Shown here: positions 1 to 64,000 of the stretch, piece by piece | Numbering within the stretch: position 1 is the stretch's first letter | How the letters are laid out: the number at the start of each line of letters is the position of its first letter | Source: Laetmonice hystrix | Taxonomy: Eukaryota | Length of the DNA: 64,000 nt | Direction of reading: 5' to 3' | NCBI GenBank assembly: GCA_965235115.1 | Contig: OZ249436.1 | Location: forward strand, 17,114,001 to 17,178,000 | The notes under the pieces: model-generated | The model's input: the letters and a program-made list of their open reading frames with translations, nothing else | What the model was told of the DNA's origin: nothing | Databases searched by the model: none | Made by a program: the position numbers and the translations under genes

Positions 1-864
1 ATTCCGCTCAAAAAGTATAAAAAATTAAAGCTCCACCGTTTTAAAAACCGTTTGGTATCACATGCAAAAACTCAAATAAGTTGAAATGAGACCAACCATA
101 TGTAATGTGAGAACGCTCAGCTGACACCGTTGCGATCTAACGCTCTATCTTCCAACCGCTTCGCCATTTTGGATAACCGGTCAACAGGGGAATCCCCTTA
201 TGCGCACGAAGACGATCTACTTCCGCTCTCCTTTTCAGCTTTTAAGCTCTCTTGGATACATCGATTTCCGTCGCTTAAAAGCCCGTTTCCTCGGAGGCAT
301 ATTTGCAAAGCAAGCACATGTTCAACTATGGTGGAGAGATACGGGAAGTTAGCATGGGATTCCCTGGAACTTGGGACTATTATGGGATGTTGTTCGACGT
401 CATTTGCAGCGCCACTTTTTGCGGAGAGAGGAGGCAAATTCAAACTCTTCCTATTATCCTGTTATAGCTTCGGCCCGAATCGTAGTTAACAAAAATCATC
501 ATACTGCAGTATTGCAGCAACAGTGTGTCTTCACATATATGTCAATAGGTTGCTATCGATGACAGGTAAGTGTTTTATTTTCGAAGTTACGTGCGGCGTA
601 CTTTTAAGCCTATTAAATTTAAAAAAAAATGAAAGAATAGAATAGACCTACAGAAAGAGGCTTAATATATGGGCTAGATATGGTACAAAAAATAAATAAA
701 TAAAGATGTTTGATTTTATAGCACAGGCTTCGCCCTCCTATAAGTTAAATTCCTATCAAAATCTATGAAAAGATCAGCAAGGGAATTATTATTCTTCGGT
801 TTGCTTTTTTTTTCTCTTCCGCAGATTTTAGCCTAGCCATCTGGCGGCCGACTGGAGATTGACA

Positions 865-8104
<7,240 letters not shown>

Positions 8105-9043
8105 CGCGTGTTTTAGCCAAAAGAAATCTTGCAACAATGTTGTACGTTTGTATAAACATCAAATATACCAGTATAGCTATTTTTCTATGATCAGCGGTAT
8201 TGTGATGCTGACCTTTGACCTGATCATATGTTGTATATTATACATGATAGACTTAGGTCTTTCCAGACATTTGGACGTCCTTTTTCCTATGGTCCGTACC
8301 TTTCGACAGTTTATATTATTACACGACTATTGTTTGTAAGAAGCGTTACGCTGTAACTTAGGACAGATATATATTTGTATATTTATATGTTTGGTATATG
8401 TCAAGAGCACACGATATTTGGTACGCAATGCAAATCATATACTTTCACAGGAGATTGGCACGCTTTGACCGTACATAACCATGATATATTGTAAGTAGTA
8501 TATAAAATGAGAGTTGTGCTCTACTAGGCACATAACTCTCATTTTATATACTACTTATAGGCCTATGCGTACTTGTATGTATGCATATATATTCATGCCT
8601 ACATTACACCATTACACGTATGTACAATTTCTCACCATGTTGTCAAGACACACTGTTGAAATAAATTATATGACCGAGGGTTCAGTCTTGTTGTTATGGC
8701 AGAAATCCACGCCCGGTTTCCATGTGAACAGACTCGCTCCCATCTCGGTAGAAATGGTACCGGTAAGTTTACACCAGCCCGAATTTTCTACATGCATGGT
8801 AAGTGGGCCTTAGCCTAGGGGCAAGTTTGCGGGACGGGTCTGGCTAGTTTTATATTTTTATTTATGCTTAGCTTTAACAAGTCTTAGTTTGTCAAGACAA
8901 ATAAAACGTTAGTATACGTATAACGGAAGGCAGAACCTGTTAGTATCTCACGGAAAAAAAGAACCCCTGTTGTGTACGCCACATCAAGTAGCTAGCCTAT
9001 GTTCATCGCTATCAGATATTCCCAGGGTCCTGGGATTAATTAC

Positions 9044-9423
9044 AGGGATCCAAATACATTAACCTTTACAGAGATGACCTACCCTGTCTGTACAGAAATA
9101 TATCATAACAACGATCTACCTGATTATGTGTTGATTTACTCCTAACAATAGCGAAACTGGACGAGCACACGTCCCATTCTTCGCTGACGCCAGCACCGGT
9201 CCGACTAAACACCGAAACCGACCAAAATTGACCAACTTCATTGCCATCTGGAGGTCGATGTCTGTATAGGCCTATGCCAAAATCGGTTTCTGTACCGATG
9301 TACTGGAACCCGGTTTCATGTATACGACAGGCTGCAGGCATCTGGTCTGAGATGAATTTGCAAACATGAAGGTAGTCGGAAATATATGGAACCTTTTCTA
9401 AAATAAGATGCAATTGGGTCCCT
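9044..9423. mobile_element. Old Kolobok-like (TTAA) non-autonomous element
   Basis: Degenerate inverted ends ttacAGGGATCCAAATACAT / ATGCAATTGGGTCCCTttaa. Confidence 0.4.
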
Positions 9424-9745
9424 TTAAGATTATCGACACTAATGTATCACGAATAACGAACAGACAATAACGTCCAATCCATTCTGTTTTTATTATTCCA
9501 ATATCAAGCGTAAGCTCTTTAAATTAAAGTCCTAGTGAGACTAGAAGATAGAGATTCTATATAGGCCTACCTTTCACATACAGAGAATAATGCAGGCACC
9601 CAGAATAAACACCTATATTTGCTTAAAGTTCTCACTCTAACCTCTGCAGGTTATATCCACAAGTTCGTTTACATTCACACATGCTTTCTTACCCTTTGGG
9701 TTAACCACGACGCTTGCTGTCGTCATGGCAATGATTAATACCACA

Positions 9746-9985
9746 CTGCCACCTGGTGGCCTCTGTGGACACCAAGGAATCACCACCAGATGGCGCCAGG
9801 TAAGGGGACCTCTCTAAACGTAACGGAGGACCTCTATACTGACCTGTTACCACAAACCTCACACGGATGTTTTTGCAAAGTACATTTTACCTTCCAGGAC
9901 TGGACTTTATGAGGTGTACATGTACCAGGGATAGTTGTAAACAATATTTTACGTGTACTCGGACACCCACAGTGCCATCTGGGGG
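9746..9985. promoter_or_regulatory. Cluster of CTCF-like motifs between convergent genes
   Basis: ctgccacctggtggcc (9746-9761), ccaccagatggcgcca (9783-9798), cagtgccatctggggg (9970-9985) resemble the CCASYAGRKGGCRS consensus; motif match only. Confidence 0.5.
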
Positions 9986-10812
9986 CTTTTAACTGAACCT
10001 CTCTGGGGAATCTGTTCTGGGCGATTTAATTGTAATCACCACCAATCGCCGTTTGGTGAACATGACCGGTGCATTTATCAATTTCAACAGTCATGCTTTG
10101 CTAGGGCATATTACCACATGAACTATTTATTATCTAACCTAAATCTACCACAAATAACACTTATTTACAAAATTACATCTAGTGTATTTATATATAGTAA
10201 TGTATAATGTGGTAATAATATACAACACATAGATTTAAGGATTAAGTGAGGACAAGTTAGACAGACCTAAGCCTCAATAAATATGAAAAAATGGATAAAG
10301 TCCTTGACAGCCCAACAATGTTTGAAATGAGAGTGGAGTCCAAGGTATGTAAGTAAGTGGTGTTTGTCTACAGCTCAGCATGGGGGAGCTAAACATAATA
10401 CTCCCAGTGGCAATGCCTTTGTACAATATGCCTTCATCCCAAACTCCACATACACACATCATAGAACACACAACATGGTTGAGATATTACCTAACCCGGC
10501 ATAATGCCACATTTCCACGTCACCCTCTCACTTATTGACCCTACCTAAGCTCATAAATTTAATCTCCCAGATGCACCTCCATTCTGATCCCTTATCCTTT
10601 GCGTGACTTTCCATCATTTGATGAAAGCGTCTAGAGTATATATGTTCACCATATTTCACAATGATAAATCATAAGGCCACAAAGCAAGCTTGAACGAAGC
10701 TGTTTAGTTGATATCATAATATTTGGTATGTCCTCCAGAACTTTTCGCAGCCTAAATAGGCTTCACCATGCTAGAACATGGCTCTTTCTGGTCTTATCAA
10801 TCTGGGGCGGGT

Positions 10813-16595
<5,783 letters not shown>

Positions 16596-17369
16596 CTTGC
16601 TTGGGGGGGGGGCGGGGGGGGCTTTTCATCCTTCAGAACGCAGTTTTCATTGGTAGACTCGGATTGAATACTGAAGTCCTGCCCAATCATAATTTCGCTT
16701 ACAGAGCATGTTCGGCCAAGGTCTTCCGGCTGGCGAGGGGATTCCCTGACCTATATTGGCTATAATAATGATGTCGGGATACCCCCTTCTCTAGCCCCGA
16801 ACAAAACGTCCAACAGTCTGTTTACAATCTCACTTGCTGCCTTGCCAGTTGTTGGTATGGCCTTTACTACACGTCTCAATCTCATCTCTACCAGTACCAC
16901 TGTCAGTGACAGAGTGACATTGTCAGTGACAGTGGACTGGTACTGGTAGGGGCTACGGTAGTGCGTATATTGTATTGCCGCGCTACGTCTACGCCACTGC
17001 ACTAGCACTCCCGGTAGTCCAAGTATGGCAGTAGTTGGGACGCTAACTTACTAACTGACGGAGCAGTGCTCAGTACCTGTACGGGAGGGTATTCGGCTAG
17101 ATCTACACTACGTAACACTTGGGTTTTATTTCTGTATAGTGCCGGGGTAGAGTACTAACATGCACACTAAAATCTAAATGAAACGTTTAAAGTTATGCAT
17201 TCTAATATATTTGGAGGTTTTTTTAAGCTAATATTCCCATTACACATTGGCATTGGCTAAAGTTAAATCAGTAAGTGTGTTTTTCCTTACAATTGGGGCA
17301 GATATTTACCCCTCTGTTAATTATATGAGATGTGCATTTTTTTCATTTTACAGAAGAGCTGCATGTAAG

Positions 17370-19929
17370 ATGCCAAGAATGTTGTCAGTTTCAAGTGGTG
17401 TGGTTTCAGTGGTTGGAGGTGTTGCAACGTGTGCAGGATTGCTTTATGTGATACGATATTTGTGGGGACGTCAACATCGCGTTTCTGTTCGTGACAAAGT
17501 GGTCCTGATCACTGGAGCCAGTTCAGGCCTTGGTGAAGGTAAGCAGGCAAATTATCCCAAGTATATGATCTTTAAAAAATCCTTATGTTAGCAATCTTTG
17601 AGTAAATGCTGAAATCTGATAAAGTTTAACTGAATACTTTTTTATTGATGAAATTCTTTGCTTTCATTTTGGTGCAGCCTGTGCACACCTCTTTCATGAA
17701 GCTGGTGCCAAAGTTATTCTGACTGCTCGCCGTACAGATGAACTGGAGAGGGTGAGAAGGGAGCTGCAGGCGTGCAGAGTTGTAAGTCATTGAAAATGGT
17801 CCCTTCAGATCTGTAGTTTCAGTTTCAATCGATATTCTTAAAGATCTTCTATAAACTTATGTCAGGGATGGCGAATTCCTGTCCCTCATGCCTGGAGCAA
17901 GTTGAGATTGAGTTATTATGTTTAAACTATCTAATAACCAGCCACAAAAGTATTTGGGGCAGGTATTTTCCAGAGAAGGGTACATGGAATTTAAAACTCA
18001 CTTGCCTTGAAGAGAGTTTAAATTGACATAAAGGGAACTCTTACTAATGCCTCCAAACCCTGCAGGTATGATGCTTTCATTTTGTGAAGTAAATGCATAT
18101 TTTTTCCATAATGAACTCCCATTTAAAGATCTAAAAATTGAGAGATAATTTTTGTTTATAGAATGGAGCGGTCCACAACCCCATGATTCTTCATCTAAAC
18201 CTAGAAGACTTACCTGACATTCCCAGAGTTGCCCATGAAGCATTGAGTATCTATGGCCATATTGATATACTTATCAACAATGCTGGAATCAGCTTCCGTG
18301 GATCAGTGGCGTCTACCACCTTGGAAACTGATGTCAAACTCATGACCGTCAATTACTTTGGACAGTTAGCACTCACTAAAGGTAGAAGTCAATTAACAAA
18401 TTATACTCTAATCATGCAGTATTAATATTGTAATCATGTCACTGGAATAGGTGTCAAGAGTTCTCATTAGAAATATGCTCTGATCAAATTGCAATCAGAG
18501 CCCTCATGTATTAACTCATGTGTTCACCATTGTGTCATGTATAGAGCTTCAATCCTCTTTGCTTCAGCGTTGTTGCCTAGTATGGTGTCCAGGCAGAAGG
18601 GCCACATCGTCTGTGTGAGCAGTGTCCAGGGTAGAATTGCCATCCCATTCCGTGCCCCATGTAAGTCTGAGTGTTACAGTGTCCAAGGTAGGACTGACAT
18701 CCCATTCCCTGCCCCATGTAAGTCTGAGCGTTACAGTGTCCAGGGTAGGACTGCCATCCCAAACTGTGCCCCATGTAAGTCTGAGCGTTACAGTGTCCAG
18801 GGTAGGATTGCCATCCCATTCCGTGCCCCATGTAAGTCTGAGTGCTAGTGTCCAGGGTAGGACTGCCATCCCAAACTGTGCCCCATGTAAGTCAGTGTTA
18901 CAGTGTCTAGGGTAGGATCGCCATCCCATTCCGTGCCCCATGTAAGTCAGTGTTACAGTGTCCAGGGTAGGATTCCCATCCCATTCCGTGCCCCATGAAG
19001 TCAGTGTGACAGTGTCCAGGGTAGAATTGCCATCCCATTCCATGCCCCATGTAAGTCTGAGTGTTACAGTGTCCAGGGTAGGATTGCCATCCCAGTCTGT
19101 GCCCCATTTAAGTCTGAGTGTTACAGTGTCCCGGGTAGGACTGCCATCCCATTCCGTACCCCACGTAAGTCTGAGTGTTACAGTGCCCAGGGTAGGATTG
19201 CCATCCCATTTCGTGCCCCATGTAAGTCCGAGTGTTACAGTGCCCAGGGGAAGGATTGCCACCCCATTCCGTGCTGCATGTGGGTCCACTGACCTAATCT
19301 TATGTCCTTTTTTAATAAAATGCCGTCATTTTTGTCTCATCAGATGCAGCATCAAAACATGCATGCCAGGCGTTTTTTGACAGTCTCCGTGCTGAGGTTT
19401 CCCAGCATAACATCATGGTGACAGTGGTGAGTCCGGCGTACATCCGCACAAACCTCTCATTGAATGCAGTCACTGGAGATGGATCATCATATGGAAGTAA
19501 GACCCGATTTAATTTTAGTTTTATTATAAAAGTTCAGATAATTCATGTCATATTTTATTAATCAAACTGGGGTCTGGGGTATGATTTCAAGTTCTCTGGA
19601 GCAAAAAATTTGAGATGCTTGCAGTTGGGTGGGAAATTAGTTATACCAGCGCCATGATGTAACCATTCAAAATTTTAGGCATGCTTTGTTTTCATTATTA
19701 CACACTTCAATTTGCAGAATTAGACAGCACGACGGAAAGTGGAATGAGATCCACATATGTAGCCAGAAGAATTCTACAAGCAGTAACCAAGGGAGAGAAA
19801 GATCTCATATTGGCTCCTCTACTCATTTACATAGTCACATTACTTAGGTCGGTCTGGCCAAGTGTATATTTCTCTGTGATGGAGCGTCAAGCCAGAAAAC
19901 AAGCTGCTCAGATGGAAAAAAAGAAATAA
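17370..19929 (+). CDS. DHRS7B: Dehydrogenase/reductase SDR family member 7B
   Basis: Exons 17370-17538, 17678-17781, 18162-18381, 18568-18660, 19344-19496, 19718-19929. N-terminal [11 protein letters not shown] (TGxxxGxG), [22 protein letters not shown], catalytic YAASKHA and [18 protein letters not shown], typical of DHRS7B. Confidence 0.93.
18620..19282 (+). repeat. 55-57-bp tandem array of DHRS7B exon end + donor, ~12 copies
   Basis: Unit cagtgtccagggtag(a/g)attgccatcccattccgtgccccat|GTAAGTctgagtgtta; donors at 18661, 18718, 18775, 18832... Confidence 0.95.
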
Positions 19930-21745
19930 ATTTAAGCAGCCAACTCATACATACAAGGTTGGGGGGGGGGGGCTGAGTGTTGATCATCTTTTACAAGTCA
20001 TATCATGATGTGTATGAAGGTATCACTAATTGGCAATGTCTATCAGTCATTCTTTGATCAAGGTGTACCAGTTATAACTAGATGTTAATAAAGGGTCAGT
20101 TTGAAGTGACCTGTACTGTTTCCCAACTAAATATATACCTATAAATATAGACTATTTTTGTAATTATAAAAATTAGTGTAAGAAATAAAGAAAATATAAA
20201 ATTTTAAGCGACTGCCACACATTTTGTTCAAAAATGTACAGCATTTCAGTTTATGTACTACAAGGCAGGTGATCACACTTCTAAGACATTAATGACTCAG
20301 AAAATACATTAAGGAATTTCTGCCCATCCTAGACCTTCCGCCTGAGGCAGGCTATTAATGCTGACATAAATTTCATGAATTACAATAACAACATGAAAAT
20401 CAACTTCTTGAGAATTTCACTGTAACATTTATTTGGGTTTTGAATGCATCCATTAAATATTTCTATTGCATTCTCGACACAAGAGATGTTACTCACAGCC
20501 TTCAGTTCCTCTGCTTTCTCCTGACTGTGTCAAACTGTTACTGGTCATCCACAAGCCATTTTATATTTGTGTTTTAATTCATTAAAAAATTCATGGGGCA
20601 GAAAGGCATGTGCACAATAACAGTCGAACGGTGAAAATCATTGAAGATGTCTGTTATTGCTAGTACATGTATACTTGCTATACTGACGTCTCCTCTTTCC
20701 CTTGATGAAAATAATACATTGACATATCAAATCAAACTGTAACTCTTAGCTTTGTGTTGTCTATACCTCTTCTGGCAAATAAACTTCCTCTTTATAACCA
20801 TTTAGGGCCTCCTTAAGTGATAAACAACGAGAAATTGCTTACTAGCAGGTTGTGCGTTGAGGATTAAATTCTAATTTTTTTATATAGATAATTGTCACAC
20901 GTGGCTGGATGTATGGTGAATAAATACTTGTACTCTGATTTGCTTGAAACGTCCATAACTTTTTTCTTTGAAGTCCTCACGATAGAGTTAATGAGTTATA
21001 AATAGGGTAATACAAGATATGTTTACTAGTATCAATTGACATTCAACAGTACTCCCTGAACTTCTTTTGATAAAATAAATAACCAGTTAATGCAGATCTA
21101 TTGTTAACTTATGTTTACCAATATTAAAAAGCTTTCTTATTAAACTAGTGTATGGTGAACTTCTTATCAATCAGGGCCAGCTTTTAACATCCAAAGCGAC
21201 CAGTGCTTATTGCCCAAACAAGTTTAACCAGTTAATAAGCGGCTGATTGGAGCCTTAGTTAAAAATCTTTTAAATTCCAGGCACTGGTCCTCGCACACAA
21301 ATCTGATCATGCTATTATTATCAATATCAGTACAATTTCTGTTTTTCATACTACGAGATCTCGACGAGTGCTGGCACCTTAAAGTTTGACAACATTGCCA
21401 GTAAGACCTCCCAGTTATTAAACCCGAGTTCCTGACCCAAACTTCTCCACATCACACACATTTGCAATCTGAGCTATGCTGAATACACTAAATATACTAG
21501 TTGGCACACATCACTGTTGTGACTGATTATATCGGGATATTTGTTGTATATTATACCACAGTTCTTTCGGTGCTCCTGTCCAATGTATCACAATCCTTGG
21601 TAGCAATATCACGTGCACCTCCTGAATTATAACCTTTTATTTGAAGAGAGACCTCAACTACTAGTTGATGTGCAACCTGGTAGATGCTGTGCACTCTTGT
21701 GGTTCAACATGTTTCAGACAGTTTGTTGTGGTGTCACTAAGACTC

Positions 21746-24289
21746 CTACGGTTTGAAGTACCATTCATACACCTTCCAGCTGCAGAATGCTGTCGCCAGC
21801 AGTGATATGGTCGTGTGCAGTACTTTCCTCCTGAAGTCATCCTTTCGAACAAGGATGACAGGCGATCCTGATGTTAAATGATGGAGTGGTACTTTCTGTA
21901 ACTTCTTGGGATCATACTCCAGTTGATATTTACAGCATGGGTCAAACTGCCATGAAATAGTGTACACCCCAGCACAAACAGCACTGGCAAAACCTAGTGG
22001 CAAGTAATAATATCCTTGGTCTGGCCAGCAGTAACCTGTCCCAAGGCATCCGAGTCCTGCTAGAACGGCCGTCTTGTGGAGACAGTTGCCCACAGTGACC
22101 CAGCGCGCAGTTTCTTCACCTAGATTGTATGGTTCAATGATGATGACTGGAACTTTGTCTTCGAGGGCCTTCTCCAGTTCATTTTCAAAGTACTCTGCTG
22201 CGTTGTCATTCTCATAGATCTCCCGGATTATAATGTAGTCATCATCTGAACCTTGACTAAAACAGAAGGAAACTTGTGTGAGAAAACGGAACAAAAGTTT
22301 AGGAATAAGTTTCACACTGTGACAGGGACATACAGAGCCAGGTAAGTGCAATGGGGGGGAGCATAAGCATTTACAGCATAAAAATTTGGAAAAGGCCACA
22401 TTCTGTTCCATTGTTAACAAGCTCATGAAGCTTAGCCCCACAAAATGCTCTGGATCCCGTCTTTCTAAGAATTTCACTTTTGCTGGAGATCGTCGTTAGT
22501 AAGACAGGCTCGTGGAGTCTTGAAGAAACAATGACATTGCAAGGTCAAGAATGGTCATAGAAAATATTGTTATGTGACCCACTGAAAAGGTGCATGATCT
22601 GGAATGAAATATCAAGGTAATGAAAGGTTGAAGAAAGTGTTCTGCAACTTATATGACTTTCTGTTCACCTGTATTAATAACTTAGGTTATCTTCTACAGT
22701 TCTGGAGATATTAGAAAAAGTGGATTACCTTGATTTCCTTTTAAGCCATTAAGGCCATGAATAGTTGAACTTGAAGAAAATAGTGCCATATAGAAATTGA
22801 TAGACGACTTCCTATAGTATATGGTTGCCATATGGAAATTGATAATATACGACTTCCTATAGTAAATATATGGTTATCGTACTTTTATTTTTTTGCAGGG
22901 GGTTGGGTGGGGGTGAAAAAACAAATATGGTCGGCTCGCCATGCAGGCCTCTGAAAATTGAAAATGTGCGTAACCCATAAATGGGTTCCGCAAATTTTTT
23001 TCAGGTAAACTATTCATTTTGCGTAACCCATTTACAAAACTGTTAGGCTATGTAAACTCAGTAAAAGACTTATCACTTACACATGGATATGGATTTCTTT
23101 AATATTCCATAAACATAGCGATATACTGAGAAGCATGCCAAAGGAGACATTCAAAGATCGTCAATTATTTCACCAGAACCGGTGAGTTTAAAACCCGTCT
23201 TACTAAGGTCTAGTTAGTAGCGTAACGTATAGGGAACGGTCTAGTTAACTTAACGGCTGGGGAGGGGGTGCCGCTAACGTTGTCTGGTTGTCACCTTGGC
23301 GACGGCCTACTTTACCAGCAGTTAACTATATCGTATACGATGTTTAGTAAGACGGGCCCCAGGATAGGCTGGCAGGGCGGCGGTAGGTAGGGACAGCTAC
23401 GGTGGCCGTGGGGAACCCCATGATCCCATGCACTGACCGCTCAATCAGTCACCAGTCCCCTGCCCTGGCACATGGCATTATGTAATAGGTGGGTCTGGGG
23501 AGGTAAGGGTGGGTTTGTGGACACCTGCTCAGCCTGAGTTATTCCCCCACTATGTCTTATTGTCTATGCCAGTCTATGGTAACATTCCCACGAAATTGGT
23601 GGTAAAACTAAAAGTTCAGGAATAGGGGTTGCGATAGAAGTTGGGATAAGTTTTTAGGGAGTTTGACTAGGGGGAGGATTAGGTTTCAGGGCCAGCAATT
23701 TGGTACGTCAGACATTATGTCTGATGTCCTTGAAAAGTTTTCGCATACACTGTGTATCATAATCATAGGCCTACCCGGCGACGAATCGTCGGGTCGGAAG
23801 AAATCTAGCAGTGCTAGACTTGAAGCGGGTGATACACCCTGCGACTTTTTTGTCAGCGACAAAAAATCGTGAGTCGCAGCGTGTATCATAATCACCCGTT
23901 TAATAAGGGGACCGCTGACTGGTCCCCTGCTCAACTCCTATCGCATCGGAGATAGATCTAGTCCTATCTCCGAGAGGAGCGAGGAGTGAGCAGGGGACCA
24001 GTCAGAGGGGACCGGGGCAATAGTGCTGCCGCCACGCGGAAAAGACGGTAACACAAGTACTTGAAGTAGACTAGTCTAACGTGTTAGGCCTATCTCATTC
24101 TACCACGGAAAGAATGCTCTTCAAGTTCAAGGAAAAGGCTGCTGAGTAGTTCGTTCAGAGTAAAATTTAATCCTATAACATTTTCCGACATGGTATATAT
24201 TTCAGGCAAGTGTCACTGTTCAATGAGGAAAGGGTCACAATGTAAGTCTGACGAAGTTCATCTCACCTTTCTGGACCGGTGTCCGCCAT
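21746..24289 (-). CDS. TMEM11: Transmembrane protein 11, mitochondrial
   Basis: Two exons 24289-24267 (MADTGPE, phase 2) and 22256-21746. IIREIYENDNAAEYFENELEKALE, LGEETARWVTVGNCLHKTAVLAG, ISWQFDPCCKYQ and SPVILVRKDD match TMEM11. Confidence 0.95.
23194..23360. mobile_element. Harbinger-like MITE (family with GGGCCCGTYTYACTAA ends), degenerate
   Basis: cccgtcttactaa ... ttagtaagacgggcccc followed by ag; related to the 24560, 46387 and 60797 copies. Confidence 0.6.
23915..24005. mobile_element. 91-bp palindromic insertion with 9-bp direct flanks (MULE-like MITE)
   Basis: ctgactggtcccctgctca...tgagcaggggaccagtcag flanked on both sides by AGGGGACCG (23906-23914, 24006-24014). Confidence 0.65.
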
Positions 24290-24559
24290 TATTACTTACT
24301 GAAAACGAGGCTGTGGCCGAACTCCGCACGGCTGTTGCCCCCGCCCCTTACATAGGACGCTGGGCACGGTACAGATCTGCTTGGAGCATGGTGGTGTATG
24401 ATGTACGAATACGATACGACATGCTAAATGTTCCTGCGTTGGCTACTCGTTATTAAAACGTTTTCCTTTTGATTGTTTGTTGTCTCTCTTTCCGTTTAAT
24501 TCCTGAGTTAGGATGTTAGATTAGAAATCCATTTTTTTAACGTCGTAGACACGAGACAG

Positions 24560-24701
24560 GGGCCCGTTTCACTAAGGCTGGTTAATAACCAGATCGTTAA
24601 GTTAACATAGGAGTGAATGGAAGGCTGCTGGTTACAGCCAACATTCACTGCTATGTTAACTTAACGATCTGGTTATTAACCAGCCTTAGTGAGACGGGCC
24701 C
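24560..24701. mobile_element. Harbinger-like palindromic MITE in the TMEM11/GGA divergent promoter
   Basis: cag|GGGCCCGTTTCACTAAGGCTGGTTAATAACCAGATCGTTAAGTTAACATAG...CTATGTTAACTTAACGATCTGGTTATTAACCAGCCTTAGTGAGACGGGCCC|ctg, near-perfect hairpin with CWG flanks. Confidence 0.8.
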
Positions 24702-25011
24702 CTGAACTAGTAAAATTAAAAATGAAAAAAATCCCTGCTTTCTGCTTTTTTTAATCATAATTTTACATAAAATGATCGAGTTTCACTTTTTTGGCTAGAC
24801 TAGAGACTAGAGATCGAGGGTTTGCCTAGTTTTATACTTAGTCTAGATCTCTAAATATTGATATAATCTAATAATTTGCAAAAATTAAATTTTGCCCCCC
24901 CCCCTCGGGATGCGTCGTCTGCTAAAAGCCCTCGTGTGAAAAACTGCCGTGCTGACGTTTCAAATCTCGTCAGAACGAGATCTTAATTCACGTGATCAGC
25001 AAGCCGTCAAC

Positions 25012-28000
25012 ATGGCTTCCGAGGACGGCGATTCCCTGGAATCTCTCCTTAGTAAGTCATCTTTACACGTTGGTCATTAAATATATGTTTTTCCAGAACA
25101 ATATTCTCGTGGAGACAAACATAGGCTTGTAATCCAGCGAAAGGGAATATGCTCTACCGTGGTATTTTATGTTGAAAGTAGACAATTGTGGATGCTTGCG
25201 ACTGGTATAAATTGTCGTCCGGAGGCGGGGTTGGTTTTGGCCGGCCGTCAAGGCCCGGGCTTGTCAAGGGGGTGTGGACCCCGCCGTAGTACCCACCTTG
25301 GCTTGGTCAACCTGGGCGGAATCCTCTGAAAAGCCGCAGTTCTGCCGGTGATATTCAAATACTATTTATTAGAGTTAAGTAGGGGGTGCAGGTCTTTTTG
25401 TTTACCCCTGATATTGTGATAAGGACATGAATTTAGCTGCATAACGATAACCTTAACTTAAGTTACGGGTACTGGTTGTTAGAATTAGGAATCAGAGAGA
25501 GTTATGCTGGTTCCACACCAGGGCAAGACAACGACAAGACACCGACAAGACAACTACAATACCAATACAAGGTCAAAATGTCTTGCTGGTGTGGTATTCA
25601 CACAATGTGGAAGGACAGACCAGCAAGACAGCTACAATACAAAGATACAATAGAACTCTCTAGTGGCAGAGGAGGGAAAATAACAGGGGGTTGTGGCATT
25701 CGGAACACCGAGCCCTTTACGATGTAGAGAGACTCGGATACCAATCGGAGGTCGCCATATTGGGTCAGATGGGGTCAGCGCACTATTGTCGTAGCGTCCC
25801 ATGTGAACAACGGCCAGTGTCTGGGCTGTGGTGCTGTCAATAGACGGCTTTCTTCGTTATTAGTTGGCAAAAAACTGAAACCGAATTTGTCACGGATTGT
25901 AGCCTTTCTTGACAATGACATTAAGCCATGAAAACGTGGACTATTCCTTATTTAGCATGTATGATCCGTGTGTTAAGAGGATCGAATCAAGGTAGCCTGT
26001 CAAACCGTTACACGCCACCGTTGAATCGTAACACCCGTTTTTCTGTGACGGTTTGAACTTTGACTTTTTACGCCGATTGTGACGGTTCATTTTGACGACT
26101 TGACTCTCATGAATCCAGTCAAATCAAGGTAAATAATACGGCAAATCCATACTCAAAGTGGTTCAATATTATGAGCTAGGGCGACTCGGAGCCCGCGGAC
26201 CGCCAGGCCGCCCTAGCTATCCCCACCGGGAGCCACCCGGTCCCGTGGCGTGCGGCCAGTGCAGAGCTGTCGCGAAGTTGCCGGGTCATTTTATTCGATT
26301 AATCTATGTTTGGTCAAAGTTGTTAACGTAACAACAACTTTATAATGATATCTGGTCTATATGAGTTTACTAACACCATTAATAGAGGCTCTATCCACTC
26401 TATATATAAGGGACTCAATTTTTGCCGGCATCTCACTACCTGTGCCAGTCTTGTGTCATTGCGCACTGGGGCGATACATGGAATCCATGTATATCAATGC
26501 GTCGAGGGGTGTCCGAGCACAACTACAGCGAAGCGACCGGAAGTTGGGCCGAGGTTTTCCGAATGGGGGTTGTGGCTTGACCATGGGCGTCGCGAAGGGG
26601 GGGGGCACTGCCCCCTGGAAAATATGAGAAAAAAATGAAATGTATTACCTGTATTAAAATTAACGTGAAACGCCAATGTGATTAGCTCCACCCTCCATAT
26701 CAGGTTATGTGCCCCCCCCCCTGGAAAAATCCTAGAGTCCCCCCCCCCTAGAAAAGATAGGTAAACAAACATATAGGCTAAATTCTATTTATTTGTCATT
26801 TCAAATTTTGCGCCAAACACGGCTGTCACAGACTGCCACTGACAAAAAGGCAGAGAGCAGCACTGCAGCACCCCTAGTGGATTTGTCTATCTCTAGCATA
26901 GGCATAGCGCATGATACGGCCACATGGCCCACATCTCAACATCCAATATGTTGATATTTTTTCTTAAGTCATCATGGCTAAATGGGCACGAAATCATTAA
27001 CCTGCCCCTGATCCGCTGGTTTGAAATGTACTCCATGAAAAGAATGATGGTACTTGGGTTCGGTGCCTTAAGCTGGTTGAAGGCCGATGAAATGTGTTCC
27101 ACGGGAAGAGAGAGGACGGTTTGGACATCCCGGGAACGCATACGGGCGGGCGGACGGGCATGCATGCATATACTGAGGGGCGGACATGACCGGGCGGACA
27201 TGTTGGGCATTCCCGACAGTTACCTGCTTGGTTGATGTCCCAATGCTCAATCAATAGACTTTGATGTTCCAATGGACTGTAAGTGAAAAGAAAGAGCCAC
27301 GCCTACTTGTCGACAGGCCACTAATACCGTTGACACACCAAAAATGGTTTTGTTCAATGCGCTTCGAAGCGCATTGAATCCACATATGGATGTGGTTTGG
27401 GTTCAATGTGATTCAATGCACATTGGGAACCGTGTTGGGTGTGTCACGAACCGTATCAATGCGATTTGAAGTGCATTGCAGGGTTCTCGCCAGAAATTTT
27501 CGACAGCGTAGTGGTCAAACTAAGGACAGAGCCCTGGTTAGGGGTACAGGAGGGACAAACCCCAAGCTCAGGTAATTTAGGCTATTTTAGAGCCTTATCT
27601 TGCGGTCTAGATAGTCAGATGAGAAAGGTTTGTAAAACTGGACAGTAAACAAGTGACATTTTACCGGTATTCCTGTGGGTTCTGTTGAATTTAGACAAGT
27701 TTTTGCCGCTATGCTGGTCAAGAGACAATGTAGCGACCTCAAAGACAGTGTAGTGGCCTAAATACACAGCGTAGCGGCCCGCTACGCTGAAAAAGGCTGG
27801 CGAGAACGCTGCATTGGAGCGTCGGTGTGTCAAGGGTTTAGCAACACTGAACATTGCATAGTGAAAAAGCATGTGGTGAATGGTGATATTGTGATGTGAT
27901 GGACATCCATGTTTTCCGAGATACAGGGGTAGATTTCATGTGTGATTTTTTAGGAGTCAGCAGGACTCCCAAGTTGCAAACTCTAGGAGTCCGCCAAAAA

Positions 28001-31000
28001 AAGTGGGAGTCCGCTATCCTATAGGGAATACAAGGGATGTAAAAAAAACCCAATTACAGACGGTGTTATGCCATAATAGTTTGGCATAAACAATCAAGTA
28101 ATCAAGCTATGATGGGGGAGGGGGGCTGAGTGAAACATATCAGTCTTGTGACCCCTGCTGAGTAGAAGATATTCGGTTCACCGTGACTGGGCAAACCTGC
28201 ATCAATCTGTGCGTAAATATCTAGGAGACAGCCGGACTCCTGGTCAGGTGGCTGCCAGGAGTCCGTTCCAATTTTTGGGAGTCTCGGACTCACGGACTCC
28301 CGTCGAAATCGACCCCTGAAGATACTTTCAGGGGTTGGCAGCATGGTGGAACAGGGGCACATTTCTATTGTACAATTTCCTTTTGAAACTGGTTTCCTTT
28401 GTTTTTCACAAACCACAGCTAGTGGAAGCCCTGTATGAGCAATAAAAAATGTAATTCTTATCTGAATCAGGTCGTGTTTATTAATTAGTTATCATGTATT
28501 TTTCATATTACCTAAAACTAAAACTTTCATTATTTGCCCTTTGGCCAACTTTTGTAATGTACATGCCAAGGCTTTGCTGCTGACATGCCATGATACAATA
28601 TTCATGAACCCTTTACTATTGATAGACAGGGCCACCAACCCAGCCAACCGTGATGAAGACTGGGAGCTTTTAATGGCATTCTGCGACCAGGTCAACAAAG
28701 AGCTGGAAGGACCACAAATTGCTGTTCGTTTACTGGCTCACAAGATCCAGTCACCACAAGAGAAAGAGGCGCTCTATGCCCTTACAGTGAGTCACACCCA
28801 TCCTCATGCCTTTGAAATTCTTCTTGTCCAAAAACTAATGTTGTAATCGGTTAATTTCACAAAGCTGTGAACATGTTCAATCTTAAAATTTTGTTGTTGC
28901 CCAAGTGACAGTATGGATCCTAAAATAAAAATTTTAACATTCTGAAGCTTCCCAGAAATTGCTACTAATAGGCATACAATATGGTATCTTGCATGGATGT
29001 GATACAAAAACCGACATTGATAAAGGCATTGTGTTATTTCAGGCTTTAGAGGCTTGTGTGAAGAACTGCAAAAAACGATTCCATCAAGAAATAGGAAAAT
29101 TTAGGTTTCTGAATGAAGTTATCAAAGTTGTTTCTCCAAAGGTAAGTATTGAAAATCTTGATATCCAGATTGACCTGAGAGCAATAATTATGTATGTTTA
29201 GTGATTTCCAGTGTATAACTTCTCTGTCCATATGAAATTACTCAATGCGTTCATTTACTGACTTCAGTACCTTGGTAACCACACAACTGAGCGGGTCAAG
29301 AGTCGATGCATTGAGATCCTCTACAGTTGGAGTCAGTGCCTCAAGCATGAACCCAAGATCAACGAAGCTTACCAGATGCTCAAACGACAGGGCATTGTCA
29401 AACAGGACCCCACTCACACAGACAAGGTTGGTAAGCCTTGAGCATCAATTTGATGATTGTAACCACCAATGGAATCAGTCCAATTCTTCTGGAATGTTGA
29501 ATGTAGACTACAGAATCCGTAGGTCCTGCTTTAAATATTACATGTACTCTGTGTTATTAACCTGCAGGGCAAAGCAAGATTTAAATCAGGAGAAGATGTA
29601 TAGGCCATTCATGACATACATGTACTCACTTGTTTAGAACTACCTAAACCCTAGAATTGAAAGGCAGTGTTGAAAGCAAACACTCACGAGCTGGCCAAAT
29701 TCTTAGAACCTGGATATAGACAGCAAATTGATTTTAGTGAATTACAGAAATGCTGAGAGAAAAAGGAGTAAAGTGGCTTGTCTTTGAATCATGTACCATT
29801 CCATCAGGATTACAAACTGAATTTACATAATGGTTTCATTGTACAAGAGTCATTTTGAAATAATTAACATTAGTTTCCTGATGCTTATTAAGTATCATTG
29901 AAAGTTTTCCCACTTTACTTTATGGTTGCAGTTTGCAAAGGTAACTTTTCCAAGATATGTCCCTCAGTGTGATGTCATGTCGCAGTTATACCATGTCATT
30001 GGCCTCACCTGCCTGTGTTGGTAGTTGCTTGTTTTATATGCTGCAGTCATACCTAGAAATTAAATGTGGCAAAGGATTTATAATTCTACCAGTCCTCTGA
30101 GTTAATAGGCTAGACAGTGTTGTGATTCTGGGGAAAGTTCTGATTTTCTTCCACTTGAAATTGATATTCTTGGAATTGGGGTGAATCCTTAAGGATCAGG
30201 TTCCGTGAAACTTGTACCCCTGTACAAAGCTTGTTGAAACCAATAAAAGGGCCTCGCTTTGCAACATGCCAAGGAGCTCTGCTGATAAGTAACCACAGCT
30301 CATCAGCAGACGTGGTTGGGAAGAGATTTGTGTCCCTGACCCTTCCATTAATATAGTTTCTGACTTTTTGTATCAGTTTTCACTTTCAGGCCTAATTGGA
30401 TCCTTACTTTTGCATGCACTACATCATGAATCTACCTGATGTAAAATATAGTGTGCCGCTTTCAATGAGTGTTGTTACAGTTGCATCAAATTTTAGAATT
30501 ATGGATGTAATCTAAGATCTTCTGAGGGTTTTGTTATGACATGCTGCCTGTCATTTAATGAGGATCTGGATCTTTTCTTGTTTTAACACTGTCTTGGTTA
30601 CATCCTCAGAGGTCGCATGGTTTATCAAATTCTTAGGTCTGACAGATATTTGGTGTTTAATATTACTGATTGCTTGTATCCATTATGTATTTTAAATTCC
30701 CTATAATTACCCTGCGTGAATGATTCTAGCTTCTCTCATTCAAAAGGTAGAATTCCTGTTCATATTTCCATTGGTAGCATGGCGTGTTGTCCTAACATTG
30801 CATATAGAGCCATGAGTGTGGGAAGATGTGTACAAGGTTGTGACCAGGCATTCAGGGAAGAAGTTTCATATCATAGCATTTTCGACCACTCTGTCACTCT
30901 GACTGTGATATGTACAGTACATGTATGTCCATTCAAATGGTGGTTATCCCACTCATAGTATATTGACATGGTTTTGATAATAATGGGTGCGTGGAAACTG

Positions 31001-34000
31001 GCAGTCAGTCAGCAGGCAGAGTGCTGGCTGGAGACCTGACATCACCAGCCCCTGCTGCCACCTGGTGGCAGTCAACAGGCACAGTGTTGACTAGACCTGA
31101 CAATACCAGCCCATGCTGCCACCTGGTAGCAGTCAATCAATAGCCGACTCTGACCAGACATGCAGAACTTTACACTCTCACCAAGTGGGGGTCAGTCGAC
31201 AGGTACAGCATTGATTCCGACCTCCTGATACACAAATAAACCAACCCATGCTGCCACCTAATGGCTAGACAAAGAACTAGTTTCAAGATAGGTTCAAGGG
31301 TGTATGTATTCTTCTGTGTCTGTTCGACATTTCGCACCTTTTCTGGTCATATACTGTAAATCACTTTAATTTTGCATCATTAAAATTTCGCGTTTTCTTT
31401 TTCATTTTGGGCTGGTGTGGCGTTTCTTAAATTGGCGTTTAGGAGAATCCGCCATGCCGTGACTTCAGTTCCAAGTGTTTATTTGGCCTTTCTTGATTTC
31501 GTGTTTTTGTTGAAAACGCGAAATTAAAATACACGCAAAAAATACCTGATATATAGTAGTCTTTCTCCTGTTCAATCATATACCGGCAGTTCAGAAAGAA
31601 CACTTGAGACCATCCCATTTCCTGGCTATCTTAGTCAAGTAATGTAATCCATATTCAAAATCTGTATGTTTAATTATTGTTTTCTCATTGGTTTATTTTT
31701 GATCAGGTGATGGCAGGCAGAACCATTGATATATTTCTCAAGAGAGACTAAAAAGCTGATACAATAGATGTTAGATGAAGTTGACCGTGCCATATTGTAT
31801 TGCAGACATTTGAAGGCCCAGTAGCTGAAAGACCTAAGAATACAGTGTTTGATGATGAAGACAAGTCCAAGGTTTTCCTCCTTTCTCATTACTTTACTGA
31901 TCAAAGGGTAGAAAACAGTCCTACAATCCTAGATTTTACCATAGAACTGTACTGGGAGGGAAGACCAACTCTCTCTTTTTTCCGCTTGGGGCGCTAGTAG
32001 TCTTATGCGTTTGCAGCGCCCTCCAGTGGTTATGAGACCCGTAACGTCATCTGCCTTGGCCCAAGTGTAAACATGGGAAGGACCGATCGTCTATTGTGTC
32101 CCTGGATGCACAGATTATCAAAATAGAGCAGGACGAAAGGCAGGGAGGGTTAATTAATTACTGCAGTAGATTTATCTAGCCCACACAGACAAACATATGC
32201 ATTTCAAACGACTGACACCGAATTATGTACTCGCGCCAGTTCAAGCGGGCTTGGCCGCAAGGCTTGGGTCAACCCCCAATAAGAACGGCCCATTAGAAAT
32301 ACTAAATCACAACAATAATTTTAGAATCTATCCAGGCCGGATTTTAGAGGAATCCTCGATCTATAAATGTATATGGCATTCACATCTGTTACTTAATCTT
32401 TTCAAAATTTACCCAAAAAAACTGTCAGATTACGAGGGTATGAAATTGTAACGTCACAAACTTTGCCGATCTCCGGCTGTGCCAGTGCTTGGATTGAGAA
32501 AGGAGGGACCTTGCTAAACCATTCTAAGTCTATGACATTGTTTGGTTCAATATTCTATCCCTTTATATCACGTTTCGATGTCCTTCCTTGTGTATTTTAG
32601 TAGTTAGGTGCGTTTCAACTGCCGAAGCGAAGCGCCGTCCGCCATTTTATTTAGGGCCCGTTATGATCACATTCCATTGTGACCCATTGTGACGTAGCGC
32701 TATTGTGCATTGTTCCTGACGTCGCTGATTGGGTCTCTCAATCACGGAGTGGACAGGGCCCGATAAAATCGATTTTTAAAATATCTAAGAGTTTGCTAGG
32801 GCACCTAGATTTTTTCCAAGCCTTGGCTACATTCTGCTCCACTGCCTATACACTTTATCCATAATCAAGTTGATGTTTAAATCCAAGAGAGTCTAGGCCT
32901 AATGTCGCCGTCCTATGCCGAGCGTTGCACCCGAGCACCAGTCTCATAACCACATGGGAGCGCTGCGAACGACCCTACATATTTGAGCGATAATTTGGGC
33001 AGGAAAGAGAGTTGGCCTTCCCTCCAGTACAGTTCTATGATTTTACCTATCTCCATAAGCTTACACTGTTAGAATACCATGCTTATTGACTCGTTTGATT
33101 TTCAAATACGGAAACTTTAAATTTGATACACCTGGCTGCCATTTTACATATGTGGCCATGATTTTAGCTGTTGTCAAGGTTACTGAAGAGTAAACATCCA
33201 GAGGATCTCCAGGCTGCCAACCGGCTCATCAAAAACATGGTCAAACAGGTGCGTAAGGGTTTAAAGAGGGGAGTAAGGGGGTTGGGGTGGGGGCAGACGG
33301 ACGGAGGAGTGGGGTTTAAACAGGTGGTTGAGGTAGATTAGGGGGGTCAAACGATGTGACAGGATTAGGGGTCAAAGAGATCAGGTGAAAGGATTCACTG
33401 AAAAAAGTTTTCATGAAATCTTTCAATAAAAAGTAGGTCTGCAAAACAAATGGAAATAAGTATTTTTCTTTTGCATGTAACAGGATGCAGAACGTATGGA
33501 AAAGAAATCTAGACGACAAACCGAGCTGGAGACAGTTGGAAACAATGTAAAACTGCTAACAGAAATGCTGGAACATTTCTACCCTAACTCAACATCTGCA
33601 GCCGACAAAGATTTGATGAAGGTAAGTCAAATATATAAAAAAAATTCTTATTGGACATCATCCTCAGATTGTCATAATTTTAAAGGACACAGGCAAATGA
33701 CAGCAGGTGTATTGGAAAGAACCAAATATTTGTCTGAAATCTTTTTTACAGAATAAAATTGTTAATTACCTTTTTCATGACTCTTTGTCACAGGAGTTAT
33801 ATGAGAATCTGGAGAAGGAGAGACCAAACCTGTTCCGACTCGCTAGTGACACAGATGAAAAGGACAATGAAGGGATAAGTAAGTCTGCAGGCTGGCGATG
33901 GCCAGACAGACCAGGGGTCTCGTGTTGTAATCTACGGCCAGACAGACAGGGGTCTTCGTCTGGTAGTCAGCTGAGGTCAGATGTATGAGAGGTCTTGTAG

Positions 34001-37000
34001 TCAGCTGAGGCTAAATGTATAAGAGGTCTTGTAGTCAGCTGAGGCCAAATGTATAAGAGGTCTTGTAGTCAGCTGAGGCCAAATGTATGAGAGGTCTTGT
34101 AGTCAGCTGAGGCCAAATGTATGTACTTGTACTGATGTGTTCCTAGGTTTGACCACCAACCATTGTTGTTACAGATGCAATTCTCAAGGCCAACGATGAA
34201 GTGCTCAAAGTAATGACACGGTATAAAAAAATGGTAGATTCAGAGGATAATGGGTTGCTGCTGGACACGGGAGCATCTGGAGGGAAGAAAGATGGTATGT
34301 TGTTCTCCATGTTCTCCATAACATGGTTTCAAAGCTAAGGCTGAATGAAATATCCCTATTTTATACAGGAAAAAGTGTGACATTTTTACATTTCTATTTC
34401 ATGAACTACATTAATTTGTTTGTTTGTTTATTTAATCATTTGTCTGTTTTTTTCATTCATTTTTTCCTTTATTCATTCAGATGTGGCCTTCGCAAGAAGT
34501 CCAGTTTCTTTATTATCTTGTGCAGATTGTTTTGGTCATTTCATGCAGAATACTTTTTCAAATAACTGATGTTTAAGGTTACAGGACAAAGCGTATACGA
34601 ATACCCCTTGAAGTTTCGATCAAGGTTTCTATGGGAGGGGGAGGGAAGAGGATGCTCGAGGGGAAAATGTATGTTGGATTAGTGTCTGGATCCTGGAAGT
34701 ACCCCCATGACCCCCCTTGCGTACGCTCCAGCTAGCCATGGACAGAATCATGACAGTAGTGTTAGAGGTGTGTAGACTGAGAACCTGGATGAGGTCTGTA
34801 GTGTCAGTTATTAATTTTGTGAGGCCATGTTTGCTCTATTTCAGCTGACCTTGTAGATTTACTCGACTCATCCTCCACAGCCCCATCCTCCAGCCCCCAC
34901 ACACAGAATGACCACAACTCTTCTGCTTCCATTCTCGATGATCAATTGATGGTGCTTGGTGAGTCCCCTTTGCCCCACTAGGTGGCGCTACAAAGAGCCC
35001 TGGTAGGTGGTGCTGTACACAGAAGCCTGACCCTGGCATGATCAGCGTTACCTTGACTTTCCAGGACATTCACACACTCATGACCTCTGGCACGCAGGCT
35101 GTGACTGATTCACCAAGGCTACATGATAAATTATGTGATTATTTATGAAATACCGGGTATGAAGTTCAAATAAGCCATGGCCTTGACACATGAAGGCAGG
35201 CAGGATTTGATTAAGATTACCTCAGCCCAAACTTGGACCACTTCCTTACCCTGCAGAGATTCATCCCATGGAGAGCCTGCGGCCAGATTGTCATGTCGCT
35301 TGTTGTTGATTGTACGCTGCTGTGTATGAGTTGTGGCCATATAGTTTTAACGTAAGCTTCAGGTGGAGACTGTGTTCCGTTTCAGATTCGATGTTGTTGC
35401 ATGACCTACAGAGTGAGTAGACATTTGCTACAACCTTGGCATGTATACTAGGACTGCTGTGCAGCATGAACTCTGGGTAGAGCTAGAGGGTGTCGATGAG
35501 CTCTGGTTGGTAGAGCTAGAGGGTGTCGAGGGCTCTGGTTGGTAGAGCTAGAGGGTGTCGATGGGATCTGGTTGGTAGAGCTAGAAGGTCTGAATGGGAT
35601 CTGGTTGGTAGAGGTAGAGGGTGTCGATGGGCTCTAGTTGGTAGAGCTAGAGGGTGTCGATGAGATCTGGTTGGTAGAGCTAGAGGGTCTGGATGGGATC
35701 TCATCTGGTTGGTAGAGCTAGAAGGTCTGGATGGAATCTAGTTGGTAGAGCTAGAGGGTCTGGATGGGACCTGGTTGGTAGAGCTAGAGGGTTTGGATGG
35801 GCTCTGGTTGGTAGAGCTAGAGGGTGTGGATGGGCTCTGGTTGATAGAGCTAGAGGGTCTGGATGGGATCTAGTTGGTAGAGCTAGAGGGTCTGGATGGA
35901 CTCTGGTTGGTAGAGAGAGGGTCTGGATGGGATCTCATCTGGTTGGTAGAGCTAGAGGGTCTGGATGGGATCTAGTTGGTAGAGCTAGAGGGTCTGGATG
36001 GGATCTGGTTGGTAGCTAGAGGGTCTTAATGGGCTGTGGTTTGTAGAGCTACAGGGTCCGGATGGGATCTGTTCCCTTGAAAACCTGATGGCTTTGTGGA
36101 GCAGAAATATTCTGAAGCCGTTCTACCTGGAGGTTTATTTTGTGAATACTGAGCCCACTGGGATAGATTTAGGCTGTTTGTTTGGCTTCAGTAGTTTTAG
36201 TTAGAGGTTGGGATAATTTATTTTAATACATTGTAATGGACCTTCTTGCAGAGAATGTACTTGACTTTTCAGATTCTTTTCTCAACGAGATTTCTAAAGA
36301 TTCTGTCCCCAAATCATCTAATATACTCAATTAGTTTCCTGACTGAATGTTTGTAATCTGTTAGTGGCAGTAACTGTCAGTGTAGCTTAGAAGCCTGCAT
36401 GAAGACCTGATTGGGTGGTTAGGAGCAGGGTCAGACTGACCCACTAACATGGCCATGGTTTTCATCAGCTACCCCTGGCTACCACCAGCACACATATAGT
36501 CTGCCCCAGGTGCTGGCCCAGTATGCCCGAGCTGCTGGCCCAGTATGCCCCCGCTGCTGGCCCAGTCTGCCCCTGCTGCTGGCCCAGTCTGCCCGAGCTG
36601 CTGGCCCAGTCTGCCCCTGCTGCTGGCCCAGTATGCCCGAGCTGCTGGCCCAGTCTGCCCCCGCTGCTGGCCCAGTCTGCCCCTGCTGCTGGCCCAGTCT
36701 GCCCGAGCTGCTGGCCCAGTCTGCCCCTGCTGCTGGCCCAGTATGCCCGAGCTGCTGGCCCAGTCTGCCCCTGCTACTCAGTCAGTTTTGTCCACACTTT
36801 GGGGAAAACATGTGGGTGAAAAACTAGGGTGTGGCTGTGTTCACATTTATCTTTGTGTAAAAAATGATAAAGTAAAATTATGTCCTAAAGAAGCTGAGAA
36901 CCGGTCTGACAACCACCTAACAGAGACCAGATCTGAGAAGGGTAGTTTCTGCTTGACTCTTGGCTTCTAGTCCCCATCTGTGGGAGGCCGAGGTGGGACA

Positions 37001-40000
37001 TGTTTATACTAGGGGGGGCACACTCAGATTGAGTACCTTTCACAAGTAATGGTAATGACTCGTATGAAGGCATCATAATTTATTGTTTGATTTGACAGGT
37101 TTGGCCGATGGCAGCGCTGCGCCAGGAGACGGGACAAACAGTCTGAATGAACTAGGCGAGATCTTTGGTTCCACCACAACAACCAACACAGCTTCAGCAA
37201 CATCAGCCAGTGTTAGTTATGAACTAATCTTAACGCACAGTCTAAAGCCAAGGGTTCTCTGTATAAAATCTGCTTGAATCTGGAACGTATGCATAACAGT
37301 ATAGTCAAAGTTTGCTGAGCCCAAGGCTGACACTTATCAATGAGAGATAAAAGTTGAGATGCAGCCCCACAGGTATGATTAGTTCCAAGGCCTTGTATAT
37401 ACAGCATTCAGATTTAGTTGTCAGAATTTACAGCATTCAGATTTAGTTGTCAGAATTTACAGCATTCAGATTTAGTTGCCAGATGTGTCCCTCCAGTGTT
37501 CCCAGAGTTTGTATCAACCAGCTTTTTTCTCCATCAGGCGATCGACTCGGATCTGTTTGGACTGAAGACAAGTGGTTACTCGGGAACGGCCAGTCTGGGC
37601 AGTTTGGGATCCTCACCTGGTAACTCAGGATTTTCCAGCTTCATGTCGGCAGCCGCAGCTTCAGCACAGACAGCTGGTCCGACCCAAACCACGCCATTTA
37701 GTGTGGTTCAGCCCACGGCACCGATACCCAATCTAGGTACAATGAGTCCTGGTACCATGACGCCAACCCACACAGCCTCTGGAGTTCTGCTCAAACCAAA
37801 ACCAATTGGGGGTCAGAACCAGGCCGTCATCACAGGAATCCTGACAGGTCGGTGTAAACTCCACTTGTGTGGGGCGTTGTTAGCTTTGTTAAATGGAGAT
37901 TCTTGTTTGCTGAACCCTGCCTGAATATTGAGATAAACTAGTATAGTAAAGGACAGAATGTGGTCCATTCTAAGTGTGGGTAAAAAAACGAATAGACAGC
38001 TTGAAATAGGCTTGTTAAAATGAAGGAAGGTCAAATTTGAAGTTCGTCAGTATTCTGATGAAAGTTCCATTGTTCTGTACCTGCCGCAGCAAGTCAGAGC
38101 CAGATCAGCCCTGCCACCGGTACAGTCTTTACACCTGTCTCAAACTCGGGTGTAACAGCTCCGACACAGAAATCTGCACTCGATGACCTTGATGCACTGG
38201 GGCAGTCATTATTACAGTCGAGTCTCTCTCCAAGCACACGTCAAACACCGGCCAATAAGTAGGTTACTGAGTCTGTTACCTCAAGTAGGTCATTAGGTCA
38301 GTTACCTTTAAAGTAGGTCACTGAATCGCTGAGAATCAAATAAAGTTGTCCTGTAATCTCGGATTAGCCAAAAATGTAGATACCAGCTAGACTATTCAGG
38401 ATAATAGTTAGACATAAAAATGACAGGTTTCAATAGAGAAAATGAATGACATTTCCAGGTGCATACTTAAACAGACAATCCCTGTTTTCCACAGTGCGGC
38501 AGCTAAGATAGCCCTCAACCAGATGCAGAAACCTGCCTCGCCCACGCCAGGTTCTGGAGACCCATGGACCCAGCCCAGTTCACCGGCCCTCAAGGCTTTG
38601 TCCCACTCCCAGGCTGGACCCATGGGTTCACCCATAGCCACACCAACAGGTTCAGCCCATGCCTCCCCCAAACGTACCCCAGTTCAGGGAGGTCCAGCTA
38701 AGACGGTCGAGGTGCAGTCTCTCTCGGATTTATTTGTTCCACTTGAATCGGTGAAACCTGGTAAGTCTGCAATGATACCCTGAAGATGACAGGGTTTCCT
38801 TTCTAAGACCTTATTAAGCTCATATATGGCCTTATAGTTTTAAACAAGAAAAAACTTGTACAATTTGCTATTATGATCTACAGAAAATATGGGCTCTTAA
38901 AGGGAGTCGTAAAATTCATTTTTTCGATTTATGGCAGTCTTAGAAACATTATGATTCGCATACCTTGGACTCCCAGTAACATCATGTGAGACTGTTATGG
39001 CCCAGCGACCAGTATTTAGTAAGGAAAATATGCCAAATCTCTCGCAAATACGTAGCTCAGAATTAGCGAGCGGCCCACAGGATATTTGAGTTGGCCGCGG
39101 TCGGGCGATGATGACGCGTGATCACGTGACTTCCGGGTGTGGAAGGGAATCTCCCTCTAGTCTAGCATTGACCTAAATACTGCATGTACACCCGGAAGTC
39201 ACGTGATCACGCGTCATCATCGCCCGACCGCGGCCAACTCAAATATCCTGTGGGCCGCTCGCTAATTCTGAGCTACGTATTTGCGAGAGATTTGGCATAT
39301 TTTCCTTACTAAATACTGGTCGCTGGGCCATAACAGTCTCACATGATGTTACTGGGAGTCCAAGGTATGCGAATCATAATGTTTCTAAGACTGCCATAAA
39401 TCGAAAAAATGAATTTTACGACTCCCTTTAAAATATAAGTGTTTAGTTGAGTACGCTGAAATCATGCTGACATCCTGGAGATGCTGCTGACTGTGCCCCA
39501 TGTTTACAGGTACGGTGGAGCCACTGACAGCCTATGACAAAAATGGCATGAAGATTGTGATCCACTTTGGTAAGGACACACCGCGTCCTGATGTCACTGT
39601 GATGGTAGTCTCCTCAATGTCCACCAACACCAGCCCTGTCAAGAACTTTACCTTCCAGGCGGCTGTTCCAAAGGTAACAAAATTTTTGTTTATCAAACTA
39701 TTGCTGGATACATTGTTGGAAATGCGTTTTTTTTTCAATACCAGCTTTTGAAGAACTGCAGTCTGAGGTTAAGCTTACCTCTGTTACTGGGTTTGGAGAG
39801 TAACAGTTAGTTGATCTCGTATAGCTCTGTTACTGTGTTTGTACAGTAACAGTTGGTTCAGTATAGGTTTGTTACTGTGTTTATACAGTAATAGTTAGTT
39901 GGTTTAGTATAGCTCTCTGTTACTGTGTTTGTACAGTACAGTTGCTTTAGTATACCTCAGTTACTGTTGCTGTAGTATACCTCTGTTACTGGGTTTGTAC

Positions 40001-40793
40001 AGTACAGTTGCTGTAGTATACCTCAGTTACTGTTGCTGTAGTATACCTCTGTTACTGGGTTTGTACAGTACTGTTGCTGTAGTATACCTCTGTTACTGGG
40101 TTTGTACAGTACAGTTGCTGTAGTATACCTCTGTTACTGTGTTTGTACAGTACAGTTGCTGTAGTATACCTCTGTTACTGTGTTTGTACAGAACAGTTGC
40201 TGTAGTATACCTCTGTTACTGTGTTTGTACAGAACAGTTGCTTTAGTATACCTCTGTTACTGTGTTTGTACAGAACAGTTGCTGTAGTATACCTCTGTTA
40301 CTGTGTTTGTAGATGATGCGAGTGAAGCTGCAACCTCCAAGCGCCACGGACCTCCCAGCCTACAATCCAATCCTACCCACTGCGGCCATCACACAAGTCA
40401 TGCTCTTAGCTAACCCTCAAAAGGTATTGATGTCGAGTGGTATAGCAGAGGGCATGGATTGCATATACATGTAACCGTTGATGAACTATCATGCCATATT
40501 TACTTTAGTAGATGGATGTATCTTGGCCTGGCATTATGCTTTGAGAATTTATTGAGAATTTATTTATTGCAAAATCTAAATTGTAGAGGCCCCAGCATTT
40601 GCTAATTATGTAATACATAGATTGTATATTAATGAATAAACTCATTCTTCCAGTGATACACAAATCAGTTTTATGCAAATGTTTTTTTTTGTTTTTCCAG
40701 GAACGGATCCGACTCAAGTTTAAGATCAGCTACAATGTTGATGCTGACACAGTGACAGACGTAGGTGAAGTGGTAAACTTTCCAGTCCAATGA
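25012..40793 (+). CDS. GGA: ADP-ribosylation factor-binding protein GGA (VHS-GAT-hinge-GAE), GGA1/GGA3-like
   Basis: Exons 25012-25051, 28626-28786, 29043-29141, 29268-29426, 31806-31871, 33168-33248, 33484-33621, 33794-33878, 34175-34294, 34845-34958, 37099-37211, 37538-37847, 38090-38258, 38495-38760, 39510-39673, 40313-40423, 40701-40793 join in frame. VHS (ATNPANRDEDW, GPQIAVRLLAHKIQSPQE, IGKFRFLNEVIKVVSPKYLG), GAT (LLKSKHPEDLQAANRLIK, LFRLASDT), GAE (LSDLFVPLESVKP, FQAAVPKMMRVKLQPPS). Confidence 0.96.
26995..27125 (-). pseudogene. Possible decayed MULE-type transposase fragment
   Basis: Minus-frame LSLPVEHISSAFNQLKA..ILFMEYISNQRI resembles the LPFLPxEHIxxxFxxLK..L.DY...W. segment of animal MULE transposases; recalled similarity only. 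Confidence 0.4.
27325..27838. mobile_element. Harbinger-like MITE interrupted by a nested element
   Basis: Ends TACCGTTGACACACC / GGTGTGTCAAGGGTT, with internal caatgc..gcattg repeats. Confidence 0.6.
27479..27811. mobile_element. hAT-like non-autonomous element with 5-bp TSD (nested)
   Basis: TIR CAGGGTTCTCGCCAG / CTGGCGAGAACGCTG, flanked by CATTG on both sides. Confidence 0.7.
27924..28318. mobile_element. hAT-like non-autonomous element
   Basis: TIR CAGGGGTAGATTTC / GAAATCGACCCCTG with internal GGAGTC/GACTCC subterminal motifs; TSD not clear. Confidence 0.6.
29932..29940 (+). CDS. GGA: Candidate 9-nt GGA microexon (FAK)
   Basis: ttttcccactttactttatggttgcag TTTGCAAAG gtaact, phase 0-0. 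Confidence 0.4.
30998..31270. repeat. Degenerate tandem repeat carrying three CTCF-like motifs
   Basis: ctgccacctggtggca (31055), ctgccacctggtagca (31116), ctgccacctaatggct (31251), with similar flanks. Confidence 0.6.
31352..31558. mobile_element. Tc1/mariner-like MITE (TA-flanked), degenerate
   Basis: tactgtaaatca..aaaatttcgcg.. / ..cgcgaaattaaaa..tgatatatagta. Confidence 0.5.
31940..33039. mobile_element. 1.1-kb P-like non-autonomous DNA transposon with 7-bp TSD
   Basis: TIR CATAGAACTGTACTGG(G)AGGGAAG(A/G)CCAACTCTCT at both ends, subterminal inverted block (gcagcgccctccagtggttatgagac / gtctcataaccacatgggagcgctgc), exact TSD ATTTTAC (31933-31939, 33040-33046). Confidence 0.85.
33965..34125. 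repeat. 34-bp minisatellite, ~4.5 copies
   Basis: gaggtcttgtagtcagctgaggccaaatgtat(a/g)a repeated. Confidence 0.9.
35386..35412 (+). CDS. GGA: Candidate 27-nt GGA hinge microexon (DSMLLHDLQ)
   Basis: ctgtgttccgtttcag ATTCGATGTTGTTGCATGACCTACAGA gtgagt; phase 1-1 matches the flanking exons, no stop. Confidence 0.55.
35470..36072. repeat. ~33-bp minisatellite, ~17 copies
   Basis: ggtagagctagagggtctggatgggatctggtt repeated. Confidence 0.95.
36498..36776. repeat. 22-bp GC-rich minisatellite, ~12 copies
   Basis: ctgctggcccagt(a/c)tgccc(ga/ct/cc)g repeated. Confidence 0.95.
37401..37483. repeat. 29-bp tandem repeat, ~3 copies
   Basis: acagcattcagatttagttgtcagaattt. Confidence 0.9.
38901..39427. 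mobile_element. Kolobok-like foldback MITE, 240-bp arms, TTAA TSD
   Basis: ttaa|AGGGAGTCGTAAAATTC...ACTTCCGGGTGT (38901-39140), 47-bp spacer, reverse-complement arm (39188-39427)|ttaa; no mismatch seen by eye. Confidence 0.92.
39772..40312. repeat. ~41-bp minisatellite running into a GGA splice acceptor
   Basis: gtagtatacctctgttactgtgtttgtacag(t/a)acagttgct repeated; the last copy ends tgtgtttgtAG at the exon 40313 acceptor. Confidence 0.93.
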
Positions 40794-40852
40794 GGAGTCA
40801 GCCAATCAGGAGGCTGCAGTTATTGTGATCAGCTATTGGACAGGTTTCCCCT

Positions 40853-41152
40853 CAGACCAATCCCACGACCGGTTGTTGGACCAGTGCCTGGACCAGTTGT
40901 AGGACCAGTCCATGGACCAGTTTTAAGACCAGTCCCTGGACTGATCCAGGGGCCGGTTGTAGGACCAGTCCAGGGACTGGTTGTAGGACCAGTCCCTGGT
41001 CTGGTTGTAGGACCAGTCTCAGGACTGGTTGTAGGATCAGTCCCTGGACCAGTTGTAAGACCAGTCCAAGGACCAGTCTGGGGACCGGTTGTAGGACCAA
41101 TTCCTGGACTGGGTGTAGGACTGGTCCCTGGATCAGTTTTCAGACCAGTCCC
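40853..41152. repeat. 12/24-bp minisatellite just after the GGA stop codon
   Basis: ggaccagtccctggac(t/c)ggttgta repeated; source of the spurious GPVPG/TGPTT ORFs. Confidence 0.9.
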
Positions 41153-41383
41153 AATGTCATGTACTGGGGAGATGTTTACCTGCCTGGCAGGCAGGTATGA
41201 CGTCTCCTCCACCTTTGTCTGCTGTTGTTTATATTGTGTTTATGATTGGGGATGGGGAAGCCATCACTGGTCTGAGCAAGGAGTATGGAGTGATCTGTGA
41301 CGGATCTTCGTACCTCACTGCCCTGGACGCTGTGTGCTTTGTACAAGGAGAGGACTGGCCGACCCCACACTATTGGGGGTTGG

Positions 41384-41517
41384 GGGGCAGGGTGGGGTTG
41401 GGGGCGAGGGCGGGCAAGGGTTGTGGTCAGGGCAGGGCAGGGTGGGGTTGGGGGCGAGGGTGGGCAAGGGCTGTGGTCAGGGCAGGGCAGGGTGGGGTTG
41501 GGGGCGAGGGCGGGGTT
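41384..41517 (+). repeat. 50-bp G-rich tandem repeat, ~2.6 copies
   Basis: gggcagggtggggttgggggcgagggcgggcaagggttgtggtcagggca repeated. Confidence 0.85.
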
Positions 41518-43411
41518 CACATTTGAAAGGACCAGCGCCAGTATTTATTACCCTGCTAAGTTGGAAGTGATTTATTTTTGTAGTGGTACCTGCCGAGTAA
41601 TGCTGTCTGTGACTGCAAGTGTTCAGCTGTACCCCGTCTGTCCCCCAGTCCACTCATCATTTACCCCCCGAGCCAGATCTGTCTTTATTTGGTTGTACAG
41701 TATTATTATTAACACCTGGCTGGCACACTAAAACATTCTGCCAGGACAGTGGACTACTTGACCAACTCTATGACAGAGTGACTCTGGGTCGCTGTCACTC
41801 GAAGAAGTTTATCCATGTCATGGTAAATATCTTTTGCAGTCTTTTGAAAAAGACTTTTGCGACCGTCTAAGGCATCTTGTTTTCGTTTTTTTTTATGATA
41901 ATTATAATAAGATGTTTATGTTAATAAGAATACCGGCAACAGTAGACTATGGTGCCATTAGGAGTAGTGTGCTATATATGTCATTATCTTACCATACATA
42001 AAAGAACAAATATCACAAAAAGTTATTACCTCTCCCCTAACCAGTATTTATCAATGTGTTGGGTGTATTGACCCAGCTGACCATGACAACTGTAACCATA
42101 GAAACCAGCTTGGATCCATTTGATTGCTTCCACGGAATTCTATGTTTTAAAGCTGTCGTCCACTGCCCTGATTTTCATCCACTCTCTCATCCGATCTTTT
42201 AGATAAAACAGTGAAATATTTTTTAAAGAATTTTAGGTGAAAATGTGCATAATTCTGGTGTAATAGGACTGGAAAGAGTTTTGGTAAACACAGTTTTTGA
42301 TAGATTTTTTTTTTAATTATTGGATGGGAAATCGGATGAAGTGAACTGTTCAGTGTTACCTTTATTATGAACTTGATTAAATCGTAGGCAGGTATGTAAA
42401 AGAAAGTCGGGTTCCTCACAAAAAAGCTCATGATGTTCTAAGATATATTGAGTTCTCCAGTGGTAACAATGATAATCCAACCAAAGGAGTTTATTTTAAC
42501 ATCTATAAGAATTTCATCGCATTTCTAGTAGGTTGGTGTGAGGTCAGTGGATGAGGTTTGAATCAAATGCTTTGTGGTTCTCTAGGAACGGTTGGTAATA
42601 TATACTGAACAAATGGTGGTTTACTGATGTACCAGATGAGAAAAAGGCGCCAGTCCAATGTGAACTGGGGGGGGGGGGGGGGGGTGAATGTGTGTGTGGG
42701 TGTGTGTGCCGTCTGTCAAACGTTTGCACCAATTCATCGTCATTCTCAGAACATTACTCATCCCGTGTATATTGTGTAAGTAGGTAGATTTCTCCCGCTC
42801 GTATTACATCTAAAACACATGGGTTGAGGTCAAGGGTCAACTGGTGACCTAAATTGTGATCTGGACCCGGTGGGGAAAGGTCAAGGACGCGGTACATGTA
42901 GTGAGAAATGAACTTACTGGGCAAGGCCAACTCCACTGGGTTGGATGGTCTATTATAGGTAGGATCGGGGAAAGGTCTTGTAACACATCTTTGCTTTGTG
43001 TTACTCGTAAAGTGCTTGACTCAGAAAATAGCTTCTACTGATATACATTATGTTTACCTATTCATGAGAAATTATAGCAGCAAACTGAAAATGTGCTTCG
43101 AGAAACTGGCCATGTGCATTAACATGTAGCTTTCTAAGTCTTTCGACATGTGATTCACTGCGCATAGGAAGAGAAAATAATGTTAATATGTCAATGTATG
43201 GGCCTAGTCGTGAGGAAAAGTGAACAAATATAGTGGCTGAATGAAAAATGAGCAGGCCACGCGGATGAAAGGATACTGGTTGATAAGGGGTGGAGGTAGC
43301 CACGTATGAGGATGGGAGACTGGAAGATAAACCCGTTATCTTCAGTAAACGGATCATACCTCTTCAAGTGTATAACCCTTCAAGACGTTTGAAGGTCAGT
43401 TTCTAGTAATA

Positions 43412-43631
43412 CTGTGGATTGGGTTAATTTTGCGAGGATTAATTTTCGTGTATTTTTACGTCAAGGCTATTCGCAGAATTTTCTTAAATTCGTGCAGTTT
43501 TCCTCAAAATATTATGTTAGATCAATTTGTGTAAAACTACCTCTACAATCAGAGAAACCCCCTCCCCCCCACTCTGTTCATAAGACCCCAGCTAAACACA
43601 TTTTGCGCAGAAATAAAACCCCAATCCACAG
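43412..43631. mobile_element. Tc1/mariner-like MITE with TA flanks
   Basis: ta|CTGTGGATTGGGTT ... CCCCAATCCACAG|ta. Confidence 0.65.
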
Positions 43632-45530
43632 TATTTACAATAATTTCTGTATAATTGTAAAAATATTTCTTTCCATAAAAAGTTATTCATTGAAGGAAAA
43701 AAACTATTGAAATATTGAAAGAGTCTTGAAAAGATTGCTGAACAGCAAGGGTATGTTTGTTCACAGATTGTGACTGTTATGAAAGGGCTGATGCTAGACT
43801 TACTGTACATGAATCTTAGCGTGATGGGTCTCCACTGTAATCGACGGTTCCAGTCCTCACTGACAGGATTGTAGGTGCAGAACATGGTGAATAGACATGT
43901 AAACGATGATTAGGAAGGCTGGACCTATGATGTATTGCCTGTTCAGATACCGCTGTCGGTTTTGGTATAACTCTTGAGTCTGACGAGTTATCTATCAAGG
44001 TGAGGACTGCATGTTGTTGGAGGTCGTCTGAAGGTCACCTACATGTCTGCCAGTTTTCTGTTCTCATGGCACAGCATTTAATTTTGAGATGAAAAATGTG
44101 TTCAGTTCAATCCAGGGCAGGTGGTTGACGAGGATTTATATTGTACATAGGAGAGTTTGTACTTCTGGGCTTCAGTCGATGTACTTTCCGCCTGTACATT
44201 TAAGAAATGTGTTAGGTGTAGATAGAGTTGACATTCTGTGTATGTACAGTTTTAATGGAGAACTGAAAGGTTCTCAGTGTCGAGGGATCAAACCACAAGA
44301 CCCCTGTCATTACTGAGTGGGAATAGTTATCGGATAACATCTTTTCATGGACACCTCCAGAGATGAATATTTCCTGATAATTATACAAGACCGTCTGATT
44401 ATTCTTTATTCTGTTACACAAGTATGGTAGTCCTAACCCTTCGGTTAAAGATTCATGGCCATATCTTTCTGAAAGGTGCACCACTGTAACACTGAAATGT
44501 AAATGGTGCACTGAAAGTTTGCACTGTAATTTAAGTGCACCCCACCTGTCGAGAGAGGATATAGTCAAGTTTTTGTCTGATGATCAAGATATACAACAGG
44601 ATATAGCAAATTTCGCGGTAATGCGAAATGTCAAGGGTGTGATGGTCTTGGCATCAATGTTGTTTTAATTTCGCACCATTCGTGTCATAAATATTCTGCG
44701 ATCCCCTCCTCAAACAGGCTGTCATCTGTTTGACACATCAACTCTTTTGAACACTTTAACCTCTGCTGCGAGATTAATCGTCTTTTTTTTTAAATATAGG
44801 TTTTGCCACATAGAGAAATCCACCAGCACCAAATGGCGGTTGAAACGTGACCAGCATGGAATCGAATGAGACTGCCCTTGACATGTTTACAGTTTGTAGT
44901 ACAGGTTACACCACCCCACACAGCAGATTTCCTTAGTTATCACTCCAGATGATTCTAATAAATATGATAGGTTCGCATCTATCCCTGGGACTCGTAGTCC
45001 AAGTATTATCAGTTATATATCATACATGGCTATGTCTACTAGCAAAAATAAAAAAAAGCAAATACCGAAACCAGATACTTCTTTTGTTTCATTGAGGGTT
45101 ACTGACATACAGACACGTTCGCCAACTTCTTTTGGCCCGTGAGATTATATTTTCACAAAGAAAAGTTTCCATCAGAGTTTCCGGACTAACTCCACTCCCC
45201 AGGGCACTCGAATTTCTCACTTTTAATGGGTCATGCCAAATGGGCAAATATACTAATTTTGCCCCAACAGGAAAATTTGACTGTCTACTTTTGATGAGGG
45301 TTGACAACTACCGGTCTTCATTACAGGCACATCTGGAGCTGCACGACGCACATTGACTTTGGTTAAATCATCAGAAATACCACCTTAATTACTTTGGATG
45401 ATCTTATTTATTCAAGTATATATACAACTATATACAAAGTTCAGTACCTGGATACATATTTTTTTGAGCCATGTTGTATGAATTTTTCTACAGATATACA
45501 TGTAGTTTAGTTCTAGACGGTGTGAAGAGG

Positions 45531-48500
45531 TTACTGTAATTTTCCTGCAGACACAGGTTGGTTTTGAGAGGCCTCCAGCATGAAGCTTGCTGCGTGTAGT
45601 ACTGCAGGTAGTGATGTGTTTTCTGTGTGCCACCTGTAATACAAAATCATGAGACGATTTGGACAATCAAGAGTACAAGAACTTGAGAGGGAGGGAGACA
45701 TGCCTGACCCCCCTTAACCATGGTATCTCTTGCACGTTTTTCTTTTCTCCCTTATAATAAAATGTGAACCAAGCTTTCATTTCTAGAAGGAACCAATATG
45801 AATACGAAGATTTATATGAGGAAGACATGCATGTTTCACAACTAACCTGCCTGTATGGATCCCTGGCTGAGGGCTTAATACAACTGCTGCGATACTGAAA
45901 GAGAACCCAGAGAGGTGAGGCTAGATTAGGGGAACATGCTTATGAGTCTTGCAACCAAACTATAAATTTGAATTAGGTGCAAAGGAACCGCGGGAAATCC
46001 TCATTGTTAGTCTCTCATCCCTAACCCTTCAATGTGACTTTTCTTTAAGATGAGAACTATATTCACTGAAATTCTTAAAAAACAATTTTCTCAATGGTGG
46101 TGCTTACTTTGGCACCTTGAGAAGATTGATAAGTTCGCTGCCACGTGCAGACAATGCTTGCTTGGTGACATCATTCAGGAGGCTATGACTGGGAGGTTGG
46201 CTCAACTTGGTCAGACATAGCATCACTCGGGGAATCAGGTCCTGGGACCGTGAAGCCAACTGTCAAAATGTAACGACAGCTTGGTCAGACATAGCATCAC
46301 TTGGGGAATCAGGTCTTAGGACCGCCAGGCCAACTGTCACAATGTAATGACAGCTTGGTCAAACATAACATCACTCGGGGAATCGGGGGCCGGTTTTACT
46401 AAAGGTCGATAATAACGACGTCGATAATTTAACATAGAAGTGAATGGTTGCTAGGTCGTTATTTTCGACCTAGCAACCCATTCACTTCTATGTTAAATTA
46501 TTGATGTTATTTTCGACTCTTTAGTAAAACAGGGCCCTGGTCTTGGGACCGAGAAGCCAACTGTCAAAATGTAACGACAGCTTGGTATGACACCGCATCA
46601 GGACGGGAATCAGGAGGGTGTTTCAATAAGTGTGTTGGACCGTCTGAGTGGCGAGGACAGTCTGTCACTCGGTTGTAGGATCTGCAATTTTTGGTCCGTC
46701 GCCGGTCGGACTGTCCGACACGCTTATTGAAACACCCCCTGGTCTTGTGACCCTGACGGCAACTGTCCAAATAAAACGACGGCTTGGTCAGACACAGCAT
46801 CACTCTGGGAATCAGGTCCTGTCCTGAGATGCCAACCGTCAACTGTCAAAACGTTTGGTCAGACATAGATCCTGCAACTGCAGTTCTGACATCACTGATA
46901 TACACTCTCTGTATATCTATGTGAAGATGTGAAAATTAGAACTCAGCATGCCATCTGACAGTAGATAATTTACATACAAGATCAATAGTTGTATGTGATG
47001 AAGAGGAGAGTCCAGACTGAGAAAAGAGATCAAACCTTGGCAAGAGTTGACATGATACTGGTGAGGAGTCGGGCCGAGAACTTCTGCTCCATTGCACCGC
47101 GAGTCTCTGATGTCAGAGAATCCTCTGATGGCATTGCACCAGAATGAACCAATCCTGAGACTTCGTAGACCAGAGTCTCGATGGCCTCGTACATGGCTGA
47201 TATTTTATCTGGGGTGCAGCGACTGTCGTAACCCACACACAGATATTCCCCTACCAACCACATCTAAGAACAGAAAAAAATCAACCAAATCTCAACGAGT
47301 ACATGTACACAAAAAACATCAACTGAATCTCAATCAGTAAAACTATAATATTCTCCAATCAGCTGATGCTGTGACAGGCTGTAACATTACAATAATAATG
47401 TTTATCTTACTATGTGGACAAAGAAATCCTCGCCACTGCTGACATTTCTCAGGCTGATGAAGTCTAAGAGTTCACTGTATTGGTCCATCATCAGGTGAGG
47501 GTACAGTTGGAACAACGCCACCAATTGGTCAGCAAACACACTACAACCACAAAGGTCAGAGGTCAAGATACTGACAACCACGAGCCTCATCCCCTCAGCC
47601 TTGTATGGACCTCAGCTGAGGTGAGCCCTGTCCTTTCTGGACCTCAGCTGAGGTGAGCCCTGTACTGTCCGAACATCAGCTGAGGTGAGCCTTGTACTAT
47701 CCAGACCTCAGCTGAGGTGAGCCGGGTACAGTCCGGACCTCAACTGAGGTCAGCTGTACTGTCTGGACCTCAACTGAGGTGAGCAGTGTACAGTTGGGAC
47801 CTCAGCTGAGGTGAGCCCTGTACTGTCCGAACATCAGCTGAGGTGAGCCGTGTACAGTCCAAACCTCAGCTGAGGTGAGCCGGGTACAGTCCGGACCTCA
47901 ACTGAGGTGAGCCCTGTACTGTCTGGACCTCAACTGAGGTGAGCCCTGTACAGTCCGGACCTCAACTGAGGTGAGCCCTGTACTGTCCGGACCTCAGCTG
48001 AGGTGAGCAGTGTACAGTTGGGACCTCAGCTGAGGTGAGCCATGTACTGTCTGAACATCAGCTGAGGTGAGCCGTGTACAGTCCAAACCTCAGCTGAGGT
48101 GAGCCATGTACAGTCCGGACCTCAGCTGAGGTGAGCCATGTACTGTCTGAACATCAGCTGAGGTGAGCCGTGTACAGTCCGGAACTCAGCCACTGGAATG
48201 CCTGAGGAGTCTGGATTTCTGTTACAGAATATATATAACTTACGTTGTAATGCCCACAATGCTATCTGTTAGGATTCAACTAATATCTTCAATATTATGT
48301 TCAATGTTATTCTCTAACCTGCGCACATCAGCCTGGAAGACGGGAATATTGTAGAGGAGCCTCGAGCGCTCTAGGATGACAGGTACCAGGGTTGACGCTA
48401 ACTCTCCCTCACCCTCACACACCACCACATTAAAATATATCCTGTACGGCAAGAAACATCCACAATCAGAATATTGATGGGGTGGGGGTCTTCAAAATCA

Positions 48501-51500
48501 CTGTCAAATTTCAGCATGCTTTTAACCCGATGAACAAGTCACAATATCCAATACCAACATCCAGTTGGTAAACTTCGATTGGTGAGCAAAAAGTCAGATC
48601 TGATATCTGCAACTAATTCTGATACAGTCTCTGGAAACTTTAATTTTATCAATCTGTTGAATTAAATTACCACAAATTACGTGTTTCCATGGCCCATCTG
48701 TGTGTTTCCCTTACAATATGAGAATTGCCCTATACCTGAGGAGAATAGGGATAGTGTCAGCACATGTGACCACCCGAGGGTGACCAGTCACGTCACGCAG
48801 CAGGTCGTGGAGGGTTGACAGTCTGTTCATAAACAATATCATCAACATTACAACGTCATTGACCTAAATGTTACAATGTCATCAACATCAACGTTACAAC
48901 GTCATCAACCCCAACATTGTCAAACTAGAGGCTCAACCTAAAACACCACATTACACCCTGTAATCATGTACACAAAATATCATCTGCATGGCAACTCAGT
49001 AAACTCTTCATTTTTTCACTATGAGTATTATTCACTCAAATGATATTCAAATGATGTATAGGTTACCCAAAGTTCCAACGTATAACCAGTAAGATAAAGT
49101 AAAAAAAAATATAAATGCCACCTCACCTGTCAATGGTATCTCCTTGACCGGCCTGGGCCCGTAGGATGAAATTGATGAACGGTTTGTAGCGGGGCTCGGT
49201 GAAGTTTTCCATTGCTCGACCTATGACCCCAGCCCTGGCAGTGGCAGTGTCTGAGCTAGCCATCCGTTGGGTGAGTTCCAGTGCGGCAGAGACTAGTGGC
49301 AAGTCTAACAATGTATGCAGGACCTACCGAATAAGATGGAAGTCAAACAAAGCTATCTAAGACTTACATACAACGTGGGTTTCTTGTGTCATATGTACCT
49401 ATATGTCTGTCTGTATCTTATTCCATATGACTGGCATACAATCTAGGTTTACAATACAAGACACCAGAATACAAAAATCCTTCAGCCTTCAGCCCTGCAG
49501 CTTACACATAATGACACATGTGATACTGTGTTATTCTTAATTTCAAAACTGCAGACCTTCTTTGTGTTCAGAGTCTATAAGATGCCGAGCATGTAATACC
49601 ATGCCTGCCTTTCCCACCAGATCCACAAAAGTTCCTGTCAGCAGCTGTGGCTGGTACATACCTCTATGGCTGTTGTTGATGATATAAATGCTGGCAGTAA
49701 CTCAACAAAATCTGACACATAGCAACGGGGATTCCAAGCCAGGATCTGAAATTAAAACATTACGTATCATCCTACCAAAACCAAATTACGGCAGTAAATA
49801 AAGGCAAGACTACTGCAATTATTTAAGTGCCCTTTTGTATACAAGAGCTGATTTAAATCATTACCTTAAAAATGTTAGGAAAGAACTTGGTGAGGAGGCG
49901 TGTTTTTGCTGTGAGAATTTCTTGGTTGTCTTGAATGAACATGATTGTATCGAAGGCCACAGCTGGGTGGCTGTAGGAGAGAGAGAGAACCTGACTGAAG
50001 AACATCTCGTACAGCGGGTTTGGATCGTAAACCACCACTTCACCTAGAGATATCAGAATACATTCCAATCTTAGTTTGGCATATATGTACAAATGTATAT
50101 ACAACCCTTCATTCACAAGGCATTCCACCTCCACCTCACAATGAGAATACTCCAAATCTCCTGTTTACAGTTTGTCAGGGTTCGTTTAGCCCACAGAAAT
50201 CATTACTACATGATCCACACTACTGTTACTCAGCCCACAGAAATCATTACTACATGATCCACACTACTGTTACTCAGCCCACAGAAATCATTACTACATG
50301 ATCCACACTACTGTTACTCAGCCCACAGAAATCATTACTACATGATCCACACTACTGTTACTCAGCCCACAGAAATCATTACTACATGATCCACACTACT
50401 GTTATTCAGCCCACAGAAATCATTACTACGTGATCCACAGTACTGTTACTCAGCCCACAGAAATCATTACTACATGATCCACAGTACTGTTACTCAGCCC
50501 ACAGAAATCATTACTACATGATCCACACTACTGTTACTCAGCCCACAGAAATCATTACTACATGATCCACACTACTGTTATTCAGCCCACAGAAATCATT
50601 ACTACATGATCCACACTACTGTTACTCAGCCCACAGAAATCATTACTACATGATCCACACTACTCTTACAAACCAATATTGACCATTGGTGCTAACTGTG
50701 TTACAGCTTGCACTGATGTTTTGTTGAATTTTGGACAGGGTACATATACCCAGGGGATAATTTTCTTCAGAAGAATTGATTCGCAGTGACTGCTATTCAG
50801 AAGGGATTTGAATAGCAATTCATTGTGAATCATACTGTTTTTGAATCGCAAAGGGGTAATATTGGGTCGCAAACTGCAATGCGAACCTGGATAAATTAAG
50901 CACATAATATTACAGGTTTCAGGTGATCCAGTGCTGTAGTGTCGACTTTTTATAGCCTGGGGCTACTGAATTCTCCAGTCGGGCTACAGGATAAATGTTC
51001 GGGCTAGCCTTAGTTTAGGCCTATCTGAACACACTGGGCTATTGGATTCTCTACTGCCCCTTAGTTCAGGCTACCAGATGCAGAAAGAAAAGTCAACACC
51101 CCTGCAGTGTGAACTCTGATTCTATGTATCATGACTCCTGGCAGAACTTACTGTAGTTGAGGAAGTACTGCATGACCCCCAGGAGCAGACGCATCTGTGA
51201 CTGATTCAGCTTCCCATACAGCCTCTTTATGGCCTCGAAGACGCGTGGGGTCAAGGTCGGGTCACACTGACACAGCTGATCTAAAACCATGATACTCTCA
51301 AGGACACACTGCAAGGAAACAGGAATGAAATGGTAAAGAAATGGTAATGGAATGGTGAGGAAACGACAGCCACTTGTTCAGTTCATACTATTACTAGAGT
51401 CCTTTGTGAACATCAAACAGTTCACCAACATTCACATTAGTCTTGTTTTATAGCTCGATTCATTCCCCCATTACTATTACACAACCTCACACTCACAGCT

Positions 51501-54500
51501 TGTTGAACAATGGCATCTTGTGAAACCTTGGGTTCTGAAACACACCACACAATGACACTACTATCATGGGGTCCAGGTGAAGTTGGGGAGGATTGCTAAC
51601 CCTAAGGATTTGAAACAAACAGGGTGCACACATTCTCAACGAATGCGCTGATACAATTTTGTTTTTGATTTAAAGATGGTTGAGATCAGTTCACAACATA
51701 AACCCTGCTGGCAACCCAAGGATGAAGAGTTTTTTTTATAGTCACTGGGATTTAGTGTGTGACTGCAGGATGCTGAGTCATCTGTTTCTAAGCATCAGTT
51801 TTTGCAATGTCACTGACTAAGCCTCGAGCACACAGAAACTGAATTACAATACAACATCTCAGAAGCTCATTGAGTCATGTGATGTATTCACAATTTAAAG
51901 GCTAAGTTAACAAGGAACTAACTTCTATCCCACTGATCAAGGATCCGCAGACAATATTGCAGTGATGCATCCTCCAGTGTGTGATTCGTCATGGAAGGTG
52001 TCGGGGAGCTGTCTCCAGTACTGCTTACACTGTCCAGGGTTGGGCCGACGTCGCCACCCCCATGCTGGGGACTGACCCCCCTAGTGTACAACAACCACTC
52101 CTGGAGCACAGAGAAACCATGCAGGTTCATCAGCTGGTCGTCCGTGTAATAATTACCTGCCGAGATAATAAAATAAAGTTTCAACAAAAAACGTTCCTGA
52201 ATATTGACTGGCCCCCAAGGAAAACAATATTGTCTTGCATCATTGAAGATTATACATGTGGAATAGGAGGAAGAGCTCTTGGATGGATGGAGAGAGATTT
52301 GTCATTTATCACCAAAACAAAGAGAAACTGACCAACACACAGAGCTGTGAAGAAGTTCTTTGTAACCTGGCCATCAATTTCTGTAACAGGAGGCTCTTCA
52401 TCTCGCTTGAAGAGTCGTCGGGCATACGGGTTTGGTGCCTGATGAACGCTGGCGCCTTGCAGCCACTCCATCAACTGGCAGTCAACAACATGCTGGTGGT
52501 CTACAACAGACAAATGTTGTCAGACAGCAGTCATCAAAGATCCAGTCTGGTACACAATAGATAATAGTTGTCAGACAGTAGTCATCAAAGTACCAGTCTG
52601 GTACACAACACACAACTGTTGTCAGACAGCAGACATCAAAGATCCAATCTGGTACACAATACACAACTGTTGTCAGACAGTAGTCATCAAAGTACCAGTC
52701 TGGTACACAACACAAAACTGTTGTCAGACAGCAGACATCAAAGATCCAATCTGGTACACAATACACAACTGTTGTCAGACAGTAGTCATCAAAGTACCAG
52801 TCTGGTACACAACACAAAACTGTTGTCAGACAGCAGACATCAAAGTACCAGTCTGGTACACAACACAAAACTGTTGTCAGACAGCAGACATCAAAGTACC
52901 AGTCTGGTACACAATACACAACTGTTGTCAGACAGTAGTCATCAAAGATCCAGTCTACACAACACACAACTGTTGTCAGACAGCAGTCATCAAAGTACCA
53001 GTCTGGTACACAATACACAACTGTTGTCAGACAGCAGACATCAAAGTACCAGTCTGGTACTTTGATAACAGATAAGGGTTACAGTCAGCCAGTATCAGGT
53101 TGGGAGTCCATTTAAATATCCACAAACCTTTTGTGATGGCCATGGAGTGACACTGAGCCAGGTGCCCTAACGCTGCTAGAGCCCAACTTTGTACTTCTGC
53201 TGTGTAGCCTACTGTTGTTAACCATCTGCACTTCCAACAAAACAACTCAAGGTCAGAAAATCCTGTTGAGATGTAAAAGAATGTCTTGCACAGTTGTGCT
53301 ACTGTCTATTTTCATCTTACCAAGCAATAACACTTTATATGGATGATGCAGAGTCATGTACCCATACATAAACAACTAGTTCAGAGATCCGTTACATTTA
53401 CTTGATGCTGGTGTGGTGCTCACCGGACAATTTGTGGACCAATATACTGTAGGACATCTTTGTCACACACCACCTGTTAGATAATGACACAGTGAAGTTA
53501 GAATACTGACATCCTGCCTTCATGAACATTCTATCAAAATAAATACAAAATTTACCTGTGTCATCATCCATTCAAAATGTTGTAGGGGGTAGCATTTACA
53601 ATGTTGTATGGTATAGTATTTAAAATGTTGTAGGATGTAGTATTTAAAATGTTGTCGGGTGTAGTATTTAAAATGATGTAGGGTGTAGTATATATGTTGT
53701 AGGGTGTAGTATTTCAAATGTTGTCGGGTGTAGTATTTAAAATGATGTAGGGTGTAGTATATATATGTTGTAGGGTGTAGTATTTCAAATGTTGTCGGGT
53801 GTAGTATTTAAAATAAAACAGGTACCTGATTCATGACCACTGGTAGTATATATGGTATCTGATTCTCATCACATGCCAGTGCTCCTTGTGGTAGGTTCAG
53901 GTTTGCCAAGGGTGCCATCTCTGACAACACTGCACTGGCAATTGTTTTTAAATGTTGCAGAGACTTGTCCCTCAAAAGTAGGATCTTCACAAGGGCATCG
54001 CAGAGTTGCTGGGGTAACCTAAATGATGTCATATTAATGTGTTAAATTTGAAACTGTTCAAACAGGAATTTTCAGTTTTACTCTTCCTTTTATATATAGG
54101 CTAGTTCCAGTCTTGAAATACGACTTTCCCTCTGGAAAAAAGGACCTTGTAAAACCCCAAATATAATTTGTCAAATATAAAGCATACCTGCAATCGGAAC
54201 GACCGAGCCATTTCTGGTTTACTTTGCTTTCGGGAACTAGACTTAGGCAGTAAAAGTGTAGAAATTCTACGGACATTTAACGGGAATCTGCCGGATGCGT
54301 GGTGTGGTCTCTGATCCAGCCGATTGAAAATTTAGTGCAGTCGATCGACCAACTGTTTTAGGTGTTGTGTGCATATAAACAATTTTTCACCAACTGTGAA
54401 TGTTGAAGGGCAAACAAAGGCTCGCATATTGTACCGCACTTAGATCGGCCGGATCAGAGACCACACCACACATCCAGCGGATTCCCAAATGTCCGTAGAA

Positions 54501-55134
54501 TTTCTACACTATCCGAGTCTAGTTCCCGAAAGCAAAGTAAACTGGAAATGGCTTGGTCGTTCCGATTGGCACGCCAGCAGGTAGAACCAGATCTCACCTT
54601 CTATTATTGCGTGTGACATGAACGATAGTGAAGAGTTGGCAGAGAGCGTGGAGAGAGTCTGACACAGCACTGCCTCCACTGATCATCTGTATCAGACCAT
54701 CACTGAACGACTGAAGTTCACTCGCCGAGAGATTTCTGAAATCAGTTCATTGATAATTACATCATCATTATACACTTGTACAGACTACAGTACAGTACAG
54801 CCAGGCCAGTGTACATGGTTTGGGGATATATAACAGGTTTGTTCAAAACAACCTTTCACATGATAACCTAGCCAATATATCGACCTACTCACTGCGTTAC
54901 ACTACGTTCGTAGCGTTAGAAGGATGGCCACATCTAATGATAACCCATCAACAAGGGGTCAACGACGGGGAGGGGGTGGGGCGATCCCAAACCCGAAAAC
55001 AAGAGTAGAAAGTATTCTAAACTTCTCCTTTTATCGCTCAGCTGAGGCTAAAAGAAATACTGTTCAGGATGATTTAAGGCAATGTGCACTAACCTTGCTT
55101 GAAATATCAAGTTTTTTATCCCCTGTTCTACCAT
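45531..55134 (-). CDS. AP5Z1: AP-5 complex subunit zeta-1
   Basis: Exons (minus) 55134-55094, 54735-54598, 54018-53826, 53473-53424, 53225-53128, 52500-52333, 52156-51923, 51534-51497, 51308-51152, 50043-49865, 49745-49662, 49323-49127, 48822-48736, 48441-48319, 47540-47411, 47263-47036, 46259-46108, 45894-45847, 45633-45531 join in frame. PVTEIDG..FFT, YTDDQLMNLHGFSVL..WL, FPNIFKILAWNP, LHTLLDLP, WLVGEYL and KLASRSQDLIPR match AP5Z1. Confidence 0.93.
46387..46536. mobile_element. Harbinger-like palindromic MITE inserted in a duplicated exon copy
   Basis: gggccggttttactaaag...ctttagtaaaacagggcc, hairpin, same family as 24560. Confidence 0.75.
46614..46738. mobile_element. Second Harbinger-like MITE family inserted in the neighbouring exon copy
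   Basis: cag|GAGGGTGTTTCAATAAGTGTGTTGGAC...GTCCGACACGCTTATTGAAACACCCC|ctg; a related short element may lie at ~3465-3543. Confidence 0.75.
47605..48190. repeat. 32-bp minisatellite, ~18 copies, palindromic core CCTCAGCTGAGG
   Basis: ggacctcagctgaggtgagccctgtactgtcc repeated. Confidence 0.95.
50187..50665. repeat. 44-bp minisatellite, ~11 near-identical copies
   Basis: cagcccacagaaatcattactacatgatccacactactgttact. Confidence 0.96.
52505..53062. repeat. 51-bp minisatellite, ~11 copies, abutting an AP5Z1 acceptor
   Basis: acaactgttgtcagacag(c/t)ag(t/a)catcaaagtaccagtctggtacacaa(t/c)ac-type unit; fills most of intron 52501-53127. Confidence 0.95.
53570..53812. repeat. ~21-24-bp AT-rich minisatellite
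   Basis: tttaaaatgttgtagggtgtagta repeated next to the donor at 53825. Confidence 0.9.
54191..54568. mobile_element. Foldback MITE with ~130-bp imperfect inverted arms
   Basis: CAATCGGAACGACCGAGCCATTTC..ACTTTGCTTTCGGGAACTAGACT..GTGTAGAAATTCTACGGACATTT.. mirrored at the right end; flanks gcatacctg / gcacgccag may be a decayed 9-bp TSD. Confidence 0.8.
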
Positions 55135-55237
55135 TTCTGATAAACTTATTTAATGTTCATCTGTACAGTAGTTGTCAACTAGGACCCTTTTGACAGTACG
55201 GTCTCCACCCCCTTTCTTCACCTTCTGTGTGGATAAC

Positions 55238-55364
55238 ACGCTAGGTGGCGCCACCTTTCACGGCTTGTTCTGACTGGTACCCTGCTCAATTCCTTGTTTG
55301 GCGGTGGCGCCGCCTGGCCCCTGGCGGAAGTTAGTATCTGCGCATGCGCTGCTCCCTTAGCAAC
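55238..55364. promoter_or_regulatory. Probable AP5Z1/DNAI2 divergent promoter motifs (CTCF-like, ETS, NRF1, RFX X-box)
   Basis: acgctaggtggcgcca 55238-55253, gcggaagt 55324-55331, tgcgcatgcgc 55339-55349, gctcccttagcaac 55351-55364 (reverse GTTGCTAAGGGAGC); CpG-rich; motif match only. Confidence 0.55.
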
Positions 55365-56628
55365 ACACCACGCCATCACTGACAGCTGAAAGTTCTGCGA
55401 CGTCAGACGGAATTCAGTTGTGTGGTGTTTTTAAAAGTTTCAACAAGCTCCGTGGCGAGAACAAACGGTTAGCAGAGTAAGTACCTCATATAGGATTCGC
55501 TTATGGAGTTAACATTCGATTCTTCAGAAGATAAAGCAGCAAAAGTCAGTCATTGCTATTTTGTCCTCATCTCATTCTCAATCAATGCTAGACGGAGTAT
55601 CGTCCCCAGTGTAGGGACGGACAGCGTTAACCCGAAAAACCCTACCTCCGATGTCAATCACTCGCTGTGCAAAATCCATCGTAACTACTGCCAGTTGAGG
55701 TGTCAATTCTAACGCAGCCCATCTTCTGTTCCTCTGCTGCACACTTTTCCGAGGATTTTTGCCCAAAGTTTTAATAAATCAGACTTCCGAAATTGCGAAT
55801 CGCGCTGTTTCACTGCCGTTAGCCGCCATACTGTTTGTTCTACTGCGCATGTTCAAAACACGCACACTGGCGACCAGCAGGGGAGCATTTATTATTCTAG
55901 ACCGAACAGCAATTCCTCCATTATGGCGCCGAACTAGTAGCCAACGTTTGAAATGACTGCTCCCTTCGTGAGCTTGACCCCGGATGTGGATTTACAGAAA
56001 TGGCGCCGGTTGTAAGACTATGGAAAGTGGTCGCTTGGTTTGGAAAATTGGCCGGATCTGTTGCTTAGAGGAACACCAAGTAAGTTCATTGGGCTCAGTA
56101 GCTGAAGGTAAAGGCAATCTTTTATTTGAAGTGTTGGAAGAGGTGCGGAAGCACATTCATTCTGCGCAAGAACGTTTGGTCTCGTAGCCCGTTCGCTAGC
56201 GGATAGGCCGTACACACGTACGGCCTATGTTAGAGGCTAAATCAATGCGGGTCCCTCAATCAATCCAATGCAATCGCCAGTGCCATGCAGTGTCGGTACA
56301 CTAGCTGACTGTACTGTACTGTCTGACTGTAGTAGTGTAGATCATGGTCACAGTACGGTAACACGTACAGTGTTTACTGTTACTGTTAGGCCGTTTACAT
56401 AGTACAGAGCCAGAACAAGAAGTCACAAGACTCAACTTAAGAAGTTGTTAGAGAACGTTACATTCCCGTCTAACTCTTCTGAGTCTTCAGCACTACACTC
56501 TACAGCAGGCTCTTCTTTATGTTCGTATTTGACTCAATGACGGTGATGAGTCTGTGTAGATCTAGATGTTGAAAACGATTTCAACGTTCAATCCTAAATT
56601 AATATTCATCATGTTTCAGTAAACCACC

Positions 56629-59600
56629 ATGGAGATAGTGTATGTTTACACAAAGAAACGAGCCGAGTTTGGTCGGCAGTGTAACTTCTCAGATCGACCT
56701 GCGGAGCTCCATGTAGATATCGTGCCAGATCCATCACTGGCAGACAACTTCATCGAGAGAAATCCAGTAGACACATCGACGCAAAATGTGCAGGAAATGT
56801 CCGAACATGAGGTACAAATTAGTGGAACAGTTTATTATTTTGTTCAGTTTGTTAAAAATGATTTGTAATAATATGTAACAATGTGGTAATTCTTCATTTC
56901 GTTAATTTTCATTTTGTTGATTATGATGAAGCACAGCAGATTAACTTTATTTTTCTTAGAACATCATAATTAGATATTTTACAATTTTTCATACCGTTTA
57001 ACTAGTCTTTTATGTATTATTGTTTTCAAGGTCAACACGGAAAGATTTGAAACTGATACAAGAGGTATCAACCACACAGAGGGTGGTTGGCCAAAAGATG
57101 TCAACTCGCAAGAAATTGAGCAAGTAATGCGTTACAGAAAGAAGGTGGAAAAAGATGAGAGTTATATGTATACCATTCAACAGTTGGCTGGCGTGATGGA
57201 GCACTGCATTCGACAGAACAATGCCATCGATATCTATGAGGAATACTTTGATGATCTCGATGTGGACATAGAGGATGAAGTACCATCTGCCAAAACAATC
57301 AACGTATTCAGGTTGGAAGACTCTGTGCTACCCATAGGGCTTTCATATTGGATGATTTTTCTTCCTAGAGCATTTTTAATTGATGCATTGAAATCACTAT
57401 AGCCAGTAAAGCTCTTGTGTGGCCAAAGAGTAAAAACCTGTGTCAGTGCATGTCTTTTACAGATCTATACATGTGTGCTAAATTTCAGAGATCCTAATGA
57501 GCTGAAGAGAACTAGCACACACATCTCATGGTTTCCTGATGGTCCGCGTAAACTTGCCATCGCTTACTGTAACTTAGATTTCCAAGGTTCATCACCAAAC
57601 ACCTCATATGACTCCTACATCTGGGACGTGGGTATGTATATAAGTTTCTCATTCTCACATTTTAGTCAGAAGATTTAAATATGACATGATATAATTATGT
57701 AATATCATATTGAGTTCCCAATATTATTTGCAGCTAAAAATTTGTGCCACCTTTTGATGACTCAGGCCAAAAACTGGCAGAAGAACAAGTCGAATTAAAT
57801 AGCAATCTTGTTCTGTCAACACTGCTACATACTTTTGTTCTTCCAGAGAACCCCAACAAACCAGAGATGACCCTAAAGCCAGTGTCACCCCTTGTATGTC
57901 TCGAGTACAATCCCAAAGACTCTCACATCCTGATTGGAGGACAGTATAACGGACAGATTGCCTACTGGGACACAAGGAAGGGGTCACAGCCAGTTGAAAT
58001 GTCACCCATTGAACAGAGCCACAGAGATCCTGCGTATAAAACAATCTGGTTACAGTCGAAGACAGGCACTGAGTGCTTCTCTACCTCCACCGATGGCCAG
58101 GTACTGTGGTGGGACACACGCAAACTGGGAGAACCAACGGAAAAACTCTACCTCGACCCAACAAAAAAACAGGATTTCAATAAGGCCCAAGGTGCCATGG
58201 CCCTTGAGTATGAACCCACAATGGTAAGTGCTTGTCTTAGCATGCATCACTATTTAAGTAGATTAGTTATACCATCAGCACACAAGAATATCACAGATTG
58301 GTTTGAATGTTGCATGTCTATTTTGTCCTTTCATTATAAACATAAGTTTATCATTAATTTTATTATAGCTTGCAAATCTTTCATCGGTATTGGATGGTTC
58401 ATTTTTCAGCCGACAAAATTCATGGTTGGAACAGAGCAAGGAAATGTAATGTCATGTAACAGGAAGGCCAAGACACCTGGCGAGAAGATTGTAGCCATTT
58501 ACCCCGGCCACCACGGTCCTGTCTATTCACTGCAGAGAAATCCATTCTTCCCCAAGAACTTCCTCACAGTGGGAGACTGGACAGCCAGGGTAAGTTGGCA
58601 GCAAACATGCAGACCTAGGCCTAGGGCCGGCAGAGTCTGGCAAAGGGTTTTTGTGGAAATGTTTTAGTGAAGTTGATTGAGACTGGGTATTGGAGACATG
58701 TACCCAGCTGCCAAGAGTATGAAGGGCTAATTCATCGAAATTATGATCAGGTGGTATATATGGTCTGGCTACACAGATGAAAAAAAAAATTGTTTGACTT
58801 CCAGATTTGGTCTGAAGACATACGGGAGTCATCCATCATGTGGACCAAGTATCACATGGCATACCTGACAGACGGATGCTGGAGTCCCGTTCGACCAGCT
58901 GTCTTCTACACGACAAAGATGGATGGAACACTGGATATCTGGGACGTCATCTTCAAACAGAATGATCCCACACTCAGTTTACAGGTAGGAGAGTTCTCTC
59001 TCTGGCAAAGATTTGTTTTATGGAAACATGATGAATGTTTTTAGTTTTGATGCTGTATCCTTTGCTAAAACCTGCAGGGTAGTTTGCTGGCAGACCATGG
59101 TTAATTATTAATAATCAAAGAGCAGAACTTTCTAAGTTCCTCAGGTTTTAAAAATATTTCCTGTATTTTGCTTGATTGTTGGCAGGTGTGTGACGAGCCC
59201 TTGTACAGTATTAGGGTACAGGACAACGGACGTCTGATAGCGACAGGATCACAGACAGGGACAACAACACTCCTCGAACTCTCTAACAGTTTATGTACAC
59301 TACAGAGGAACGAGAAGGGACTCGTCACAGCGGTCAGTATACTGAGTACAGGCAGGGAGATTTTACAGGGAAAAATGAAAACACAGCAAGTTGGAAGAAG
59401 AGTGATTTCAAAGATAGAACTAAAGCACAACCCCAAGTTCCAACTGCCTTACAGTCAACAGTTAAAGCTTTGACTGAATCATTCTAATTTGAATTAGTGA
59501 ACTTTTGTCTTCAATGAAAAAGTTCAGTTAACCTGACACTAGTTGACACATATAATTCAGTTAACCTGACACTAGTTGACACATATAATTCAGTTAACCT

Positions 59601-59818
59601 GACACCTATGTGACACATATAATTAGGAAAGATTATGCTGTCCTAGTGAGTCTAAAGAATAGAAACATGCTCTGAATTACCTGTGCACATGTATGATGGG
59701 TTTGTTTGTTTTTTTCCTCCAGATGTTTGAACGCGAGACTCGCCGCGAGAAGATCCTTGAAGCCAGACACAGAGAAATGAAACTAAAGGAACGTGCTAAG
59801 AGTTCCCAAGGAGAAAAG
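56629..59818 (+). CDS. DNAI2: Dynein axonemal intermediate chain 2 (IC2/IC69-like WD40), C-terminal exons not found in window
   Basis: Exons 56629-56811, 57031-57311, 57489-57631, 57847-58223, 58410-58589, 58805-58984, 59186-59332, 59723-59818. [80 protein letters not shown] and [18 protein letters not shown] match DNAI2; no stop reached. Confidence 0.95.
59523..59623. repeat. 33-bp tandem repeat, ~3 copies
   Basis: ttcagttaacctgacactagttgacacatataa. Confidence 0.9.
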
Positions 59819-60796
59819 GTAGGCAGGAAGATTTTTCTGACACTTGGTCGAAGAGAGAACTCTTCGACTAGTATATTGTTCTGTCCGCTCGAACAGCCTC
59901 CCTGGGACGGTCCACTCCAACTATCTATGTTTTCTCGTTATTCTTTGAATTGATGCTGGAGGACAGCTTTTCTTGTTGTAATTTTAATTTCAAACTAATT
60001 TTAGATTTAGGCATCAGATAAGCATCTTTCTTGATTCATAAGTTGTTTTGAAAATTATGTCATCAAATACTCAGGGTATATCCTTTATTTTTGTATTTTA
60101 GGTAAATAGTTTAACTTTAGAATTTAACTCATGCATGCATTACCTGTATCAAGCAGAGTATTCTTAATATAAACTTTTTGAATCACATAAAATATGTTTA
60201 ATAACATAATTTTTATCTAATGCCACTGCATGATGACTCAGTTGTTACATATGAAATTTTGATTTAAAAAAAATCGCTTTAAATTATGACCTGTTTCCTT
60301 GTCTGTCATATTGCGTCTGTCACAAAGTGCTCATGTCATGGGTCTGGTGATGACACCATCTGTTTTATGTGTACCATGTCAATTTTTAAAAACGATTTTC
60401 CTACTTGTTGAAGTACAATGATGATGGAGTGGAGCGGGTAAGTCATGCCCCACGGAGCCCCCTCCCCCTCCCTCCCAACAATCTGAGAGATTTTGTTATT
60501 TATTTTTCGGGAGTGTAATGGTGTTATACCCTGGTGTATGGTAGCCAATGGTCTCCCATCTCCACCAACTACACAGTCGACCAGTTGGAGGTCTCTTAGA
60601 ACTGAGAGTAGCTCTCATGAATAGTGATAGTAGGATCATCACCTTACCTGTATGATATGTTGTTGTAACCAGTCAGATAGTCGGAGTATCCATACCTCTC
60701 ATTAGTCTCAGAGATAGTGTTAGTATTTACAGCACCGTGACACTTGGTGTTAGCATACCCAGACCTGTGTTACCTGATACTCTTTTACAGTACCAG

Positions 60797-60949
60797 GGGC
60801 CGTCTTACTAAGGTCTGGTTATTAATGATATCGTTAAATTACACAGGAGCCAATGAGAGCCCGACTGGTTATTAACTAGTGGACTCCCATTCACTTCTAT
60901 ACTAACTTAACGATACCGTTAATAACCAGACCTTTGTAAGACGGGCTCC
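60797..60949. mobile_element. Harbinger-like MITE (same family as 24560)
   Basis: cag|gggccgtcttactaaggtctggttattaa...ttaataaccagacctttgtaagacgggctcc. Confidence 0.7.
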
Positions 60950-62020
60950 CGATGGGTACATAAGTCATTATTTTGAAGACATAATCATTATATCGAGTGA
61001 CTGGCATGCATTGTTAGATTTGGAAGGTTTTGCTGTGTATTTGAGATTTCTAATTGATGTGAGGCAATGGCTACTATTTGACCAAGAAATATGTGGAGAC
61101 TTTTAAAAAGAGCCGGTTTTGATGCAAGCTTTGTATTAAGTGTAACTGTAAGCACTGCCTTGTGCAGGAACTATGAGGTGCATTTTTTGACCAGCACTGG
61201 TTTATTTTCACTTCAAAAAGAGATGAAAAAGGAAGTTCTAAACAACAGCTCACGAAGAATCTAGTTTTTTTCGATTTGATGGATTCATGATCTTTTCTAT
61301 TCCGGCCCTTGATTTGATATTACTCCACATATTTCAAGGTTTTCCTCAAACCATTGTCCTGAGAAGGACAGTGGTTGTTTAGACATTGACCTCATATCAG
61401 GAGAACTTTACCGACGTGGACGGCCAGTTGAGACTTGGTGGGAGTGGAGTATATACTATCACACATAATTCCTCAGGTTACCCGGTGGTACCCCTACGTA
61501 CCCTGGTAGTAGTTACCCAAACTACGGGAATCCTTACCCACCCACCCCTACCCCTGGTTTTGTCTTACAACCCCAGTGTTGTTCAGTTTAATTCAACCTT
61601 CCATTTGTGATAATGCTGTGGCGCCACCTATAACGAGTTTGTCATCAGTCATGGCGGCAGACGGCCATGACAACGATGACACAGACGTTGGTTCCTTTGT
61701 TTTAACAGATCTACAACTTCAAATTTCGATATTCTCTCATTATCTGGACATTATGTGACACATTTTTGTGATTTCTTCTTTCTGTTTCAGTAATTTAGTG
61801 ATTTTAATATGTGTAGACATTCGACTACAGTAACACTTGAAGAGAGAACTTTTAGCTATCACTAGCTGATGACATCTGTTTCCCATGCTAACCACCGTTC
61901 TGTTGCATTTTGCTAAAACAAAGGAATTAAGGGTACACGTTTTGAAACCCCCAGCTGAAGGGCTGAATTAAGTTACAACAAATGTATATTAAATGCTTCA
62001 AAAAAATAGTGTTTATGTGT

Positions 62021-62176
62021 CAGGGGCAGACCCAGGAGGTTTTCAACTACTTTCTGCATGGAAACCATTAAGCACTTAACTTTTCAATATTTACTCAGAG
62101 GGCATGCCTCGATCCTCTGACCCGCCCCGTAGGGACACCCAGCCCAGTCAAACACCAGTTCTGGGTTCAGCCCCTG
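62021..62176. mobile_element. Short hAT-like element
   Basis: CAGGGGCAGACCCAG / CTGGGTTCAGCCCCTG imperfect inverted ends. Confidence 0.45.
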
Positions 62177-62496
62177 TGTGTGTACATGTATAATTATAAT
62201 TCATTATCTGTTAAACTGAAAACCATACCTTCCAACTGCACTTAAAGGCGGAATGAACATGATGACTATGAAAAGAAGCAGGGACTCTTATAAAATCATT
62301 CACAGTATAGTTCATGCTAATTGTGTGCTTTTACACTCAGGTTTATATTGACAATATGAACCGTGCATATCTCTCCACATCACAACAATAATTTATTTTT
62401 GTCTTGGCTGGGTTTACAAGGGATTTTCAGCCACTCAGCGCTATGTAAGTATAATGATAACTACCAACACTGGTCTGACACCAGTAATACAGGATA

Positions 62497-62752
62497 CAAA
62501 CCAAGATATATCCCTCTTTACATAAACCATGAAATATGGGCCACTTTATGTAAACCAAGATGTCCCATTTTACGTAAACAAGGACGTCCCACTTTGTGTA
62601 AACCAAGATATGTAAACCAAGATGTCACACTTTACGTAAACCAGGATGTCCCACTTTATGTTCAAACCAAGATGTCCTTCTTTATGTAAACCAGGATGTC
62701 CCACATGGTGTAAACCAAGATGTTCCACTTGATGTAATCCAAGTAGTCTCAC
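62497..62752. repeat. ~24-bp degenerate minisatellite
   Basis: gtaaaccaagatgtcccactttat repeated. Confidence 0.85.
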
Positions 62753-63921
62753 TTAATGTCTCCGTTTTCTAAGTAAACTGTATCATTCAGGAGTGAAATC
62801 TATAAACACTGGGATATAATTTCCAAGGGACACTATTAAAATCATCAAATGGATCGAGACTCCCAACTTATCACGTCAAATAGGATTCGATTCAGCTTAC
62901 ATGATAACATTGTGTTAGAGCAAATTATCATGGTAGCCCGAGTTGATGCTCTCACCATATTGTAGGACGACCTTACATGCTGTGTGTATGACTCTCAGTA
63001 GTACGTTTAAATCAATAACAAACAAATCGGATCTCAACTATTAAAGGTACAGCATGCCTTTTGGTGAAGTCGCCAAAAATCTTGTATTAGACGTTCAGAA
63101 CGATTTCGCGACTTCATGGATTCTTTTTGTTAGTTATTGGTTTTCACTCTGCAAAGTTTGGTGTCGTCTCTGTAAGGATGTGTTATAATTAAACTGGGCT
63201 TTGTATAAGTTGACATTTCTCATCCTAAAGTCTTCTATATCTCATCGTAATGTAAGTATCCTTAGTGAATACACGCGTAGTAACAACCACAGTTATGTAA
63301 CGTAAGTTACACACCCACAGTAAACCATGTGTAGTTTGTACTCCACACAACTTGAGTGGTCACGGTGTATCGTAGAACAGTGATCTCAAGTCATCGGGTC
63401 AAGGGCGTGTTTCAAAGTGTTATTCCTTGGCCAAGCTGCCCCATAGAGACCCTAACCTTCACTTAAATCACCATACCATTGCAGACGGGTACTGTCATTG
63501 TGTTTTAATGTCACAGTAAAAATAACAAAATATATAAAACTAAAAGTCACAGCGACGCCATTCTCACTGTGTTGGTATCACAATTTAATATATTAACGTG
63601 TAGGACAGATGAGTGTTTTCATTGAATTATGCAGAATATTGTATAATGATACGATTATTGTAGTTTGTATGAAGATTTAAGTTGACTGTACACAGAATTA
63701 AATTAAAAAGTTTTTTTCCCTTTAAAAATTACAAACGTTACTTAACGTACTTTGGCCACCTGGCAATTCAAGCAAAAGCTTGATATATTTATTAATAATG
63801 AAAGTGGAGAAACAAGTTAGAGATTATAATGAAGATTTGTTGTGTTGGTGTTACTATAGCCTTCCTCTACGCCGGCATCGCGCCAAGTAAGTACACAGTC
63901 TTATTGGTCGGTTCCATTGAG

Positions 63922-63935
63922 GTTACCATGGCAAC
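63922..63935. promoter_or_regulatory. Near-perfect palindromic RFX X-box
   Basis: GTTACCATGGCAAC matches the GTNRCC-AT-RGYAAC consensus. Confidence 0.6.
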
Positions 63936-64000
63936 CGGGGGCACTTCTATCCTTAACTTAGCTGCGTGGTGGTTGGTGGTTGGATCAGTTACCCGAGCTA

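Follow-up and report, generated by a model that had tools for sequence, protein, structure and literature searches.

A candidate 27-nt microexon that would add a DXXLL core to the hinge of an annelid GGA gene

In a 64,000-nt stretch of Laetmonice hystrix DNA (GenBank assembly GCA_965235115.1, contig OZ249436.1, positions 17,114,001 to 17,178,000 of the forward strand; referred to here as the window, in whose coordinates positions are given), we identified a 27-nt candidate microexon at 35386-35412 (+) in the hinge-coding part of a GGA gene. We judge that there is very nearly an even chance of its being a lineage-restricted, alternatively spliced and regulated microexon of the annelid GGA hinge. 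The candidate lies between an AG and a GTGAGT, is stop-free and of phase 1-1, and sits in a 2,140-nt phase-1 hinge intron that joins exon 34845-34958 to exon 37099-37211. Its inclusion would keep the frame, insert D-S-M-L-L-H-D-L-Q after the native I-L-D-D-Q-L-M-V-L, and change the next junction codon from G to S; in size and frame it falls within the range used for microexons (3-27, or up to 51, nt; AG/GT borders; frame-preserving; stop-free). The coordinates, AG/GTGAGT signals, phase and translations with and without the exon that an initial annotation of this DNA had given were all exact when the sequence was re-read.

Reading along the + strand, a putative branch point (TTAAC, 35347-35351), seen in the sequence ~36 nt upstream of the candidate acceptor and resembling the branch-point consensus, is followed by two competing AGs (35361-62 and 35367-68, within 35360-35368), the pyrimidine tract and acceptor AG of the candidate (35370-35385; 6.0 bits), the candidate exon itself with a TGCATG inside it (35398-35403), its GTGAGT donor (35413-35418; 6.8 bits), and two GCATG motifs of the Rbfox type (35439-35468; +27 and +52 after the exon end). 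The upstream hinge exon (34845-34958 (+); 114 nt, phase 1-1) carries the native S-I-L-D-D-Q-L-M together with an LLD motif that we take to be clathrin-box-like, and the downstream hinge exon (37099-37211 (+)), placed from the sequence and a 16-exon gene model, starts with (G)-L-A-D. Note that the genomic frame read straight through the candidate adds 25 intron-derived residues relative to the true inclusion peptide, which spans exon junctions. Folding of the RNA from 35300 to 35475 gave no special structure (z +1.5). Allowing up to 3 mismatches, the 32-nt string of exon plus donor has a single copy in the genome (627 Mb). The exon and its two splice sites read the same in all three genomic DNA contig sets, which rules out an assembly error as the source of the candidate. 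Judged by eye, an origin by simple tandem duplication of the end of the upstream exon seems unlikely, as the pattern in the insert sits two residues out of register with the donor.

The identification of the host as a GGA gene, already proposed in the initial annotation, was borne out by homolog searches (1,724 matches among 1,747 candidates; in the GAT-exon search, 1 match among 18 candidates) and by a model of 16 coding exons (28626-40793 (+), the first coding exon not being among them), which without the candidate forms one open frame with a single terminal stop and has the VHS-GAT-hinge-GAE architecture of a GGA adaptor. The genome holds a single full GGA locus, the sole other match being one weak VHS-like hit. 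In a quick maximum-likelihood tree of 36 rows (a rapid IQ-TREE result and not a finished search), the gene groups with annelid sequences (SH-aLRT 93, unstarred); the nearest rows stand 0.9-1.2 changes per column from it, and there is no close relative among them. The VHS exons match the human GGA1/3 VHS structures, and the helix segment FRFLNE-IKVVSPK, which we take to be the DXXLL-binding groove, is nearly identical. Two minisatellites occupy the intron downstream of the candidate (35476-36071, 33-nt x 18; 36498-36775, 22-nt x 13), and another GGA intron contains a near-perfect inverted repeat of more than 200 nt per arm (38900-39121 / 39207-39428), with the same 74-aa frame on both strands, which is probably a fold-back element.

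The acceptor and donor of the candidate had been described as strong; we found them to be mid-range. In a small scoring model derived from the gene's own sites (16 acceptors, 15 donors), 7 of the 16 acceptors score lower than the candidate's 6.0 bits and 8 of the 15 donors lower than its 6.8 bits. Across the window's 128 strand-kb we counted 35 AG..GT pairs spaced 3-51 nt apart in which both sites are at least as good; 10 of these, among them the candidate, keep the frame and have no stop. Another 400 strand-kb of the chromosome gave 304 such pairs, of which 130 are in-frame. Decoys of equal site strength are therefore found at 0.07-0.33 per strand-kb, or an expected 0.15-0.7 in-frame in this 2.1-kb intron, and since equally good decoys are common, the splice signals alone do not lift the candidate beyond chance. 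What is unusual about it is the peptide and the GCATG cluster.

Three GCATG motifs lie within 70 nt, one inside the candidate exon and two downstream of it; the full TGCATG occurs only inside the exon, neither downstream copy being TGCATG. The window has no second cluster of this kind on either strand, and 5 were counted in 400 strand-kb elsewhere. At least two downstream GCATG follow 4 of 648 comparable donors (~0.6%) and 1 of 130 strong in-frame decoys, and a single one follows 54 of the 648. The candidate has the feature of Rbfox-activated exons, (U)GCAUG in the proximal downstream intron. Neural microexons of the Srrm3/4 (eMIC) type carry a UGC close upstream of the acceptor; no TGC is present within 40 nt upstream of the candidate acceptor, and a neural exon of the Srrm/eMIC type is accordingly not supported. 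ACTAA is absent from the 300 nt upstream and the 63 nt downstream of the candidate.

The inserted D-S-M-L-L has a DXXLL core, as do 9 of 6,399 in-frame decoys in the window and 40 of 18,797 elsewhere on the chromosome (~0.2%); among the 130 decoys elsewhere with equally good sites there is none, and a broad class of trafficking-like motifs is found in 1,115 of the 18,797. The insert also echoes, 11 residues on, the hydrophobic pattern seen in the native motif. When scored with a hinge-motif profile built from 71 distinct motifs of 197 proteins, 24 of 2,883 decoys and 59 of 11,705 shuffles free of stops do at least as well as the best window of the insert. In absolute terms that window scores poorly, at -1.4 bits, where no real motif falls below 9.2. 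DXXL[LM] is kept in only 26 of the 71 distinct motifs, which points to the hydrophobic pattern, and not DXXLL, as the unit that is conserved. The native motif lies where the initial annotation had placed it: in the accessible text of PMC13581114, S-I-L-D-D-Q-L-M is the equivalent of human GGA1 Ser355 and 358-DDELM-362, with the Ser at -3, and DDQLM stands at the DDELM/DEELL position of GGA1 and GGA3. Because of this correspondence, a DXXL-hydrophobic motif with its CK2 serine is already there without the exon. The residues just before the D of DSMLL are Q-L-M-V-L, with no acidic or phosphorylatable residue among them, and inclusion breaks the conserved L-G-L end of the native motif, lowering its 12-residue score from 24.7 to 11.9 bits through loss of the G-L end. 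The proposal that the exon supplies a second, canonical DXXLL that tunes autoinhibition therefore holds as far as the DXXLL core and the in-frame insertion go; the mechanism was overstated, the acidic/phospho context being absent and the G-L end lost.

To place the candidate among relatives, we drew on 429 proteins, of which 256 were at least 450 aa long with a GAT anchor and 202 of those had the motif core. The insert is found in none of the 202 homologous hinges: in 197 the core is followed at once by [GDS][LIFVM], and the remaining 5 show nothing comparable to the insert. The G-L-type motif end is kept across bilaterians. From 77 metagenome loci, four with the complete homologous intron were available (L072, L008, L065 and L045; annelid-grouping and distant), and none of the four introns contains a similar mini-exon (best BLOSUM62 score at most 17, vs. 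50 for the candidate against itself) or a DXXLL candidate. L072, the nearest of these loci at 1.04 changes per column, has an upstream exon end almost identical to that of the window. When the intron DNA was aligned to that of L072, L008 and L071, the result did not exceed what shuffles gave, and a degenerate-pattern scan of the metagenome contigs returned 0 matches. An ancient, conserved microexon was rejected on the absence from the 202 hinges and the four annelid introns; this verdict does not reach a family- or genus-level exon, because the available relatives are too distant. The conservation check proposed in the initial annotation thus found no counterpart in the sequences compared, all of them from distant relatives.

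Variation was compared among the three genomic contig sets, whose contigs show no splice joints, over 34130-35470, a stretch that ends before the minisatellite at 35476 and leaves the downstream exon outside. Five variant sites were found in these 1,341 nt, four of them within 106 nt upstream of the candidate acceptor; there is none in 35368-35470, that is, in the candidate exon and its downstream flank, which is weak support for the exon. The region upstream of the acceptor of a regulated exon is often conserved, and the distribution of variants speaks weakly both for and against the exon. The simplest reading of the five differing sites is a pair of haplotypes from a single animal, and for this reason the contig sets do not count as independent support. 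One contig set of the three has a G/A variant at 34273 in the GAT-hinge exon, which by our reading of the frame exchanges Ala for Thr.

The chance that this intron would hold such a decoy is ~10^-6 to 10^-5 if the features are defined strictly and ~10^-3 if they are defined broadly; note that the DXXLL and GCATG features were chosen post hoc, after the sequence had been viewed. Weighing this decoy chance against an assumed prior of ~2% that any one intron of a trafficking gene harbors a lineage-specific microexon gives roughly even odds for the exon. Its main competitor, to which we assign a probability somewhat short of one half, is a chance pseudo-exon: plain intron sequence whose splice-like sites, of average quality, are never used or are used only as noise, and in which the motifs are coincidental and were picked afterwards. 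The frequency of decoys of equal strength, the absence of the insert from homologous hinges and annelid introns, the polymorphism of the upstream flank and the disruption, were the exon included, of a motif end conserved in bilaterians all favor this account, which must nevertheless accept the joint rarity of the DXXLL core and the downstream GCATG pair; moreover, the absence from relatives loses force at the distances available, at which a family- or genus-level exon would escape notice.

A regulated poison exon, which we regard as improbable, would use the same donor, real and Rbfox-controlled, with an acceptor 23 nt upstream, so that the resulting frameshift and early stop would lead to decay of the GGA mRNA. 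The competing CAG there (AG 35361-62) scores 5.5 bits, near the 6.0 of the candidate acceptor, and is the first after the putative branch point; its use would give a 50-nt frameshifting exon and, 16 codons into the exon that follows, a stop. However, in two of the three contig sets both competing AGs are weakened or lost through variants at 35360 and 35367, the upstream CAG being GAG in these two and hence not fixed, and a poison exon would leave the motif-like peptide unexplained.

If the candidate is instead a regulated microexon, we propose that it would normally be skipped and would be included in some tissue, perhaps nerve or muscle, where a protein of the Rbfox family would bind the two downstream GCAUG and promote inclusion. 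Inclusion would place new residues between the conserved I-L-D-D-Q-L-M-V-L core and its G-L cap and would add, 11 residues on, a second and weaker copy of the hydrophobic pattern with a DXXLL core. The likeliest effect would be a retuning of hinge-motif binding, to the protein's own VHS groove and/or to clathrin, free of the CK2-site control that acts on the native copy. Given a real exon, we put the chance that DSMLL occupies the VHS groove at about one in three. The most specific version, in which an Rbfox-controlled annelid microexon would supply a second, phosphorylation-independent internal DXXLL and tissue-specific splicing, not CK2, would set VHS autoinhibition, we consider unlikely.

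Were the exon real, splicing would add, rather than delete, a sorting-type motif in a GGA hinge, and the two isoforms would form a natural pair with and without the motif for the autoinhibition of GGAs by an internal DXXLL, which the accessible parts of the literature present as disputed. Doray 2002 and Doray 2012 are reportedly the primary papers on GGA autoinhibition, and Cramer 2010 is said to treat the topic as well. That microexons retune short motifs in trafficking proteins is already established, and the reach of the present case is limited because the exon appears confined to one lineage. Were it not real, the candidate would be ordinary intron.

The same locus holds other short candidates. 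At 29932-29940 (+), in the VHS-GAT linker intron, there is a 9-nt phase-0 microexon candidate encoding F-A-K, with sites of 7.7 and 9.2 bits, above those of the candidate at 35386-35412, and with TGC directly before its AG; alternative inserts occur at this intron in Haliotis (3 aa) and in Ostrea and Crassostrea (4 aa), and of 12 annelid-like loci, the 10 that have an anchor show no similar exon. It is arguably as good a microexon candidate as 35386-35412. A 54-nt in-frame, stop-free candidate exon at 34481-34534 (+) pairs a weak donor (4.5 bits) with a very strong acceptor, whose 12.2 bits exceed the leave-one-out score of each of the 16 acceptors of the gene, in an intron at which Mytilus (4 aa) and Ptychodera (33 aa) have alternative inserts. 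In L028, a 12-nt exon candidate at 3545-3556 of that locus encodes T-F-E-P, the first residues of a longer exon at window position 31806, and this match suggests that another annelid-grouping animal has the linker exon divided, with a microexon as one part.

The GGA hinge is a recurrent target of splicing among the homologous sequences. Isoforms without the motif exon are annotated in nine molluscs (Mytilus, Magallana, Crassostrea, Ostrea, Ylistrum, Argopecten, Patella, Mercenaria and Ruditapes) and one hemichordate (Ptychodera), ten genera in all; a chiton isoform drops the motif through a shorter deletion, and isoforms or species of mollusc GGAs differ by 3 to 5 residues at other junctions. 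Such recurrence raises the prior for optional small exons in an annelid GGA. The motif-bearing exon 34845-34958 is itself followed by one GCATG, at 35036, and its skipping is likely here too because its equivalent is skipped in the mollusc and hemichordate isoforms. A second motif copy supplied by an optional exon was found in none of the homologs examined, and literature searches on microexons together with GGA and on annelid and mollusc microexons brought up, among the papers listed, none that describes a GGA hinge microexon.

Human GGA1t, which is without L277-S363, fails to bind clathrin according to the accessible text of PMC6637153; in it, as in the mollusc and hemichordate isoforms, the same hinge motif is spliced, but there the motif is removed, whereas the candidate described here would add a copy and interrupt the native one. 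The internal acidic-cluster dileucine motifs of human GGA1 (358-DDELM-362, Ser355) and GGA3 (391-DEELL-395) stand, in the part of PMC13581114 available, at the same position as the native motif here, which retains both the -3 Ser and the DXXL-M core; the new copy, in contrast, would have neither the -3 Ser nor upstream acids. With internal DXXLL cargo motifs (RNF11 DISLLH, TrkA, LRP9/LRP12), DSMLL shares a non-terminal core and, with the first RNF11 motif, a His at +5, but it is without the acidic residue immediately upstream; acidic residues upstream of DXXLL are reported to matter, and only one of the two internal DXXLL motifs of TrkA bound GGA3 (PMC4666136, accessible portion). The closest regulatory parallel is the 33-nt Snap23 microexon, regulated by Rbfox and QKI, which is likewise a short in-frame exon of a trafficking gene and whose inclusion is promoted by two (U)GCAUG downstream of it, at the Rbfox activating position (PMC12064062, as far as its text was accessible); for the GGA candidate, regulation is read from the motifs, and a third GCATG lies inside the exon.

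Follow-up and report, generated by a model that had tools for sequence, protein, structure and literature searches.

Two different NuwaI-like hairpin elements at one homologous CAG of a tandemly repeated AP5Z1 exon start

The window (the whole stretch of Laetmonice hystrix DNA that was analysed, 64,000 nt) carries part of an AP5Z1 gene on its minus strand. The coding exon at 46259-46108 (152 nt, phase 0) was identified through Pfam and PDB, with a match to PF25154 (TPR_AP5Z1_C, profile positions 261-314, E 1.9e-12) and AP-5 zeta-1 (8yab_A, E 2.5e-5) as the best solved relative; a homologue search with the same exon gave 0 homologues among 27 candidates. The upstream exon (47263-47036, minus strand, donor at 47036/47035) matches positions 200-260 of PF25154, directly ahead of the positions covered by the 46259-46108 exon. 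Between the two lies a GT-AG intron of 776 nt (46260-47035, minus strand), which contains the array copies and the two MITEs described below. The region was compared with contigs from four runs (X1 to X4, one sample of one study), for which 24 of the 647 loose contig ends and 30 of the 5520 contig pieces were listed. Contig 23 of X4 matches the exon from end to end (46108-46259, 0 differences) and connects 46259 directly with 47036, leaving out precisely the intron. As no joint of this kind is listed for the other three runs, which are larger, X4 probably represents assembled transcripts, and the real acceptor is used in one contig that is probably transcript-derived.

The acceptor and the first 54 nt of this AP5Z1 exon have been amplified in tandem into the intron, and one CAG site has been multiplied with them. 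Tandem Repeats Finder and a repeat search delimit a 74-bp unit, made of 20 nt of acceptor and the first 54 nt of the exon, which is present as five full units and a remnant starting at 46855 (all on the minus strand). The first unit, U1 (46206-46279), is the 54-nt start of the real exon together with its 20-nt acceptor and holds an empty target CAG at 46236-46238. It is followed by U2 (46280-46353), an empty copy that is 89% identical to U1 and has an intact decoy AG (46334-46335), and by the two units that carry elements, U3 with M1 (46354-46580, 93% identical to U1, decoy AG at 46561-46562) and U4 with M2 (46581-46782, 77% identical to U1 and 73% to U3, intact decoy AG at 46763-46764). The stretch 46783-46872 comprises U5, which is empty and 81% identical to U1, and the remnant of a sixth unit; in U5 the canonical AG is lost and another AG is found 7 nt upstream. 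Copies of the boundary are present for only one of the seven AP5Z1 exons tested, the one at 46108-46259. Arrays having donor-like ends also occur elsewhere in the window. Contigs of X2 and X3 skip 301 nt (46251 to 46553), the length of two units plus M1 and one triplet. We did not accept this skip as an empty allele, as 34 letters fit both sides, more than the assembly word, and the depth of X1 over 46256-46388 (71.8) is like that of the flanks (66.4 and 73.7). The skip may come from a collapse of the assembly graph over the 34-nt repeat or from a contracted allele.

M1, the element in U3, is a hairpin MITE of 150 bp (46387-46536) with 18-bp termini starting GGG/GGC, and M2, in U4, is a hairpin MITE of 125 or 126 bp (46614-46738/46739) with termini GAGGG.../...CCCCC. 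On the forward strand M1 is flanked by CGG (46384-46386, where the empty units and the family consensus have CAG) and CTG (46537-46539), and M2 by CAG (46611-46613) and CTG (46739-46741), the C of the latter being common to the triplet and a shortened run of C. In other copies of M2 five C stand directly before the CWG (loose contig ends behind 46739, among those listed), which gives 126 bp as the full length and implies that one C has been lost from the right junction of the copy at 46614. Both elements fold far better than expected (z of -16.9 for M1, folded as 46384-46533, and -9.8 for M2; 0 of 200 shuffles were as good). M2 has a stem of 39 nt at 85%, and the arms of M1 are 81-84% self-complementary, with mismatches also inside the first 6 bases. 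A BLAST comparison of M1 with M2 gave no match, only the first 16-18 bases being loosely alike, and Rfam gave no match for either element. Between 1630 and 1906 contigs of X1, X2 and X3 lie on 46050-47100, with their depth concentrated on the two elements; the summed contig depth of X1, which is not a copy number, peaks at 459,539 over M1 and 72,496 over M2, against about 66-74 in the unique flanks. This pile-up, which exceeds the flanks by factors of hundreds to thousands, indicates that both families are high-copy. The few long pieces among those listed put the divergence of M1 and M2 from other copies at about 5-18%. Both are MITEs by the usual marks: short, non-coding, with terminal inverted repeats and a high copy number. 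NuwaI-type elements, to which the ends and flanks point (see below), would be mobilised by a DDE transposase and a Myb/SANT protein of the NuwaI clade. None of the 91 ORFs scanned (of 125 in the window) matched a DDE or Myb family, and since no transposase was found in them we deduce the mobiliser from the ends and flanks of the elements.

Two different non-autonomous hairpin elements occupy one homologous site in two copies of the array. M1 and M2 both begin at unit offset 33, the empty full units U1, U2 and U5 have CAG at this target (3 of 3), and removing the element and one triplet leaves exactly 74 nt, without gaps, in both U3 and U4. In the exon, the target is a conserved Leu codon. The initial annotation had claimed that unrelated elements split the same trinucleotide in neighbouring copies, and had allowed that an alignment might place them at different offsets or trace both to one duplicated insertion. 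The claim stands: with the MITEs removed the offsets are identical, the elements are unalignable, and the host units U3 and U4 are only 73% alike while U3 and U1 are 93% alike, which argues for two events rather than one duplicated insertion. No column of the alignment groups U3 and U4 alone; the T that they have in common is also found in the empty U2.

The ends and flanks point to the PHIS/Harbinger elements known as NuwaI, which are described as having CWG target site duplications and terminal inverted repeats of 12-61 bp that usually start with GGG (Han et al., 2015, PMC4482050); HARBINGER3_DR is listed there as NuwaI-2_DRer. The insertion site is a CWG, since the empty units have CAG and other copies are flanked by CAG or CTG, and the termini carry the NuwaI-type mark, GGG/GGC over 18 bp in M1 and GAG/GGG in M2. 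Among the loose contig ends listed for the M1 family, CA is the last pair of letters in 4 of 4 before 46386, while CTG is seen in 3 of 3 before 46405 and CAG in 2 of 2 before 46401; for the M2 family, 6 of the 6 listed behind 46737/46739 show CWG. An exact duplication of the triplet was not found, the pairs being CGG/CTG for M1, CAG/CTG for M2 and CAG/CTG for a related element at 24560. The expectation that Harbinger elements duplicate CWG thus holds here as far as the target goes, but the triplets are not direct duplicates. As this exact duplication was not found and the transposase is only deduced from ends and flanks, we call the elements NuwaI-like and do not file them as members of NuwaI. 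A hAT-type element ending in CAG...CTG and flanked by an 8-bp duplication was also considered and rejected: there is no duplication beyond the triplets (2-5 of 10 direct matches), the middle base of the triplet varies among copies of the family, and cutting out CAG...CTG would delete the target triplet. The variable middle base and the lack of any duplication outside mean that the triplets are not fixed termini.

How special the site is was a second matter raised by the initial annotation, which saw in it a Harbinger hotspot, resembling the target of zebrafish Harbinger3_DR and kept empty by selection in the real exon. Random placement on the 2782 CWG sites of the window produced a homologous double hit in 1.3%, 2.8% and 5.8% of cases for 5, 7 and 10 draws, and two of 7 elements fall within 227 bp by chance in 14%. 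With a double hit at 1.3-5.8% per window from CWG alone, such cases are to be expected when many windows are scanned. An extended target preference has been reported for Harbinger3_DR (PMC3016246), and the site agrees with its 15-bp consensus at 5-6 of 12 flanking positions, a score equalled by 22.6% and 8.2% of the CWG sites in the window. The flanks of the M2 family fit better. Among the six listed (one sample, agreement 0.38-0.54), G-W-C-C-C outward of the triplet occurs in 4 of 6 and CCC at +3 to +5 in 6 of 6; against this consensus the exon version of the site scores 7 of 10 (17 of the 2782 CWG sites are as good) and the U3/U4 version 6 of 10 (96 of 2782). The site is therefore within the top 0.6-3.5% of the window for the M2 flanks and the top 8-23% for the Harbinger3_DR consensus. 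The flanks listed for the M1 family have little consensus beyond CWG (agreement 0.37), and an extended preference is weakly indicated, for M2 only, by these few aligned ends. A preferred target appears to exist and the M2 family's own flanks match it, but the effect is modest and the fit to the Harbinger3_DR consensus is the looser of the two. Another CWG, six bases from the target, has an equal score in U1 and U5 but is destroyed in U2, U3 and U4, where its loss may have made the target the only favoured site. Selection may plausibly keep insertions out of the coding copy, a single site; almost every CWG is empty anyway.

The triplets themselves deserve closer attention, as both filled units have CTG on the right although their target was CAG. 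Further relatives were therefore collected with no assumption about their flanks. An M1 relative outside any array (24557-24704 with its triplets, element 24560-24701), 72% identical and a near-perfect hairpin, is likewise flanked by CAG/CTG. Another (60794-60951, element 60797-60948) has the ambiguous pair CAG/CCG, and a short relative of 59 bp (22450-22514, element 22453-22511) has CTG/GTG, which is compatible with a direct duplicate. A scan of metagenomes gave 26 loci, of which L003 alone combines M1-like termini with CWG flanks, again CAG...CTG; five others (L008, L011, L012, L016 and L020) resemble M1 at the termini but differ in the flanks or have a longer inverted repeat; the remaining 20 look like chance matches. 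The tally for the six readable elements is thus four inverted (M1, M2, 24560 and L003), one ambiguous (60797) and one compatible with direct duplication (22453), leaving aside three decayed relatives in which one or both triplets are unreadable (23191-23359, 3466-3545 and a lone end at 11094). Scans of viral contigs for paired copies found 0, 0 and then 4 loci, which represent 2 distinct sequences and lack both G-rich ends and CWG, and the prokaryote genomes scanned gave 0 paired copies. The unpaired right ends of M1 (25-31 contigs, in 3 of 3 runs of one sample) have CAG in the majority, in the orientation of the element, which means that CAG...CTG is not the dominant class; unpaired ends of M2 have A and T roughly even at the middle base (among the ends listed). 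Our literature searches met with no description of natural Harbinger copies whose CWG flanks are mismatched; the accessible parts of PMC3733837 and PMC4423477 contain nothing on them, and the primary Harbinger3_DR papers, Repbase and the alignment figure of PMC4482050 may include such flanks.

One way in which the CAG...CTG flanks could arise is at insertion itself, through carry-over of the donor's overhangs. A PIF/Harbinger element would be excised by a staggered cut through its old triplets and would travel with 3-nt donor overhangs; where the middle base of the donor differs from that of the target, the strands would be mispaired at the junction (a heteroduplex with A.A or T.T). The donor base could then become fixed on one side through repair or replication, leaving non-identical flanks. 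The two strands of mismatched junctions would give CAG...CTG and CTG...CAG. There are precedents for the parts of this route. Excision of mPing by staggered cuts in the target site duplications, with 5' overhangs, has been proposed (PMC4561436), and in an engineered setting the TTA/TAA that excised mPing brings to nuclease-cut sites comes from the donor (PMC11254759). piggyBac carries its overhang (PMC7351741), and its asymmetric duplications at non-canonical sites are explained by carried overhangs (PMC8717057, quoting Li et al. 2013). Free transposition of mPing is described as leaving an intact duplication (PMC11254759), which counts against carry-over. Full carry-over predicts 50% of mismatched copies and 25% for each of the four classes, which is consistent with the tally (P 0.1-0.3) and with the near parity of A and T at the unpaired M2 ends. 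All four mismatches are of one kind, where simple carry-over predicts both kinds equally (two-sided P 0.125). CAG...CTG may additionally be favoured over CTG...CAG. The tally has n=6, M1 and M2 were noticed post hoc, the left triplet of M1 is mutated and the M2 junction is one base short. Gene conversion among the array units was rejected as a source of the mismatch, as conversion ought to return a flank on either side to CAG and could not have affected 24560 or L003. We regard an origin of these flanks by carry-over at insertion as having somewhat less than an even chance, a weaker claim than those on the insertions. More generally, CWG-targeting NuwaI-like elements could, in natural transposition, ligate their donor 3-nt overhangs into the new site and so take their middle bases partly from the previous one, a proposal that we put forward only tentatively.

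The main rival to carry-over is correction templated by the hairpin. The flanks would have begun as CAG/CAG and been made CAG/CTG later, by mismatch correction within a hairpin or cruciform (template switching), since C-A-G and C-A-G can pair at their outer bases once the element is folded on itself. The elements do form strong hairpins, and in 24560 the perfect stem runs on through the triplets and the symmetry stops there (0 of 10 outside), which fits such a process. The arms of M1, however, have kept their many mismatches, those in the first 6 bases included, and L003 has the same flanks with short termini (34 of 68 positions paired). Correction on the hairpin also predicts CTG...CAG as frequently as CAG...CTG, and these were seen 0 and 4 times. 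We consider it unlikely as the origin of the flanks.

A more trivial reading, that of coincidence and decay, is quite improbable. Given CWG specificity, many elements and many arrays would yield double hits at the chance rates given above (1.3-5.8% per window), and the changes in the flanks would be ordinary point mutations in copies that are about 5-18% away from others (among the pieces listed) and of which one has a damaged left triplet and the other a damaged junction. Yet the same A-to-T change is seen in both copies and in two unlinked relatives; at a divergence of 5-15%, point mutation would make at least 3 of the 4 unambiguous cases in the window inverted with P of 6e-5 to 1.6e-3, lower still with L003. 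The high rank of the site against the M2 flank consensus, within the top few per cent, also speaks against mere coincidence.

It is very unlikely that a single ancestral insertion was duplicated with its unit and that one copy was then swapped for the other element, by gap repair through the similar termini, so that targeting would have occurred once and a single flank mutation would suffice. This would account for the CTG right flank of both M1 and M2, for the C-to-T change four bases further on in both, and for the loose likeness of their terminal 16-18 bases. Against it, U3 resembles U1 (93%) far more than U4 (73%), the alignment has no column uniting U3 and U4 alone, the T in question being in the empty U2 as well, and the 24560 element and L003 would be left unexplained.

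As for splicing, the initial annotation had suggested that the insertions may disable decoy exons, and this found no support. The decoy AG is intact in U2, U3 and U4 and the pyrimidine tracts are untouched, M1 and M2 sit 21 nt downstream of the decoy acceptors of their units, and the nearest decoy, U2, has no MITE. Use of the U2, U3 and U4 decoys is predicted to shift the frame and to reach a stop at codon 6, 18 and 13, respectively. No decoy joint is among those listed for the contigs of X1 to X4, and since contigs drop rare splice forms a low level of decoy use may still occur; nothing suggests, however, that the elements are needed. It is scarcely credible that the insertions were retained for silencing the decoy acceptors, beyond the distance for exon definition or by hairpin sequestration: the U3 decoy, a perfect copy of the real acceptor (identical across 25 nt), is one that bears an element, and its use would give an exon of 453 nt instead of the 300 nt without M1, but the signals are intact, the nearest decoy (U2) is free of elements and its use would shift the frame and stop at codon 6, MITE-free arrays of this kind reportedly leave splicing undisturbed (PMC3087553), and decoy joints are lacking among those listed.

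Taken together, M1 and M2 were very probably inserted separately by CWG-cutting transposases of the Harbinger/NuwaI type, with a mild preference for context and helped by the multiplication of the target, and are very probably neutral passengers of an intron whose real acceptor would still be the one used; the complete picture of array amplification, two elements at one site and separate insertion of this type is likely as a whole. The double insertion has little consequence for AP5Z1. The asymmetry of the flanks would matter more than the double insertion and is worth a genome-wide count. If carry-over is true, up to half of the copies would have non-identical CWG flanks, and each insertion would preserve a single base from the site of its parent, as a one-base tag from parent to daughter, and mutate the host target. 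Pipelines that require exact target site duplications would then miss or mis-date up to half of such elements, and tandem arrays with known empty units would allow the insertion event to be read out directly. It would also be genomic evidence on how animal Harbinger transposases cut and join, which is known mainly from plant mPing assays.

The double insertion combines three known things, namely exon-edge minisatellites, CWG-targeting Harbinger MITEs and parallel MITE insertion, and each has its counterpart. The array resembles the "mirage" minisatellites of amphioxus, tandem copies of exon-intron boundaries with cryptic splice signals and reportedly undisturbed splicing (Ebner et al., 2010, PMC3087553). 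Here too the copies span the intron-exon boundary, include a cryptic AG and are more diverged in the edge units, and the 74-bp unit falls inside the reported range of 10-160 bp; unlike the mirages described there, two units of the AP5Z1 array are broken by MITEs. Mirages also vary in copy number between haplotypes, and the 301-nt skip of X2 and X3 may reflect such an allele or a collapse over the repeat. The CWG triplet, the G-rich terminal triplets and the animal host are like those of the NuwaI group of PHIS/Harbinger elements (PMC4482050). M1 and M2 differ from that group's description in being non-coding hairpins of 125-150 bp with no partner transposase found in the window ORFs scanned, and in having flanks that are CWG-type on both sides and not identical, and the extended preference of their site appears to differ from the Harbinger3_DR consensus (PMC3016246). 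As proposed for mPing (PMC4561436, PMC11254759) and piggyBac (PMC8717057, PMC7351741), donor overhangs would be kept and a mismatch with the target could give asymmetric flanks. For mPing, however, carry-over is shown at nuclease-cut sites only (PMC11254759), whereas we propose it for natural transposition, and in piggyBac it concerns rare non-canonical sites (2%, PMC8717057), whereas the middle base of CWG is freely A or T, so that carry-over could here affect up to half of all copies. A parallel to the double hit itself is offered by the Stowaway elements of carrot, where different MITE families are reported at one exact target, more commonly when their terminal inverted repeats are similar (Macko-Podgorni et al., 2019, PMC6881990). 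As there, different families share exactly the same target and similar termini may favour it; in carrot the insertions concern a single locus, with alternative alleles carried by different plants, and the elements belong to Stowaway, while M1 and M2 are Harbinger-like and stand in paralogous tandem copies on one chromosome.

Another minisatellite whose tandem copies span an exon-intron boundary (a mirage), this time on the donor side, lies at 18620-19281 of the window. This array consists of 11.8 copies of a 57-bp unit that ends an adh_short-like exon, and the GTAAGT donor of that exon is included in the unit. A second array, at 4660-6542 (71 bp, 26.5 copies), carries a GTAAGT donor-like motif in every unit and is probably another donor-side mirage.

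The AP5Z1 gene, in which the mirage is on the acceptor side, contains a further intronic array at 47607-48190, made of 18.3 copies of a 32-bp unit with an internal palindrome. It matched none of the AP5Z1 exon edges tested, and its donor-like motif lies antisense to the gene. Within the acceptor-side array, the stretch 46251-46553, that is, two of the 74-bp units together with M1 (the 150-bp hairpin MITE), is exactly missing from contigs of two sets, X2 and X3, assembled from sequencing runs of one sample. This skip may reflect either an assembly collapse or a contracted allele. AP5Z1 is arranged tail to tail with a GGA-like gene (28466-39748) containing VHS and adaptin-ear domains; the window also holds a WD40 ORF (57738-58664) and an ORF for a mitochondrial morphogenesis regulator (21749-22495).

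Three M1-like elements appear within 2.3 kb (22450-24704, at 22453, 23191 and 24560), suggesting that the family is locally clustered. A 136-bp element with M1-like termini, flanked by CAG and CTG, was found in the metagenomic locus L003 (295-437), on an AT-rich contig that probably derives from another eukaryote.

Other transposon-like elements include a long hairpin of 378 bp with putative ends at 54191-54568. The 1.1-kb element at 31940-33039 has inverted termini that begin with CAT, with a perfect 7-bp direct repeat flanking them, and is presumably P-element-like. We take the element of about 333 bp at 27479-27811 (termini CAG...CTG, 5-bp direct repeat outside) to be similar to hAT elements with 5-bp duplications, and the near-perfect 535-bp palindrome at 38897-39431, with TTAA at both borders, is assumed to be of Kolobok or piggyBac type.
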